64,000 nucleotides of DNA from contig JAJYNW010000015.1 of the NCBI GenBank assembly GCA_021786105.1, positions 18,752-82,751 on the forward strand, in the 5' to 3' direction. The translations under genes were made by a program, and so were the position numbers. The notes under the pieces were generated by a model. It was not told the DNA's origin. It was given only the letters and a program-made list of their open reading frames with translations, and made no database searches. Positions 1-64,000 of this stretch are shown one piece after another; positions within the stretch are counted from its first letter, which is position 1; every line of letters starts with the position of its first letter. This DNA comes from a bacterium. Lineage in GTDB: Bacteria; Patescibacteriota; Microgenomatia; Daviesbacterales; UBA10151.

Positions 1-1218
1 AAAGTTATTCTCTCTACTCCCAATGCTTTTATTAAAGAAACTTTAAATCAAAAATATCTATCGATTATTGAAGCGAATTTTGAAAAACTGATTGGCAAAA
101 GAGTATCGATTGAATTTATTATCAAAGAAACTGAAGCTACAATAGAGGAGGAGCCAGCGGAAGAAGACTTTTTCCAACCAGTCCAAGCCCCGGTCTCTGT
201 TTTAAACCCCAAGTATACCTTATCCAACTATGTCGTCGGCCCCTCTAATAATGTAGCTTACGCCGCCGCCCAGGCCATTGTCCAAAACCCCGGTACCTCT
301 TACAACCCGCTATTTATTTATGGCGGCACTGGAGTAGGTAAGACTCACTTAATGCTTGGCATCGGCAACGGAATTTTAATCAAAAAACCCCACGCCAAAA
401 TTATCTATGCTCCTTCAGAAAAATTTATGAATGATTATGTAGCAGCTATCCAGACTAATAAAATGAGGGATTTGCGAAACAAATACCGCTCCCCGGATGT
501 ATTGCTGGTAGATGATATTCAATTTTTCTCCGGCCGGGAAGGTACCCAGGAAGAATTTTTCCACACCTTTAATGAATTGATCGGTAAAAACTGCCAAATT
601 GTTTTGACCTCGGATAAATCACCTCACGAAATTGCCAAACTGGAAGATCGGCTTAAATCCCGTTTTGCCGGCGGGTTAATGATCGATATTCAAACCCCTG
701 ACTTTGATACCAGGGTAGCCATTCTGCGCTCAAAGTGTTTGGAGCATAAAGTCAACCTGCCGGAAGAAACTTTGAAAATATTGGCTGCATCTTTTGAAAC
801 CAACATCAGGGAACTGGAAGGACAATTAGTTGGCATCCTACAGCTTCTTCAGGCTCAAAACCTGCCTCCCACTACTGAAAATATCAGCCGGCATTTACAA
901 ACTAAAGCTCCTACCCAAAACGGTTTTAAGGTTGAACCCAAAAAAGTTTTGGAAACCGTCTGTCAGTATTTTAACCTTAACCAAAAAGAGCTAATCGGAT
1001 CAAGGCGGCAAAAGGAATTGGTTCTACCGAGACATATCACTATGTTTATCTTAAGTGAACACTTAAATTTAACTGTGGAAAAAATCGGACAAGTCTTAGG
1101 CGGTCGGGACCATACTACAGTTATGCACGGACGGGACAAAATCAAGAAAATGGTGAATCAGGATAGGGAAGTACAACGGATGTTAATTGAGATTAAACAA
1201 AAGTTGATGGCCGCCTAA
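1..1218 (+). CDS. dnaA: Chromosomal replication initiator DnaA (5' end lies outside the window)
   Basis: Frame 1 is open from base 1. It contains YNPLFIYGGTGVGKTHL (Walker A), LLVDDIQF, QEEFFHTFN and the C-terminal GGRDHTTV motif. Confidence 0.98.
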   Translation, partial: KVILSTPNAFIKETLNQKYLSIIEANFEKLIGKRVSIEFIIKETEATIEEEPAEEDFFQPVQAPVSVLNPKYTLSNYVVGPSNNVAYAAAQAIVQNPGTSYNPLFIYGGTGVGKTHLMLGIGNGILIKKPHAKIIYAPSEKFMNDYVAAIQTNKMRDLRNKYRSPDVLLVDDIQFFSGREGTQEEFFHTFNELIGKNCQIVLTSDKSPHEIAKLEDRLKSRFAGGLMIDIQTPDFDTRVAILRSKCLEHKVNLPEETLKILAASFETNIRELEGQLVGILQLLQAQNLPPTTENISRHLQTKAPTQNGFKVEPKKVLETVCQYFNLNQKELIGSRRQKELVLPRHITMFILSEHLNLTVEKIGQVLGGRDHTTVMHGRDKIKKMVNQDREVQRMLIEIKQKLMAA

Positions 1219-1400
1219 AGTTATCCACCAGGTTTTACCACTTTTCCACAATCTATCCACTGCTAATAAACAAGCCGTAAACACGAAAATTTACCAAAAA
1301 GCGAAGCTAGTTTTCGACTTACCAACATATCCACCAACTATACTAATACTACTAATGTTTAATAAATTATGTAGTATAATCGAACATACCTGTGGATAAC
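1219..1400. promoter_or_regulatory. Replication origin oriC
   Basis: DnaA-box-like 9-mers: TTATCCACC 1221, TTTTCCACA 1242, CTATCCACT 1253, ATATCCACC 1327 and a perfect reverse box TGTGGATAA 1391. A trio-like TACTAATACTACTAAT run (1341-1356) is followed by an AT-rich stretch. Lies between dnaA and dnaN. Confidence 0.85.
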
Positions 1401-1847
1401 TTCAACTGGGCGCTGATTACAGCCTTATTCTTACTTTTAATAATAGCTTATTTAATCGGAAGACTTCATAACAGAAAGTCAGCAGATATACCCACCGACT
1501 TAATTGATCTGTATAAAGGAGTGCAGGATTTACCAGCCCGAGTTTTACAAACCATTCAGGGGTCAATTAATCCCCAAAAGGGTAAGATGGCTGAGCTGCT
1601 AACTTATGCAGAATTACGTTATGATTATGACCGAATTGTGCCGTTGGGTTGGCCAATTGATTTTATTGGTATTAAAAATAATGAACGGATTGACTTTATC
1701 GAGGTTAAGTCCGGTCAATTTCATGTCTTGACAGAAGAGGAAAAACACATTAAAAACCTTATAGCTGCCGGCCGGGTTAATTTTAGGTTAATCAAAGTGA
1801 CTGAAGAAGAAGTTCAAAGGTTCGTTTCTGCTCGGGAAAGGAAATAA
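1392..1847 (+). CDS. Membrane-anchored PD-(D/E)XK endonuclease related to archaeal Holliday junction resolvase (Endonuc_Holl-like)
   Basis: N-terminal hydrophobic helix, then KGKMAE...LGWPIDFI...FIEVKSG motifs. Confidence 0.75.
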   Translation: MDNFNWALITALFLLLIIAYLIGRLHNRKSADIPTDLIDLYKGVQDLPARVLQTIQGSINPQKGKMAELLTYAELRYDYDRIVPLGWPIDFIGIKNNERIDFIEVKSGQFHVLTEEEKHIKNLIAAGRVNFRLIKVTEEEVQRFVSARERK

Positions 1848-1849
1848 TA

Positions 1850-1921
1850 GCTATCAGTCATCAGCTTTCAGCTATCAGATTTAAAAAGTCTGAAGACTGA
1901 CGACTGAAGACTGACGACTGA
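1850..1921. repeat. Heptamer-repeat hairpin
   Basis: GCTATCA GTCATCA GCTTTCA GCTATCA followed by the inverted TGAAGAC TGACGAC TGAAGAC TGACGAC, ending just before the dnaN ATG. Confidence 0.8.
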
Positions 1922-1922
1922 T

Positions 1923-3023
1923 ATGAAATTTACTGTATTACAACAAGACTTACTACCTTCTCTGCAGGCAGCAGCCAGATCAGTAGGTGTCAGGTCCACC
2001 CTGCCGGTTTTAGATAACATCTTACTCTCGGTTGAAAGCAAAAAGTTAAAGATCGCTGCAACCAATTTAGAAGTGGGGGTGATTAAATATATTAACGTGG
2101 AAGAGGAAAGTCCCGGGGAAATTACTGTTCCGGCCAAAACTTTAGTAGAGTTGGTGTCCGGATTAGGACCAGATAAGCTGAGTATAGTAGCAGAGGGTGA
2201 AGTGTTAACGGTTGAGTCCGGCAAACTAAAAGCTTCCATTAATGGTATTTCGGCTGGTGAATTTCCGGTTATTCCTTTATCTTCCGGCTCCGGTGTTGAT
2301 TTTCCCAAAGCAGCCTTTTTAACCTCTTCCCAGATTTTATTTGCCTCAGCAGTTGATGAGGGTCGGCCGGTTCTAACCGGGATTTTCACGGAAGTTAACG
2401 ACGGCAAGCTAGACTTTGTGGCTACTGATGGTTTTAGGTTGGCTCACCGCCGGTTGGAAGTACCTAAAGATCAAGCTCAGTTTAGAAGCTTGATTCCCCG
2501 GCGGACCTTTGAAGAGGTGTTGCGATTGATGTCAGAAGAAGATGTAGATCAGGTTAATATTGCCACTTCCCAAAATCAAAACCAGATTGTCTTTACTTTA
2601 GGTAATACCATTGTCTCGTCTCGCTTGATTGAGGGACAATTCCCGGCCTGGGGTAAGATTATCCCGCAAAAAATTGTAGCCAGAGCCATGGTGGAGAAGG
2701 ATGAACTGTTAAAAGCGATTAAACTGGCCGCTATCTTTGCCAAAAATGAAGCTAATATTGTGGTTCTGACTACCAAAAAAGGTCTCTTGAAATTAGAATC
2801 TCATACCAAAGAAGTTGGCAGCCAGGAAAATGAGATTGAAGGCGAGATTGAGGGTGAGGAGCTAAAGATTGCTTTTAATACCAAATTTCTACTCGATGCT
2901 GTGTCTAACTCTCCTGCCACCAAAGTGATGATGGAATTTTCCGGCCCTTTGTCTGCAGCTATTATTAAACCGGTTGGAGTTGAGGGGTTGGAATATATTG
3001 TGATGCCGGTTAGACTGAGTTAA
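1923..3023 (+). CDS. dnaN: DNA polymerase III beta sliding clamp
   Basis: 366 aa with TLPVLDNILL, ATNLE, RPVLTG, VATDGFRL, SRLIEGQFP and a C-terminal IVMPVR. Confidence 0.98.
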   Translation: MKFTVLQQDLLPSLQAAARSVGVRSTLPVLDNILLSVESKKLKIAATNLEVGVIKYINVEEESPGEITVPAKTLVELVSGLGPDKLSIVAEGEVLTVESGKLKASINGISAGEFPVIPLSSGSGVDFPKAAFLTSSQILFASAVDEGRPVLTGIFTEVNDGKLDFVATDGFRLAHRRLEVPKDQAQFRSLIPRRTFEEVLRLMSEEDVDQVNIATSQNQNQIVFTLGNTIVSSRLIEGQFPAWGKIIPQKIVARAMVEKDELLKAIKLAAIFAKNEANIVVLTTKKGLLKLESHTKEVGSQENEIEGEIEGEELKIAFNTKFLLDAVSNSPATKVMMEFSGPLSAAIIKPVGVEGLEYIVMPVRLS

Positions 3024-3030
3024 TTCCTTT

Positions 3031-3102
3031 TTGTCATCCTGAGGCGATTAGCCGAAGGATCTCAAGACTAATCTAGATTCTTCGCTTCGCTCAGAATGAC
3101 AA
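3031..3102. repeat. Palindromic REP/MITE-like element, probably also a bidirectional terminator
   Basis: TTGTCATCCTGAG...CGAAGGATCT...AGATTCTTCG...CTCAGAATGACAA inverted repeat between convergent genes; related copies at 33503 and 34539. Confidence 0.8.
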
Positions 3103-3104
3103 TT

Positions 3105-3563
3105 CTAAACACCCGTATACTTAATCGTCCTGAAATGGAAGATTTTCTCTTCTCCCCATCTGCCTACTCCGTCAAATTTGGTATCTGGGCCAATAAATAA
3201 GGTAAAGGTGGTGCCCAGCGGGTAGGGTTTGGCTGGAATAATCCTGGCGGTTTTTCGGTCCCCGGAAAGCTCGACTTTGTAACCTATCTCCGGTTCCATC
3301 CGGCTCTTAAATTCCCCCACATTTTCCAGTGATCGGTTAAAGGTAATTTCGACAACATCGGTAGCTCCCACGATATTATCTTCCAAAGGATCAGGTTTGG
3401 TGGAAATAATCTGCGGTTTGTCGTTTTCAGAAACCTGAATAGGTTTTTTATCCGAGGAGCTTGTAGTGGGTTTACTGGAAATTCCTTTCAGAAAGATTAT
3501 TACCAGTATAATCCCTATAATCACTATCCCAGTAATAATTTTTTGTTTTGAAGTTTTCAGCAT
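3105..3563 (-). CDS. Membrane-anchored Ig-like (Big_5/SbsA-like) domain protein
   Basis: N-terminal TM helix, then ISTKPDP...EITFNRSL...IIPAKP...GTTFTL...FHFRT. Start chosen at MLKTSK. Confidence 0.65.
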   Translation of the reverse strand: MLKTSKQKIITGIVIIGIILVIIFLKGISSKPTTSSSDKKPIQVSENDKPQIISTKPDPLEDNIVGATDVVEITFNRSLENVGEFKSRMEPEIGYKVELSGDRKTARIIPAKPYPLGTTFTLFIGPDTKFDGVGRWGEEKIFHFRTIKYTGV

Positions 3564-3567
3564 ATTC

Positions 3568-4056
3568 TTATTTATAAATAGTATCAATTTCCATATATTG
3601 TTTATCAATATTTTGCTCTGCCAAAAATTGGTTAAACTCTTGTTGTCCTTGATCCGGGTTATCCTTATTTAGCTCTAATGTAAACAAATTGTTCTTTATA
3701 TTATAAGTTAAAGTAAAGTTTGTCCCTTTGTAAGGGAGCTTTAAGAGTAATTGACTAATTCTTTGCCTTTTTGCCAAATAAACATCTTGATTAGCCTGGT
3801 CTTGTCGGTATTTTTGTACTAGGGCCGGATCAGTATTTGGCCCGACTCCATTAGATGCCCCCTCAGGCATGATTGTTGGATGAGGCGTAAATGGAATATT
3901 TGGTTTTGAGCTTGGAGACGGAGCGGTTAAGACGGGAGGTGGAGCAGGAGGGAGTCTTTTCGTATTTGAGAGAATAAAAAGGGTTGCGGCTAGGGTAAAA
4001 ATTAGGGCTATAAGGATAAAAATAGTTATTTTTTTGCCGATACCCAGAAAGTTCAT
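3568..4056 (-). CDS. Hypothetical membrane-anchored protein with Pro-rich linker
   Basis: 162-aa ORF with an N-terminal TM helix, tightly packed in the operon. Confidence 0.7.
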   Translation of the reverse strand: MNFLGIGKKITIFILIALIFTLAATLFILSNTKRLPPAPPPVLTAPSPSSKPNIPFTPHPTIMPEGASNGVGPNTDPALVQKYRQDQANQDVYLAKRQRISQLLLKLPYKGTNFTLTYNIKNNLFTLELNKDNPDQGQQEFNQFLAEQNIDKQYMEIDTIYK

Positions 4057-4057
4057 T

Positions 4058-6478
4058 TTAATTACCTTTCCTTTTTATAGCTGCTGCAAAAAACCATGGG
4101 TGCGATTTATTATACTCTACACTATCAGGAATTAAGCTAATTAGTTTATTGCTAATCCATTGATTGGAATCATATTGGGAAGTATGTTCTGGTCGGCAAT
4201 TTACAGGGTCCTCAACATGGACAAGGTTTTGATTGATGTTAACATCGTCAATGGCAAAGATATGATCAACAACGCCTTGCTTAAGAGATCCGGGTCCGCA
4301 ACCGCCGGGGTTCGGGCAGGGAAATTGATGAGAAGAGGCCACAATTAAATAGCCATTGTCTAAATATTCTTTTGCTTGGGTTAAATTAAGACTGCCGTCA
4401 GCATTTAATGCCAGATATTGGTAAGTGAAATTATCGTTAAACCAGGTACTATTGCTAAAGAACAAACTCATGGTACTGCCGTAATTGCCGCAAGACCGGG
4501 CACCGGTATCTCTAAACATTTGGTCTATTTCTACCGGGGTTTTAACCAGACCAAGGCTGGAAACAACAATAGCCGTTGAGCTTGGGCCACAGCCGTAATA
4601 ATTAATACTGCAAGCATACTGCCAGGCCGGGTCGTCTTCACAGTAAAATTTGATATTTGGTTTTCCTCCGGGTAGAGGATTAGAGGAGGATTGACAGCTG
4701 TTGTAGCTTTTCCACAGGTCATCGCCATAATCGTAGGGGCCGCTGACGCAAGGATTATAATTCGGATCCTGCTTCTTTTTAGCAGTAATTGCCTCAGGTG
4801 TATCATATTTAGTACAGTTTGAAGGATCAGTGAGTCTTGCCCCGCTATAGTACATCGAAGCGATATCTCGGACAGTATTTTCGTTCCAGTCACCCGGCAG
4901 TTTATCAGTTTTAATTTTTAAAGCGGCCGCAGTGATTGAGTCGCGGATGCTATAGATTCTAAAGACATTTGCGGGAGCCATCGAGTTTTGCGGGTCAACA
5001 GTGTTTTTAACAGAGGTCTTATTAAATAAAGTTTTCAGGTCAGAAGAATAGCTGTTAAAGATATTGGTAAATGTCCCGGGCATAAATTGCATAATTCCAA
5101 TAGCTCCTTCTTCACTGCTTTTTGCTTCATAATCATTAGTTAAATAGTCAGCGGTTGAGCTAAAAGCGCTGGGAGATTCGACTCTCATGATTCCAGCCAA
5201 AATTGCTGCAGGAACGCCAACTTTATCGGATATATCAGTGAACAACCCAGCCATGGCTGGGTTGTTTAATTTCATTCCAGCATTAGCTCCATCTCCTCCC
5301 CTGTAAAAAGTACAAGAGGTGATATCTCCACCTCCTGGTGAGGGAGCTATTGGTATAACTCCGGTTGGGTTATTGCCGCCGATTATGGTTAATCCTCCTA
5401 CCAGCATCATAAAACCCAGTATGCCAAACAAAAACAGCAGCCACTTTTTGCTTTTGACGTTTTTACCAAATGAGGATACTGTCTGTCTGCCGCCTCTGCC
5501 GAATCGGTTAAATTTCCCAAAGATGCTTCTGCTGCCTCCGCCAAATCCGCCCGGATTGGCAATAGTGGTCAGGTTGCTGACTAGTCCGGTGCCCATCCGT
5601 CCTAAAAATGGGTTAGCGCTTTCCAGTCCGGTTTTGGCTGCTCCAAATATTCCCCGGCCGATTCTGCCTAAATTTTTCTTGGCAAATATCTGCGTATTTG
5701 ATCCAAAAGTTTTAAGGAAACTGGGGGTTTTGATGGTGTGTTCTCCAAAAACTCTGCCATCGCTTCTGGCTACGGCTATCTTTGATGGAGGTGTTTTTGT
5801 CTCAATAATTGATCCGTTTTCTCGGGCCAGGATCAATTTTGGTGTTTCCGGGCCCGGACCTTTGGGAAGATTGGGTTGGCTTAGGGGGTGCTCCGTAACT
5901 GTCCCGGCTTTATTTTCAGTAAACAAAGTTGAGCCGGGTTTTTCGGCAATTTTCCCTTCGCTGGTGGCCAGTGCTATTTTGGGGGTTTGGGGTTGAGGGG
6001 TGGGTTGGTTAACAAACACCACACGGCCTGGTCTGGGAGAAATGACTGGACCGGACGGTAAACCCATACCCGGCATGCCGCCGGCAGTAGCACCGGGCGT
6101 GGTTTGGGGGGCGTTGGCTGGAGTTTGTTCCGGCGTAATTTCATATTTGTCTGCTTGTTCGACGGCCTCACCATCAATAACAAATCTACCTTCCAGCGCC
6201 TGATTTAATTCAGCTCCTTCGTTGGCCACAAACTTACCTAAAATGCTGTTTTTGACATTTTTATAATCTTTTAAATGCTCAATTAGTGCTTCGTCTTTGA
6301 GTCCTTTTAGGGTCGGGTCTTTTGCGCGCAGCAAATTAAAACACTCTGCCCGATCCACAGTAAACCGCTGCCCTTTAATTGTGACGGTTCCTTTAGGGGG
6401 GATATTTTCCGCATGAAAGTGAGCTTTAGTCAGGACAAAGATAAAGACTTTTAGTTTGTCAAAATCTGAATATGCCAT
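4058..6478 (-). CDS. Membrane-bound cell-wall hydrolase with lytic transglycosylase (SLT) and C39-like cysteine peptidase domains (VirB1-like)
   Basis: TM helix near aa 345-365. SLT motifs IMRVES and GAIGIMQFMPGTF. Peptidase motifs GCGPSSTAIV, HIFAID and EDP. Confidence 0.75.
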   Translation of the reverse strand: MAYSDFDKLKVFIFVLTKAHFHAENIPPKGTVTIKGQRFTVDRAECFNLLRAKDPTLKGLKDEALIEHLKDYKNVKNSILGKFVANEGAELNQALEGRFVIDGEAVEQADKYEITPEQTPANAPQTTPGATAGGMPGMGLPSGPVISPRPGRVVFVNQPTPQPQTPKIALATSEGKIAEKPGSTLFTENKAGTVTEHPLSQPNLPKGPGPETPKLILARENGSIIETKTPPSKIAVARSDGRVFGEHTIKTPSFLKTFGSNTQIFAKKNLGRIGRGIFGAAKTGLESANPFLGRMGTGLVSNLTTIANPGGFGGGSRSIFGKFNRFGRGGRQTVSSFGKNVKSKKWLLFLFGILGFMMLVGGLTIIGGNNPTGVIPIAPSPGGGDITSCTFYRGGDGANAGMKLNNPAMAGLFTDISDKVGVPAAILAGIMRVESPSAFSSTADYLTNDYEAKSSEEGAIGIMQFMPGTFTNIFNSYSSDLKTLFNKTSVKNTVDPQNSMAPANVFRIYSIRDSITAAALKIKTDKLPGDWNENTVRDIASMYYSGARLTDPSNCTKYDTPEAITAKKKQDPNYNPCVSGPYDYGDDLWKSYNSCQSSSNPLPGGKPNIKFYCEDDPAWQYACSINYYGCGPSSTAIVVSSLGLVKTPVEIDQMFRDTGARSCGNYGSTMSLFFSNSTWFNDNFTYQYLALNADGSLNLTQAKEYLDNGYLIVASSHQFPCPNPGGCGPGSLKQGVVDHIFAIDDVNINQNLVHVEDPVNCRPEHTSQYDSNQWISNKLISLIPDSVEYNKSHPWFFAAAIKRKGN

Positions 6479-6481
6479 AAA

Positions 6482-8245
6482 TTATTTTCCGTTTTGTTTT
6501 GCCAAAATTTCCTCCGGGTTGGTAGTAATTAGCTGATGTTCCTGCGGGGAGGCCACCACCCGCATGGCCACATGAGTGTTGCCGGCAAAAAATATACCCT
6601 CGCCGATCCCCTCTGATAACAGCAGTCTTTGCTCCCCTTCTGACAGGTTGAAAACATGAGCCAGCAATTCGATGGAGGAAGGGGCTTGTTTTAAAAGGAT
6701 TTGAATGGATGAATTAGAGATAATTTCTTTGCCTCTTTCAGTGGCCAGGAAATCTTCAATGTCTTGAGTGATGGTGGTGAGTCCTAAATAGTATTTGCGG
6801 GCCCGCTTGGCCATATCCACCAAAAAGTCCGCTGAATCCTGGTTGCGCATCAAATACCAGGCTTCATCCACAATCAGAATTCTTCGTTTCAATTTGCCAC
6901 GGATTTTGGTCCAAATATAATCTAAGATCATGTGGATGGCCAGGGGCCTGAGTTGATCCGGTAGGTCGCGGACAGAAAAGACCGTAAAGGAGTTGGACAG
7001 GTCAACATTCGATTGCGAGGAGAAGATGCCGGCTAACGATCCTTTGATAAATCTTTCCAGTCGGGCGGCCAGTTCGGCTGCGGCTGGTTCTTCCATACCG
7101 AGTAGAACTTTATATAAATCTTCCATTAAGGGTGGCACTCTATTCTGAGTTTTTGGATCATCGGTAATACCCTTGAGCTGGTAAGTTTGTTTGAGGCTGC
7201 GGTCTAAAATGGCCGCTTCTTGGGCATTTAAGTTGCCTAAAACAATTTTCAAAAATGTTGTTAAAGACAAAATTTTCCGGCCTAGTTCATTTTCGCCTTC
7301 ACTCAGCTCCCCTGACATATCAAAAGGGTTAATCTTGACCGGGCTGGCAGCGGAAAAATTGATGTATTCTCCGCCTACGGCTTGAGATAACGGGAGGTAT
7401 TCCTGTTCGGGATCAATGACAATAATTTCTGCCCCAAACATTAATGATCTTAAGGCTTCCAGTTTTACCAAATAAGATTTACCGGCGCCGGCTTTGGCAA
7501 ATATCACCGAATTGGCATTTTCTAAAGAGAAGCGGTCGAATAAAATCAGCGAGCCGTTGTGCTCATTAATACCATACATGATTCCTTCGTTAGCTGTTAG
7601 TTCTGATGAGGCAAATGGGAAAGTGGTAGCCAGCGAGGTGGTATCCATATTATGAGTAAGATTTAACAGATCAGTTCCTTGGGGTAAGGTCGACTTAAAC
7701 CCGTCCTCCATTTGTAAAGTGGTTTGCCGGGCGGTGATAGATAATGAAGCTAGGGTGGACTCTACCAGTTTGGAGGTGTTTTGCAGTTCTTCCAAAGATT
7801 GGGCCGGAACAGTGACATAAAGGGCAAACTGGAAGAACCGCTCTACTCCCCTAACCAGCTGGTCTTGTAAAGTCCGGGCATCTTCTAGGGCTACCTCCAC
7901 CGCCGGATCAACCGGCCGGCCGCGCTCCAAATCTGTTTGGATGGTGGCTTCCATTTCCGCCACTTTGCGTTTTAGTTCATCCAAAACCCCTTGTGATTTG
8001 GAAGGGTAGATAAACATGGAGATTAGCAGAGAATGATCAAAAGAAATGAGCGGTTCCAGCCAGTTGGGTTCAACAAATCTGGGGTAATCGGATACGAAGT
8101 AAGTTCGGAAGAAGCGGTGATCCAGCCGCAAGTTGCTAAAATCCACCTCAATTTCTGCCGGAGCCAAAACATCTTCTAAGGTTAGTTGAGGAATAGTTGG
8201 TTCGTCTTTGATTTTTGGCTTGTTTGACAGACTTGGTAGTTTCAT
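6482..8245 (-). CDS. virB4: VirB4/TraE-like conjugation ATPase
   Basis: Walker A-like AKAGAGKS, IVIDPEQEY, INPFD, ILIVDEAW and ARKYYLGLTTITQD. Confidence 0.9.
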   Translation of the reverse strand: MKLPSLSNKPKIKDEPTIPQLTLEDVLAPAEIEVDFSNLRLDHRFFRTYFVSDYPRFVEPNWLEPLISFDHSLLISMFIYPSKSQGVLDELKRKVAEMEATIQTDLERGRPVDPAVEVALEDARTLQDQLVRGVERFFQFALYVTVPAQSLEELQNTSKLVESTLASLSITARQTTLQMEDGFKSTLPQGTDLLNLTHNMDTTSLATTFPFASSELTANEGIMYGINEHNGSLILFDRFSLENANSVIFAKAGAGKSYLVKLEALRSLMFGAEIIVIDPEQEYLPLSQAVGGEYINFSAASPVKINPFDMSGELSEGENELGRKILSLTTFLKIVLGNLNAQEAAILDRSLKQTYQLKGITDDPKTQNRVPPLMEDLYKVLLGMEEPAAAELAARLERFIKGSLAGIFSSQSNVDLSNSFTVFSVRDLPDQLRPLAIHMILDYIWTKIRGKLKRRILIVDEAWYLMRNQDSADFLVDMAKRARKYYLGLTTITQDIEDFLATERGKEIISNSSIQILLKQAPSSIELLAHVFNLSEGEQRLLLSEGIGEGIFFAGNTHVAMRVVASPQEHQLITTNPEEILAKQNGK

Positions 8246-9057
8246 TCAGTTAATTCCTCTACTACAAACGGATGAGTTCTGGTGCTTTGGGTTATAGTTG
8301 GCGTGCCGGGTGAGACTGGTGCGCCCGGTGGATAGGTCGGAGTATCAGCGATCTGGTTGGTGGACTGGCTTATTGGTGAACTGGTTGGCTGACTTACTGA
8401 AATTGGTTGCGGATTTTTCAGTCTAACCGCTAATTGTTCTGGACTGACCGGTTGGGTAATTGATTGTTCTAAAGCTTCTCCATTATATACTTCCTTCGGA
8501 AGACTGTAATTCTCCGAATTATAAATATCATAGAAGATCTCAATCAGTTCCCGTCTGGATAACTGGTCAGCGTTTAGCCCTACCCGGGCCAATTGTCTGA
8601 TGATTTGGTCTCTGCGGGGCCAAAGCACGGTTTTAATTTTCTGTTCCAGTCTTTCTTTTGAGGCGGTAATGCCCAATTCTAAGGCAAAAAGCGGGATGAC
8701 AATATAAAATTTTTTATCCAGCACTTCGTTTTCCTTAATGGTGCTTTGGATGAATTGTTTATACTGGGTGATCATTTGCGATAGTAAGGGATTAGTTTGT
8801 GCTTTTTTGGCTTTATCCAAAAGTTCTAAGTATGAAGTAATATGAAGTCTTTCCGAATGTATCATGATTTGAATGCTAAAAGACAAGGAATTGAGCATTT
8901 GGGCAAAAGAGGAAATAATCGCTACCTGTTCTCTCTCTGAAAGCAGGCCAAAGTTGACAGCTGAAACTTGTAGGACCAGCGCCCCTCCGCCGTCTTTTAG
9001 CAGCAGGATATCGTCCTGGATGTCAGCGATAGATAAATGAGATTGTGTCGTATACAT
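8242..9057 (-). CDS. T4SS accessory protein (TraC/VirB4 N-terminal-like)
   Basis: TTQSHL.IADIQDDILLLKDG...VNFGLLSEREQ...LNSLSF pattern; overlaps the virB4 start. Confidence 0.7.
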   Translation of the reverse strand: MYTTQSHLSIADIQDDILLLKDGGGALVLQVSAVNFGLLSEREQVAIISSFAQMLNSLSFSIQIMIHSERLHITSYLELLDKAKKAQTNPLLSQMITQYKQFIQSTIKENEVLDKKFYIVIPLFALELGITASKERLEQKIKTVLWPRRDQIIRQLARVGLNADQLSRRELIEIFYDIYNSENYSLPKEVYNGEALEQSITQPVSPEQLAVRLKNPQPISVSQPTSSPISQSTNQIADTPTYPPGAPVSPGTPTITQSTRTHPFVVEELTE

Positions 9058-9066
9058 CTTTGAGCT

Positions 9067-10116
9067 TTACTCCTTTGCTGCTATTAACAAAGGAGGTAAT
9101 ACTTGACCAGTTAATTCCATCTGTAAGACATCAAAAGTCAGGCCCTCCTTTTCCAGCTCTAAAGTATAAGTCCCATTCGGTAAGGGGGTGGAGCCGGTAA
9201 ATTGGCCCAGCTTATTGGTTTTTAAGGCTCTGACCGGCAGGCCCTCCTTATCGTAGATGACTGCTACTACCCCTTCCAGGTAATCGTTCTCTTTGTTTTT
9301 TACAATCCCATTGATCACATTAGGAAAGGTGGTGAGGGCGATTTGGGTTTGTTTGGGTTTTGCCGGAATGACCACTTTAACTTTCTCTTTTAGAATGACT
9401 GGGGGAGGCGGAGAGGCAGATTCTGGTTGCGGTTCTGCGGTAACCGACTGGATTTCCTGTTTGATGGTTGAGGCCTGACTAACCAAGCTTTGCAGGTCAT
9501 CCAGGATTTTATTGACTTGTTGACCGTAATCTACCGGTACAGGGGTAGGCTTTTGGGCGGCTGTTTTAATTTGGGATAAAGTCCGTTCAGTTTGGATAAT
9601 TTTCATTTGTAATTGCTGGGCCTGACGCGCCAGATTAACTGTTTTGCTTAGCTCTTCTTGGGTAGGAAGTTCAGCTGGCGTACCGGCGGGTCGAGGGGTC
9701 TGCGCTTCGGCAATTTGGTTAGGTGCTGGTTTACTGGTTTGCTGATTGATTGGATCCTGATTTGCGTTATTTAAGTACATCATTAGACGGTTGTTGAATG
9801 AAGGATTTTCTTTAAAACTTTTGCCGTTTTTCCGCCAAACTCTGACGGTGGGGGAATAAACAGCTTTCAAAAAAGCTGCCAGCCAATAATCCAAAGGCCG
9901 TGATCCGACCGGTAAAAAAGCAAAACTGATTCCTAAAATTGCCGAACAGATAATGATCGGCCAGGCGATTAAAGGGAAGCTGTGTGCAAAGAATATAAAC
10001 ATAAGGTAGGAAACAGTAGCTCCGCCCGCCAGATAGCCAAATTGTTTGAGGGTCATATCCCCAATTAGCTTAAACTGGAAGGAGGTGACATTTTGCGGAA
10101 TCGGGTGGACATCCAT
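9067..10116 (-). CDS. PrgI-family (VirB3-like) membrane protein with C-terminal beta-sandwich
   Basis: HPIPQNVTSFQFKLIGDMTLKQF, two TM helices, RPLDYW, a coiled coil and TNKLGQF...LPNGTY. Confidence 0.8.
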   Translation of the reverse strand: MDVHPIPQNVTSFQFKLIGDMTLKQFGYLAGGATVSYLMFIFFAHSFPLIAWPIIICSAILGISFAFLPVGSRPLDYWLAAFLKAVYSPTVRVWRKNGKSFKENPSFNNRLMMYLNNANQDPINQQTSKPAPNQIAEAQTPRPAGTPAELPTQEELSKTVNLARQAQQLQMKIIQTERTLSQIKTAAQKPTPVPVDYGQQVNKILDDLQSLVSQASTIKQEIQSVTAEPQPESASPPPPVILKEKVKVVIPAKPKQTQIALTTFPNVINGIVKNKENDYLEGVVAVIYDKEGLPVRALKTNKLGQFTGSTPLPNGTYTLELEKEGLTFDVLQMELTGQVLPPLLIAAKE

Positions 10117-10195
10117 ATTAGGTACTATCTATATACCTCGTGAAAAAAATGATGGCAAGAAGTTCAAAAGAGATCATTTGAGAGCAATCCATACT

Positions 10196-10306
10196 AATCT
10201 CAAATCTTAGATCTCAAATCGCAAATCTACATCTTAAATTTAAAAACTTTTAAAGCTTTGAGTTTTAAGTTGCAGTTTTGACCTTTGACATTTGAGATTT
10301 GAGTTT
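10196..10306. repeat. Heptamer-repeat hairpin, (TCAAATC)n followed by (GATTTGA)n
   Basis: Degenerate 7-mer tandem arrays in inverted orientation. Confidence 0.75.
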
Positions 10307-10320
10307 GTTATTTTATGGAG

Positions 10321-10513
10321 GTGGTATCTCAGGTCGAAGTTTCGACCCAAGAGATAATGGGAACCAGGTGCAAATCCTGGACTGTGCCGCAACGGTAATT
10401 GTTAGGGTTTAGGGTTTAGATTTCTTGCGATTTCTAAAAGCGCAGCTTTCAAGCTTTGCTTATACCCTATTGGCTATACCCTAGTCTCTAACATTAGTCC
10501 GGAGACCGACCAC
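10321..10513 (+). ncRNA. Cobalamin riboswitch
   Basis: GTGGT...ACCAC closing stem; core AATGGGAA-CCAGGTGCAAATCCTGG-ACTGTGCCGCAACGGTAA; B12-box-like AGTCCGGAGACCGACC. Confidence 0.8.
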
Positions 10514-10516
10514 GCT

Positions 10517-10593
10517 TAGTGACTAGTCGCTAGTGACTAGAGTCAAGTGTAATTTGCTTTTTCCAGACTCTAGTCACTCGATTCTAGATTCTA
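10517..10593. repeat. Heptamer-repeat hairpin, TAGAGTC/GACTCTA family
   Basis: Left arm matches the 23019/23405 repeat at 30 of 33 nt; inverted right arm CAGACTCTAGTCACTCGATTCTAGATTCTA. Confidence 0.8.
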
Positions 10594-10617
10594 TTTTAAA
10601 TCCCGTGCAGGAGCCAT

Positions 10618-11556
10618 ATGCCAGTATCAGAACGAGAACGAACAGCTATTGCCAATATTGCAGGTTGGAGAAACACCGCCCCTGCTCAATTTGCAGAAGA
10701 ATTAGCCTCTTTAAGTTTGGAAACTCATAGAATTGCAGACCCCTATTCTTATTTGATTACAGCGAAAGGAGAATTGTTTTCACCTACAGCTAGATGTCTG
10801 ATTAAAGATACCATCGATGATAAAACTAGTTTGTTAGGTAGATTAGAATACCAAGCTGTTTTAGTCACTGAGCAATGGGTAGCTAACAATAATGAGGGAG
10901 TAAGTATTTGGGTTAGCCCACCAAAAAAAGGAATATATCCCACCTCTAAAATAATTGTTCAGGAAATAGTGCATGAAGGCGGAGTGAAGAAATTATTCAA
11001 CCGGGCCATTGTTTTGGATTTTAACGAAGAACAATGTATGAGGTTTGCTTGGAATCTGACTAGTTTTAGCCACAATAAGCCTATTTTCAGAGACTTGGAT
11101 GAGATTAGAGCTATTCCTTTAGTATTGAATACTCAAAATAAATCTTGGATTGATATCTTGGAAAAATTAATTGATGTTCCGAAAGTTTGGGCAATGATTC
11201 GAAACGGAGAAGATAAGCAGTATAAAAAAGAGACCCTCAGGCAGGCTGTAATAGTCCAAAAGCAGTTCTTTACTGATTCCAGGCTATCTTATTCAGATGA
11301 AGCAAAAATAGCCGTTATGCAAATGCTAGGGTCAAAATCCGGCAGTTGTCCGCCGCGATCTGGTACTCAGGGCAGAACAGCTTTTCAAGCTATTGCCGGT
11401 TCTGCCGTGACAGTTGGCAGTGGAGGGGGATTGGTCGAATCAGATCAATATGGGTCTTTGGAGTTTGAGTGCCCAAAGTGCAAGAAAACAAATACCAGAC
11501 CAAAGGGTCAACTAATACCAAACTGCCAGCATTGCGGGCAAGATGTCCGTTGTTAG
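10618..11556 (+). CDS. Hypothetical protein with C-terminal zinc ribbon
   Basis: 312 aa ending in CPKC...CQHC; GGAG precedes the ATG. Confidence 0.75.
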   Translation: MPVSERERTAIANIAGWRNTAPAQFAEELASLSLETHRIADPYSYLITAKGELFSPTARCLIKDTIDDKTSLLGRLEYQAVLVTEQWVANNNEGVSIWVSPPKKGIYPTSKIIVQEIVHEGGVKKLFNRAIVLDFNEEQCMRFAWNLTSFSHNKPIFRDLDEIRAIPLVLNTQNKSWIDILEKLIDVPKVWAMIRNGEDKQYKKETLRQAVIVQKQFFTDSRLSYSDEAKIAVMQMLGSKSGSCPPRSGTQGRTAFQAIAGSAVTVGSGGGLVESDQYGSLEFECPKCKKTNTRPKGQLIPNCQHCGQDVRC

Positions 11557-11564
11557 TGGTATAA

Positions 11565-11828
11565 TTGGGATCTATGAAAACCTCCAAAGATTTACAGTTT
11601 AAAGTTCTTATAGAACAAGATGAAAATGGGCTGTATGTGGCTTCAGTTCCTGAGCTTCCTGGTTGTTACACTCAAGGGAAAACTTTGGAACAAGTTAGAA
11701 GAAGAATCAAAGAGGCGATAGAATTGGTATTAGAAGCAGATGAAGATTTAAAGAAAGAGAAAATACAATCTTCGAAATCTCCACAATTCTTCGGCATAGA
11801 AGAAGTGACGATTCGAGGCTATGCCTAA
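11565..11828 (+). CDS. hicB: HicB-family antitoxin
   Basis: IEQDENGLYVASVPELPGCYTQGKTLEQ...IKEAIEL; the true start may be the ATG at 11574. Confidence 0.9.
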   Translation: MGSMKTSKDLQFKVLIEQDENGLYVASVPELPGCYTQGKTLEQVRRRIKEAIELVLEADEDLKKEKIQSSKSPQFFGIEEVTIRGYA

Positions 11829-11907
11829 ATTATCTCCTATTTCAGCTAAAGAGTTAATTAAAAATTCTACTTTTAGGAAGTTCTATGCTGGAAATATTAA
11901 TACTTGA
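11821..11907 (+). pseudogene. hicA: Truncated HicA toxin remnant
   Basis: Overlaps the hicB stop and begins MPKLSPISAKELIK, a HicA-type N-terminus. It then runs into unrelated sequence and stops after 28 codons. Confidence 0.65.
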
Positions 11908-11932
11908 CAAAAAGTATTACTTTTTGTATATT
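11904..11932 (+). promoter_or_regulatory. Sigma70-type promoter
   Basis: TTGACA-17 nt-TATATT, 7 nt upstream of the GTG at 11940. Confidence 0.6.
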
Positions 11933-11939
11933 AGTAATT

Positions 11940-13094
11940 GTGAAAAGGAAGCTATTCCAGCAAATTACAGCCAGAATGGAGGCGCCGGAAGCGATTGTTG
12001 TAACCGGCATGCGCAGAGTTGGGAAGACAACACTAATTAAGCAGGTATATGATAGTCTAAATACTGCCAATAAGATTTTTCTTGATTTGGAAAACCCTGT
12101 TAACCAAAAGTACTTTGAAGAAGTAAATTACGAAGCAATCAAATACCGATTCCAAACCCTTGGTATAGATTTATCCCAAAAGGCTTATATCTTTTTGGAT
12201 GAAATTCAATTTGTCAAAAATTTACCCTCGGTTGTTAAATATCTGATGGATCATTATCAAATCAAGTTTTTCTTAACCGGCTCCAGCTCTTTTTACTTAA
12301 AGAATTTATTTTCCGAATCTTTGGCAGGCAGAAAAATAATTTATGAGTTATTTCCTTTAGATTTTGAGGAATTTTTGCTTCTTAAGGGCAGTCATATTGT
12401 TATACCTGAAAAAAATGTCAGTGAATCTATTTATCAGACAATTATTCCTTTATATAAAGAATATATAGAATTCGGGGGGTTTCCGGGGGTTGTTGTGAAA
12501 TCATCTCCTAAGGAAAAGCAGGAGGCATTAATGGATATATTCAGCGCTTATTTCAATAAAGAAGTTTTAAGTATTGGCGGTTTTCGGAATAATCAGGCGG
12601 TGAGGGATTTAATGCTGCTCCTGATAAGCAGGATCGGTAGTAAAGTTGATGTGCAAAAATTATCTGCCGAACTAGGAATATCAAGGATAACTGTCATGGA
12701 ATATCTGGCATTTTTGGAAGGGACATATTTTATATCGTTGTTATCACCATATTCTACCAATAAGGATACAGAAATAAGAGCTGCTAAAAAGGTATACTTT
12801 TGCGATAGTGGTTTAGTCAATAGTATACAAAATACCCCCTTTGGTAACCTTTTTGAAAATACAATCTATAATCAATTGCGAACTCGGGGAGAAGTAAATT
12901 ATTACCAGCGAAAGAGTGGAGTAGAAATAGATTTCATTCTTAATAAACAGGAAGCATGGGAAGTAAAGACAAAAGCTGACAGTCATGATTGGATTAAGCT
13001 GCAAAGATTGGTCAAAGAGCTTAAGTTAAAAGAGGGGAAAATAGTTTCTTTTGAATATTCTCAAGCTAATGTTATTTATGGATTTCAAATCTAA
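11940..13094 (+). CDS. AAA_14 / DUF4143 ATP-binding protein
   Basis: GMRRVGKTT, FLDEIQ, TGSSS, ESLAGR, GGFP, KVYFCDSG and EIDFI...EVK. Start moved to GTG 11940 because the TTG at 11904 is the -35 box. Confidence 0.9.
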   Translation: MKRKLFQQITARMEAPEAIVVTGMRRVGKTTLIKQVYDSLNTANKIFLDLENPVNQKYFEEVNYEAIKYRFQTLGIDLSQKAYIFLDEIQFVKNLPSVVKYLMDHYQIKFFLTGSSSFYLKNLFSESLAGRKIIYELFPLDFEEFLLLKGSHIVIPEKNVSESIYQTIIPLYKEYIEFGGFPGVVVKSSPKEKQEALMDIFSAYFNKEVLSIGGFRNNQAVRDLMLLLISRIGSKVDVQKLSAELGISRITVMEYLAFLEGTYFISLLSPYSTNKDTEIRAAKKVYFCDSGLVNSIQNTPFGNLFENTIYNQLRTRGEVNYYQRKSGVEIDFILNKQEAWEVKTKADSHDWIKLQRLVKELKLKEGKIVSFEYSQANVIYGFQI

Positions 13095-13204
13095 GTATAT
13101 CTAACTTCAAATTCGTCAGGATTTTAACAGAATTAAATCAAGCGCATTCGCTTCGCTCAGTGTAAACTTCTCAAAGAAAGGCAATATAAGAGGGAGGAAG
13201 AAAG

Positions 13205-13411
13205 ATGAAAGAAAAAATATCCAGTGAGATAAATAGCGTTATGAGTACGGGCACGGAATATACTGCTCAAACGTTTAAAAGCGCTCTTTATTTGGCTGAG
13301 TCAATAAGGAGAAGTTTTTGGGGGGAAACAATATTGGAGCGGAGTGGAGGTAGATGGGTGCCGCGGACAGTTAAACCAGGGATAAGACATCTAAGGAGTA
13401 TTATTCGTTGA
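13205..13411 (+). CDS. Small hypothetical protein
   Basis: 68-aa ORF preceded by GGGAGG. Confidence 0.4.
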   Translation: MKEKISSEINSVMSTGTEYTAQTFKSALYLAESIRRSFWGETILERSGGRWVPRTVKPGIRHLRSIIR

Positions 13412-13436
13412 CACAAATTTTAGGAAGTTCTATACT
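13408..13436 (+). promoter_or_regulatory. Near-consensus sigma70 promoter of the 1434-aa gene
   Basis: TTGACA-17 nt-TATACT. Confidence 0.7.
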
Positions 13437-13475
13437 GGAATTAGGCCATAGAATTTCCGATGAAAGAGGAAAACT

Positions 13476-16400
13476 ATGGCACAAATTGAAAGTTATAACC
13501 CTGAGCGAAGTCGAAGGGAAAGAATTATGGCAGAAAGTAGTGCAATTCCAGAAGGAGCCCGTGATGTCCCCAAAAACCAATTAGTAATAGTGGGCCCAGG
13601 TGGTGAATACCGGGGACAATATAGACCTCCAGAAACGCCAAAGCCTCCTGAAGACCGTTTACTTCCAAGAAGGGTGGAAGAAGAAATAGCAGAAAGAGGA
13701 GGTAGTGAGTTTGAAAGAGCCAGATTGCTTTACGACCATTACATGGGATTACCTCTCCCTATTGAGCAAGGGCTAAGAGATGAACTTCAAAGACGCCAAG
13801 CGCAAAGAAGAGCAGAGCTTGAGCGATTAGAACAGGAAGCCGAAAAACACCCGGCTCAACCAGTGAAATTAATTACCAGAGAAATGCTGAGATCTTATAA
13901 AAGAATTAAGGAAACCAGGATCCGCGAATTGCAGGGTGGAGGAAGAGAGGATGCCATAGAACGGGAAAGAAGTAGGGGAGAATTGCAGGAAAGAATATTT
14001 GAAGATTATACTGAACTTGCTTCAGAGAGGAGTATTCTTGCCGGCTTAGGACGCTACTTATGGGATGGTTTTCATACGGCAGTTGTTAATAATGAAAAAG
14101 GTATAACAGGTTTAACTCTTAAAAATCCTTTTGCAGAACGATTTTTTGAAATGATTAAACGGATGAGGCAAAGGGACAGGATGAGTACGAAAGAAAGCAG
14201 ATATTTTCAGGTTGAATCATGGTATGGTGGATCTACAATCGTGATGTTTACCTGGCCTGAAAGCGCCCGGGATATGATCATTACTACCATGGATTGGATG
14301 AAAGATCGTATAGCAGATATAGGTCAGCGCGATCCGGGAACAGCAAGTAAAGAATTTGAGGAAATGAGGTCACTTGGCCCTAATCTTTTGAAAAATACCC
14401 GTATCCGCATTAACGATGAACCAGTTTTGGTGGCAGAGCATGGGAAGATTCAGGAAACAAACCCGGATTACTTAAGAGCAAGAGCCCTTAGCGAAGGTCC
14501 GCCCGATGTCTTTGCCACTGAGATAATTACAAAAAAGGGCAATACTGAATTTGGGCCACAAGCTAAAGAAAGATTTGCTGCCAAATTTATTGAGAATTTC
14601 AATGCCATGTTTTTAGAAAATAGATCTGCAGCTTATTTGATGCACAGATTAAGAACATACAAAGATGGTACTTATTGGACCGGTCATGATTGGCATGCCG
14701 ATAAAGTGAAAGAAGGGGATATCAAAGATTACCGGGCAAAAATACAGGAAGAGCTGATGGGTGAAGCTGCTACTCTTGATTTCTTTACTGAAACTATTTT
14801 TGTCAATAACCAAGACCTTTTTCAGGATGTGATTCAAGGAAAAGATATTGGGGAAACAGCGGAAAATGTAGAAGATGTGAGGTTAGCTTATAAAGGCTTT
14901 TTTGAACTCAGAGAAAGGAACGGTTTGCAGTATAGTATTAATGATCCTCTAGAAAGATTACTGTTAGATCCCGGAGATGTAATAAGACAAAGAATTAAAG
15001 CTACAGGAGATGCTGAGGCTTTAAAAAGGCATGATGTGCGTGTAGCAGTTTTCAGAAGAACAAAAGAATTATTAGACAGAAGAGAAGGCTTTGACTTTAT
15101 TAGCATGGCAGAAATATATAAGTTGGAGAAGCGTATGAGACGGCCGCTTTCAGATGAAGAACTGGCCGATTTAGCAGAAGTACATAAAGATGTTATCCGT
15201 GCACAGTTGCAGCAAACTCTGCAATCTCAGGGACAAGATCCTGATCAGAATAAAGATTGGATTGAACAAAGCATTATAGAAGTTAAAGAAAGCAGAAAAC
15301 AGGAGGCTATTAGGAGTAGGATACGCGCTCGGGTAGAGGAGATTAGCCGGGGAAAAAGCTATTTTGCAGAAACTTGTGCAGAAACATTAATACGGTTTGA
15401 TCAAGCTAAGAAGGCTGGTGATTTAGCAAAATGTGATCAAATAGCCTGGGGATGGGTTAAAGATTATAACAGCAAGCTTATTCGATCTCATTTACCAAAA
15501 TGGTACCCGAGCGGTTGGGATAAAGTCAGACTAAAAATAGACAGAGCGGCTAAAGTGATTGACCGTTCTTTAACAGAGGAAGAGAGGGAAGCAATGTATG
15601 AAACAGCATATCTGCCCGAGGGAAATGATGAGGAGTCAATAGCAAGAAGACTTGACCTTATTGCAGGCCGCGGAGAAGAAGCGAGATTTGGTTTTGAGAT
15701 GGCCAGAGTCTTTTCACCGTTCTTGATGGAGTCTTCTTTGTTAGGAGGCATGAGAATCAGAATGGTGATGAAAAAAGGACCACATGCTGGAGAATATATT
15801 GGCAGGCTGGATGATGATGAAACCAGCGTGTTGTGTGGTCTTATTAAAGGAAGGGTAAATCCTCAAACGCGTGAAGTTGAGATTGAGAAAGATGTCAATG
15901 GTGAAGCTATTATTATAGATCCTGAGAGAAAAAGTATCCGTATTTCGGACATACTTGAGGCTCGGTTGGCCAAAGCTATTGCCGACGAGGAACACGAAAT
16001 AGAACCTTTCAGGTTAGCTAAACATCAGGCATTGACAGCCATGTACAGGGCTGAACTATCTGGCAATCAGGCAGAAATGGCTGCGGCACACCAAGCTTTG
16101 GATAAAGCAGCCAAAGATTTAAGAGAAAAACTATGCGACTGTCAATTTATAGTCACCCATGCTTTTAAAGCAAAAGGTTTAGTTAATGGTAGATGGCCAA
16201 CATGGCCACAGGCATCAGCTTTGGATAATTCTGGAATTAAGTTGTTTGGAGAAATCTTAGCAGAATACGGAGTAGAGGTAGCTCCAGGCCTGCCTTTTGC
16301 AGACTATAAGAGCGAAATTTATGAGTATTTGGAAAGAGAAAGAAGAGGCCAGTTTGCAGAGATGGATCGGGCAAATCAAGAGTTTATGGAAGATAAATAT

Positions 16401-17780
16401 CCTATTTATGAACGTGACGAGTGGACCGGAGAGATTATTATGGATCCGGTGTTTGAGAATGGCGAGCCCAAGAAGGATCAACAAGGGAAAACGGTTATGG
16501 CACCAAGACCAGCTATATCCATATTTACCATGTCTGATCCCTGGGGCGAGCCAGGGCCGATGTCTGACCGGCCGCGGGTGGTAAATAAAGGAGACTGGGC
16601 AGAGAATACCATGGTCACTGAAGCAGAGTATAATATCTCTACTAGCGGCGGAGTGAAATTCCCTGAATTTATCCGCTATGCCAGCATTCGCTTTTTACCT
16701 TTAGGAATATCGGGGCTGGGTTCCCCAGGCCTTTGGGATTTGAATAATTTCATTAAAGGAAGGAATGAAGTTGAATTCCATAAGCAAAAATTGTTTGATC
16801 CAACAGACATGCCCAAAAATGCCAGAGCGCAGGCTGCAGCCTATAAAGCCCGGATAGCTTTAACAGGCGGCAGTTTAGGTGAAGGCCAATTCACCCCAGG
16901 ATTTTTAAATGAACCATTTAATGGTGCATTTACTATTGCCGATTGGCTCCGTCAAATAGCCACCAATCAAGCTGGTTTTGATGCTTACAAGATGGAGAAA
17001 ACCCAACTGTATGTAAAGAAAATGGAAGCTATGAGGAATGGAGAGACTCTCAAGGAGGGGGAACTAGAGGAATTAAGGCAACTAACTTACGAAGATTATT
17101 TTGTTCTCATTAAACATAAGACTATTGCAGATGAGTTTTATCAAACCACCTATAAGACTTTTGGCAATTTCGTTACTTGGCTTAAAGCTGAAAAGGAAGT
17201 TGAGCAAAACCGGATTGGTAATGCTCCAAGGAACTATGCTTATGATAATACAAAACGCTGGTATGCCTTTAGAAAACTGATGCGCGAATCCATGCACAAA
17301 GGCGAGCGGGGTTTTATTCAAAGGTTAGGTTATTCTCCTGAGATAGCTAGCGAGCTTTCCTTAAGAATGTTAGAAACCGGTATGCAGGATGCAGATTACT
17401 TGATTTTAAGGGATTATGAGAGGGAAAGATTGGCTCAGGAAGGATCATTAATACTTTCTAAAGTCTTAATTGATGCAGAAAAACAGAAAGGACTTTCATT
17501 ATTAGATGAGACAACATGGGAAGATCAACGTGCCGAGGTAAAAAAAGCTTTGGAAACAGTCAGAAGAAGAGGCTTGCTGGAGTTTATGAGAGAAGAAGGA
17601 TTTTCATGGTATTCAAAAATTGAAGGGGTAGAAAAAGGGCGATATAAACGCGAAGATAAATTTTATTTAGGGGAAAGAGTACCTGAAGCAGTTAGGAAAA
17701 ACGGTAATATGATTACAAATTATGAACGCCGGGTAATGAGATCTGCAGAGTATCAATATCAACCACCTGTCACACCGTAG
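13476..17780 (+). CDS. Large (1434 aa) charged hypothetical protein
   Basis: Long uninterrupted ORF with its own promoter and GAGGA RBS; no signal peptide, TM helix or recognisable motif. Confidence 0.85.
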   Translation: MAQIESYNPERSRRERIMAESSAIPEGARDVPKNQLVIVGPGGEYRGQYRPPETPKPPEDRLLPRRVEEEIAERGGSEFERARLLYDHYMGLPLPIEQGLRDELQRRQAQRRAELERLEQEAEKHPAQPVKLITREMLRSYKRIKETRIRELQGGGREDAIERERSRGELQERIFEDYTELASERSILAGLGRYLWDGFHTAVVNNEKGITGLTLKNPFAERFFEMIKRMRQRDRMSTKESRYFQVESWYGGSTIVMFTWPESARDMIITTMDWMKDRIADIGQRDPGTASKEFEEMRSLGPNLLKNTRIRINDEPVLVAEHGKIQETNPDYLRARALSEGPPDVFATEIITKKGNTEFGPQAKERFAAKFIENFNAMFLENRSAAYLMHRLRTYKDGTYWTGHDWHADKVKEGDIKDYRAKIQEELMGEAATLDFFTETIFVNNQDLFQDVIQGKDIGETAENVEDVRLAYKGFFELRERNGLQYSINDPLERLLLDPGDVIRQRIKATGDAEALKRHDVRVAVFRRTKELLDRREGFDFISMAEIYKLEKRMRRPLSDEELADLAEVHKDVIRAQLQQTLQSQGQDPDQNKDWIEQSIIEVKESRKQEAIRSRIRARVEEISRGKSYFAETCAETLIRFDQAKKAGDLAKCDQIAWGWVKDYNSKLIRSHLPKWYPSGWDKVRLKIDRAAKVIDRSLTEEEREAMYETAYLPEGNDEESIARRLDLIAGRGEEARFGFEMARVFSPFLMESSLLGGMRIRMVMKKGPHAGEYIGRLDDDETSVLCGLIKGRVNPQTREVEIEKDVNGEAIIIDPERKSIRISDILEARLAKAIADEEHEIEPFRLAKHQALTAMYRAELSGNQAEMAAAHQALDKAAKDLREKLCDCQFIVTHAFKAKGLVNGRWPTWPQASALDNSGIKLFGEILAEYGVEVAPGLPFADYKSEIYEYLERERRGQFAEMDRANQEFMEDKYPIYERDEWTGEIIMDPVFENGEPKKDQQGKTVMAPRPAISIFTMSDPWGEPGPMSDRPRVVNKGDWAENTMVTEAEYNISTSGGVKFPEFIRYASIRFLPLGISGLGSPGLWDLNNFIKGRNEVEFHKQKLFDPTDMPKNARAQAAAYKARIALTGGSLGEGQFTPGFLNEPFNGAFTIADWLRQIATNQAGFDAYKMEKTQLYVKKMEAMRNGETLKEGELEELRQLTYEDYFVLIKHKTIADEFYQTTYKTFGNFVTWLKAEKEVEQNRIGNAPRNYAYDNTKRWYAFRKLMRESMHKGERGFIQRLGYSPEIASELSLRMLETGMQDADYLILRDYERERLAQEGSLILSKVLIDAEKQKGLSLLDETTWEDQRAEVKKALETVRRRGLLEFMREEGFSWYSKIEGVEKGRYKREDKFYLGERVPEAVRKNGNMITNYERRVMRSAEYQYQPPVTP

Positions 17781-17809
17781 TCCATTGGTGTAGTTAGACC
17801 ATAAATCAA

Positions 17810-19639
17810 TTAAGTAATGGTATTCTGTGTTTTTGACGTTTGTTGTTGAGGCTTTCTTTTAAATGGCCAGGGAGGAGTCCAATCCATCTCTCTTGCTTTT
17901 GTTAAACCAGGTTTTCCAGTATATGGTACCCATTTCATTGAATCCTTATCTCTTATAAATTGTGTTTCTCCAAAGACACTTGTTTTAGCCCCTTGGCCCC
18001 AGTTAAGACCGCCCATATAGGTTCTTTGGGCATAACCCTGGCCGCGGCCAAAGCCGCCCATTACTTCCTGTCCGATTGCCGCTCCTGCCTGGCCGCCCCG
18101 CCCAATAGTTTTGGTTACGATATCAGGGATTGTGGGAAGTGCCATTAGAGCTCCAAACGCCAATAAAATTCTTACGAAACTAAGATCCATCCCTCCCAGC
18201 AGTGGGAAGGTGGTGGTGTCCACGATACCTCTGCCGCTGCCGATCTGGGCATAGGCCGGGGAGATTAAGTTCCCGCCGCTTGGTTGACTAGAGCCGGCAA
18301 CTTTAAACAGGCATTTGTTTAGGTCTTTGTCAGGGCAGTGCGGGGCTAAATCAGGCCCCATGATGAATGCCACAAAATAGAGTACTGCCACGACGGCCGG
18401 GAATATCAAAATATTGCCAATCATATTTAAAACCCAGCCTGTTGCCATCCCCTGTCTGCCCGGTAAAGAGGCAATAAGAAATTGAAATGGGGCGCTGATA
18501 GTTAAGAAAATAATTGTCAGCCAGGCCATAATTAAACGTAGCAGCAGTTTGATCATTTGATAGATTAAAGCTAAAGCAGCGGCAAAGCTTAAAAAGTATC
18601 CTAGGAAAAACGGTAAGGCCACATTAGCCGTAACTCCTCCAAGTAGACTTAACACCGGACCTGCAATTAAGCCCCAGGGTGGCGGGATGCCACCAGCAAT
18701 GGGCATTAAGAATTGGGCAGAAAGCCAAAAAACCACGATTCTTAGTGGATTTATAGCATCTCCCAGATTGCTGATGATACTATTGGCCACACTTTCTGCT
18801 CTGTCTCGGGTCACTACTCCTGTTAGTGGGGACATGAGGCTGAGGATATTTTGATTAGAGAGTTTCTGTGTCAAATTTAATTGTTCTTTAAACTCGCCAT
18901 TATCTAACTTTCCCTGAGCAGCTACAAAATAATAACCTACGACATTCGTTCCGACAAATGCCATGTCAGAGATCAGGCCGGCTAAAAAGTAGGAAAAAGT
19001 AATCATAATCAGGCCGATGACTAAACCCGGTAAAGCAGTTTGGGCAGTAATGACTGTTTGCGGATTGATTTTATTCCTAAACATAATCATCAGTCCGATG
19101 ACTAAAAAGACTATAATCATGATGACATAAGCAATATTTCTGGATACTTGCCAAAGGGTTAAAATGGGGTTTAACACTGCTGCTCCTGATCCAACCACCT
19201 GGGCATTGGCTGTTTTGACAATGCCTAAACCTTGTCCCACTGAAGCTAAATAATCAGCGGTTCTGACTGGCGGATTTTGGTATAACATTCCGATTAAGTT
19301 GGTAGTAGTTCCTAATACACCTCCGGAAGTATTAACCTGGGATAATACCGGGATGCTTTGAATCATACCCTGAGCATTTTTAGTCACTTGATAAGTTAAG
19401 CATGGTTGGCCGATGACCGATTGCCCGATGGCCAAACAGGAAAAAGAATGGAATAAGTTATTGACTAACAGGTCAGTATAGAGAGGGGAAGTAGGGCTAA
19501 TAGTAGTTGGCAGTTGGGTAACAGTTGGGGTAACAGGGGTGGCAGGCATAGCAGCAGGAGTAGCGGTCGCAGCATAAACAGGAGCAGTAAGGAATAGATA
19601 ACCAGCAGTTAGCAGTAGGGCAAGGATCCGGGCAAACAT
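17810..19639 (-). CDS. VirB6/TrbL-like polytopic membrane protein
   Basis: Signal peptide, LWQVSRNIAY...GLMIMFR...ITFSYFLAG, many TM helices and a Gly-rich tail; lies downstream of the pilin array. Confidence 0.7.
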   Translation of the reverse strand: MFARILALLLTAGYLFLTAPVYAATATPAAMPATPVTPTVTQLPTTISPTSPLYTDLLVNNLFHSFSCLAIGQSVIGQPCLTYQVTKNAQGMIQSIPVLSQVNTSGGVLGTTTNLIGMLYQNPPVRTADYLASVGQGLGIVKTANAQVVGSGAAVLNPILTLWQVSRNIAYVIMIIVFLVIGLMIMFRNKINPQTVITAQTALPGLVIGLIMITFSYFLAGLISDMAFVGTNVVGYYFVAAQGKLDNGEFKEQLNLTQKLSNQNILSLMSPLTGVVTRDRAESVANSIISNLGDAINPLRIVVFWLSAQFLMPIAGGIPPPWGLIAGPVLSLLGGVTANVALPFFLGYFLSFAAALALIYQMIKLLLRLIMAWLTIIFLTISAPFQFLIASLPGRQGMATGWVLNMIGNILIFPAVVAVLYFVAFIMGPDLAPHCPDKDLNKCLFKVAGSSQPSGGNLISPAYAQIGSGRGIVDTTTFPLLGGMDLSFVRILLAFGALMALPTIPDIVTKTIGRGGQAGAAIGQEVMGGFGRGQGYAQRTYMGGLNWGQGAKTSVFGETQFIRDKDSMKWVPYTGKPGLTKAREMDWTPPWPFKRKPQQQTSKTQNTIT

Positions 19640-19686
19640 AAAGATATACTAACAGTAAAACAAACCACCATACTTTGCAACTCTTT

Positions 19687-20127
19687 TCAGGGCTTAAATG
19701 GACCGCAGAACCAGTTGGTGGAGTCGCCGCATAAAGCTTTCATGTTAAAAACTGTGACAGGTTGATTTGTGAAGCCGGCAATCAGCTGTAAAATAATCCA
19801 CGCTACAGCCATAAAAAGTACTCCTAAAATGGCCCATGACAGAGTGTAGTGGGCAGCCTGGAGGGCTTTAGGTTCCCCGCCGGAGGTCAGGTATTTAAAT
19901 CCGGCAACAAGCAGTACCATGAGCATGGCAATAAACCCCAGGCCAACTACTACAGACAGGACATTGCCAACTGTTCCTTCGATTTCATTTAATCCGGCCG
20001 GGCAGGGACCATATTTGGCAATTGAGGCAGCATCAGAAGGGCAGGGCGAAGGAACAGGATTTGCTGCGTAGGCCGGAGAAACAAAAAAAGCCAAGATTAA
20101 AGTAAAGAGCAGCAATATCTTCATCAA
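19687..20127 (-). CDS. VirB2/TrbC-like T4SS pilin
   Basis: Signal peptide; TM-GFKYLTSGGEPKALQAAHYTLSWAILG-TM. Confidence 0.8.
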   Translation of the reverse strand: MMKILLLFTLILAFFVSPAYAANPVPSPCPSDAASIAKYGPCPAGLNEIEGTVGNVLSVVVGLGFIAMLMVLLVAGFKYLTSGGEPKALQAAHYTLSWAILGVLFMAVAWIILQLIAGFTNQPVTVFNMKALCGDSTNWFCGPFKP

Positions 20128-20190
20128 TTAATCATTATTCACTAATGTTAAATCATTTGCAATGGCTGGAAGATCAAATGAAATTTGGTA

Positions 20191-20559
20191 TTAGCTGGGA
20201 GCTGGGATTGGCAGAGTGCCAATGTTGGGGAAGCCTAAGATTTGGGCTGCCAGTTGAGCCAAGGCAAAGGCGACAGCCAGAATGGCGATACCAACTAAAG
20301 CATTGATAATTCTGTTTCTGGCTTTGGCCACCGCTTCTTTGTCTCCACCGGACACAATCCATTCAAATGCCCCCAAAATCAGCATCACCAAAACTACTAA
20401 TACTGCTATGGAAAAAGCGATCGTGATGATATTGGTAATAAAGTTGCCGATAGTTTTATAACCATAGGGAGGCGGGGAGATGGTTATATCTGTAGCCAAG
20501 GCCGGAGTAGCGGTTAACAATGAAAATGCTGCAGAACCAATAAATGCTAATTTTTTCAT
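20191..20559 (-). CDS. VirB2/TrbC-like T4SS pilin
   Basis: Signal peptide; GAFEWIVSGGDKEAVAKARNRIINALVG. Confidence 0.85.
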   Translation of the reverse strand: MKKLAFIGSAAFSLLTATPALATDITISPPPYGYKTIGNFITNIITIAFSIAVLVVLVMLILGAFEWIVSGGDKEAVAKARNRIINALVGIAILAVAFALAQLAAQILGFPNIGTLPIPAPS

Positions 20560-20595
20560 CTCTGGTTTAACTATAGCTATATCGCAAACGACTTG

Positions 20596-21321
20596 TCAAT
20601 ACCCCCAGTTCACGGGAGGAGAACAATCTGAGGGATTAGTTGGTGGATGAGTTAAGGCAAAAGCTTGCTGACCCGGGCAGGAGATGCGATAGAGGTCGCC
20701 CCATCGCTCGATTGTGCATCCTTTGCAAACGCTCTCGTCAAAAAACTCAAATCCGGTAAATGTGCCCAAAACTGAGATAATGGCAAAAGCCGCGGCAAAG
20801 AGTAGGATGCCTATAATAGCATTTAAAATTCTCCTTTGAGCGGCAGCTAATTGTTCTTTATCCCCTCCGGAAGTAAGCCATTGAAAGGCTCCCCAGAGGA
20901 TCATAAATAGCAAGACAATGGCGGCTACCATATAAATTAAGTTGACGCCGTTTGATAAAAATTGGCTAATAGCTCCGGCGCCGGTCGGGTCTTTTTTTAA
21001 CATGCCTTGCAGCGGGTTGGGAGGCAGAATTTTGCCAAACAGGTTTTGGACAGTATCTATTTGGCATGTAGAAGCTTGGGTAGTTTTACCAGGTGGGATA
21101 TCCGGGGTACCGTCTTTATTATAATGCAGTTGGCAGCTGTATTTTTTTCCCTGATAATCATCGCAGGTATCAACACCGGGGTGGCAAATTTCGTCGTGAC
21201 CACAAGGAACACCATGGCAGGCGCTGGTATCTGCTAAAACGGCTGTGTGACTAAACAGTAAAACAGCGGTTATAACGGTAAGAAATGCTAATAAGCTGGT
21301 TAGGAAAAATCTCTTCGACAT
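20596..21321 (-). CDS. VirB2-like pilin with Cys-rich extensions
   Basis: GAFQWLTSGGDKEQLAAAQRRILNAIIG core flanked by Cys-rich segments. Confidence 0.8.
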   Translation of the reverse strand: MSKRFFLTSLLAFLTVITAVLLFSHTAVLADTSACHGVPCGHDEICHPGVDTCDDYQGKKYSCQLHYNKDGTPDIPPGKTTQASTCQIDTVQNLFGKILPPNPLQGMLKKDPTGAGAISQFLSNGVNLIYMVAAIVLLFMILWGAFQWLTSGGDKEQLAAAQRRILNAIIGILLFAAAFAIISVLGTFTGFEFFDESVCKGCTIERWGDLYRISCPGQQAFALTHPPTNPSDCSPPVNWGY

Positions 21322-21460
21322 GGATCCCTAAAAATATCTTACCATAAACTCATACAAATCTCTTATCTTTATCACATTTCTTCCATTCATTTTTCTGTTA
21401 GCATAAAGCATAGCCTATAACCTTGACAAAAATACTATAGAGTATTAAAATGGCGCTCAA

Positions 21461-22366
21461 ATGGGTAAGTCGGGAGAGTTAGAACAAGACAATCAAGCTA
21501 AAAATGCAGCAATTGAAGAAGCTGCCAAAAAGGGTATGGAGGCATCCAAAGGTCAGGGTGCTGATTCCTTAGTAGAAAATTCAGATGCCAGTCTCCCCGG
21601 AAGTCTTAGTCCGAAAACCAGATTAGCGCTTGCTTGTGGAGTTGGTATATTGGCGCTTTTAGGTATAACCTCTTGTATTTTTGGTGAACCGCCAGTTGCA
21701 AAGGCCGGAAATCCTGATACGCCTGTTGCAGGCCCTCAGCCAACTTATACACCTTTGCCAACTTATACTCCGTATCCTACCGCTGAGCCGACTTATACAC
21801 CCTATCCGACTTATACTCCTCAGCCAACCTTTACTCCTCTGGCTACCGCTATACCTACATCAACTCCAGCGCCCACCCCGACTCTTCAGCCAGGCATGAC
21901 TTTGTTAAACCCTACCCAGCCCGGTTTGTTTATCCTGCAAGCTCCTGAGCCGCGAGTGGTGCATGCGGATACAATTAATCCGGCAATTTGTTACCCACAA
22001 GTGGTTGATAAACCAGTTCCGGTTAAAGTAGAAGTGCCGCGCCAGCTTAGGGAAGACGAGAGGGTTGTGACCGATGCAACATTGAACGATTACACTAGGA
22101 GAAAGGCTGAGGAAATTACCGCCCCGCTCAAAAGCGAGCTTGATGCAACTAAGGCCAAGTTGACAACTGCAGAAAAAGCCCTGAGCGATTGTAATACTAA
22201 CTTAACAGATACCAAGAAACAATTAGATAAGGTTCAAGGGTGGCATTATGATATTTGGTCTGGTTTGATAACTGCTTTGCCGGTTTTAGGGCTGGCGGCA
22301 GGGTTGGCTTATAGATTTAGACAAAGAATTATTGTTCGTCTCTATCCTGGTATTGTTTTCCCTTAA
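21461..22366 (+). CDS. Membrane protein with PTYTP repeats and a coiled coil
   Basis: Hydrophobic segment ending ITSC, (PTYTPY)n stalk, coiled coil and C-terminal TM plus basic tail. Promoter TTGACA(21423)-17-TAAAAT. Confidence 0.75.
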   Translation: MGKSGELEQDNQAKNAAIEEAAKKGMEASKGQGADSLVENSDASLPGSLSPKTRLALACGVGILALLGITSCIFGEPPVAKAGNPDTPVAGPQPTYTPLPTYTPYPTAEPTYTPYPTYTPQPTFTPLATAIPTSTPAPTPTLQPGMTLLNPTQPGLFILQAPEPRVVHADTINPAICYPQVVDKPVPVKVEVPRQLREDERVVTDATLNDYTRRKAEEITAPLKSELDATKAKLTTAEKALSDCNTNLTDTKKQLDKVQGWHYDIWSGLITALPVLGLAAGLAYRFRQRIIVRLYPGIVFP

Positions 22367-22390
22367 TTTAGCAGTTGTTTTGACTCAGCT

Positions 22391-22723
22391 CTAACTTTGG
22401 AATAGCTGGAGATTGGTAATTCCGAATAAACTGGACAGTAAAAATTGCAGAATGATAAAGGCAAACATTAAAATAATAAAGCCAATGATGGCGTGAGTAA
22501 TCATTTGTCTGGCTCCGGCAATTTCTTCTTTATTCCCGCCAGATTTTAACCAATTAAAAGCTCCCCAGAGGAAATAAATTACCACTGCAGCCGCGGCAAC
22601 GGAAAATATGGTAGGAACTAACTTGCTGATGATGTCTCCAAAAGAAGAAAATGATGGGCCAAAGCCAAAACAGTCTTTAATTGATACGCCGGAGGGGTAA
22701 GGGGGAGTAGGGCAGGGGTTCAA
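22391..22723 (-). CDS. VirB2-like pilin
   Basis: GAFNWLKSGGNKEEIAGARQMITHAIIG between two TM helices. Confidence 0.8.
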   Translation of the reverse strand: MNPCPTPPYPSGVSIKDCFGFGPSFSSFGDIISKLVPTIFSVAAAAVVIYFLWGAFNWLKSGGNKEEIAGARQMITHAIIGFIILMFAFIILQFLLSSLFGITNLQLFQS

Positions 22724-23016
22724 AATGGTACCCCTCCTTTCGGTTGTAAAACTTCTGCCACAAATTTGGCCACAAAGAAAGCCAATAATACTATGATCAG
22801 ACCAAGGATGGCCCAGGTGATCCTGGCCCGGGCTTTGGCCAAATCTTCTTTTTTCCCCTGGGCCATAATGTAAGAAATTGCGCCCCAGATTAAATAGGTA
22901 AAGGAGAGGAAAACAGCGGCAAAAAAAGCAATGTTGATGAATACGGAAAGCAGGTCACCTAAAGTTTTCTGAGGTGCAGGATTAGCTTTAAAAATATCGT
23001 TTAAGCCAGGTATCAT
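22720..23016 (-). CDS. VirB2-like pilin
   Basis: GAISYIMAQGKKEDLAKARARITWAILG between two TM helices. Confidence 0.8.
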   Translation of the reverse strand: MIPGLNDIFKANPAPQKTLGDLLSVFINIAFFAAVFLSFTYLIWGAISYIMAQGKKEDLAKARARITWAILGLIIVLLAFFVAKFVAEVLQPKGGVPF

Positions 23017-23018
23017 AA

Positions 23019-23054
23019 TAGTGACTAGTCGCCAGAGTCTAGAGTCAAGTGGAT
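23019..23054. repeat. 36-bp direct repeat, copy 1
   Basis: TAGTGACTAGTCGCCAGAGTCTAGAGTCAAGTGGAT, identical to 23405-23440. Confidence 0.95.
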
Positions 23055-23401
23055 TTCAATAAACCACTTAAGATTCTAGCTGTTTCTGTATGAATATCTA
23101 ATATTCTCTCATAATCTTGAGAGTTTATAAACTTTCTTTCATAAGCAAAATCAATAAAAAATTCTAGTTCTGTTAAAGATGCGACTGCCATTTGATAAAA
23201 ATGTTTTCTATCTTTTAAACTACTTCTGCTGTATCCCTCAGCTATATTGGCGCAAACAGATAAAGCAGCTCGACGCATTTGGGAAATTAGTCCGAAAATT
23301 TCGTCTTTAGGGAAGTTGGTTGTTTCATCGTAAATTAAATGAGTTAGCAGATTACTTTTTTGCCATGCAATTAATTTTCTGTAACCTTTATTATTTCGCA
23401 T
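23045..23401 (-). CDS. Four-helix-bundle protein (23S rRNA IVP / bAvd-like family)
   Basis: YRKLIAWQKS...FPKDEIFGLISQMRRAALSVCANIAEG...ASLTEL. Confidence 0.92.
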   Translation of the reverse strand: MRNNKGYRKLIAWQKSNLLTHLIYDETTNFPKDEIFGLISQMRRAALSVCANIAEGYSRSSLKDRKHFYQMAVASLTELEFFIDFAYERKFINSQDYERILDIHTETARILSGLLKST

Positions 23402-23404
23402 AGT

Positions 23405-23481
23405 TAGTGACTAGTCGCCAGAGTCTAGAGTCAAGTGGATGGCTGTTTTTCTAGACTCTAGATTCTAGACTCTTGACTCTG
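23405..23481. repeat. 36-bp direct repeat, copy 2, forming the left arm of a heptamer hairpin
   Basis: Repeat followed by the inverted arm CTAGACTCTAGATTCTAGACTCTTGACTCT. Confidence 0.9.
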
Positions 23482-24606
23482 ATGAAACCCAGGTATATTT
23501 AATATACTCACTCCAATAATCTGTAAAAGCAAAATACTAAAAATTACAAATAATAATCCAATAATGGCACTGGTTACTCTGCTGCGGCCGGCGCTTAAGG
23601 TTTCCGGATTACCGGCTGAGGTGAGCATCTGAAATGCCCCCAGCAGCATCATTAAAAATGATAAACCTCCGCCGATGCCAATGGTAAATGTTAGAAAGTC
23701 TTTAACCAACTCAGGAGGATTGGTATGGATGCAGCCAATGGCAGTAGGGATACCAGGGTTAGGGTTAAGTTTGGTTGGGTCGTTTGGATCCTGAGGGTCA
23801 TTGCATCCGGGAACTAGATTACCCATGGCAAGGGAGCAATCTTCTGGTTTGACGCATTGTTTTGTTATATCTGGTAGAACGGGGCATTGCCCGCCCTCGC
23901 CGCTTCCCAGCACCCCGACGGTAAAGCATACCGGAGCGCACTCAATACGATTATTTTTCCCTATAACCACGGTATAAATACCCCCATTAAATTTTCCTAA
24001 GTTCTTGCTAAGGGTGGAGGGATCTGCGGGATCAAAATTGTTATTGGAAAATTTAATTTCATTATTGATATAGATATCATAACTACCCTTATTAATATTC
24101 TGTGCCGATAAAATGACATCTGTGGTTGGATCAATCGGTTTGGTCTCTATAGTGCTGGTACAGTTTGATTGCGCAGGAGCATTTTTAAATTCAAAAGTAT
24201 CCTGGCAAACGATATTTCGAGGTGTTGGAGGTTTACCCTTTTCCATGGCAGTAATGATATAGGTGCCTAAATTCCATTTGTCATGTCCCCAGCTAGCAGG
24301 CCAGCCATTAGGGGGATGTTGTATTATGAGCGGAGCGGGGGTGTCTGCGCCAAAAGTAATATCGTTTACGTTATAAATATTACCGGCAGGGTCTTTAATT
24401 TGGAACCAATAAAGAGTTGGGGTTAAATCTTTTGAAGTATTGGTAACAGTAATTTTTAAATCGCCTATATTTTGATTGAGTGATCCTTTGGGAGGATCGT
24501 AGTCGAAGCTACATTCGGTCGCTGCGAATGTATTTACAGGTAGGAAAAATGAGGTAAAAGAAAAAACTAATATTACCGTAAATAATTGCAGGAGGATTTT
24601 GGACAT
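23458..24606 (-). CDS. Large VirB2-like pilin with N-terminal extracellular Ig-like/Cys-rich region
   Basis: Signal peptide; C-terminal TAIGCI...GAFQMLTSAGNPETLSAGRSRVTSAIIG. Confidence 0.8.
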   Translation of the reverse strand: MSKILLQLFTVILVFSFTSFFLPVNTFAATECSFDYDPPKGSLNQNIGDLKITVTNTSKDLTPTLYWFQIKDPAGNIYNVNDITFGADTPAPLIIQHPPNGWPASWGHDKWNLGTYIITAMEKGKPPTPRNIVCQDTFEFKNAPAQSNCTSTIETKPIDPTTDVILSAQNINKGSYDIYINNEIKFSNNNFDPADPSTLSKNLGKFNGGIYTVVIGKNNRIECAPVCFTVGVLGSGEGGQCPVLPDITKQCVKPEDCSLAMGNLVPGCNDPQDPNDPTKLNPNPGIPTAIGCIHTNPPELVKDFLTFTIGIGGGLSFLMMLLGAFQMLTSAGNPETLSAGRSRVTSAIIGLLFVIFSILLLQIIGVSILNIPGFHQSQESRI

Positions 24607-24680
24607 TAACCTCAGCTTAGCACGAAATTCATTCAAAACTCAAATCTTAAGATAACCAATTATGTTAAAATTAATTTTCC

Positions 24681-26411
24681 ATGCGCCGAATCATTTTGCT
24701 CCTAGCCCTGGCCTTTTTTCTGTTTACCGTTTTAGGTTATTTTACTTCTGTCCGCGCTGATGAGATAGAGGATTTACAAAAACAGATTGACCAATTAAAT
24801 CATGCCCGGGAACTGTCGGTTAATGCTACCAAGCCGTTAGAAGGGCAGTTGGATTCTTTAAAGCGGCAGCTGGCCCAAATCCAGGCCAGTTTAGATAATT
24901 TATCTGCCAATATCAAAGCCAAGCAAAAGGATTTGGATGTCCGGGAAGACAAATTGGCTTTGCAGCAGGCACTTCTTGAAGAAAGAGTTAAAGCTTACTA
25001 TATTCGTTCCTATATGACTGATCCGCTGCTGGTTATTTTTTCCTCAATTCAGGCGGGGGATTTATTCAGGGAGCTGTCTTATCGTCAGTCAGTGACTCGG
25101 GAGGATAGATCAATTATTTCTTCCATCACGGCGGAAGTGGTGGATTTGTTAACCCAAAAGGAAAAACTGGAAAAAGATAAAGTTAAACTGGCTGCTTTGC
25201 AGGGAGAAGTGGATAAAAATGCCGACTTTTTAGGCGGGGAGATTAAAAAGGCCAAGGCTTATCAGGCCGATTTAACCGGTAAAATTGCCCAATTATCAGC
25301 CAAACAGCAGGAATTATTGGCACAAAAGCTGGGCAGTTTAAATTTACCTACCTCAGCCTACGCCATGCACGGCGGTTGCACTGATGATCGGAATACTGAT
25401 CCGGGTTTCAGCCCGCGTTTTGCCATGTTTACTTACGGGGTGCCGAATCGGGTGGGTTTAAATCAATTTGGAGCCAAAGGTCGGGCGGAGGCTGGCCAAA
25501 ATGCTCAGACCATCCTGCAGGCTTACTATAATGCTGATTACACCACCGGTTATAATTCCGGAATCAATATTCATGTCACCGGCAGCAATGAGTATGGTCA
25601 GTCTTTTGATGACAACTGGAATATTGAAGATTACGTAAAACATTTATATGAAATGCCGGCCGGTTGGCCCATGGAAGCTTTAAAAGCTCAAGCCATTGCC
25701 GCCCGGTCTTATGCTTTGGCTTATACCAATAACGGCGCCGGTCCGATTTGTCCCAGCCAGCAGTGTCAGGTGGTGAAAAAAGAAATTAATGACGGTAATT
25801 GGCAGGCGGCGGTGGATGCTACCCGGGGGATTGTTTTAACTTCCGGCGGCCAACCGATTAAGGCCTGGTTCTCTTCTACCCATGGCGGCTATGTTTTTTC
25901 CTCCGGCGATATTGGCTGGAGTTCTACGCCCTTTACCAAACGGGGGCAGGACGCCTCCGGCGGCATTAACAGTTTTGCTGATTTGCAAAACAATGCTTAT
26001 GATAAAAGCTCGCCGGTTTTCTACTGCGATTGGGGTTCCCGGGCTCAGTATAATAAGACTGCCTGGTTAAAGCCGGAGGAGTTGGCCGATATTGTTAACG
26101 TATTGATGCTGGCCAAGAAAGATTCCGGTACTCAAGTTCACTTATCCCAGGTTGATAAGCCTAATCCCGATGGTCAGGAAACCTGGGATGCTGATCGGGT
26201 TAAAAGGGAGTTGGGATCACAGGCTTTCAATACTATTTCCAGCGTGTCAGTGTCTGCTGATTTCGGATCCGGTCAAACCACTACCGTGACAGTCTCCGGA
26301 GACGGCAAGACTCAATCCTTCAGCGGCGGTGAGTTCAAAAACTACTTTAATTTACGGGCGCCTTCTAATATTAATATTGTTGGTCCGTTATTTAATGTGG
26401 AACAAAGGTGA
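24681..26411 (+). CDS. SpoIID/LytB-domain peptidoglycan hydrolase with N-terminal coiled coil
   Basis: EMPAGWPMEALKAQAIAARSYA, CQV, AVDATRG and GLNQFGAKGRA; signal peptide and long coiled coil. Confidence 0.85.
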   Translation: MRRIILLLALAFFLFTVLGYFTSVRADEIEDLQKQIDQLNHARELSVNATKPLEGQLDSLKRQLAQIQASLDNLSANIKAKQKDLDVREDKLALQQALLEERVKAYYIRSYMTDPLLVIFSSIQAGDLFRELSYRQSVTREDRSIISSITAEVVDLLTQKEKLEKDKVKLAALQGEVDKNADFLGGEIKKAKAYQADLTGKIAQLSAKQQELLAQKLGSLNLPTSAYAMHGGCTDDRNTDPGFSPRFAMFTYGVPNRVGLNQFGAKGRAEAGQNAQTILQAYYNADYTTGYNSGINIHVTGSNEYGQSFDDNWNIEDYVKHLYEMPAGWPMEALKAQAIAARSYALAYTNNGAGPICPSQQCQVVKKEINDGNWQAAVDATRGIVLTSGGQPIKAWFSSTHGGYVFSSGDIGWSSTPFTKRGQDASGGINSFADLQNNAYDKSSPVFYCDWGSRAQYNKTAWLKPEELADIVNVLMLAKKDSGTQVHLSQVDKPNPDGQETWDADRVKRELGSQAFNTISSVSVSADFGSGQTTTVTVSGDGKTQSFSGGEFKNYFNLRAPSNINIVGPLFNVEQR

Positions 26412-26434
26412 GGTAAAGTGCTATACTTGCCATA

Positions 26435-26998
26435 ATGTTTTCTGCATATGTAGAAAGACCTGATTACTGCCGGTTTGAGGGTCAAGACCCCGATGAGAAA
26501 ATATTGTTGTTACTGCGGGCGCATCCCATTACCAACTTGCCTTGGATTTTCCTGGCTGTTTTTGTCTTTACCGTGCCGTTTTTGGTAAAAATAGCCGCTC
26601 CTTTTGTTGGTTTTAGTCTGGACTTAGTTCCGCCGAATTTTTTGCTAATTTTGTTAATTATTAATTATCTGTTTGTTTTGGTGGTTGTTTTCCAGGGTTT
26701 TTTGGAATGGTATTTTAATGCCACTATTGTGACCAATGAAAAAGTAATTGATATGTCTTTTGCCCATTTGCTTTACAAGGGGGTTGATCTCGCTCCTCTG
26801 CCAAAGATTGAAGAAACAGATTCTGTGACTGCTGGTATTCTGGGAACCATGTTTAACTTTGGCAATGTGAAAATTCAAACCGCCGGAGCCACGGTGGCGA
26901 TTGAAATGAAAAATATCCCCCGGCCAGCCTCTGTCGCAGATTTAATTTTGGATTTGATTGGTAAGCCGAATGAAAACTTGATTGTAGAAAAAAATTAA
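26435..26998 (+). CDS. Bacterial PH-domain membrane protein
   Basis: LLLRAHP, two TM helices, IVTNEKVID...FNFGNVKIQTAG...IPRP. Confidence 0.8.
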   Translation: MFSAYVERPDYCRFEGQDPDEKILLLLRAHPITNLPWIFLAVFVFTVPFLVKIAAPFVGFSLDLVPPNFLLILLIINYLFVLVVVFQGFLEWYFNATIVTNEKVIDMSFAHLLYKGVDLAPLPKIEETDSVTAGILGTMFNFGNVKIQTAGATVAIEMKNIPRPASVADLILDLIGKPNENLIVEKN

Positions 26999-26999
26999 T

Positions 27000-27251
27000 A
27001 TGCCAATTACCTCGACCCAAAACTTGGCCACACAAAGTTTATTTGACAATTATTACATTTTGGCCGGGGCCAAAGGGGCAATTTTGCTTATTTTAATATT
27101 TTACGCTATATTTTCCTTGATTATTATCCGGCAGGTGGATTCGATGGGTAAAACATTGATTACCAATATTTCGCCGCTAGTGAAAGGTTTGGCTATTATT
27201 CACGCCGGTTTTGCGATTGGATTAATCGTTTTAGCATGGGGAATGCTGTAA
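27000..27251 (+). CDS. Small two-TM membrane protein (DUF5657-like)
   Basis: YAIFSLIIIRQVDSMGKTL between hydrophobic helices. Confidence 0.6.
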   Translation: MPITSTQNLATQSLFDNYYILAGAKGAILLILIFYAIFSLIIIRQVDSMGKTLITNISPLVKGLAIIHAGFAIGLIVLAWGML

Positions 27252-29104
27252 TGAAACTTAAGATTGCTCAAGTCGTTGGTCTGAATACCGATCAAAAAGC
27301 TGCTCAAGTCACCTCGGCCGCCAGGGATGATAATACCTTTCTGGCGGTTTTAGAGATGTCTTGTGATGATGCTTTTACTAAAGGCCGGCAGGCTTTATCA
27401 GAGTTGGAAGACTTCTATTTTGAGTTTGAGGGGAATGCCACCGAAAGATTAAATGCTACCTTTACCGAAGCAGAAAACAAATTATCCAAAGGCGGTGAAT
27501 TTGATTTAGTGTTGGCCACGGTTTCCGGCAAGGTGTTGTACCTAATTGGTAAGGGTCAGGTGGAAGTTTATTTAAAACGGGGAGAAAAGTTGTCACCGCT
27601 TTTGTCGGTAGGTGCGTCCTCACAACTTATTTCCGGTTTTTTGCAAGACGATGATAAATTCTTACTTTGCACCGGTAGCTTGGCTGCCTTTCTAGGCTCA
27701 GAATTGGAAAAATCCTTAAGCTTGCCGATTGAAAATTTTGAGGAAGAGGTAGGCAGTAAAATTGGCACCTCTGATTTAGATAGCCAAGGGCTGGCTGCTT
27801 TAGCGGTGGAAGCTTTGGAGGGGAATCTGGAAATTGCCCCGATTGTTTCTCATGAGGATTTGGGCCGGGTATCTCAGTCAGAAGAGCGGGCTATTGAAAA
27901 TACTGTTAAAAAACCGCTAGTTCTTATTCCTGTGATTGCGGATAGGGTTTTGAGGTTATCCAGACGGTTGGGGTCCTATTTCCCAAAGTCTGGTCGGGGA
28001 CGGCTGATTGTGGCAGTTGTTTTAATTCTCATTATTATTGCCGGTGTGGGCTATAAATATAAAACAAGCCGTGACCACAAAATTCAGATCCAATTTAACC
28101 AGTTATTGCAGGAAGCTAAGGATGATTTTAACGGAGCTAAGGGAATTGCCAGTTTGAGCCCGGCTGATGCCAAGAGCAAACTGGATCAGGCTAAAGACCT
28201 GATTAGTAAAGCTTTAGTTTTAAAGCCGAATGATCAAGAGGCCCAAAATTTCAAAAAACAGCTGGAGAGCGAATCGTCATCAATTTTACAGCAAGCTGAA
28301 GTATCGGAATTCCCGGTGTTTTTGGATTTGGATTTAATCAAAAAAGACTTTCGGGCCACTCAAATGAGTTTATCTGGCGGTAAATTGTTACTTTTAGACC
28401 CGGGAATTAAAACTTTGGTGGTGATTGATCTTTCGAAAAAGAGTAATCAGATTTTGGCCGGATCAGAACAGTTGGGGGAGGCTGGCTTTGCCTCGTTAAA
28501 CGGCGGACTGGCCTTTATTTATTCTAAAGATAAGGGGATTTTAAAGATTGATACTAACAATCAAAAAACTACCAAGGTGGCCAAAAAGGATGATGAGTGG
28601 GGACAAATTGCTGATGTTTATGGCTTTGCCGGTAATGTTTATGCTTTAGACTCAGGTAAAAAAGAGACGCCGCAAAGCGGACAAATCTGGAAGTATCTGC
28701 CAACCTCTGATGGTTATTCCGACAAAAGGATGTATCTGAGCAAAGATGCTAAGGTGGATTTTAGTGGTGCTTTAAGGATGCAGATTGAATCTTCGATTTA
28801 TGTGCTCAAAAGCGGGGGAGAGATTTTACGGTTTACCAAGGGCGATAAAGACAATTTTTCCCTGAGCGGGTTGGACAAAGGGGTTAAGGATCCAAAGTCT
28901 TTCTTTGTTTCTTCTGATACTGATAATCTATATTTGTTGGATTCCGGTAATTCCCGTCTGCTGATTTTAACTAAAACCGGCAGTTATAAAGGACAGATGG
29001 TCGGCAGTAAGTTTGCTACCTCTTCGGATTTGGTGGTGGATGAGGCCGGGAAAAAGGTGTATTTGCTGGATGGAAGTAAGATTTATACCGCAGACCTCAA
29101 ATAA
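27251..29104 (+). CDS. Membrane protein with degenerate PP2C-like N-terminal domain and extracellular NHL-type beta-propeller
   Basis: Central TM helix; repeated YALD/YVL/YLLDSGNSR blades. Confidence 0.65.
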   Translation: MKLKIAQVVGLNTDQKAAQVTSAARDDNTFLAVLEMSCDDAFTKGRQALSELEDFYFEFEGNATERLNATFTEAENKLSKGGEFDLVLATVSGKVLYLIGKGQVEVYLKRGEKLSPLLSVGASSQLISGFLQDDDKFLLCTGSLAAFLGSELEKSLSLPIENFEEEVGSKIGTSDLDSQGLAALAVEALEGNLEIAPIVSHEDLGRVSQSEERAIENTVKKPLVLIPVIADRVLRLSRRLGSYFPKSGRGRLIVAVVLILIIIAGVGYKYKTSRDHKIQIQFNQLLQEAKDDFNGAKGIASLSPADAKSKLDQAKDLISKALVLKPNDQEAQNFKKQLESESSSILQQAEVSEFPVFLDLDLIKKDFRATQMSLSGGKLLLLDPGIKTLVVIDLSKKSNQILAGSEQLGEAGFASLNGGLAFIYSKDKGILKIDTNNQKTTKVAKKDDEWGQIADVYGFAGNVYALDSGKKETPQSGQIWKYLPTSDGYSDKRMYLSKDAKVDFSGALRMQIESSIYVLKSGGEILRFTKGDKDNFSLSGLDKGVKDPKSFFVSSDTDNLYLLDSGNSRLLILTKTGSYKGQMVGSKFATSSDLVVDEAGKKVYLLDGSKIYTADLK

Positions 29105-29173
29105 GAGTCTAGTCGCTAGAGTCTAGAATCTAGTACAATCTACCTTGACTCTAGACTCTTGATTCTAGCCACT
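29104..29173. repeat. Heptamer-repeat hairpin, TAGAGTC/GACTCTA family
   Basis: AGAGTCTAGTCGCTAGAGTCTAGAATCTAG...TTGACTCTAGACTCTTGATTCTAGCCACT, ending at the smpB ATG. Confidence 0.8.
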
Positions 29174-29614
29174 ATGAAAATAGTTAATAAAAAAGCTCTT
29201 CATAATTACCATATTTTGGAACACTTGGAAGCCGGGATTGTCTTATCCGGGGCGGAAGTTAAATCCATTAGGACCGGCCGGATTGATTTAGGTGAAGCTT
29301 ATGTACGGATTTTAAATGGGGAGGTATATTTGGTAAATGCCAATATTCCCCGTTATAACCAGGCGGCAGATAAAGAATATGATGCTCAGAAATCCCGGAA
29401 ATTATTGCTTCATAAAGACCAAATTAATTCATTAATCGGCAAAACTTCCGGCAAAGGGGCAACTTTAGTGCCGGTTTCCATCTATGAAAAGCATAATAGG
29501 TTTAAGGTAGAGGTGGGGTTGGCTAAGAGTAAAAAAGAATTTGATAAGCGAAAGATAATCAAGGAACGTGATCATGCTCGCAGGGTGGAGCAGGAGCTCC
29601 GCGGAAAAGAATGA
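29174..29614 (+). CDS. smpB: SsrA-binding protein
   Basis: NKKALHNY...EAGIVLSGAEVKSIR...RKLLLHK...DKR; adjacent to tmRNA. Confidence 0.97.
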   Translation: MKIVNKKALHNYHILEHLEAGIVLSGAEVKSIRTGRIDLGEAYVRILNGEVYLVNANIPRYNQAADKEYDAQKSRKLLLHKDQINSLIGKTSGKGATLVPVSIYEKHNRFKVEVGLAKSKKEFDKRKIIKERDHARRVEQELRGKE

Positions 29615-29675
29615 CTTTTCTCCTGGCAATCTTGATTATTGTTTTTAGCCTCAAATTATGGTAATATACTAGCCT

Positions 29676-30096
29676 GGGGATGTATTGTCTCGACAGGATT
29701 GCTCTTTAAAAACTGCAAGCCGCTTAGGAAACATTAAGCGTTAAATATTGTTTCAAAACACAAACGGCACAAGTTATTTGTCCCGTGCTGCAGGCAAAAT
29801 GGCTGAGCAGATGTCTGACTTTGGGAGAAATCTCTTAGTTGGCTCTACTCGAGTCGCTTTCGCTTAAAGCTACTTTAGGTCATATCTTCTTTCTGACGGG
29901 ATACTAAGGTACGTACAAAGTCAGGATGCTGTTGGCAAAGTGTTGGTTGATCTTTGCTAACAAAAGACGACTCAATCATTCATTAGTTTTCCTGCTAATT
30001 GGTTACAACTAATGAACAAAAATTAATTAGCTAAGCTTGTAGAAGTTTGAGAAGTTACAATTTTGGACGGGGGTTCAAAACCCCCCATCTCCACCA
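29676..30096 (+). ncRNA. ssrA: tmRNA
   Basis: 5' GGGGATG...TCGAC, 3' T-arm and CATCTCCACCA, internal tag ORF ending VAFA*; directly after smpB. Confidence 0.93.
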
Positions 30097-30114
30097 ATTT
30101 GTTAGAATGATTTT

Positions 30115-30813
30115 GTGGGCTTAATCCTCGATTTGTTATTTCCCAAAAGGTGTGTGGGTTGCAAGAGATTTGATAGCTACTTTTGTCAGGATTGCATCAG
30201 GAATATTTTACAAACTGATTTAGTGTGCCCTCAATGCGAGAAACTGGCCATGGGCGGTCAAACTCACCCAATTTGCCGGAGACGATTTGGTTTAGATGGT
30301 CTTTGGAGTTTAGGTATTTACCAGGGATCTTTGAGGGAGGCCATCAAGCAGCTAAAGTATGGTAAAGTCCGTGGTTTGGCAGAAGCTTTAACAGATATCA
30401 CTTTAGAATATTGGGTTAGATACCAGCCATTTATATTAGACCAAATTAAGAAAGATGCCGGTAAGGGATGGGTAGTTATTCCCGTGCCCTTACATTGGTG
30501 GAGGGGCAATGATAGAGGTTTTAATCAATCTTCTTTAATCGGACAACTTTTAGCTCAAAAATTGGGTTTAACTTATGCTGATGGATTGAAACGTGTACGT
30601 TACACCAAATCTCAAGTAAAGCTAAAAGGTAAAGATCGCCACTATAATATCCGAAACGCTTTTGAAATTTCTAAACCCTATACCCTAAACCCTAGTCCCT
30701 ATGTTTTATTAATCGATGATGTCTGGACCACCGGTTCCACTTTGCGCGAGTGTGCGTATGTTTTGAAAAGAAATGGGGCCAAAAAAGTTTGGGCAATAAC
30801 CTTAGCAAGATAA
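30115..30813 (+). CDS. comF: ComF-family competence protein (double zinc ribbon plus PRTase)
   Basis: LFPKRCVGC, PVPLH, RGFNQS and LLIDDVWTTGSTL. Confidence 0.93.
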   Translation: MGLILDLLFPKRCVGCKRFDSYFCQDCIRNILQTDLVCPQCEKLAMGGQTHPICRRRFGLDGLWSLGIYQGSLREAIKQLKYGKVRGLAEALTDITLEYWVRYQPFILDQIKKDAGKGWVVIPVPLHWWRGNDRGFNQSSLIGQLLAQKLGLTYADGLKRVRYTKSQVKLKGKDRHYNIRNAFEISKPYTLNPSPYVLLIDDVWTTGSTLRECAYVLKRNGAKKVWAITLAR

Positions 30814-30818
30814 ATAAC

Positions 30819-31091
30819 TTATACTTTAATCCTTACAAATTTGTAGTCTACAATCTCATTCTCCCAATAGAATTTTCCGTTTCCTTCCAAAACTATTCCT
30901 AATTCATCATATTGCTCATGTTTGTGCCAATCCCATTTAGATCCTGGTTTTAATGTGCCCTTTGTAAGTGCATCTATATTATCGGAAACAAGATCTTCCT
31001 TTGTTGCCAGTGTTTGTCTGGAATTTGGCATGTCATGGATAGCTTCAAAGGGTACTTCTGAGATATTAAAGATTTTAAATTTTTTAGACAT
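30819..31091 (-). pseudogene. Cupin-domain protein, probably C-terminally truncated
   Basis: Cupin motif 1 (WHKH...E...VLEG) is present, but the ORF stops before the second His-containing motif. Confidence 0.5.
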
Positions 31092-31105
31092 AGAAAAAAA
31101 TCAAG

Positions 31106-31192
31106 CGGAGAGGGTGGGATTTGAACCCACGGTCCTCTTACGAGGACAGCGCATTAGCACTGCGCCGCACTAGGCCACTATGCGACCTCTCC
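31106..31192 (-). tRNA. tRNA-Ser(GCT)
   Basis: Cloverleaf with long variable arm; anticodon arm GCGCA-GT GCT AA-TGCGC. Confidence 0.93.
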
Positions 31193-31215
31193 TTAAAAAA
31201 TGCTATATCAAAGGG

Positions 31216-31303
31216 CGGTGGGGGTGAGATTCGAACTCACGGTAGTATTACTACTACATTGGTTTTCAAGACCAACCTGATAAACCACTCCAAGCACCCC
31301 ACC
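31216..31303 (-). tRNA. tRNA-Ser(TGA)
   Basis: Anticodon arm TTGGT-CT TGA AA-ACCAA; long variable arm. Confidence 0.93.
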
Positions 31304-31388
31304 CTGTAGCGCTAATTGTAACAAACTGTCTCTTGATAATCTAGAAGAGTAATGGCATGATAATTGCAGAGTGGCTTAGTGCAAAATT

Positions 31389-32147
31389 ATGATAATTGGT
31401 ACTTGTCTGTTTTGTAAGAGAAAATACAGAAAAAGAGAAAAAAAACGCAAATTTTGTTCTTTATCATGCTCGAGTAGTTACAATAAAAACGGCCTTAATC
31501 AGGTAATCTTGCCTCGTAAGAGTAGGCTTTTAGCAGAATTTATAGGTATTTGTCTCGGTGATGGTTATGCTTCTGGTTATCAAGCAGGTATTACACTAAA
31601 CTCTATAGCGGATCGAAATTATTTGTTATATGTGGAAGATTTGGCAAGGAACTTATTTCCTGGAGCTACTTTTTCCATAATTAAGAGAAAAAAAGAAAAT
31701 GCTATTGATATTAGAATAAATTCTAAAACAGTAGTAATTTTTCTTAAAGGTATGGGGGTTATTCCTAATGCAAAGACAATACCAGATTGGATATTGAAAG
31801 AGGAGAAGTATACTAGAGCATGCGTTCGTGGATTATTTGATACAGAAGGTTCAATATCTTTTAAGTGCTATAGAGGTAAGAATGGAATAAGTGTCTATAA
31901 ACAGTTAAATTTTAGAAATTCCAATATGATACTAATGGGTTTTGTTAAGAATAGCTTGATTAATCTTGGTTTAAAGCCAACTACTACGATGAGAAGATCG
32001 CTCTATTTAAGTAATCACGACAGTATAGATACATACCGTAAGAAGATTGGGTTTAGTAATCCTAAGCTAAGGGAAAGAAGTTTAATAGAGGATATTTCTG
32101 CTTATCTTAACTGGAAAACAAGATTTGATAATCCAGCTATTACTTAA
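31389..32147 (+). CDS. Free-standing two-motif LAGLIDADG endonuclease-like protein with N-terminal zinc finger
   Basis: CLFC...CSLSC; LAEFIGICLGDGY and CVRGLFDTEGS; more AT-rich than its neighbours. Confidence 0.85.
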   Translation: MIIGTCLFCKRKYRKREKKRKFCSLSCSSSYNKNGLNQVILPRKSRLLAEFIGICLGDGYASGYQAGITLNSIADRNYLLYVEDLARNLFPGATFSIIKRKKENAIDIRINSKTVVIFLKGMGVIPNAKTIPDWILKEEKYTRACVRGLFDTEGSISFKCYRGKNGISVYKQLNFRNSNMILMGFVKNSLINLGLKPTTTMRRSLYLSNHDSIDTYRKKIGFSNPKLRERSLIEDISAYLNWKTRFDNPAIT

Positions 32148-32175
32148 ATAAATATTAGGTTATAATCTAACTACC

Positions 32176-32778
32176 ATGCCCGAGGAAGAGAAACAAAAAC
32201 CCTCTAAAAAGGAGACTCCAAAGCATCCAGAGCGAGAATCTGTCGGGCCGGAATTTTTTACCCCTAAGATGATGGAAACAGAAGAGATTAAAACCTTGCT
32301 CTCTTGGGAAGCGCCGTCCCGGCCTTTCCGGAAAAAAGACCGTTCGTATTACACTACTATTATTATTTTGGTGGTGTTGATAGTGTTAATTGTTTTTCTT
32401 TGGCTGGGGGATTTTTTACTGATTGGTGTAATTTTATCTTTTGGCTTTGTTGCCTATGTTTTAGCATTTGTACCGCCACACAATATCAAATATAAAATTT
32501 CTACTCAGGGGATTACCATTGGGGAAGATTTCTACTTTTGGCATTTTTTGGATGCTTTTTGGTTTAAGGAAAAAGACGGGTCAAAAGTATTACATATCCA
32601 AACGCGCCTGTCCTTTCCTGCTCAACTGATGTTGGTTTTGGGCAATATGAGTGAGAAGGGGGTTAAAAAAGTGGTAGCTAGGTTTTTGCCGTTTGTAGAA
32701 GTGCCATACAAAACCTGGATGGAGAAATGGTCGGATGGTTTACAAAAGCATTTTCCTTTAGAAAATGTTCATCATTAA
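32176..32778 (+). CDS. Conserved CPR two-TM membrane protein
   Basis: LLSWEAPSRPF, two TM helices and a PH-like C-terminal region. Confidence 0.7.
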   Translation: MPEEEKQKPSKKETPKHPERESVGPEFFTPKMMETEEIKTLLSWEAPSRPFRKKDRSYYTTIIILVVLIVLIVFLWLGDFLLIGVILSFGFVAYVLAFVPPHNIKYKISTQGITIGEDFYFWHFLDAFWFKEKDGSKVLHIQTRLSFPAQLMLVLGNMSEKGVKKVVARFLPFVEVPYKTWMEKWSDGLQKHFPLENVHH

Positions 32779-32849
32779 TTTTAAGGTTTATCCCTTGTGA
32801 TTGGTTTACTGTTGCCGAGTTTGATTTTATAGTACAATAACCCCTGTTT

Positions 32850-32925
32850 GCGCCTGTAGCTCAGCGGATAGAGCGCAACGTTGCGGACGTTGAAGTCGGG
32901 GGTTCAATTCCCTCCAGGCGCACCA
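32850..32925 (+). tRNA. tRNA-Arg(GCG)
   Basis: Anticodon arm CAACG-TT GCG GA-CGTTG; CCA encoded. Confidence 0.93.
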
Positions 32926-32930
32926 AGGGA

Positions 32931-33018
32931 GGTGGGGTCGCATAGTGGCCTAGTGCGCTGGTTTCGAAAACCGGTATACCGTAAGGTATCGTGAGTTCAA
33001 ATCTCACCCCCACCGCCA
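32931..33018 (+). tRNA. tRNA-Ser(CGA)
   Basis: Anticodon arm CTGGT-TT CGA AA-ACCGG; long variable arm; CCA encoded. Confidence 0.93.
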
Positions 33019-33019
33019 T

Positions 33020-33091
33020 GCCCTCGTAGGCTAATGGATAGACCCCGGGATTCCGGATCCCGTGATGTGGGTTCGATTCCCACCGAGGGCA
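33020..33091 (+). tRNA. tRNA-Arg(CCG)
   Basis: Anticodon arm CGGGA-TT CCG GA-TCCCG. Confidence 0.92.
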
Positions 33092-33099
33092 CTTGTTAT

Positions 33100-33513
33100 A
33101 TGAAACGTGAGTTTTCAGCAGGTGGGATTGTTTTTAATAATGAGGGTCAGGTGTTGGTAACCCAGCACTCTCAAAATAAGCATTGGAGTTTCCCCAAAGG
33201 TTTACTTGATCATCCTGAGCAAACTACAGAAGAATCAGCATTAAGAGAAGTTAGGGAAGAGGGGGGAGTGGAGGCAAAAATTGTCGGCAAGGTGGGTTAT
33301 AACAAGTATGTCTATACTTTTAATGGAGAGAAAATCTTTAAAGCGGTAACTTATTTTTTAATGGAATATGTCTCAGGAGATATTAAAGATCATGATTGGG
33401 AAGTGTCTGAGGCTGGTTGGTATGAACCGGAAGACGCTTTAAAACGACTTACATTTAATCAGGATAAGGAATTGCTAAAGAAAGCTTTAGAAATAAGGGA
33501 GGTGTCATCCTGA
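33100..33513 (+). CDS. NUDIX hydrolase (Ap4A hydrolase-like)
   Basis: SAGGIV, WSFPKG...ESALREVREEGG. Start moved to 33100 because the listed start lies inside a tRNA. Confidence 0.9.
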   Translation: MKREFSAGGIVFNNEGQVLVTQHSQNKHWSFPKGLLDHPEQTTEESALREVREEGGVEAKIVGKVGYNKYVYTFNGEKIFKAVTYFLMEYVSGDIKDHDWEVSEAGWYEPEDALKRLTFNQDKELLKKALEIREVSS

Positions 33514-33592
33514 GCGAAGCGAAGGATCTCTCGCGGATGCGAGTATTCCTGAAACAAGTTCAGAGATTCTTCGGCTATGTCTCAGAATGACA
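33503..33592. repeat. Palindromic REP/MITE-like element
   Basis: TGTCATCCTGAGCGAAGCGAAGGATCTC...GAGATTCTTCG...CTCAGAATGACA. Confidence 0.85.
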
Positions 33593-34161
33593 AAAAACAA
33601 TTTGTTTCCCGGGGCGGGATAAAACTGCAGGCAGTCTTAGATAAGTTTCAAATTGATGTTAAAGATAAAGTAGTTTTGGATGTGGGTTCTTCCACCGGCG
33701 GATTTGTGGATTGTCTTTTGCAGCAGGGTGCTAAAAAAGTTTATGCGGTGGATACGGCTTATGGGGAATTGGCTTGGAGACTTAGAAATGATCCAAGGGT
33801 GGTGGTGATGGAGCGGATTAATATTTTGCATCTGGAAAGTTTACCTGAACCAGTCGATTTAATTACCATTGATGCCGGTTGGACTAAGTTAGAGCTAATC
33901 TTACCGATTGTAAAGAAGTTCCTCAAACCTGATGGTTTTATTATTGCTTTACTTAAGCCTCACTATCAAGCAGATAAAAAAATCCTTAGAAAGGGTGTAG
34001 TTCCTGAGGATTTAGTAGAAAGTATTAAGAATCAAGTATTAAGGATTATAGAAGAATTAGGATTTAAGATTCAAGGGGAAATGGAATCGCCGATTTTAGG
34101 TGGTGCAGGAAACAGGGAATATCTACTTTTTTGCGAAGTAAAAAAGCAAGCAGGCTTTTGA
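33577..34161 (+). CDS. tlyA: TlyA-family rRNA methyltransferase lacking the S4 domain
   Basis: FVSRGGIKL, LDVGSSTGGF...VYAVD and SPILGGAGNREYL. Confidence 0.85.
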   Translation: MSQNDKKQFVSRGGIKLQAVLDKFQIDVKDKVVLDVGSSTGGFVDCLLQQGAKKVYAVDTAYGELAWRLRNDPRVVVMERINILHLESLPEPVDLITIDAGWTKLELILPIVKKFLKPDGFIIALLKPHYQADKKILRKGVVPEDLVESIKNQVLRIIEELGFKIQGEMESPILGGAGNREYLLFCEVKKQAGF

Positions 34162-34171
34162 AAAAAGATTC

Positions 34172-34384
34172 TTACTTCTTCTTTTTTTGAGAAATGAAGA
34201 GATAAATTAAGGGTAAAATGCCAATAGAATTAATAACCAGTAAAGCAATGAACCAATAAAGCTGTTTATTCCGGGCCGCCCGCCACAGGGCAAAACCTTT
34301 TAAAACTAAATCAAGGATGGCAAATGGTGCCAACCAGGCAAAGGGACCAAAATTATACATGTGGTAAAAATATCCCGGCATCAT
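34172..34384 (-). CDS. Small membrane protein (DUF5652-like)
   Basis: KGFALWRAARNKQLYWF...NSIGILPLIY. Confidence 0.75.
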   Translation of the reverse strand: MMPGYFYHMYNFGPFAWLAPFAILDLVLKGFALWRAARNKQLYWFIALLVINSIGILPLIYLFISQKKKK

Positions 34385-34424
34385 AATTTAAGTACACCAC
34401 TTTACGCCAAAAATTGCAAGGGGG

Positions 34425-34513
<89 letters not shown>

Positions 34514-34538
34514 AAACCTTGTAATTTTAACAAATCTT

Positions 34539-34565
34539 GAGATCCTTCGCTACGCTCAGGATGAC
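34539..34565. repeat. Half copy of the REP-like element
   Basis: GAGATCCTTCGCTACGCTCAGGATGAC. Confidence 0.7.
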
Positions 34566-34667
34566 GATGAGGGAGAGCTTGTTTTCGGGACTTATTTGGT
34601 GTACAATTTGCGCAACAATACCTGAAAGCCGCAACTACATATGGGCCTTTGGGATAATTGCAAAAAC

Positions 34668-36443
34668 ATGGACGACGTCGAAGCTGTTAAAGAAAAAATT
34701 AATATTGTTGATTTGATCTCCGAATACGTCCCTCTTAAAAAAGCCGGCGTCAACTTTAAAGCTAATTGTCCTTTTCATAACGAAAAAACTCCCTCATTTG
34801 TAGTGTCTGCCGAACGGCAAATTTTCAAATGTTTTGGCTGTCAAAAATCAGGTGATATGTTTACCTTCTTAATGGAAAAAGAAGGGGTGGATTTTAAGGA
34901 AGCTTTGGAAATGCTGGCTAAAAAAGCTGGCGTGACCTTGAAAAAAACCGCTGATAAGAAAGATTTCCGCGATCGGTTGTTTGAGGTTAACTTAAAGGCC
35001 CAGGAATTTTTCCATTATATTTTGACCAAGCACAATTTAGGTAAAAATGCCTTGGATTATTTAACCAAAAGAGGGTTAACGGCGGAAACAATTGAAAGCT
35101 TTGGTTTGGGTTATGCTCCTAATTCCTGGGAATCTTTAACTAAATTCTTGCGCAAAAGAGGTTTTACCACCCAAGAAATTATTGACTGCGGCTTGGGAGT
35201 GGCTTCTAAATCCGGGAGTTATGACCGTTTCCGCGGCAGGGTCACTTTTCCGATGATTGACGGTAAAGGAAAGTTAAGAGGTTTTTCCGGACGGGTGTTA
35301 TATCCGGCCGAACCAAAATATATCAATACTCCGCAAACTCCGATTTTTGATAAAGGTAATTTGTTGTTTGGTTTAAATTTGGCTAAAGGTGAAATCAGGA
35401 ACAAAAAAGAGGCAGTTTTGGTGGAGGGGGAAATGGATATGATTTTGTCTTTTCAATCCGGTGTCAAAAATATTGTGGCCTCTAAGGGGACGGCTTTAAC
35501 TGAGGGTCAAATTGAATTGCTGAAAAAATACACGGAAAACTTGAAATTGGGTTTTGATATGGATTTAGCTGGGGATAGTGCTTCACGGCGGGGAATTGAA
35601 CTGGCAGATCAGGCCGGTTTAAATATTAAGGTAGTTCAACTTGATAAAGGTAAAGATGCGGCGGAGGTGGTCAAAGTTGATCCGGAGGCTTGGCAAAAAG
35701 CTATTGAAGAAGCAGTGCCGATTTATGATTATTACTTAACCTCGGTGGCCAGAAGGTACAATACCAAAAGCCCGGCCGATCTTAAAAAGATTGGAGAAGA
35801 ATTGATCCCGGTGTGGGCCAAGATTACTGATGATTTAGTCAGGGAATTATATATTCAAAAACTGGCAGCCTTCTTAAAAACTGATGAGAAGATTTTGAGG
35901 GATGCAGTAGAAAAAGTGCGTAAAAGCCCGGAGAAAAGTTATGCCGGTCTTTTAAAAAAGACTAATACTCCGGATAATGTGGTTTCTTCCAAATCCAGAA
36001 GAGAGCTCTTGGAAGAGTACTTGATTGCTTTACTTTTGCATCCGCCGGTCGATGGTAAATTTGTCCCTAATTTTCCGGAAACTTTATTTCTGGCAGAAAG
36101 ATGGCGGCAAATTTATGTGTTATTGGTGCTTTATTTAGATTCCATTTCGTTTAAAAGCCGGGCTTTTGATATTAACGAATTTGTGGCCGGTTTACCAAAA
36201 GAGTTGACTCACGAGGTAGATCGATTATACTTAATGGAACTTGATGGCCGGCTTTTGGATGAAAAGCCCTGGAAGAAGGAGTTGGATGAGGTAGTATCAG
36301 AACTGAAGAAAGCTTTAATTAAGGCTTCTTTGGAAAAGCTATCTTTGGAAATCAAGAATGCCCAGGCTTTTGATAAGATGGATATAGTTGATAATCTAAA
36401 CAAAAGGTTTAGAGATTTATCAGTTAAACTGAAAAATTTATAA
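34668..36443 (+). CDS. dnaG: DNA primase
   Basis: [11 protein letters not shown]...CFGC zinc finger, DRFRGR, KYINTP and Toprim motifs VEGEMD/FDMDLAG. Confidence 0.97.
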
Positions 36444-36448
36444 AGAAT

Positions 36449-37540
36449 ATGGTTAAATCAAAAAGAGAAACACAACTGGACGAAAAAAAGCTCCTCAAGT
36501 TAGGCAAGGATCGGGGTTTTGTGACCCAGGAGGAGATTTTGCAGGTTTTTCCCAAGCCGGAAGAAACAATCGAAAAGCTGGATGAGTTTTTTATTAAATT
36601 AATCGAAGACAGTATTGATGTTTTCGAAACCACGGCTGAGGAGCTGGAAGCGGAAACCAAGTCCACTACCGAGCTGGAAAAAGAACTGGAGATTTTATCG
36701 ACTTTGGAAGGCGGTTCGGTGACGGATCCGGTCAGGCAATACCTTCGCGATATCGGCAAGATCCCGCTGTTGACTGCTGCTGATGAGATTGATTTGGCCA
36801 AACGGGCCGAGAAAAACGAAAAAAGAGCCCGGGATAAATTGATCAGCGCCAATTTGCGGTTGGTAGTCTCAATTGCTAAAAAGTATGTTGGGCGTGGTAT
36901 GAGCCTTTTGGATTTAATTGAAGAAGGAAACATTGGTTTGATGCGGGCAGTGGATAAATATGACTGGCGGAGAGGTTATAAATTCTCTACATATGCCACT
37001 TGGTGGATTAGACAAGCTATTACCCGGGCCATTGCTGATCAAGCTCGAACTATTAGAATTCCGGTGCACATGGTGGAAACTATTAATCGATTTAACCGGA
37101 CTCAAAGAAGGTTGATGCAGGAGTTGGGCCGGGAGCCAACCCCGGAAGAGGTGGCTAAGGCTTTGGGAATCGATGAAAGCAAGGCCCGGGAAATTATTAA
37201 AGTATCTCAAGAGCCAACTTCTTTGGAGACTCCAGTGGGTGATGAGGAAGATTCGCATTTGGGAGATTTTATTGCTGATCAGGGTTTGCAGCCGGACGAG
37301 CAAGCTACCCGGGAACTGTTGAAAATTCACTTGGATGAGGTGTTGGGTAGTTTATCACCGCGGGAAAAAAGAGTTTTACAGTTAAGATTTGGCTTGGAAG
37401 ACGGTAAGCAAAGGACTTTAGAAGAAGTGGGGAAAGAGTTTGGGGTGACCCGGGAGCGTATCAGGCAAATTGAGGCTAAAGCCATTAGGAAATTAAAGCA
37501 TCCAACTCGTGCCAAAAAACTCCGCGATTACCTGGAATAA
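36449..37540 (+). CDS. rpoD: Primary sigma factor
   Basis: [49 protein letters not shown] and [13 protein letters not shown]. Confidence 0.97.
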
Positions 37541-37547
37541 CTTCCTT

Positions 37548-37592
37548 TGTCATTGCGAACCCCGCCCGTATGGTGCGAGGGTGCGGCAATCT
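37548..37592. repeat. Half copy of a related palindromic repeat
   Basis: TGTCATTGCGA...GCGGCAATCT between convergent genes. Confidence 0.5.
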
Positions 37593-37595
37593 ATA

Positions 37596-37865
37596 TTACT
37601 TTTGTAATCTATTCCAAAGCAAAGCAAAAACATAACCAAAGACGTAACCTATTATGGCAGTAACGACTATTAAAGTTACCCATTTAACTACATCAAATGA
37701 TTGGACAGTGAATGGATTATTCAAAAAATGAATGCCGTAAACAAAATCCAGTATGGCTCCAGCCAAACCCATGGCCACCAGTAAGCCCCAGACAAAATGC
37801 CACAGCCCGGCAAATGTTCCCACCACCAACGCTGTTTTATTGGGATTTAATTTCAAGTTTCTCAC
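37596..37865 (-). CDS. Small membrane protein
   Basis: 89-aa hydrophobic ORF with a GAGGGG RBS-like sequence. Confidence 0.7.
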   Translation of the reverse strand: MRNLKLNPNKTALVVGTFAGLWHFVWGLLVAMGLAGAILDFVYGIHFLNNPFTVQSFDVVKWVTLIVVTAIIGYVFGYVFALLWNRLQK

Positions 37866-37949
37866 CCCCTCTAAATTAGGTGTACATCGTTGGGTTTAAA
37901 AATGCAAGATCAGTTGGTATAATTGCAGAGCTATTTAACAATTAAATAT

Positions 37950-38024
37950 TCCCCTGTAGCTCAACGGTAGAGCAGGAAGCTGTTAACTTCAAGGTTCGTG
38001 GTTCGAATCCACGCGGGGGAGCCA
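37950..38024 (+). tRNA. tRNA-Asn(GTT), integration target
   Basis: TCCCCTG acceptor stem, CT GTT AA loop, GGTTCGAATCC T-arm and GCCA end. Confidence 0.93.
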
Positions 38025-39512
38025 AGGTGTTTTCTGTATAACCTGCTGATTATCGCGCAGTGTCGCGAAAATCGGAGTTGGGACAGTTGCAAAAATCTTC
38101 TTATTTTTAACCATTACCTTCTCATAAAAGAACCTTAAGTAGTGCCGCTTCATAAAGGGTGGCGCATCCTTATAAGTCGCGTAAATATCGCGTGTGAAGG
38201 CCAATGTATCGTCAATCAGGTTGATATCGATTCTGCAGCGGTCATCGACATCCTGTAATTGTGTTTCCATTTGTCTTACCTGATCCTGTAGCTCGGTGTG
38301 CTTGCGCTTAAACACTTCCCGGTCGATTGTTCCCTCAATCAGCGCATCCTCAAGCTTATTTCTCTTCATCTCAAGGGCTAGTTTCTGATTAAGAATGCCC
38401 TGCTTGACACTTGTGGCATTTGCGCGGCTCTCTTCCAGTTTCTCGCGCGTTTTTCGGACAACGGCTTCGATAAAATCAGGGCTAAACTGCATATTCTTAA
38501 ATTCCTGCTCAACCTGATACTCAAGATCATCCACTTCTACATATGGTGCGCGACAACCATTTCGTTCTCGCTTAGGGCAATGATAATAGGCTATCTTGCC
38601 GCCTCGAGCGCGCAGTTTATGCGCGTTCTTATGCCATTCAGCCACATAACGCTGACCACATTCGGAACAGTAGACAAAACCGCCTAAGAGCCAGTTGTGT
38701 ATTCGGCGACGCATTAGAAAGTTGCGATGCTTGGCCAGAACATACTGGCAGGTGTCATATATGTCTTTTGAAATAATTGGTATGTGATTGCCCATCTTTC
38801 CTTCGCCGTGCCAACGAATCCAGCCGTAGTAGAAGGGGTTGTTGAGAATGGTGTGAATAACGCTGTGACCCAAACCTGTGCCAGTTCGCGACAAGATATT
38901 GCGTTCTGCCAGCCAATCCTGAATCTCAATGATGGAATAGTTGCCTGTGGAGTAAAGTTCATACAGTTCTTTGATAATTGGCGCAGTGTAGGGGTCAGGC
39001 TCGCAGGTTTTGCGCTCTCTGTCACCGCCAACAGTTCGGTAGCCAATAGGCGGTGGTGTAGGTTGCCAACCTTCCCGGAATTTTTGTACCAGCGCGTCAC
39101 GCGTGCGCTGGCCGTTTACATCAGATTCCCATTCAGCGACACTAGCGAGAATATTAGCAATAAGACTCGATCCTTGCGTCACATTGCCTTCTAAGACAGA
39201 AATCATCTGAAGCCCTTTTGACTCGATCTCTTTGCGGGTATCGCGAAAATCTGAAACATTGCGCGCAAAGCGGTCGATTTTGTAGATAATCAGCGCGTCA
39301 ACTTTGAACTCATCGACTGCTTTAAGAAGTTCTTGGAAGGCTGGGCGTTGCGTGGTGCGCCCGCTTTTGCCATCATCGAGAAATATGTGCTTTACATGGT
39401 AATCGTGGCTACGCGCATAATCCATACAGGCGCGTTTTTGGTTCTCCAACGAGAAGCCTTCAGTCGCCTGTTCATCGGTTGAAACGCGCAGGTATAAGTA
39501 GCAGGTATTCAT
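37989..39512 (-). CDS. Large serine recombinase (integrase)
   Basis: YLRVSTDEQ catalytic motif, D.GKSG...RPAF, IDRFAR, recombinase domain, CSECG...CPK...C zinc ribbon and coiled coil. ATG 39512 overlaps the upstream stop. Confidence 0.93.
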   Translation of the reverse strand: MNTCYLYLRVSTDEQATEGFSLENQKRACMDYARSHDYHVKHIFLDDGKSGRTTQRPAFQELLKAVDEFKVDALIIYKIDRFARNVSDFRDTRKEIESKGLQMISVLEGNVTQGSSLIANILASVAEWESDVNGQRTRDALVQKFREGWQPTPPPIGYRTVGGDRERKTCEPDPYTAPIIKELYELYSTGNYSIIEIQDWLAERNILSRTGTGLGHSVIHTILNNPFYYGWIRWHGEGKMGNHIPIISKDIYDTCQYVLAKHRNFLMRRRIHNWLLGGFVYCSECGQRYVAEWHKNAHKLRARGGKIAYYHCPKRERNGCRAPYVEVDDLEYQVEQEFKNMQFSPDFIEAVVRKTREKLEESRANATSVKQGILNQKLALEMKRNKLEDALIEGTIDREVFKRKHTELQDQVRQMETQLQDVDDRCRIDINLIDDTLAFTRDIYATYKDAPPFMKRHYLRFFYEKVMVKNKKIFATVPTPIFATLRDNQQVIQKTPWLPRVDSNHEP

Positions 39513-39721
39513 ATTCCCCGGTTTAGGTCGCTGAACCTCATTTTCATCGGGCGCTGTCCGTATCTTCGTGCTATCTTTGCGGCTTCTTTGTTGATTATGT
39601 CCAGATACGGCTTCGTTTTTTCTTTCGCCTGCTCGTAGGTCATCACGCCATGTCGCATCGCCAGATGTATCGCGCGCGTCTCTGCCAGCAATTCTCGCAA
39701 GTTTATCTTTTCGTTCTTCAT
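39509..39721 (-). CDS. Small basic protein coupled to the integrase (RDF candidate)
   Basis: 70-aa ORF with an ATGA overlap with the integrase start. Confidence 0.6.
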   Translation of the reverse strand: MKNEKINLRELLAETRAIHLAMRHGVMTYEQAKEKTKPYLDIINKEAAKIARRYGQRPMKMRFSDLNRGI

Positions 39722-39773
39722 AATGTCTTATAGTCGTATCAATATTCATAAGATTTTTAGCTTATTGCAAGCC

Positions 39774-40160
39774 TTAAGTTTGATTTTCCTTTGCGCGTTT
39801 CCAAGTCGCCACATCGGTAAAGATAATACTTAACGGCTCGCCATCCTTACTCTCGTGCTGTATCCTGTCGGTCTCAATCATTCCGTGGTCTGATTTCAAA
39901 AGAAAGATAATGACAGAAGGGCTTTTAAGTCCAAGTGTCTTTAGGGTCAGCCGTTGGTGATCCATTATGCGGTCTACCGCTCCGCAAAAGTCCTCATTAG
40001 CCTCGGACCAGCGTTTTAGACTATCTGTACTTACCCCTAAACGCTCGGCAAACTCTTCAAGAAAAGGTATTTTCCGGGCGTTTTTGCACTCTATGAGGTA
40101 CTTTTCCGCCTCTTTTATAAACTCTCCTTTGTACTTAGTTGGCCTACCCATTTTTGTCAT
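39774..40160 (-). CDS. Terminase small subunit-like DNA-packaging protein
   Basis: MGRPTKY N-terminus, HTH (FAERLGVSTDSLKRW), IIFLLK and a beta-strand tail, as in P22 gp3-type TerS. Confidence 0.7.
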   Translation of the reverse strand: MTKMGRPTKYKGEFIKEAEKYLIECKNARKIPFLEEFAERLGVSTDSLKRWSEANEDFCGAVDRIMDHQRLTLKTLGLKSPSVIIFLLKSDHGMIETDRIQHESKDGEPLSIIFTDVATWKRAKENQT

Positions 40161-40915
40161 ACTGATTTTTTCTGCTGTTCACCATGTTTTTCAAAATATT
40201 CCTTAACTTTTGCATTAAAAACCTTGCCTTTGTTCTCAATAGTAGGATCCTGTTTTATCTCCCTGACATACTGATAAAACATGTTTGGGGGTAGTCCTTT
40301 TTCTAATGCGCGCAAATAGGTTAATTTTAGTGCCCAAGGATGGTCTGGCTCTAGCGCTATATGTGCCTCATTGGCCGCAACCTCACCCTCGTTAGTGGGA
40401 TTAAAAAATTTACTTGTATAGTTTTTTTCCACTTCCATACCTAAAAACTCTTTATCGGCGACATATTCGCTTTTATTACTCTCTGTTGGATTTAATTCGC
40501 TTATATTAGATTGAGTAGCACTAGTGGTACCATTTTGTATCCCATCCGTCTCCAAATTGGATCCATTATTATTAGTAAGTGAGGGTAAATCCGAAGGTTT
40601 ATATCTATCACTTTTAATTTGTTGATACTTTCCCCAATTTATAAATTCAACAAACCACTCTTCAGTTTTCAGATTAGGCCACCAATATATCAATCCCGCA
40701 TCGTGCATTTCTTCTAAATAATGCTTAATTTTCTTAAATGACCATTTCTTCAAAGGAACGACAGTACCTTTTATGGACTCCGCTTCTCCTCGCATTCTTC
40801 CATCATCATCAGCGTGAGCAATCATCCAAGTAAAGAGTAGCTGCGCAGGTGGGGAAAGTTTATTTACCTGCAACGAGGTTGATATTTTGTTATGTAACAT
40901 TCGAGCTTTAGCCAT
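40157..40915 (-). CDS. Phage-type replication initiator / replisome organiser
   Basis: MAKARM...LLFTWMIAHADDDGR winged-helix N-terminus, INWGKYQ, low-complexity linker and helical C-terminal domain. Confidence 0.7.
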   Translation of the reverse strand: MAKARMLHNKISTSLQVNKLSPPAQLLFTWMIAHADDDGRMRGEAESIKGTVVPLKKWSFKKIKHYLEEMHDAGLIYWWPNLKTEEWFVEFINWGKYQQIKSDRYKPSDLPSLTNNNGSNLETDGIQNGTTSATQSNISELNPTESNKSEYVADKEFLGMEVEKNYTSKFFNPTNEGEVAANEAHIALEPDHPWALKLTYLRALEKGLPPNMFYQYVREIKQDPTIENKGKVFNAKVKEYFEKHGEQQKKSV

Positions 40916-41174
40916 GATTATTTTTATTTATTCGCGCTAAGGCGATACCCTTTTTTATTCTTTTGCTCATTTGCTGTTTATAGTAGGCATCGGTTAGCTT
41001 TTTTGCTCGTACATGGGTAAGTACAAGATTTACCCATTGTTCAGCAATTTTATCTATTTTCAGGTCCTTATTACTGTCGTTTTTGCTAATCATTTTTGTG
41101 AAAAAAGCCTGTCTTTTAATGACCTCAAAACTTCTGAGTATCGCCTCGCGTCGAGCTTTAAGCCACCAGACCAA
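40908..41174 (-). CDS. Small hypothetical protein (start uncertain, possibly 41093)
   Basis: Coupled between the neighbouring ORFs; IAEQWVNLVL helix. Confidence 0.45.
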   Translation of the reverse strand: MVWWLKARREAILRSFEVIKRQAFFTKMISKNDSNKDLKIDKIAEQWVNLVLTHVRAKKLTDAYYKQQMSKRIKKGIALARINKNNHG

Positions 41175-41341
41175 TAGTCGTTGGCTAGTTGTTCACAAAC
41201 AGATTTATTGGCAAAAATGAACCAGAAGAATTTACTTTCTTTTTGGAGTCTTAGTAGTTGTACAGAAGAACAGATTAGCCCAGCTGCCTCGCCGAGGTCT
41301 TTCGTAAAATATTCATCAATATACGCCTTATCCATATACAT
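41090..41341 (-). CDS. DUF5659-like small phage/MGE protein
   Basis: FTKDLGEAAGL...FWFIF...YWSGGLKLDARRY...LKDRLF. Confidence 0.65.
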   Translation of the reverse strand: MYMDKAYIDEYFTKDLGEAAGLICSSVQLLRLQKESKFFWFIFANKSVCEQLANDYWSGGLKLDARRYSEVLRSLKDRLFSQK

Positions 41342-41428
41342 ATATGATCAGGCATATCCGTGAGGTTGAATACACGAGGTAAAAACTACTTCAGCCTTAT
41401 TTTGGAGCAATTTTGAGGATATTTGAGG

Positions 41429-41875
41429 TTATGGTTTAATTTCTACTTTACAATTCAGACCGAACCCCTTGTCTACAATAAAAAAGTCGTTAACCTTATC
41501 CTTCACCAAACCGAGCTCTTTTCTAATTGTTTGGATCGTATCTCGCGCTCTTCGATCTGGAGTTGAATCACTGTATTCGCGAGCCTTATTCAAAACCTCA
41601 GCTGTTTGATCGGCTGTATATATTTTCCCTGGATATTGGATCAAAAGTGACAATAATAGATAGCCGTTGTCTCTAGGACCAAAGTGGCCTGTATGGTTTT
41701 TACCAGATCTGTCTATATAAGTAACATTTCCGGTGCTTTTATAAAATTCTAAAGTGTTCGATCGATCCGCTAACATACCCCGCTGATCTATTATTTTTTG
41801 TTTATTATTTCGTGGATTGGTTTGCCCAGAAATTAAAACATAGTCCTGAAGTTGTTTATTTTTCCCCATATACAT
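41429..41875 (-). CDS. Winged-helix DNA-binding protein (OmpR C-terminal-like)
   Basis: LLSLLIQYPGKIYT...RDTIQTIRKELG...KGFGL. Confidence 0.6.
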   Translation of the reverse strand: MYMGKNKQLQDYVLISGQTNPRNNKQKIIDQRGMLADRSNTLEFYKSTGNVTYIDRSGKNHTGHFGPRDNGYLLLSLLIQYPGKIYTADQTAEVLNKAREYSDSTPDRRARDTIQTIRKELGLVKDKVNDFFIVDKGFGLNCKVEIKP

Positions 41876-41942
41876 CTACATTTCCGGGCAGGAGATCTTT
41901 ATTTTAGCAGAAAATTATGTTCAGTTCTTCTCTCTCGACAGC

Positions 41943-42563
41943 TTACAGCGAGGTAAGTCCGTCATACTTTGCGGCGCGGTGATTAGTGTTATCCGTAAAA
42001 TAGTACTGAGCAATTTTGTATCCATAAGCGGTTTGGTCAAGTTCCAGCGCCATGCGCACTACCTTCGCGACATAGCCGACAAACTCGCCTCCAGATGGGA
42101 TTATGCGCAACTCATCTACAATAACGCGCACTCGCGCGCCCTGTCGGCTCACGCTGCGCACATAATGCGCATCAACGGAGAAATTACGCCCTTGTGTTGC
42201 AAAAAGTCGCGCCGGGTTTGATACACCAACACGCGCGAGATCCACACCGAGTATAGAGTCTAGTTCTGACTGTTCCTCTTTTGTTTCAGGTGAAGAAAAG
42301 AAGTTCATGACTTTCTCCGCATCTCTTTGCTGTAGTGCGTTTTCAAAGGTATCCGTCAAAGCCACAACCTGTGTTTGTTTATCATCACTGACACCTGAAG
42401 CGCTAATTCCTTGCGCTTCGAGAACAATCTCGTTTCCGGTGTTTATCTGTTGAGTTTGGGGAGTAACGCGATGTGCAAACCACCCAATTGAAAAGCCCAG
42501 TAATAAGAATCCGGCAGGAACGAGTAGCATGAGCGCTTTGTATTTTTGGAAAGTGTTAAACAT
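41943..42563 (-). CDS. Membrane-anchored exported protein (NTF2-like fold possible)
   Basis: N-terminal TM helix; FENALQQRDAEKVMNFFS helix pattern. Confidence 0.6.
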   Translation of the reverse strand: MFNTFQKYKALMLLVPAGFLLLGFSIGWFAHRVTPQTQQINTGNEIVLEAQGISASGVSDDKQTQVVALTDTFENALQQRDAEKVMNFFSSPETKEEQSELDSILGVDLARVGVSNPARLFATQGRNFSVDAHYVRSVSRQGARVRVIVDELRIIPSGGEFVGYVAKVVRMALELDQTAYGYKIAQYYFTDNTNHRAAKYDGLTSL

Positions 42564-42567
42564 AATT

Positions 42568-42780
42568 TTATTTACCCCAAACACGAAAGATAATAAGACA
42601 AGGAACAGAGACAATAATGCTTCCTAAAATAAATTGAGTAAAGTTTGGCTCAGTCCAAGACCTTAGAACTGTCGTTCCCTGAGTTTCTACAACTGGGGTA
42701 AGTGTAAAAACAAACATTAGGGCGATCAAAACAACCCAAACAGTCAAAATTACCTTTTGGCTTTTATTTAATGTTTTCAT
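42568..42780 (-). CDS. Small two-TM membrane protein
   Basis: 70 aa, two hydrophobic helices, GGAG RBS. Confidence 0.6.
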   Translation of the reverse strand: MKTLNKSQKVILTVWVVLIALMFVFTLTPVVETQGTTVLRSWTEPNFTQFILGSIIVSVPCLIIFRVWGK

Positions 42781-42826
42781 TCTCCATGCTCACCCCCTTT
42801 GGGTTTTTGCTGGAGAGGAATGTAAA

Positions 42827-42952
42827 AGCTCCCCGCTAGCGATGGCTTGCGCCACCTGCAAACCTTTCGGTCTGCAACCTTCGCAGGTGCTCTAACGAGG
42901 AGCTGTTTCCTGCGAAGGTTTTGATGCCATGCCCCTTACGGGGTTTAGGCAA
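42827..42952 (-). ncRNA. Unidentified structured RNA
   Basis: Several long stems, a GAAA tetraloop hairpin and an 11-nt-receptor-like CCTAAA/CATGG hairpin. Confidence 0.55.
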
Positions 42953-42968
42953 TATTAAAATGTGAGGT

Positions 42969-42994
42969 AATTATACAACATTTGATGTATAATT
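42969..42994. promoter_or_regulatory. Palindromic divergent promoter/operator
   Basis: AATTATACA-8 nt-TGTATAATT places a TATAAT -10 box on each strand between the divergent arms of the element. Confidence 0.6.
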
Positions 42995-43028
42995 GGGTGG
43001 AAGTTTTTTGTCTTAATAAGGGTATTAC

Positions 43029-43214
43029 ATGCCAAGAGCCATAAAACTATTAAGAATACGCGAGGCGGCGGAAATGTTGGGGGTAAACCCCGAAACGCTA
43101 CGGCGTTGGGACAAAAGCGGCAAACTTAAACCTATCATCATAAGTAAACGCGGTGATAGGCGCTATAAAAAGGAGGATATTGTACGGTTCCTTAAAAAAC
43201 TTGCCGAACAATAA
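43029..43214 (+). CDS. Excisionase/MerR-like HTH protein
   Basis: LLRIREAAEMLGVNPETLRRWDKSGKL...GDRRY. Confidence 0.85.
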   Translation: MPRAIKLLRIREAAEMLGVNPETLRRWDKSGKLKPIIISKRGDRRYKKEDIVRFLKKLAEQ

Positions 43215-43228
43215 CTATAAAAATAAAT

Positions 43229-45931
43229 ATGGAATATGTTGATGAGCACGCCACGCGCAAAAAGTGGATAGACGATAAACTCAAAAAATCGGGTTGGGAA
43301 AACATTATCCCCTACAAAGAGGGCTTAGATACAACCACACTACACAAAACCGCAGTTGAGGAGTTTGTTACCGCGACTGGACCCGTTGATTATGCGCTTT
43401 TTGCCAATGGTAAATTAGTTGCGTTTGTTGAGGCTAAAAAAATCGGTCTTGGTCCCCAAAATGTATTATCCCAAGCTCAACGTTATGTAAAAGGTGCCCA
43501 AGCTCAAGGACAGGAAGTGCCGTTTATTTATTCCACAAATGGCGAAGTGATTTGGTTCCAAGATTTACGCATAAGCCCAAGCCGCTCACGCCAAGTCGCG
43601 GAATTTCACACACCAAAGGCACTTATTGAATACCTCACCAACCCGACCCATGAGAATGTACGTTGGTTTACCGATAACCCGCCCGATTATGCCAAGTTAC
43701 GCTACTACCAACGCGACGCTATTGTTGCCATTGAAAACGCCATAGCTAATCACAAACGCTCAATGCTTGTTGCTATGGCAACTGGTACGGGCAAGACATT
43801 TACTATTGCCTCACTCGCTTACCGCTTGCTCAAATCGGGTGTAAGCAAACGCATTTTGTTTTTAGTTGACCGTAAAGCGTTAGCCGCCCAAGCAGTGATG
43901 GAGTTTGCGGCATATGAGGCGGAAAACGGCTTAAAGTTTAACCAAATATACCAAGTGTATAGCCAACGTTTTCACCTAGACGATTTTGAAAGTGATGAAA
44001 AAGTTGATTTTAATATGGTACCCACAAGTTACCTTACCGACCCCGACGGGAACCAAGTATTTGTATATGTATCAACCATACAGCGGATGCAAATTAACTT
44101 ATACGGCAAGGAGGGAATGTTTAGTTACAGTGGTGATTATGACCCCGACGATGATGCCGATAAAATTGATATGCCTATTAACGCCTTTGATACGATTGTT
44201 GCCGATGAATGTCATAGAGGTTATACCTCACAGGAAGTGAGCAAGTGGCGTGGCGTACTTGACCATTTTGATGCCTTAAAAATAGGACTTACGGCAACAC
44301 CAGCGGCACACACAACTAGCTATTTTAAGGAAATTGCCTACCGCTACACCTATGAGCAAGCCGTACAAGATGGGTATTTGGTTGATTATGACGCCGTAAA
44401 AATATCCTCAGGTGTTCGTATTAAAGGCATTACCCTAAAAGAGGGTGAAGAGGTTGAGCAAGTTGATACCGAAACGGGAGCGCAACAACTTGATTTACTT
44501 GAGGACGAGCGGCATTTTGAGGTTGCTGATGTTGAGCGCGATATTACCGCGCCCGATAGCAACCGCAAAATTATCCAGGAGTTTGCAAAATATGCCCTTG
44601 AGCAAGAAAAAGAATTAGAGCGTTTCCCCAAAAGTTTGATCTTTGCCCATAATGACCTGCCACACACGTCTCACGCCGACCAGTTGGTTGATATTTGCCG
44701 TGATGTATTTGGCAGGGGTGATGCATTCGTGCAAAAAATAACGGGTTCACCCACCGTTGACCGACCGCTCACCCGCATAAAGGAGTTTAGAAACCGCCCC
44801 GACCCTCATATTGTTATCACCGTGGACATGCTATCAACAGGTGTCGATATACCCTCAATTGAAAATATTGTGTTTTTGCGCGCTGTAAAATCGCGTATTC
44901 TCTTTGAGCAAATGCTTGGGCGTGGCACAAGACTTTGCAAAAACTTCCCCAATGGTCTAGGCACGCTCGAAAAAACTCACTTTACGGTGTTTGACTGCTT
45001 TGACGGCACGCTTTTGGAAGCATTCAAAAATAGCACAGGTATTACCCAGGTCACACCAGTAAACCCAACCCGTACTATTGAACAAATTATTAGCGATATA
45101 AACAACAACATTGATGTTGAATACAATACGCGTTGCCTCGTAAAGCGATTGCAACGCATCGCCAAAAACATTACCTCTGAGGGTCGGGAAATGTTTGCTA
45201 AATACATAGCCGATGGCGACATTGCCGCCTTTGCCAAAAACTTACCCGATGCTTTAGCTACCGAAAGGGTTGCAACTCTTAAAATACTTACTGACCAAAA
45301 GTTTATTGACCTGCTTATACATTACCCGCGCCCCCCAAAGCGGTTTATACGCGCTATTGAGCAAGAAGACATTGTAGCCTCGGAATATATATTTAGGACA
45401 ACCGACGGGCGCGAGTTAAAGCCCGAGGACTATATAACCCAATTCGAGCGGTTTGTTAAGGAAAACCCCGAACACATTGAGGCAATAAGCATTGTACTTA
45501 ATAAGCCAAAAGGGTGGAACACGGAAGCACTTAAGGAATTGCGTACCTCGCTTGCCCAACAACCCGAACGTTTTACCGAGGAAAACCTGCGCCGAGCCTA
45601 CAAATACCCGCTTGCCGACATTATTTCAATGGTTAAGCACGCCGCCAAAGATGAACCGCTACTGTCCGCCAAAGAGCGAGTTGATTTAGCAATGGCAAAA
45701 GTAATGGGTGATAAAAAAGTTACCGACAAACAAGAGCAATGGTTGGAGCTTATAAAGCTACACCTTGTTGAAAACTTAACAATTGATGTGCAGGACTTTG
45801 ATGAAATGCCAATCTTTGTTAATCTCGGTGGAAGCTTTAAGCGCATTAACGCCGATTTTGACGGTAAGTTAATGCCATTTATAAATGAGATTAACGCAAC
45901 AATACCAGCCGTTTATGCCTATGCAAACTAA
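43229..45931 (+). CDS. hsdR: Type I restriction enzyme R subunit (EcoEI-like)
   Basis: VDYAL...VEAKK nuclease motif, MATGTGKT, DECHR, LTATP, MLSTGVD and QMLGRGTR. Confidence 0.95.
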   Translation: MEYVDEHATRKKWIDDKLKKSGWENIIPYKEGLDTTTLHKTAVEEFVTATGPVDYALFANGKLVAFVEAKKIGLGPQNVLSQAQRYVKGAQAQGQEVPFIYSTNGEVIWFQDLRISPSRSRQVAEFHTPKALIEYLTNPTHENVRWFTDNPPDYAKLRYYQRDAIVAIENAIANHKRSMLVAMATGTGKTFTIASLAYRLLKSGVSKRILFLVDRKALAAQAVMEFAAYEAENGLKFNQIYQVYSQRFHLDDFESDEKVDFNMVPTSYLTDPDGNQVFVYVSTIQRMQINLYGKEGMFSYSGDYDPDDDADKIDMPINAFDTIVADECHRGYTSQEVSKWRGVLDHFDALKIGLTATPAAHTTSYFKEIAYRYTYEQAVQDGYLVDYDAVKISSGVRIKGITLKEGEEVEQVDTETGAQQLDLLEDERHFEVADVERDITAPDSNRKIIQEFAKYALEQEKELERFPKSLIFAHNDLPHTSHADQLVDICRDVFGRGDAFVQKITGSPTVDRPLTRIKEFRNRPDPHIVITVDMLSTGVDIPSIENIVFLRAVKSRILFEQMLGRGTRLCKNFPNGLGTLEKTHFTVFDCFDGTLLEAFKNSTGITQVTPVNPTRTIEQIISDINNNIDVEYNTRCLVKRLQRIAKNITSEGREMFAKYIADGDIAAFAKNLPDALATERVATLKILTDQKFIDLLIHYPRPPKRFIRAIEQEDIVASEYIFRTTDGRELKPEDYITQFERFVKENPEHIEAISIVLNKPKGWNTEALKELRTSLAQQPERFTEENLRRAYKYPLADIISMVKHAAKDEPLLSAKERVDLAMAKVMGDKKVTDKQEQWLELIKLHLVENLTIDVQDFDEMPIFVNLGGSFKRINADFDGKLMPFINEINATIPAVYAYAN

Positions 45932-47342
45932 TACAAATATTGTCAATAAATTATGGGGATACTGTCATGTTTTGCGCCATGACGGTATGGACTACGGCGA
46001 TTACGTTGAGCAACTAACCTACTTGCTTTTCCTCAAAATGGCGGAGGAAAAAGGGGCAGTTATACCCAAGGAATATTCTTGGTCGGTATTAAAAACTAAA
46101 TCGGGTACGGAGTTGCTTGATTTTTATAGCGAGCTTTTGCGTGGGCTTGCCAAACAAGAGGGGTTATTGGGTGCGATATTTGTAGAGGCGCTTTCAAAGT
46201 TTACAAAGCCCGTAGGCCTTAAAAGGTTAATTGATTTGATTGATGAAATTGAGTGGTCGGCGTTAAACATTGATGTTAAAGCCCAAGCCTATGAGGGGTT
46301 ATTAGAAAAATCAGCCGCCGAAGGCAAAAAGGGTGCAGGACAATACTTCACGCCCCGTGTGCTTATCCAATCAATTATAAATGTAATGAAACCCGACCCA
46401 AGGGTGTCAAAAGATTTTACCGTTTGTGATCCCGCCGCAGGTACTGGCGGTTTTTTGCTTAGTGCTTACGAGTGGTTTTTACACCAAACGGGTGGCGCAA
46501 TTAACCGTGATGATTTGGAGCGCATAAAGAAAAACACTTATTTTGGCACCGAGCTTGTAGCACGTCCTCGAAGGCTTGCACTTATGAACCTTTATTTGCA
46601 TGGAATAATTTCAAATATTCGCTTGGGCGATAGTATTTATGAACCCGACCGAGGCGAGAGGTTCGATGTAGTTTTGACTAACCCGCCCTTTGGTACCAAA
46701 GGTGCAAACCAAATACCCGAACGGCAAGACTTTACGGTCGATACAAGTAACAAGCAACTTAATTTTGTCCAACACATTCTTACCATCCTTAAACCTGGTG
46801 GTAGGGCGGCTATTGTGTTGCCCGACAACGTGCTATTTGGCGACCAAGCCGCAGAGGTATTCAAAATACTCATGCAAGATTGTAACCTGCATACTATTTT
46901 GCGTTTACCAAGAGGTACTTTTACCCCATACAGCCAAGGAGTAAAGGCAAATGTAGTGTTTTTTACCAAGGGGATACCCACCGAAAATGTGTGGATATAT
47001 GATGCACGTACCAATGTGCCAGGGATAACTAAAAAAGACCGTCCATTAACACATAGACACTTTGAGGAGTTTGAAAAGTGTTATGGCGATAACGCGAGTG
47101 GACAATCACCCCGTGATGAAAATCACTCTAAGGAAAACCGATGGAAAAAGTTTACTGTGGTTCAAGTTAAGGAGAAAAATTACAAACTGGATAGCTTTAA
47201 GTGGCTAAAAGAGGAAGACATTGAGAATAGTAACGAGATTGGTGAACCAGAGGAAATTATTGTAGACGTAAAGTCTAGTCTTGAGGAAGCGCTTGCAAGC
47301 CTTGATAAGGTCTATGAGCAACTTACTAACGATGACAAATAA
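45915..47342 (+). CDS. hsdM: Type I R-M N6-adenine methyltransferase
   Basis: GQYFTPR, DPAAGTGGFL and NPPF; start at 45915 or 45921. Confidence 0.95.
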   Translation: MPMQTNTNIVNKLWGYCHVLRHDGMDYGDYVEQLTYLLFLKMAEEKGAVIPKEYSWSVLKTKSGTELLDFYSELLRGLAKQEGLLGAIFVEALSKFTKPVGLKRLIDLIDEIEWSALNIDVKAQAYEGLLEKSAAEGKKGAGQYFTPRVLIQSIINVMKPDPRVSKDFTVCDPAAGTGGFLLSAYEWFLHQTGGAINRDDLERIKKNTYFGTELVARPRRLALMNLYLHGIISNIRLGDSIYEPDRGERFDVVLTNPPFGTKGANQIPERQDFTVDTSNKQLNFVQHILTILKPGGRAAIVLPDNVLFGDQAAEVFKILMQDCNLHTILRLPRGTFTPYSQGVKANVVFFTKGIPTENVWIYDARTNVPGITKKDRPLTHRHFEEFEKCYGDNASGQSPRDENHSKENRWKKFTVVQVKEKNYKLDSFKWLKEEDIENSNEIGEPEEIIVDVKSSLEEALASLDKVYEQLTNDDK

Positions 47343-48552
47343 TGGAACTTATAAAATCGGTGACATTTGTGACGTAAAAACGGGTAAAAAGGATGTTAAT
47401 GCCGAAAATGTTGATGGAAAATATCCCTTTTTTACCTGTGCGCAGGGTATTCATAAAATCAATACCTATACTTTTGATGATGAAGCTGTTCTTGTAGCAG
47501 GAAACGGTTTTTTTAACGTTAAGTATTACAAAGGCAAGTTTGACGCATACCAACGAACTTATGTGCTACACAATTTCAAAAGTAACATTAGAGGGAAATA
47601 CCTTTATTACTTCATTAATCACAGGCTTGACGATATAACTAAGGATAATAGAGGTAGCACAATAAGGTATATAAGGCTTGGTGATATTACAGAGCAACAG
47701 GTTTCCCTACCTCCAATTGAACAACAGGACAAAGCAATCGAACTACTCGACCAAGCAATACAAGAAATTAGTTTAGGAAGTGAAAAGGTTAGTAAATCAC
47801 GATTGCTCGTTCAAAAGTTTAAGCAAGCAATTTTATCCGCCGCAGTTACAGGTAAACTTACAGAAAATTGGCGCGCAAAAAATTATGACGACGACACTTA
47901 TCAAGATTTTAACCTTGAAAATGGGGAGGTTATACAAATCCCTGCACTTTGGGAAAGAAGGGCTATTGGAGATTTTGTTTTAGACATAGAGGCAGGCAAA
48001 AACTTTACTTGCCCCGAAGTGCCTGTAAGTGGCAACAATGTTGGGATAGTAAAAATTAGTGCTGTAACTTGGGGTGAATTTGATGAAAAGGAAACTAAAA
48101 CCGTAGAGGATGAGAGTAAAATTGATGAAAAGTTATTTATTAACAAGGAAGATTTTTTAATCTCACGAGCAAATACAATTGAATTAGTCGGAGCTTCCGT
48201 GGTTGTTGGAGAGGTTAGGCATAAGATTATGCTAAGCGATAAGGTATGGCGTGTTAATTTTGAGGATATAAACAAGGAATATGTTAATTACTACCTAAAA
48301 TCACGTATTGGCAGATCCGAAATTGAGGCACGAGCGACAGGCAACCAACAATCAATGCGCAACATATCCCAAAGTAACTTTAAGGCAATTAACTTACCTA
48401 CTCCAAGTGATAATGAACAAGCCGAAATTGTAAGAATTGTAAAGCAATATCTTGAGATTGCAAACCAAGTTGAAAAGCAAATTGAAAAAGCCGAAGCACG
48501 GGTGTCAAAACTTACCCAAGCCATTTTGGCAAAAACGTTTAGACAAGAATAA
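47332..48552 (+). CDS. hsdS: Type I R-M specificity subunit
   Basis: Two TRDs separated by LPPIEQQ...KQAILSAAVTGKLT; C-terminal EQAEIV...QAILAKTF. Confidence 0.93.
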   Translation: MTNNGTYKIGDICDVKTGKKDVNAENVDGKYPFFTCAQGIHKINTYTFDDEAVLVAGNGFFNVKYYKGKFDAYQRTYVLHNFKSNIRGKYLYYFINHRLDDITKDNRGSTIRYIRLGDITEQQVSLPPIEQQDKAIELLDQAIQEISLGSEKVSKSRLLVQKFKQAILSAAVTGKLTENWRAKNYDDDTYQDFNLENGEVIQIPALWERRAIGDFVLDIEAGKNFTCPEVPVSGNNVGIVKISAVTWGEFDEKETKTVEDESKIDEKLFINKEDFLISRANTIELVGASVVVGEVRHKIMLSDKVWRVNFEDINKEYVNYYLKSRIGRSEIEARATGNQQSMRNISQSNFKAINLPTPSDNEQAEIVRIVKQYLEIANQVEKQIEKAEARVSKLTQAILAKTFRQE

Positions 48553-48560
48553 AAATAACC

Positions 48561-49403
48561 ATGTCATATGTATCAAGTGGGTTAATTAACCAAGTATCGG
48601 GTGGTGTATCGCAAAGCGCCGTTGATGCAATATCGGCGTTTCAAAACAATGTACGCTCCCTTTTACAACTAAGCTACGACACTTTTTTACAAGGAAGTTA
48701 TGCTAACGACACCGAAATAAAGGACTTTAATGATGTTGACATTGTGGCATTACAAAAACCATTACAAGGGCTACTTTCAAGTTTTAGCGCGTCAACAAAC
48801 TTGTTTTACGACGTTAAAACTAAGTTGGAAACAAACCAAAATTATAGAGGCCGAATAACGGTTGGGCGCAAATGTTTAACCCTTGATTTAGGCACAAGAA
48901 AAGCGGATATTGTGCCAGCAAGACGTACGATGGGCGGGCAACCTAATGCTTATGGCGAGCCGATTTTAATTGGGCAAAACATTCCAAATTATCCAAAAAC
49001 TCACATAAGTATCGGTCAAGCTAAAAACCAACGAACAAACAACAATTATAAACGTGTGGTTCGTATGGTTAAAAATTATGTAAACAAGTGGAACCTTAAA
49101 GGTGTAGCTCCTTCCTTTTATGTTGAATGTATGATTTACAGCTACACCGACGCCACGTTTTCCAACGACCTACCTTACACACTTAACAATATACTTACAC
49201 ACATGGTTGGTAATAATTTCAGTGCAGGTTTTCGTACCGTTGCAGGGGACAAAATTGTAATTTCACAAACCGAGTGGTTTCCCCAAAGTTTTTTCGCTTT
49301 TAGGCAACACGTAGCGGCAAAGTTGCCTTACCTTAGTTCAGCGGTTATGGCTACCAGCGAAGCAAATGCAAATAGCTATTTCAGGAGCTTTTTTAATATA
49401 TGA
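48561..49403 (+). CDS. CBASS cGAS/DncV-like nucleotidyltransferase (CD-NTase, CdnE-like)
   Basis: LQGSYANDT...DVD, ADIVPA, NYPKTH...KN..T...YKRVVRMVK and PSFYVEC. Confidence 0.88.
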   Translation: MSYVSSGLINQVSGGVSQSAVDAISAFQNNVRSLLQLSYDTFLQGSYANDTEIKDFNDVDIVALQKPLQGLLSSFSASTNLFYDVKTKLETNQNYRGRITVGRKCLTLDLGTRKADIVPARRTMGGQPNAYGEPILIGQNIPNYPKTHISIGQAKNQRTNNNYKRVVRMVKNYVNKWNLKGVAPSFYVECMIYSYTDATFSNDLPYTLNNILTHMVGNNFSAGFRTVAGDKIVISQTEWFPQSFFAFRQHVAAKLPYLSSAVMATSEANANSYFRSFFNI

Positions 49404-49996
49404 AAGACCAGCAAAAGTACATTACATCAATAGTTTTGCTTGTAACTGCAATTTTTATTTTTGGCGAGTGGGTTGAAACATGGTTTGGCAAGGGAATTGC
49501 CTCATTTATTACATCAATTAGCACCGTTAGCGTAATTATTTATGGTTTATACCTTGCTTGGGATAAGTGGCTGTGGAAACAAAAAGGGTTAGCTTACATT
49601 TTAAGTAAGCTTGTCGGTTTTTATGAATACCCCGCGTTAGATGGCAAATGGAAAATAGTATATGAAAGCACTTTTGGAAATACTACAAAAGGCGCGGGTG
49701 AAGCAACAATTCAACAAAGCTATTCTTCTTTATTTATTGAGGGAAACTTTGGGCAAAATTCATCATTTGATAGTTATTTTGCTCAACTAAAACAAAAAGA
49801 AAATGGTAAATGGTTTTTAGTTTATACCTACCGCAATAAGCCACATAGTACAAAACTTACCAATTCACCTTCGGGTGGTATGCACGAGGGGTTTGCTTAC
49901 TTGGACGTAGTTGATAAAAACAAGTTGATAGGTTACTACTCCAATGATGAAAACCGTAAAACTAGAGGCAAATTGACTTTTACAAAAATAAATTAG
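49400..49996 (+). CDS. cap15: CBASS Cap15-like 2TM beta-barrel effector (S_2TMBeta)
   Basis: Two TM helices, WLWK, P.LDGKW, IQQSY, YTYRNKP, HEGFAYL, GYYSND and TRGKL; overlaps the CD-NTase stop. Confidence 0.85.
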   Translation: MKDQQKYITSIVLLVTAIFIFGEWVETWFGKGIASFITSISTVSVIIYGLYLAWDKWLWKQKGLAYILSKLVGFYEYPALDGKWKIVYESTFGNTTKGAGEATIQQSYSSLFIEGNFGQNSSFDSYFAQLKQKENGKWFLVYTYRNKPHSTKLTNSPSGGMHEGFAYLDVVDKNKLIGYYSNDENRKTRGKLTFTKIN

Positions 49997-50000
49997 ACCT

Positions 50001-50459
50001 ATGATGAAATTATTAACCGAAGACTTTGTACAAGAGCAAATAATAAAGTATTTAACCAGCAAAGGGTGGGGCACGAGCCTAAAATCAAAAACCCTCAAGG
50101 AGCATGGGGTTGATATTAAGGTGCGCAATGATAAGTTTCCGCGGTATTGGCTTATTGAATGTAAAGGTGATGCTAGTACAAATGCCAAGTACCCAAAATC
50201 ACATAGGGAAGTACACTTTAACCTTGCCTTAGGGCAAATTATTACCCGCATGCAAACCAAGAGGAGGGCTAGAGGTTACAAATACGGCTACAAGTACGGT
50301 GTAGGCTATCCTGCGTCATTTAGGGACTTGGTAATGCGCCGTTTGCCTTATGATGTTTGCTATAAGCTCAATTTGTACGTGTTTTTAGTTGATGAAGGCG
50401 GTGCAGTGGAGAAACTTGAATGGCGTGATTTGAAAAATGCACAAGTAAAAGCTAAGTAG
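50001..50459 (+). CDS. Small PD-(D/E)XK restriction-like nuclease
   Basis: TEDFVQ...HGVDIKV...LIECKG...LGQI. Confidence 0.7.
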   Translation: MMKLLTEDFVQEQIIKYLTSKGWGTSLKSKTLKEHGVDIKVRNDKFPRYWLIECKGDASTNAKYPKSHREVHFNLALGQIITRMQTKRRARGYKYGYKYGVGYPASFRDLVMRRLPYDVCYKLNLYVFLVDEGGAVEKLEWRDLKNAQVKAK

Positions 50460-50741
50460 CAACTTGGAACGCAGGGTCGCGCTGGAGTTTTTTAATTTCA
50501 AGCCACCGTTGCTTTAACTCACCCATATATCCAACGTGTTGAAAGGCTTGGATGATAGCCTTAAAATCAATTGGTATAGGGTGTTTAGGCGCGGGGAGCA
50601 AATGTCAGGTACTAACAACAAGTACAAAAGCACCATGAGCTTCGCGAAGATAACAGCCATTTCATGAAAAGAACCAAATAAGAAAAAAATGGTAGAATAG
50701 TGAAAGCGACGGGCAAAAGGTTCTGCGAGGAGGAACGATGA

Positions 50742-50825
50742 ATGAAAAACTATATTCGAAGAAAAAATTCTTCTCATTAATTCATGAAAAATTATATTCG
50801 AAGCATAAATACTTCTCATTAGTTT
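50742..50825 (+). repeat. 42-bp tandem repeat, two copies
   Basis: Units ATGAAAAA(C/T)TATATTCGAAG...CTTCTCATTA at 50742 and 50784. Confidence 0.8.
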
Positions 50826-51191
50826 ATGAAGAACTATAAAGCAAAAGATGTTGATGAATTCATTGCAAGTGCACCAGAAGAAGCCCAGTCTAAACTTAGG
50901 GAAATAAGAGTGGTTGTAAAATCGATTATTCCAAACGCAGAGGAGAAAATAAGCTGGGGCGTGCCTTTCTACTGGTATCAGGGTGCTCTTGCTGGATTTA
51001 CTCCATGTAAAAGCTATGTGCTCTTTGGCCTCGTGACCGTGCTTGACAATAAAGACCGCGAAACGTTCGGAAAAAAGGGTTACAAAACTGGCAAAAAAAC
51101 CATACAAATCAAGTTCGACCAAAAAGTTCCGATCACATTGATAAAGCAAATTCTAAAAACACAAGCAAAAATGAATGAAGCCAAAAAATAA
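50826..51191 (+). CDS. DUF1801/YdhG-like protein
   Basis: VDEFIA..P...LREIR...PNAEEKISWGVPFY...GKKTIQ. Confidence 0.85.
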   Translation: MKNYKAKDVDEFIASAPEEAQSKLREIRVVVKSIIPNAEEKISWGVPFYWYQGALAGFTPCKSYVLFGLVTVLDNKDRETFGKKGYKTGKKTIQIKFDQKVPITLIKQILKTQAKMNEAKK

Positions 51192-51267
51192 TAGAAATTT
51201 ACTCAGCGCCGCGAGTGTTTTTTCTTACAGCTTATTTTTTATCAATTCAATATAATTTACTTCAAAG

Positions 51268-51615
51268 ATGCCCTCTTTAATAATCATTATTTTTGGTTAT
51301 TTTCGAGCTTTGCTTGGTGTTTTGAAAGATCCAGCTGTTAAAGGTTTGGCCTTATTTATCACACTCTATCTTTTGTTTGGAACCTTCTTTTATCATCGAA
51401 CTGAGGGATGGAGTTACCTGGATTCGGCTTATTTTTGTGTGGTTACGCTAGCTACTGTCGGTTTTGGAGATTTTACCCCCAAAACCAGCCTGGGAAAATT
51501 TTTTACCATTTTTTATATCATGATAGGCATTGGGTCGTTTGTCGCCTTTGCCACGGCTCTGGCCCAGAATATGGTTGAAAGAAGGAGCAATAGACGTAAA
51601 AGGCTTTCAAAATGA
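51268..51615 (+). CDS. Minimal two-TM ion channel (Ion_trans_2, NaK/KcsA-like)
   Basis: EGWSYLDSAYFCVVTLATVGFGDFTP. Confidence 0.9.
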   Translation: MPSLIIIIFGYFRALLGVLKDPAVKGLALFITLYLLFGTFFYHRTEGWSYLDSAYFCVVTLATVGFGDFTPKTSLGKFFTIFYIMIGIGSFVAFATALAQNMVERRSNRRKRLSK

Positions 51616-51635
51616 AGCAATAGTTTTAATTGCAT

Positions 51636-52439
51636 TTAGATATAAGGCAAAAAGCCGAGGGATGAGTAATCCTCATCAAGATTATTAAGTTGTTTCATAT
51701 CATCATCGCTAATTTCAAAGTCAAATACATCAATATTTTCCTCTAAATGTTTCTTTTGATTAGCTTTGGGCAGGGGAACAGTGCCTAATTGTAAATTCCA
51801 GCGGATTAAAATTTGGGCAGGGGTTTTATTGTGCTTTTGGGCCAGTTGAATAAGTGTTTCATCGTTGAGCCGTTTTCCCCGAGTTAGAAGACTGTAAGCT
51901 TGGATAATGATTTTATTTTTTAGGCAGTATTTCAGCATCTGGTCGCTATGGCCAAATGGAGACCATTCAATTTGGTTTACTACCGGGATTTCACCGCTGG
52001 CTTTAATTAGTTGTTCAATCAGCTTAATGGAATAGTTACTGACGCCGATGTCTTTTACCAATCCTTCTTCTTTAGCCCGGATTAAACCTTGCCATAAATC
52101 TTCGCCAGCTCCTACTAGTGGCGGATGGTGAATCAGCATTAAATCAGCATACTCAAGGTCTAGCTCTTGTAGATTGGATATTGTTCTTTGGTAGGCATTA
52201 TCAGTTTCTTCTACTTTTGTAGTGATGTAGATACTTTGACGGTCAATCTGACTGTTTTTAATAGCCTTGCCGATTCCCGGTTGAGTGCCGTAATCGCTTG
52301 AGGTATCAATTAGGCGGTAGCCAAGTTCTAAAGCATGGGTTACAGTCTCGGCAGTATCAATGGTTAATTGCCAAGTACCTAAACCTAAAACCGGCATTTT
52401 GTTGCCGGTCCGCAGTTCTATTTTTGAATTTTTGTCCAT
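51636..52439 (-). CDS. Aldo/keto reductase
   Basis: MPVLGLGTWQ, GYRLIDT, ITTKV, IGVSNY, NQIE and AQILIRW. Confidence 0.93.
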   Translation of the reverse strand: MDKNSKIELRTGNKMPVLGLGTWQLTIDTAETVTHALELGYRLIDTSSDYGTQPGIGKAIKNSQIDRQSIYITTKVEETDNAYQRTISNLQELDLEYADLMLIHHPPLVGAGEDLWQGLIRAKEEGLVKDIGVSNYSIKLIEQLIKASGEIPVVNQIEWSPFGHSDQMLKYCLKNKIIIQAYSLLTRGKRLNDETLIQLAQKHNKTPAQILIRWNLQLGTVPLPKANQKKHLEENIDVFDFEISDDDMKQLNNLDEDYSSLGFLPYI

Positions 52440-52511
52440 ATTGTCAATAACGAAAACCTGGTTTTGATTTTGGCCTAATTGTTTAAAAATCAAGTTGATA
52501 TGCCGCAAGAA

Positions 52512-53576
52512 TTAAGTAAGAATAAATTGTTTTGCAATTTTTTCAATGCCTTTTTGCAAAACATACCCTAACAAAATAAATAAACCTAAGTTTAATGTTA
52601 CATCCAAAAAGGGTGGTAATCCTAAAAAGGGGTTAAATCGGGAAACAATCGGCCAGTGCAGCAGGTAAATTTCATAAGAATAGATCCCAAAAATAGAGAA
52701 CAATCCAAATTCCAGTTTGGATAAAGCAAAGATAACGATTGCTGAAAAAGTAGTAATTAGACTGATACCCTGTTCGATTTTGGGATCCTGACCGACCCCG
52801 GAATAATAAGCAGTATAAAGGAAAACCAGGGTGGCTGCTCCAATAATCAGGATTTTTACAATCCGGTTTAGCTTAAATTTTAGATAAGGGATTACTAAAG
52901 CAAATAACATTCCTAAAGGAAAAGCTAAAGAGTGTAATTTATAAAGCTTTAATACATCGGATTTAACAGGCAGCGGTAAATTAAGCAGAAGCCAGCTTAA
53001 AAGCAGGATTAATAAAGGGGAGAGTAGGGGAATTTTTTTAAAAAACAACAGCGGAAACACCAAGTAATAAAACAGAATTGGGGAAAAATACCATAAGGGT
53101 GAATCCAAACTTTGCCATAAATTAGCTTTAGGGTAAAAACCTAATAGGCTATGGACGATTTCTGCTATCGGATAAACTCGGTGCAACAGGAAAAAATCCA
53201 GCAGTAACACCAAGGTGATTACCGCCCAGAGCGGGATAAATAATTTGGAGAGCCTTTTTTTGTAGAAAGAGAGAGATGAGAGCGGGGATTTCAGCTGGGA
53301 TAGTGTCAACCCAAAGCCTGACAAAAACAAAAATATATTAACCCCCACTCCGGAGGCCACCGATAAAGGGAATAGGAACCTATTATCAGAGGATAAAAAA
53401 TAGCCGATATGACCAAAGACAACAGCTAAAATTGCCAGTCCTTTTAACTGGTTAGTAACTTCTTTGGAGAAAAAACCGGCATTTTGTGTCCTTTTTACGG
53501 AAATAAACAGTAAACCCGTAAGAATTAGGGAGACAAGAATAGTTTGAAAAGTTGGGTCGGAAACGTTAATCAACAT
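52512..53576 (-). CDS. Acyltransferase_3 family membrane O-acyltransferase
   Basis: LKGLAILAVVFGH, GVNIFLFLSGFGL, LWYF and SYEIYLLHW. Confidence 0.9.
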   Translation of the reverse strand: MLINVSDPTFQTILVSLILTGLLFISVKRTQNAGFFSKEVTNQLKGLAILAVVFGHIGYFLSSDNRFLFPLSVASGVGVNIFLFLSGFGLTLSQLKSPLSSLSFYKKRLSKLFIPLWAVITLVLLLDFFLLHRVYPIAEIVHSLLGFYPKANLWQSLDSPLWYFSPILFYYLVFPLLFFKKIPLLSPLLILLLSWLLLNLPLPVKSDVLKLYKLHSLAFPLGMLFALVIPYLKFKLNRIVKILIIGAATLVFLYTAYYSGVGQDPKIEQGISLITTFSAIVIFALSKLEFGLFSIFGIYSYEIYLLHWPIVSRFNPFLGLPPFLDVTLNLGLFILLGYVLQKGIEKIAKQFILT

Positions 53577-54267
53577 TAATTACTTTTAGCCATTCCTTAT
53601 ATCCTTGATCCGAGGGGTGAAACTGGTCTGCTGAGTAAAATTGGGCAGATTTGGTTAAAGGGTACAGGTCAATATAAACTGCTCTGTATTCCAAAGCTGC
53701 CTTTTTAATCGCCTCATTAAACTGTTTAGTCCGGGCCGCCCAAATCAGATTATAGGGAAAGAGTACTATTTTATCAGATCCCAAGTAGGGAATGGATAGT
53801 AGGTAAACTTTGGCACCATTTTTTTGTAAAGCTGAAACAATCTGATTATAGTTATTCTTAAATTCGGTTAAGGATTTTAAGCCATGGATGTCATTGATGC
53901 CGATGAACAGTGTTACCAGATTCGGTTTGGCGGACAGAGCTTGGGGCAGTTGTTTGGTGAGGACATCGTCCGATCTGGCTCCGGATTGGGAGAAATTCCA
54001 CAGTTCCACATTATTTTGGGCAGATAACTTTTGGGCAAGGAGATATGGATAGGAGTTTTGATAATCGGAGGCGCCGACACCGGCTGTTAAGCTGTCGCCC
54101 AGGGCTACATATTTAATGATTCGGTTACCGGGATGGGTGCCAATCAGTGTTTTGGTTTCATGAGGCGGAGGCGCTAAATGCTTTTGACCCAGAAAATCAA
54201 AGAAGTAAACATAATTACCAATCAAATAAATGATAATTATCAAAAAAATGAGCAGGAATTTTTTCAC
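53566..54267 (-). CDS. Exported SGNH/GDSL hydrolase
   Basis: LGDSLTAG, GA, IGIND and DQFHPS. Confidence 0.92.
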   Translation of the reverse strand: MKKFLLIFLIIIIYLIGNYVYFFDFLGQKHLAPPPHETKTLIGTHPGNRIIKYVALGDSLTAGVGASDYQNSYPYLLAQKLSAQNNVELWNFSQSGARSDDVLTKQLPQALSAKPNLVTLFIGINDIHGLKSLTEFKNNYNQIVSALQKNGAKVYLLSIPYLGSDKIVLFPYNLIWAARTKQFNEAIKKAALEYRAVYIDLYPLTKSAQFYSADQFHPSDQGYKEWLKVINVD

Positions 54268-54289
54268 TTATCTACATTATACTGAAAAT

Positions 54290-54820
54290 TCAAGGGGAGA
54301 GAAGGGCAAAAACCAGCAGCCTTTTTAGGGAAGTACCAACCGGTGTGCAGGTCATTAAAATAATCTGATTTGGATCAATTTTTTTGACATATTGAACTTC
54401 CCAAGGCCAGACTTCTTTTTTGTTAATGACTTGATATTGTTGGGTGAGATCGCCTTTGGCAATAATAATTCTGTCTCCTTTTTGCAATTCGCCTAGTCTT
54501 AAAAAGGCGGTATTATAGCGGGTTATTTTCCAGGGGAGATCAGAAGAATGGGCAAAGAAGAATGAGGAATTATCCTTGGCTTGCGCCACTCCTTTTGATA
54601 AGGCTGGTAAGTACTCACTTTTTTGCCAGGGGTTAACGTTGGGGATGATGGGGGCATAGGCGTTGATTTTGGGAATGACGATGGAATAACTATAGTTTTG
54701 AACTTTAGGGGGAGGTAAAAAATAAAGTTTGATCATAGGATAATAAGTGAAAGACAGGATTAACAATGAAGCTAGGATTAAAATATTTCCCAACAAATGA
54801 CGGGTTTTTAGGTTTTTCAC
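54290..54820 (-). CDS. Sortase (class D/E-like)
   Basis: N-terminal TM helix; FAHSS, LMTCTP and KRLLV give the His-Cys-Arg triad. GTG 54820 overlaps the upstream stop. Confidence 0.9.
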   Translation of the reverse strand: MKNLKTRHLLGNILILASLLILSFTYYPMIKLYFLPPPKVQNYSYSIVIPKINAYAPIIPNVNPWQKSEYLPALSKGVAQAKDNSSFFFAHSSDLPWKITRYNTAFLRLGELQKGDRIIIAKGDLTQQYQVINKKEVWPWEVQYVKKIDPNQIILMTCTPVGTSLKRLLVFALLSP

Positions 54821-56004
54821 CGGATTAAGGTTAAACGTTTGATTGCTGATTGAGGTGGGGGGGCAAAACGCAGATAGAGTCCGCAAACTAAAGCCATCAT
54901 TCCAAGTATAGTTAGAAACATCAGCCAATTATTACCGGCGGCCGCTAAAACTTCCCCGGCTGCAGCTGCGCCTAAAACCTCAGCCGCGGGGCCGGCCGCA
55001 CCTCCGGCCGTACCCCCTCCGCCTCCTCCGGCAGATTCACCACCACCCCCTCCGCCACCACCCCCACCTCCTCCAGGCGAGGGAGTGGGAGTTGGGCTGG
55101 GGCTAACTGATGGGCTGGGAGTTGGGGTAGGAGTTACACAACAGGATATTGTTACTTCACTGATATTTATTGGGCCGTTGTTAATGCTTAAGTCATAATT
55201 AACATTACCGGTGACGATGGTTACATCACCTAAATTGCCGTTAGCGAAATTGTTGCCGGTTGATAATTCCCAATTGACTTCATTGTTAATTTGGGCTTCG
55301 TTGTCAATATTAATGTTATTTTCCTGGGTTTGATCAATGTCGGCCGTGTTGGTTGATCCGGTGCCGTTATCAGTAATTTTAATGGAAATATCTGGTCCCC
55401 CTTGGCTAGTTGTCACTTCAGCTATATTGATATCGTGATTGTTAATGTCTGCATTGGCATTAATATTGCCAGTATCGATTGAAACGTTGCCTTCATTATT
55501 ATTTACTTTATTACCGCCGGTATTGGCCTGACCGTCAATTTCGTTATTAATATTAGCTGTTTGACTCACGTCAACATTTGTTTGGTTGTTATTGTCAACA
55601 TCAATATGATTTTGTGAATCGGCTCCGTTACCTGCGATAGTGGCTGTAACTCCCTGGGTAGGACAACACTCATTATTAACTTGGGATTGGTTGGTTTGAT
55701 TTTCAATTTTAGTTTCACTCTTAATATCTCCGGTAGAAATATCATTACTGCTGCCGGTATTGCCAGAGGCTTGGTTGTTTCCGGTATCGGCTAATGTTTG
55801 GATATCATTTTTAATCTCGCCTTGATTGGTTTGTTCAACTGTTGTGGTGGTTTGACTGGTAACAGTGACTTCGTTTTGCGAGCCTGTGCCGTTGCCGGAA
55901 ATTGTCAGTTCTTCCGCATAGCTTGCAGTTAGGGTTAATGAGGATAATGCAACAATAAGTAAGAATATAATAACTATGGAGAGTTTGCGTTTAATTTTAT
56001 CCAT
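54817..56004 (-). CDS. Asn/Gly/Thr-repeat surface protein with sortase-type sorting signal
   Basis: Signal peptide; ISGNGxxSxN and NTGxN repeats; Pro/Thr and poly-Gly linker; LAAAG, TM helix and basic tail. Confidence 0.8.
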   Translation of the reverse strand: MDKIKRKLSIVIIFLLIVALSSLTLTASYAEELTISGNGTGSQNEVTVTSQTTTTVEQTNQGEIKNDIQTLADTGNNQASGNTGSSNDISTGDIKSETKIENQTNQSQVNNECCPTQGVTATIAGNGADSQNHIDVDNNNQTNVDVSQTANINNEIDGQANTGGNKVNNNEGNVSIDTGNINANADINNHDINIAEVTTSQGGPDISIKITDNGTGSTNTADIDQTQENNINIDNEAQINNEVNWELSTGNNFANGNLGDVTIVTGNVNYDLSINNGPINISEVTISCCVTPTPTPSPSVSPSPTPTPSPGGGGGGGGGGGGESAGGGGGGTAGGAAGPAAEVLGAAAAGEVLAAAGNNWLMFLTILGMMALVCGLYLRFAPPPQSAIKRLTLIR

Positions 56005-56077
56005 TTTATTTTTCCAGTTTAATATTTTTGTGTAGTAACACTATCAAGATTCTGTAATAAAATAATGAGAATTTGAC

Positions 56078-58288
56078 TTAATTTACCCGGTGTTTTATGA
56101 AGAGGGTGATACCGCCGAAAGGTAGCAATAATAACAACCAGGCCAAGTTTAATTCCATAACTTGACGACTGTTTGGGGTATTTGGAGTGATGGGTTGTGC
56201 TGATGGACCGCTGTCATTGTTATCTATTTTGACGCCGGCTACCAAAGTTTGCTGCTCAGTGCTGTTGTTGTCGTAGCTGATTGAGGAGGATTTGGGAGCG
56301 TCAGACGCAACCGGGTCAGTAGCAATAGCGGTAGAATCTAATTGCGGTTGATCAGCAGTTTGACCGGAGGCGGATGTTTGACTGGCAGATTGATTTAGGG
56401 ACGGATCTTGGATTTGATTGGCAGGCGGATCAGCCGGGTTCTGGTCGGCATTCCGTCCGCCGTTTGCTGCTGTTTTATGCTGGCCCGGTGTTACAAAATC
56501 TCCTATCCAACTGCCAAAGACATTTACAATGGTGACTGTTAGCCGGTCACCGTTTGCAATATTGTTATTTACAAAATTTACCAGGTTTGTCACGATATTG
56601 GCGTCGCCGGTTTTGATGGTAGAATCTCCGCCGGTATTTCTCGAGGCACTATTATTACCAGTGTTAGCTGACAAATCAATATTATTAATAATTTTGGCAT
56701 TATTAGTTTGGGCGGTGGTGTTATTGCTGGTTGAGTCGGCACTGGCCGTGTTGGAAGAACCTGCTCCGTTACCGGAATTAGTGGCGGTGATGTTACCCTG
56801 ACTGTCGCTCGTAAAGGTGGTACCGGCTGAACCGGCCGTGTCAGCTCCCTTAGGAGCGCCTAAGATTTGTCCTACCCATTGTCCAGCTTTATTGACAATC
56901 ACCAGCCACCAATTTCCTCCTTCGACGTTGGAATTTGCTATGTTAATAGTTTGAGAGTCTATATTGGCACCGCCTGTTTCTATTGTAGAATTACCGCCGG
57001 TATTTTTGCTGGTATGGTTGCCGCCGGTATTTGCTTCAAATTCCAGGTTATTTTGAATCAGGGCCTCATTGGTTTGAAGCGTTGTATTATTAATTTCGTT
57101 ATCAACCAGGGTTGAATTTGTCGATCCCGAGCCGTTGCCGGTATTACCGGCATTTGCTAAGGGGGTGTTTAGCTCTTCCTCCGGCAAGATTATATCTCCA
57201 ATGAGATCACCGAAAATATTTACTACCCCCAGGACAATATTACCCGCGATATTGTTGTTTAAGAAGTTGAGGATGTTGGCTGAGACATTGGCGTCGCCGG
57301 TATTAATAGTAGAATTACCGCCGGTATTTTGGTCTGCCTGATTGTTGCCGGAGTCGGCAGTGAGGGTAATATTGTTTTCCAGTGCGGCATCATTATTTTG
57401 AAATGTCTCATTATTTACAGTCTGGTTTACCGCAGTGTTGTTTGTCGAGTCGGTACCATTGCCGGAATTTGTAACAGAAACAGGATTAAAAATCCCACAT
57501 CCTGTAATACAACCTGAGGCAAAATCTAAAATTAGGTCTCCCTGAGTATTATCAACTACGTTAAATTCGGAAACAGCCAGCCCGGCCGCATTTGTATTAG
57601 CTGTAGTTACAACTGTTCCTGAGGTATTGGCATCTCCGGTAGTAATTATTGAATTTCCTACATTCTGAGAGGCTGAAGATCCGCCGGTGTGGGTATTTAA
57701 GTCCACATTATTTCCTACTTCAGCACTGTTATCCTGAATAATGTTTGTACTGGATTCGTCTCCCAAAGAGGCTGAGTTATCAGATCCTGAGCCGTTATTG
57801 GTATTTTCAGCGCCGGTACTATTTCCGGTTGATTGAGAGGGTTGTTGTAAAGCTGTACTATTTGCTTCTGTTGTCACCGCACCAGTAGTTAAGCCGTTTC
57901 CGGTATTTATCTGAGTATCACCGACCTTACTATCCGCACTCGGGTCTGTTTGGTTTGTCCCGAATTGTTCAGTCTGATCGCCTTGGGTTACTGGTTCTTG
58001 TGGATCTGAATTATTTTTTGTTTCTGAATCTTTATTTAAAGTTCCTGCTGTTTGATTGGATGCCTCAGATGTGGATGCTTGGTCGGAGTGGGGTTCAAGA
58101 GTCGGGGAGGGAGGAGGTGTAGGTGCTTTGGGGGCGGGAGGCGGTGTGCTTTGCACTTCTCCTACTGGTGGGAGGGTGGGCTGCGGAGGAGGGGTTGGTG
58201 TTTCTAAAGCATAAGCATTGGCGGACTGGAAAATTATCAGTAGTGTTATTGTCAATATTGATATTGTTTTTCTTAGATATCCTGCCAT
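56078..58288 (-). CDS. Asn/Gly/Thr-repeat surface protein with C-terminal TM anchor
   Basis: Signal peptide; repeated NxGNGxxSxN...NxAxIxN...NTGGNSTIxTGDAN units; C-terminal TM helix followed by KHR. Confidence 0.8.
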   Translation of the reverse strand: MAGYLRKTISILTITLLIIFQSANAYALETPTPPPQPTLPPVGEVQSTPPPAPKAPTPPPSPTLEPHSDQASTSEASNQTAGTLNKDSETKNNSDPQEPVTQGDQTEQFGTNQTDPSADSKVGDTQINTGNGLTTGAVTTEANSTALQQPSQSTGNSTGAENTNNGSGSDNSASLGDESSTNIIQDNSAEVGNNVDLNTHTGGSSASQNVGNSIITTGDANTSGTVVTTANTNAAGLAVSEFNVVDNTQGDLILDFASGCITGCGIFNPVSVTNSGNGTDSTNNTAVNQTVNNETFQNNDAALENNITLTADSGNNQADQNTGGNSTINTGDANVSANILNFLNNNIAGNIVLGVVNIFGDLIGDIILPEEELNTPLANAGNTGNGSGSTNSTLVDNEINNTTLQTNEALIQNNLEFEANTGGNHTSKNTGGNSTIETGGANIDSQTINIANSNVEGGNWWLVIVNKAGQWVGQILGAPKGADTAGSAGTTFTSDSQGNITATNSGNGAGSSNTASADSTSNNTTAQTNNAKIINNIDLSANTGNNSASRNTGGDSTIKTGDANIVTNLVNFVNNNIANGDRLTVTIVNVFGSWIGDFVTPGQHKTAANGGRNADQNPADPPANQIQDPSLNQSASQTSASGQTADQPQLDSTAIATDPVASDAPKSSSISYDNNSTEQQTLVAGVKIDNNDSGPSAQPITPNTPNSRQVMELNLAWLLLLLPFGGITLFIKHRVN

Positions 58289-58335
58289 TTTTTAATTCAT
58301 TAATCCTTTCTATTTTTTACTTTTCAATTTTTTGG

Positions 58336-58378
58336 TTGTAGGGTGTTTCATTGAAGTGCTGATGAAAGCACCCTACAA
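58336..58378. terminator. Intergenic long hairpin (attenuator or mRNA-stabilising stem)
   Basis: TTGTAGGGTGTTTCATTG...TGATGAAAGCACCCTACAA. Confidence 0.6.
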
Positions 58379-58390
58379 TCCAAGGTTGCC

Positions 58391-59695
58391 TTAGCCGATA
58401 TTTAAGCTTTGCAATAAAGCTAAAAGCGCTTGCAGGTTAAAACTAAAGTGCAAACCTAACCCATCAAGCAGATTATCTAGCCCCATGCTTGAACTATCGT
58501 CGGCATTTCGACCAAAAATATTGACGTTTGCAGAATTGTCTACAGTGACCCCATCCTCCGCATCGCCGGTTGTAACTTCTACCGGATCATTTGCAATAGG
58601 TCCTGTGTTACCTTCTGGATCGTTATTACCGGTTTCCGATTCTGCCTCGATTTTGTTTTCCAGCTCACATTTTCCTCGTCCGTCCATAAAAAGGCCCTGA
58701 GGGCCGGTTGATATGCCGTCTTTCCCGCAGTTGTTTTGGAAAGCTTGTAATTCGTTTTCAAATTCGGCCTCAATCTTGTTTTCCGAATCAGATCCGTTGC
58801 CGGAAATTTTTGCCAGAACGTCAAATATACAACAGCTAATATCTGCCCAATTAAAGTTAACTGCATTGTCGACCGTGACGTCGGTTGTGGCATTGCCGGT
58901 GTCAACCGTGACATCTCCGCCGGTGTTATCTTCTACCTCATTGTCTCCGGTATTAGCTTTTGCTTCGATATCATTTTCAATATCAGCGTTATTGTCTTGG
59001 ACAAGAAGTATAGATTGCTCGTGCTCAAGATCGATTTTATTTTTTGAATCTGAGCCGTTGCCTGTGATCAGGGCGCTGATAGAGCCTTGGTTGTTTCCGC
59101 CTCCGATGCTTGCCGCATTGGCATTCGCCAGGTTTCCTATCGTAACACTTGCCTGAGCATCACCGGTTCTAACTTCCGAGTTGCCGCCGGTGTTATCTTC
59201 TACCTCATTGTCTCCGGTATTAGCTTTTGCTTCGATATCATTTTCAATATCAGCGTTATTTGTCTGGTAGACTTCTGTTTTGTTTTTCTGTTCAGTTTTT
59301 ATTTCATTTTTTGAATCTGAGCCGTTGCCTGATATGGTAGCATCAACGCTTCCCAGACAAGTCGGACAATTCACGTCAGCGGTGTTGGCATTAGCTTGAT
59401 TTGACACATCTACTCTTGTCGTGGCATTTCCTGTGTCAATGGTTGTGTTTCCCCCTGTATTATCCTTTGCCTTGTTATCGCCGGTATTTGCTTCTGCCTC
59501 AATTTTATTCTCGATGTTGGCATTATTGCTCTGGACTACCGTAGTTTCTGTTTTAGTCTCCGCCTTGACTTCATTATCAGAATCAGATCCGTTGCCGGAA
59601 ATTCCTAAAGTGGTAGTTTGGGCAAAAACCGGGATAGCAAATGAATACAGAAGAAGGGATAAGGTAGCAATTGCCGAAGCTATTTTTCTTTTCAT
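58391..59695 (-). CDS. Secreted acidic Asn/Gly/Thr-repeat protein with ~89-aa units
   Basis: Signal peptide; four ISGNGSDSxN-type units; strong AAGGAGGTGA RBS; identical 77-bp segments at 58917-58993 and 59184-59260. Confidence 0.85.
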   Translation of the reverse strand: MKRKIASAIATLSLLLYSFAIPVFAQTTTLGISGNGSDSDNEVKAETKTETTVVQSNNANIENKIEAEANTGDNKAKDNTGGNTTIDTGNATTRVDVSNQANANTADVNCPTCLGSVDATISGNGSDSKNEIKTEQKNKTEVYQTNNADIENDIEAKANTGDNEVEDNTGGNSEVRTGDAQASVTIGNLANANAASIGGGNNQGSISALITGNGSDSKNKIDLEHEQSILLVQDNNADIENDIEAKANTGDNEVEDNTGGDVTVDTGNATTDVTVDNAVNFNWADISCCIFDVLAKISGNGSDSENKIEAEFENELQAFQNNCGKDGISTGPQGLFMDGRGKCELENKIEAESETGNNDPEGNTGPIANDPVEVTTGDAEDGVTVDNSANVNIFGRNADDSSSMGLDNLLDGLGLHFSFNLQALLALLQSLNIG

Positions 59696-59894
59696 CGTCT
59701 CACCTCCTTTCCGATTTTAATACCCGTTTAAGTACGGAGCACTTCATTGCTCATCTTATAAAGTTATGTTAAAAAAGAAATTAAGATAAGGTAAGAATCT
59801 GGTAACAAGAAGCCCCATGGGTATTAAAAGAACTTATAATCACTTGAAAGGAGAAAACCGTGGACTTTGTGTCGCGGAAGTTTATAAGAGGATA

Positions 59895-60488
59895 TTAAAA
59901 CTGTAGATCTAAGACTGTTTTTTGTCCGCTAATTTCTCCGACTTGGACTTTTAAATTCTTCTTGGTTTCATCAATCGGGAAACCAAGGCGTGAATATTTG
60001 GTGGAAATTGGTTGGATCTCTACAGGGTCGTTATGTATTTCCGGCGCCAGCCATTCTGTGCCGTTATTGACAGATAATCGGATAAAATCACGGCTATTGA
60101 TTTCTATTCTTTTATCTCCCTGATTGACGATTTTAAGGTTTAAAATAAGGAAAGTTCTTCCTTTAACGGCAGTGGCTTTTTGACCCTTGACTACTATTTC
60201 GTCCCGAAGTTCTGCATTTTCAAGCATATATTTTAAGGTGCCAATCTCAATGCCTTTGTTGTCTTTAATAGGAAAGCTAAACTCTTTATTAATTGGTCGT
60301 GTGGCAATTGGCCCGGCAATTGTTGTTTTCTGGCCGTTATTTGCCCCGACAGCGGAAAATGTTTTTTGCCCTTTAAAAACATTAGTGCGGGCGTTGATGA
60401 GCAAAATTCCGCCTAAAACTATAATTACAATGACAATAATGCGCGACTTTTTGCTATGGAATAAAAAACGGGGATTAATTGATAACAC
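59895..60488 (-). CDS. Membrane-anchored DUF4352-like Ig-fold protein
   Basis: TM helix, then GRTFLILNLKIVN...FIRL...IQPISTK.SRLGF. Confidence 0.6.
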   Translation of the reverse strand: MLSINPRFLFHSKKSRIIVIVIIVLGGILLINARTNVFKGQKTFSAVGANNGQKTTIAGPIATRPINKEFSFPIKDNKGIEIGTLKYMLENAELRDEIVVKGQKATAVKGRTFLILNLKIVNQGDKRIEINSRDFIRLSVNNGTEWLAPEIHNDPVEIQPISTKYSRLGFPIDETKKNLKVQVGEISGQKTVLDLQF

Positions 60489-60954
60489 TTAATTCTATTT
60501 CAACCTCCTTTTGGTTACTTTTTTTGTTGATCTCCACTGCTATTTCTAAGTTCCCATCACTCCCGACAAGCTTATTCAGTATGTTTCCGTTAGTATTGAT
60601 TTCAATAAAAGAAGTTGTTTGCAGACCTTGGCTTTGAATTTGTCCTTTGTACCAATTGGTAATTTCGGCGGGAGTGTCACTGCTTTCCAAAATCAAGCTA
60701 TCGCTATTTGAGCTGATAACCTTGGCATTGGGATAGCTAAATTTTTGGAAACGGGTTGTCTGGGGGTCCGGACCGATTTGTTGGCTTTTTGTATCCGGTA
60801 GCGGCGGGGATTTTTGGGCTTGGGCAGAATCAGCGGCTGTTGTTAAAAAGGGAAGAGGGGCCGGGTGCCCAGCAGGAAACAGGACTTTGCTGATTCCGGG
60901 GGTTAATATTAACAGGATCATGATAAAAAGTAGCGGGATTAAAGTTTTGCTCAT
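60475..60954 (-). CDS. Membrane-anchored exported hypothetical protein
   Basis: Start chosen at MSKTLIPLL; YPNAK...SDTPAEITNWYK. Confidence 0.6.
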   Translation of the reverse strand: MSKTLIPLLFIMILLILTPGISKVLFPAGHPAPLPFLTTAADSAQAQKSPPLPDTKSQQIGPDPQTTRFQKFSYPNAKVISSNSDSLILESSDTPAEITNWYKGQIQSQGLQTTSFIEINTNGNILNKLVGSDGNLEIAVEINKKSNQKEVEIELSVIN

Positions 60955-61150
60955 TGGGCGAACTGCCTTACTGGTAACTAATTTTAGAAAGTCGGTATTA
61001 AATCTTAGTAAATAACCAGTAAGGAATAGGTAAGAAGGAAGCGATTGCTCGCAAATTTGTTTCTTTAGACATAGTCGCAAGAACGAAGTTCTTACAAAGT
61101 AGAAACAAATTTATAGCTTAATTTTAACCCAGACAGGGTATTAATAAGGG

Positions 61151-63589
61151 GTGATAGATTTATTTTCTAGAGGAAAACAGTCCAGCGGCTTATTTGGCAG
61201 TGACAGCAAAAAAGCTTATCCGGCATTGATTCTTGATAAAACAGTAGTTTTTCCCAGCGAAAAAGTACCTTTAATAGTCGAAAACGAAATAATGATTAAA
61301 GCTGTTAATTTTGCGGCAGAGAATAACAGCCCCTTGGTGCTAATATTTCAGAAAGATTCTCAAAAAGGTAAGATCGGAGTTTTATCTAATGTGGTTTCGC
61401 AAGGATACATTGCTTCAAATTTATTGGGAGTGGTAATGGAAGGGTTAAAAAGAGTGGAGGTGGAGGATGGTTTTGAAAAAGACGGCATCAAAATGGTGGA
61501 AGTTACGGAACTGGAAAAGGACGAGGAGGAGGACACCACAGGTCCAAAGGAGAAACCAACTGAATTGGAAGCTTTGTCCCGTTCTGCCTTTGACCAGTTT
61601 ACTAAATTAATCCAGATGCATGGGGCTGTCCCGCAGGCTATTATTGAAGAGTCTCAAAAAGAATATATTCCGCCGGCCAAAGTGGCTGATTTGATTTCTT
61701 CCGCTTTAAGGCTGGACTTTCCAGAAAAATTAGAGCTTTTGCAGGAGATGGATGTTAAAAAAAGACTACAAGTGTTAAATAATAAACTGGCTAAAGAGTT
61801 AAGTATCGTGCAGGCGGAAAGAAAGATTCAGGAAAGCTTGGAACATGATGTGGAAAAAGAGCAAAGGGAATTTTTCTTGCGGGAAAGACTCAAAGCCATT
61901 GAAAAAGAGCTGGGTATTTTTGAAACCCAGAAGGAATTTGAGGATTTGGAAAAAAAGCTGCTGCAAGCCGGGTTGCCGGAGGAGGCCAAAAAAAGGGTTT
62001 TGGGTGAATTAAATCGGTTGAAAAGAATGCCGGAGATGAGCGCAGAGGCACCCTACCTCCGGACTTATCTGGAATGGGTTAGTAATTTGCCTTGGGGCAA
62101 AAAGGATGAAACTAAAGTTGACTTAAAAAGGGCTAAGGAGGTTTTGGATCGGGATCATTATGGTTTAGAAAAGGTAAAGGAGCGGATTTTGGAGTATTTG
62201 GCTATTCAACAATTAACTAAAGGGGCAGGTCGGGGGAATATCCTGGTGTTTGTGGGGCCTCCGGGGACTGGCAAAACTTCAGTTGGTCAATCAATTGCTA
62301 GAGCTTTGGGCCGGAAATTCGTCCGCATCTCATTAGGAGGAATTAGGGATGAGGCTGAAATCAGGGGGCACCGCCGGACTTATGTGGGAGCCCTGCCGGG
62401 CCGGATTATTCAAGGGATCCGGACTGCCGGGAGCAAAAATCCGGTGTTTATGATGGATGAAATTGATAAAGTGGGCAGGGACTTTATTGCCGGTGATCCC
62501 CAGGCAGCACTCCTCGAGGTATTAGACCCAGCTCAAAACAACAGTTTTGCTGATCATTATATTGAAATTCCTTTTGATCTCTCGGATGTTTTTTTTATTA
62601 CCACCGCTAATATTTTAGACCCGATTCCGCCGGCTTTACGGGATCGCATGGAGGTGATCGAATTTTCCGGCTATACGGAAGATGAAAAATTTCATATTGC
62701 CAAACTATTTCTGCTGCCACGAGTATTTTCGGAAAGCGGTTTAGACAAAGGGAAGCTAATGATTGAAGACCGGGCAATCCGCAAAATTATTACCCGGTAT
62801 ACTCGGGAGGCAGGAGTAAGGGAATTGGAAAGAAAGCTGTCTGAGGCTGCCCGCAAGGTGGCCAGACAAGTGGCTGAAGGAAGAATTAAAAAACCGCTAA
62901 CGATTACGGAAGATTTGGTGACTGATTACTTGGGGCCGGAAGAATATGAGGTGACGTTGGCCCAGCAGGAGGATGAGGTGGGAGTAGCTACCGGTTTGGC
63001 CTGGACAGAAGCCGGAGGAGATATTATCTTTATCGAAGCCCGGCTCACGCCGGGTAAAGGCAACTTAACTTTAACCGGATCTTTGGGTCAAGTCATGCAG
63101 GAATCAGCCAAAGCTGCCTTGTCTTATATCCGCTCCAGAGCAACCCAGCTTAAATTTGATCCTGATTTTTATTACAAATCAGATATTCACATTCATGTGC
63201 CGTCCGGGGCTATTCCTAAAGATGGACCATCAGCCGGAGTGGCCATTGCCGTAGCTTTGGCCTCTATGCTAAGTAGCAGAAAGGTGAAAAAAGACGCGGC
63301 CTTAACCGGGGAAATTACGATTAACGGGAAAGTCCTTAAAGTAGGGGGTATAAAGGAAAAGGTGCTGGCAGCTCACCGGGCTGGTGTTAAAACAATAATT
63401 CTGCCAAAAGGGAACGAGAAAAACCTAATTGATGTACCTGAGGAAATCAAAAAAGAATTGAAGTTTAAATTTATGGAACATGCCGATGAAATATTGGACT
63501 ATATCTTAATTCCTAAGGAAAAGACCGCCAAAAAATACCATCCCAAGACTCATGACGGGCAAGGGTTCCTGGCCGGTCAACAGTTGTAA
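61151..63589 (+). CDS. lon: ATP-dependent Lon protease
   Basis: DHYGLEKVKERILEYL, GPPGTGKTS, RGHRRTYVGA, PKDGPSAG and GGIKEK. Confidence 0.97.
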   Translation: MIDLFSRGKQSSGLFGSDSKKAYPALILDKTVVFPSEKVPLIVENEIMIKAVNFAAENNSPLVLIFQKDSQKGKIGVLSNVVSQGYIASNLLGVVMEGLKRVEVEDGFEKDGIKMVEVTELEKDEEEDTTGPKEKPTELEALSRSAFDQFTKLIQMHGAVPQAIIEESQKEYIPPAKVADLISSALRLDFPEKLELLQEMDVKKRLQVLNNKLAKELSIVQAERKIQESLEHDVEKEQREFFLRERLKAIEKELGIFETQKEFEDLEKKLLQAGLPEEAKKRVLGELNRLKRMPEMSAEAPYLRTYLEWVSNLPWGKKDETKVDLKRAKEVLDRDHYGLEKVKERILEYLAIQQLTKGAGRGNILVFVGPPGTGKTSVGQSIARALGRKFVRISLGGIRDEAEIRGHRRTYVGALPGRIIQGIRTAGSKNPVFMMDEIDKVGRDFIAGDPQAALLEVLDPAQNNSFADHYIEIPFDLSDVFFITTANILDPIPPALRDRMEVIEFSGYTEDEKFHIAKLFLLPRVFSESGLDKGKLMIEDRAIRKIITRYTREAGVRELERKLSEAARKVARQVAEGRIKKPLTITEDLVTDYLGPEEYEVTLAQQEDEVGVATGLAWTEAGGDIIFIEARLTPGKGNLTLTGSLGQVMQESAKAALSYIRSRATQLKFDPDFYYKSDIHIHVPSGAIPKDGPSAGVAIAVALASMLSSRKVKKDAALTGEITINGKVLKVGGIKEKVLAAHRAGVKTIILPKGNEKNLIDVPEEIKKELKFKFMEHADEILDYILIPKEKTAKKYHPKTHDGQGFLAGQQL

Positions 63590-63642
63590 TTTAAATTACT
63601 GTAAATTTTTTAAAGGGAGGCTATGATGGCTTTTGCTTTAAG

Positions 63643-63783
63643 ATGGCATACGATAAGGATGATTATGAAAAGAAAGAATATTACGGTAAACGGCCGTTAT
63701 GGCAATGGATCGTTATTTACTTAATAATCGGAGCGATTATTTACGGATTAATTTATTTTTTGATTCTGGCTCCCCGTTATTAG
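63643..63783 (+). CDS. Small single-TM protein (46 aa)
   Basis: MAYDKDDYEKKEYYGKRPLWQWIVIYLIIGAIIYGLIYFLILAPRY, translated by hand. Confidence 0.5.
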   Translation: MAYDKDDYEKKEYYGKRPLWQWIVIYLIIGAIIYGLIYFLILAPRY

Positions 63784-63834
63784 TTAAAAAGATTGAATTA
63801 ATAAATATTTTTTGTTATACTCCGCTCACTTCAT

Positions 63835-64000
63835 ATGAGTAACCCTTGTATTAATTGCGGTAAGGAAAGGGTAGATGGTAAAACTTGGGAGGAAAAAATT
63901 GGCGCAACGGTAGTAATTCATACTCAAACTGTTTGCCCGGATTCCGAGTGTCAGAAATTGGTTGATAAGGCTATTGCTGAAAGAAAATCCAAAACTGCCT
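63835..64000 (+). CDS. Small zinc-binding protein (runs off the window end)
   Basis: MSNPCINCGKER...CPDSECQKLVD. Confidence 0.65.
   Translation, partial: MSNPCINCGKERVDGKTWEEKIGATVVIHTQTVCPDSECQKLVDKAIAERKSKTA

Follow-up and report, generated by a model that had tools for sequence, protein, structure and literature searches.

The window, the whole stretch of 64,000 nucleotides analysed here, contains a 12.6-kb integrative element (38023-50592) placed at the end of a tRNA-Asn (gtt) gene (37950..38024, plus strand; ARAGORN), which is its integration target and holds the attachment core in its last bases. The tRNA gene adjoins the same left-flank gene across the genus. The integrase of the element is a 586-aa ORF on the minus strand (37989..39749; identified by Pfam and alignment), present in its inserted, short form; the start in the family consensus is M80 (39512). 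Its 3′ end overlaps tRNA-Asn by 36 nt, and its C-terminus consists of the L-P codons of the core followed by 8 residues of tRNA antisense, as had been claimed by the initial annotation, which was made from the sequence alone and described a recombinase reading through the core into the antisense of the tRNA. The same annotation placed the enzyme among the large serine recombinases, an identity borne out by three Pfam domains (Resolvase PF00239, E 2.9e-34, residues 84-227; Recombinase PF07508, E 3e-15; Zn_ribbon_recom PF13408, E 2.2e-10) and by a Foldseek fold match. S90, the conserved catalytic serine, is invariant across 53 aligned sequences. The model of P0118, a long homologue, has long helices at 348-395 and 401-429 (coiled coil), and its best Foldseek matches are 9dxd_A (SPbeta; E 2e-21), 9iu2_A (Bxb1), 9rah (phiC31) and 4kis (LI). 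Tyrosine recombinase chemistry is ruled out by these domains and this fold. The whole genome of 1,037,274 bases contains one integrase of this family.

Beside the integrase lies a 128-aa ORF (39774..40160, minus strand) with weak small-terminase/HTH similarity (PHROG E 4e-8, no Pfam match), which is a candidate excision cofactor by position only, and next to it a 252-aa replication-initiator-like protein (40157..40915, minus strand; phrog_1408, E 3.6e-10). The plus strand carries type I restriction-modification cargo (43229..48552; ResIII/EcoEI_R_C, N6_Mtase and Methylase_S) with HsdR (43229-45931), HsdM (45885-47342) and HsdS (47281-48552) assigned by Pfam. It also carries CBASS-like cargo (48561..50459; Pfam) comprising a SMODS-like protein, the match to which is weak and below the Pfam cut-off, a Cap15-type receptor protein and a 152-aa unknown protein. 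A phage identity was rejected, as no capsid, portal or large terminase was present among the ten ORFs scanned. The element is a mobile defence island at the end of a tRNA-Asn gene.

Attachment sites and the detached tail

The attL core, GGGGAGC, occupies 38016..38022 and was defined by sequence match and by comparison across loci, in which the stretch common to all narrows to GGAGC. A second copy, predicted by the initial annotation, is indeed present at 50593..50599 (attR), where host DNA resumes according to a unitig and to homology with another locus, L142. The 7-mer was rejected as evidence when taken alone, since its nine matches in the window are at chance level (6.6 expected; 9 reached in 25 of 100 shuffles). 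The boundaries are drawn more sharply by run X1, in which one unitig has the exact extent 37996-50624 and the end of another element is attached to that host flank from 50595 on, and by L142, to which homology starts at the core and covers only the core and the tail described below. The integrase-side arm of attP (P′; 38023..38051) lies inside the ORF and carries a GGTTATA-type half-site motif, common to relatives, in the codons for V-I. Inverted motifs of this type flank the core both in the window and in relatives with a contiguous gene, and the symmetry claimed for the rebuilt attP stands, with TATA 15 nt from the core on each side and TGATT/AATCA at about 24-29 nt. After rejoining, attB would finish with ...GGGGGAGC and continue as AAATG. 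Encoding CCA there is unnecessary, because other tRNA-Asn genes of the genus are without it and continue after GAGC with TG, AG, AT or TC.

No joint between 38016 and 50593, in either sense, was seen in four runs searched with 37400-51400 for the circle junction or empty attB; these runs are assembled contigs, which drop rare variants, and the absence of such junctions is not inferred from them. An empty site was sought in relatives of the genus through the right flank and the tRNA, and none was recovered, since synteny is not kept past tRNA-Asn within the genus. One genome alone, G017, retains homologues of the window genes at 52512-54267, about 6 kb beyond its tRNA, which sets a coarse boundary only.

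At the far core, on the strand of the integrase, lies an ORF of 49 aa (50452-50601, minus strand) with the N-terminus L-L-P. From it we define the detached integrase tail (50452..50592, minus strand; by ORF and tail profile), 46 codons and a stop with neither an ATG nor a Shine-Dalgarno motif. The CTC CCC codons of this ORF are in the same phase as those of the integrase, so that joining the two ends at the core keeps the frame and leaves 46 codons open (50592 to 50455, stop at 50454-50452), in agreement with the stop-free continuation originally read from the sequence. A profile of 70 tails searched against the whole genome gave a single match, this ORF (E 2.4e-25). On sequence grounds, this unique match together with the single cognate integrase lifts the split above chance. 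Two helices are predicted for the 46-aa tail, as anticipated; in a full-length AF2 model the tail has a pLDDT of 65-75 and the linker one below 50.

Tails of related elements are under selection as protein, since the third codon position is the most variable (identity by codon position 0.57/0.71/0.39). The proposal that the tail would have homologues under purifying selection at related element ends was thereby confirmed. Codon-position identity was used in place of dN/dS proper, which was not computable for most tail pairs owing to saturated synonymous sites (median pN 0.32 vs saturated pS 0.91, n=153 pairs).

The split anatomy and its frame recur among relatives with a conserved tail

The 3′ end of the integrase was visible in 56 of 57 genome loci. 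It overlaps tRNA-Asn in 21 of these and tRNA-His in 2 (ARAGORN), and 14 more end in tRNA-antisense-like residues. Within the fetched flank, a tail ORF was located upstream on the integrase strand in 16 loci, contiguous with the integrase in 2 and on the opposite strand in none. For 20 further loci the whole genome was searched, and 13 had a same-strand tail 10-16 kb upstream on the same contig; the other seven had no tail on that contig. In total, 29 loci have a tail ORF 6-16 kb upstream on the strand of the integrase, and none has one on the opposite strand. Of 19 junctions that could be evaluated, 17 are in phase. These include L069, from a subfamily in which the core is read in a different frame and the tail keeps to that frame. 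Relatives ending in tRNA antisense with an in-frame distal tail, which the initial annotation had suggested searching for, thus exist, and the tail is conserved across integrase bodies of only 50-60% identity. Outside these genomes, matches in the phage and plasmid collections searched reached at most 29.5% identity, and none of them had the tail; viral contigs scanned with single proteins yielded nothing, and an alignment scan brought up only relatives at 36% identity or less.

Contiguous long forms occur in P0118, P0102, P0008, L090, L116, L144 and L164. They may be tandem junctions rather than free attP; no circular contig carrying the long form was found, and L116 is without a terminal repeat. 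In L101 and L104 the long form is kept beside the tRNA as an unsplit variant, and six tandem arrangements yield a chromosomal long form. The inserted state is therefore not always a tailless one. Of the original claim of two state-dependent isoforms, the split itself holds, in 29 loci, while a strict coupling of isoform to state does not, given the tandems and the unsplit variants. Some long homologues have other tails (e.g. starting LAKWDDYR or LPLVDIF), which were seen only in contiguous form; no other tail family was found at the distal site in 80 genome loci.

Proposed mechanism and alternative readings

We propose, with a probability of about 0.8 for the explanation as a whole, that this is an att-split serine integrase whose 46-aa tail is parted from it on insertion. 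The recombinase would have inserted its own element at the 3′ end of tRNA-Asn. Its attP lies inside the ORF, in a flexible linker between the zinc-ribbon/coiled-coil DNA-binding domain and a conserved two-helix C-terminal module of about 45 aa, and integration therefore cuts the gene. Once inserted, the element encodes the body of the enzyme and, after it, 8 residues read from tRNA antisense; the tail is stranded at the opposite end, 12.6 kb off, with neither a start nor a ribosome-binding site. A tail would be rejoined in frame either by excision or when a second element inserts beside the tRNA. The anatomy, the frame, the conservation and the occurrence in relatives are shown by the data, whereas the docking described next is predicted.

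Complex prediction for integrase residues 340-578 and tail residues 4-49 gave an ipSAE of 0.76 (0.74-0.76 over three runs; best control 0.20), a mark that 58 of 80 solved complexes attained, as did 2 of 110 mismatched pairs; these counts are a rough yardstick, since own alignments were used. The pLDDT of the partner came to 76-77, and the runs had at least 80% of their contacts in common, with the predicted contacts at integrase residues 426-437, 503-515, 532-540 and 558-567. These models put the tail at the base of the coiled coil, a site bound by directionality factors. The phiC31 directionality factor is described as contacting the helices that enter and leave the coiled coil, as well as the extreme C-terminus, and a directionality factor fused to the integrase C-terminus by a flexible linker is reported to be functional in the laboratory (10.1101/2025.05.02.651858). 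Because the tail is predicted on the directionality-factor surface, the long form is thought to be the complete, integration-proficient enzyme, and the short form would have altered coiled-coil control or stability. We infer that the two forms differ in activity at about even odds, and offer a directionality or stability switch as a hypothesis built on the modelled complex.

A switch is not the only use to which a split could be put, and attenuation alone, as in Mx8, is a possibility we take seriously while doubting it: the short form would be weak or unstable and the element locked in, with the pairing of sites unchanged. Integration of Mx8 is reported to make a new int 3′ end that alters the enzyme without inactivating it (PMC6070905), and loss of a docked module would, on the model, expose the conserved residues 532-540. 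On the other side, the observations fit a change of direction as well, and the family is widespread with many intact copies, from which it is argued that inserted elements are still mobile.

The split could also be real but neutral, with att in a linker, a tail that aids folding, two forms that recombine alike and a separate direction factor of the kind other large serine integrases have. The body alone has every canonical domain, the unsplit variants and tandem junctions place the long form alongside the inserted state, and the neighbouring 128-aa ORF could encode an independent cofactor. However, a dispensable tail should decay, and this one is strongly conserved across diverged bodies and is predicted on the surface that controls direction; neutrality therefore appears rather unlikely.

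Less likely again is an additional, independent production of the tail from the distal junction, with a role in trans as either a small cofactor or a decoy that counters incoming elements. An ATG, GTG or TTG does precede the core in 48 of 85 distinct tails, and among the best 150 of 223 cluster representatives the tail is annotated by gene callers within proteins of 35-323 aa. The docking model treated the tail as a chain of its own, intact tails are found in arrays without an integrase, and two promoter-like sites lie 150-220 nt upstream of the tail in the host flank. However, a Shine-Dalgarno-like motif is no commoner before tails than before random sites (8/85 vs 140/2000), compared with 15/46 for integrase starts. 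The conserved CA that comes behind GAGC in the core accounts for the NTG codon, the non-start codon TGG is second commonest in that position (15/85), and the upstream flank differs between loci.

That there is no split, the right boundary lying elsewhere and the in-frame ORF being coincidental or a separate small gene, is close to refuted: the chance-level 7-mer and the unrecovered empty site leave room for it, but the genome has one tail match and it lies at the core, the phase and strand of the junctions are as given above, contiguous homologues exist, and it is at the core that unitig and alternative path both break.

The att-split reading permits a bolder version, improbable as it stands, in which direction would be written in DNA topology. 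The tail would be a tethered occupant of the directionality-factor site, attached in the circle and removed on insertion, so that no separate factor would be needed, and the tails at tRNA-Asn would form an exchangeable pool for tandem elements.

To judge from recent reports, the choice between integration and excision by large serine integrases is an active question, with the first full structures dating from 2025-2026, and uncertainty over integrase direction is a constraint on their use in genome editing. The family described here occurs in nature and, as its recombination state changes, gains or loses a module predicted to sit on the control surface; it offers a direct and cheap comparison of isoforms, and could yield enzymes that need no second protein to set their direction. 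The start-less tails also account for hundreds of small orphan ORFs (223 cluster representatives), and in CPR genomes they mark the boundaries of elements at tRNA-Asn.

Comparison with known systems

Genes partitioned by their own attachment site are known from SSV1/pTN3-type archaeal integrases, in which the split falls within the gene body. These are tyrosine recombinases with a split body, whereas here only a C-terminal module is removed. In mycobacteriophage BPs and the cluster P phages, attP lies inside the repressor gene and integration changes the repressor C-terminus; there the repressor is affected and the integrase is a tyrosine recombinase, whereas here the serine integrase itself is affected. 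In Mx8 the replaced segment is much larger than the tail here. The Mx8 IntP/IntX pair resembles this integrase in its intragenic attP, its target in a tRNA gene region and its replaced C-terminus, and the new 3′ end of int is reported to change the behaviour of the enzyme (PMC6070905). Unlike the present enzyme, Mx8 Int is a tyrosine recombinase; its mechanism differs and does not involve control through a coiled coil.

Literature searches aimed at a serine integrase with an intragenic attP returned none; a further one led to a close precedent, the Dehalococcoides islands. The serine recombinase gene dsiB is reported always to overlap attL at its 3′ end, and its authors suggested that it is perhaps fully functional only on the circle or beside an island supplying a 3′ fragment (McMurdie et al. 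2011, PMC3146451). By description, those islands resemble the present element in encoding a serine recombinase (DsiB, ~540 aa) with its 3′ end over attL and in inserting at the 3′ terminus of a gene for a small stable RNA, which is ssrA there and tRNA-Asn here (PMC3146451). Tandem islands occur in both, and some DsiB islands, by accretion, are described as having no integration module. DsiB is accompanied by a small serine recombinase, DsiA, whereas none was found in the ten ORFs of this element that were scanned. Separately, the relative L116 has a small resolvase-domain ORF upstream. In that report, the C-terminal part of DsiB was found to be divergent and no conserved tail was identified (PMC3146451). 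The statement in the initial annotation that such an arrangement was not recognised as described thus holds only in part, and novelty is limited by the DsiB report and the Mx8 precedent: the overlap with attL and the idea of a missing 3′ fragment had been published, and the conserved tail had not been identified there.

Canonical large serine integrases (phiC31, SPbeta) share the domain set and fold of the integrase described here, and their direction is reported to be controlled via the coiled coil of the second DNA-binding domain (10.1101/2025.05.02.651858; PMC11722253; PMC12286644). There, attP is located outside the integrase gene and the factor is a protein of its own, whereas here a candidate hinge-binding module lies within the integrase and would be attached or detached by recombination. 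The predicted docking of this module on the base of the coiled coil is the new contribution of the present analysis.

Integrase gene, tRNA overlap and detached tail

We favor, with a probability of about 0.9, a structural reading in which the integrase gene is split by integration of its own element (38023-50592), which lies between core copies at 38016-38022 (attL) and 50593-50599 (attR). The tRNA-Asn gene (gtt; 37950-38024, plus strand), called by ARAGORN, is overlapped over 36 nt by a minus-strand open reading frame (ORF) of 586 aa (37989-39749), identified by ORF reading and Pfam. Its product is a large serine recombinase by Pfam (Resolvase, E 2.9e-34; Recombinase, E 3e-15; Zn_ribbon_recom, E 2.2e-10) that ends in the codons CTC CCC (L-P) and eight tRNA-antisense residues, in agreement with the initial annotation, which had the recombinase reading through the att core into tRNA-Asn antisense. 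A charged 79-aa N-terminal extension (39512-39749, minus strand) precedes the family's consensus start and may be real, given the same extension in the homologs P0003 and P0006 and locus L067 (98% coverage, 77-82% identity). This is the only integrase of its family in the 1,037,274-base genome; a second large serine recombinase (G000 contig 14, 63188-64633, plus strand) is unrelated, with 32% identity to it.

The core GGGGAGC, a 7-mer of the tRNA acceptor end, is present again at 50593-50599. Its recurrence was rejected as evidence by itself, as the window holds nine copies versus 6.6 expected, and nine or more occurred in 25 of 100 shuffles. At the distal core lies a 49-aa ORF starting L-L-P (50452-50601, minus strand), which bears the 46-codon tail and whose CTC CCC is in phase with that of the integrase. 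A profile built from 70 tails (A4) found a single match in the entire genome, the tail ORF at the core (E 2.4e-25). Shared phase and sole match thus uphold the earlier claim that the integrase has an in-frame, open continuation at the distal core. In its inserted state the tail has no ATG, and a stop codon is located two codons upstream of its core leucine codon.

Tail position, frame and conservation among relatives

Protein searches returned 461 integrase relatives among 8000 scored candidates, and C-termini were compared among the best 120. Most of these close with tRNA-antisense residues of the D-S-N type following L-P or L-R, and those of P0118, P0102 and P0008 run on into a stretch alignable with the detached ORF of the window. 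The odd, long C-termini of P0021, P0028 and P0059 result from ORFs reading through tRNA antisense into an intron. A split of tRNA-Asn by a ~200-nt insert was observed in L101 (2816-3029, minus strand), where Rfam identifies the insert as a group I intron (RF00028, 93.9 bits, E 6.7e-25), and also in genomes G003, G004, G005, G007, G012, G016 and G018. Two or more other conserved C-terminal segments, with no relationship to the tail and found contiguous with the integrase only, occur in P0013, P0045, P0092, P0111, P0120 and L117, and in P0024, P0091, P0109, L087 and L099.

A scan of species-representative genomes gave 153 relatives. Among the 80 kept, 57 loci (L062-L118) encode integrases with 42-88% identity to that of the window; by record title they derive mostly from Microgenomates-group MAGs, along with several other Patescibacteria, with many taxon labels being generic or evidently wrong. 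The integrase 3' end was visible in 56 of the 57: it overlaps tRNA-Asn in 21 and tRNA-His in 2 (ARAGORN), reads tRNA-antisense-like residues without an ARAGORN call in 14 (some owing to a tRNA intron), continues into a tail in 2, leaves the contig in 1 and ends otherwise in 16. The integrases of the more distant L112 and L115 (42-43% identity) end inside tRNA-His, not tRNA-Asn, and the whole genome behind L112 contained no tail of the window's family.

Using a tail HMM on the 57 loci, the tail ORF was found upstream on the integrase strand in 16 and contiguous in 2, with zero matches on the opposite strand. A window-like element requires 10.85 kb from integrase start to core, more than the 10 kb of flank fetched, and the search was therefore extended to the complete genomes of 20 additional loci. 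Thirteen had a tail 10-16 kb upstream that shares contig and strand with the integrase (L065, L076, L080, L084, L085, L086, L088, L092, L093, L094, L105, L111, L114); no same-contig, same-strand tail was found in the other seven (L070, L071, L083, L096, L108, L110, L112). Of 19 evaluable cases, 17 have the core codons of integrase and tail in phase, a count that leaves out L075, L104, L106 and L117 as not judgeable and is not a probability, the loci being related by descent. Eight of the 17 have an exact 5-mer in common (the window, L067, L068, L069, L072, L077, L081, L095), four have CTCC in common (L082, L091, L098, L107), and five are others (L080, L084, L092, L093, L094); the exceptions are L078, which is out of phase, and L085, which is decayed. 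In the L069 subfamily the core is read with a shift of one base (S-S-P), and the L069 tail keeps to that frame.

Across 153 pairs of 18 tails, identity at first, second and third codon positions was 0.57, 0.71 and 0.39, with a median pN of 0.32 and a saturated pS of 0.91. Conservation peaks in G-E-L-R-Q-R-W followed, after one variable residue, by E-I-K-K-L; at 75-120 nt from the core, this stretch falls outside any plausible attP. Based on this stretch and the codon-position pattern, sequence comparison indicates that the tail is maintained as a protein. Shine-Dalgarno-like motifs precede 8 of 85 tails, which does not exceed the random level (140 of 2000 sites); for integrase starts the figure is 15 of 46. 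Most simply, the tail would be made as the integrase end once the two element ends are joined.

Element boundaries, cargo and variant arrangements

In sequencing run X1, one unitig corresponds exactly to 37996-50624 (depth 22.6, flanks at 25-30), an alternative path from 50595 connects the end of another element with the same host flank, and another path after 38025 enters a different integrase 3' end. Metagenome contig L142, with a tail 85% identical, is alignable to the window from core to tail stop only, both flanks being unrelated. Together, these data fix the right boundary at the core. Neither circle junction nor empty site was found among the assembled contigs examined, and relatives within the genus yielded no empty site because the DNA downstream of tRNA-Asn varies from genome to genome. 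Some strains in the source community have other elements inserted at this tRNA-Asn (37996-38025, 50595-50624), and one alternative element end resembles a tail of another family.

Among the ten element ORFs scanned are those for HsdR, HsdM and HsdS (type I restriction system) and for a replication-initiator-like protein, and, beside the integrase, a 128-aa ORF with weak small-terminase/HTH similarity. The genes at 48561-50459 look like a CBASS-like defense set beside the restriction system; their products are a SMODS-like protein whose 22.9 bits fall short of the Pfam cut-off, a Cap15-type cyclic-dinucleotide receptor protein and an unassigned protein of 152 aa. A phage identity was rejected, as the ten ORFs include no capsid, portal or large terminase.

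In six relatives with tandem elements (L095, L107, L102 with L105, L076, L094, L111), the upstream recombinase, in some cases from another family of ~570-580 aa, is joined in frame to the tail of the next element; the long form can thus also exist on the chromosome, and elements can swap tails. An unsplit variant, with a long-form integrase beside the tRNA, occurs at L101:2480-2790 and L104:11400-11780 (G015 contig 21, of the window's genus) in the order stop, ~60 nt, a second copy (27 nt) of the arm within the integrase gene, core and tRNA-Asn. L104 has an additional weak, partial tail 9.4 kb upstream.

Tail relatives are encoded on 337 metagenome contigs. Among the 80 kept, the tail runs on from an integrase body of this family in two (L144, L164); most stand alone, often in same-strand arrays of 2-6 or within 0.4-3 kb of tRNA-Asn with no integrase. 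Such integrase-less arrays of intact or partial tails (L142, L154, L160, L175, L196, L215/L216, L171:2600-3400, L194:9940-10640) look like accreted, integrase-less cassettes. One unit in L171, adjoining tRNA-Asn, consists of a tail and a RidA-like gene (by eye) between ~45-nt direct repeats that include the core. Many stand-alone tails (L106, L142, L154, L157, L175, L196, L215) are preceded by a common short sequence of 10-nt repeats (GAAATCCGTA-like) that extends to the core. Tail matches numbered 223 among 1.84 billion cluster representatives, the best 150 being 35-323 aa, and an even phylum sample had the tail in 6 of 401 genomes.

Predicted role of the tail and known split integrases

An AlphaFold2 model of the long homolog P0118 (mean pLDDT 81.3) has a disordered linker at the att-encoded residues 499-519 (pLDDT below 50), followed by two helices (509-520 and 522-547); over the tail beyond residue 520, block-mean pLDDT is ~65-75. 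Controlled complex prediction with window integrase residues 340-578 and tail residues 4-49 gave an ipSAE of 0.76 (runs 0.74, 0.76, 0.76; best control 0.20), a value that 58 of 80 solved complexes and 2 of 110 mismatched pairs also reached; these counts are a rough guide, since the prediction used our own alignments. Partner pLDDT was 76-77, with at least 80% contact agreement between runs. Predicted contacts fall at 426-437 and 503-515, the coiled-coil entry and exit, and at 532-540 and 558-567, the conserved end of the domain. According to a phiC31 study (10.1101/2025.05.02.651858), its directionality factor touches the corresponding integrase places plus the extreme C-terminus, and works when tethered to the integrase C-terminus via a flexible linker. 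The model supports, but does not show, placement of the tail on the integrase control surface. We favor a scheme in which the long form would be the complete, integration-proficient enzyme and the short form would have altered coiled-coil control or stability, with change in either direction. That the isoforms differ in some way is hypothesized at roughly even odds; a factor-free switch of direction is an improbable extension.

Literature searches for a serine integrase whose attP is intragenic turned up none; a further search led to the Dehalococcoides dsiB report (McMurdie et al. 2011, PMC3146451). In the available text of that report, the 3' end of dsiB, a 540-aa serine recombinase of ssrA islands, always overlaps attL, and the gene is suggested to be perhaps fully functional only on the circle or beside an island holding the 3' fragment; tandem islands and accretion are also described. 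The att-split anatomy proposed in the initial annotation is confirmed; it is not wholly undescribed. An experimentally studied precedent is Mx8 (review, PMC6070905), whose integrase is a tyrosine recombinase, whereas that of the window is a serine recombinase. In DsiB the C-terminal part is divergent and the same available text shows no conserved tail, in contrast to the conserved tail of the window's family.
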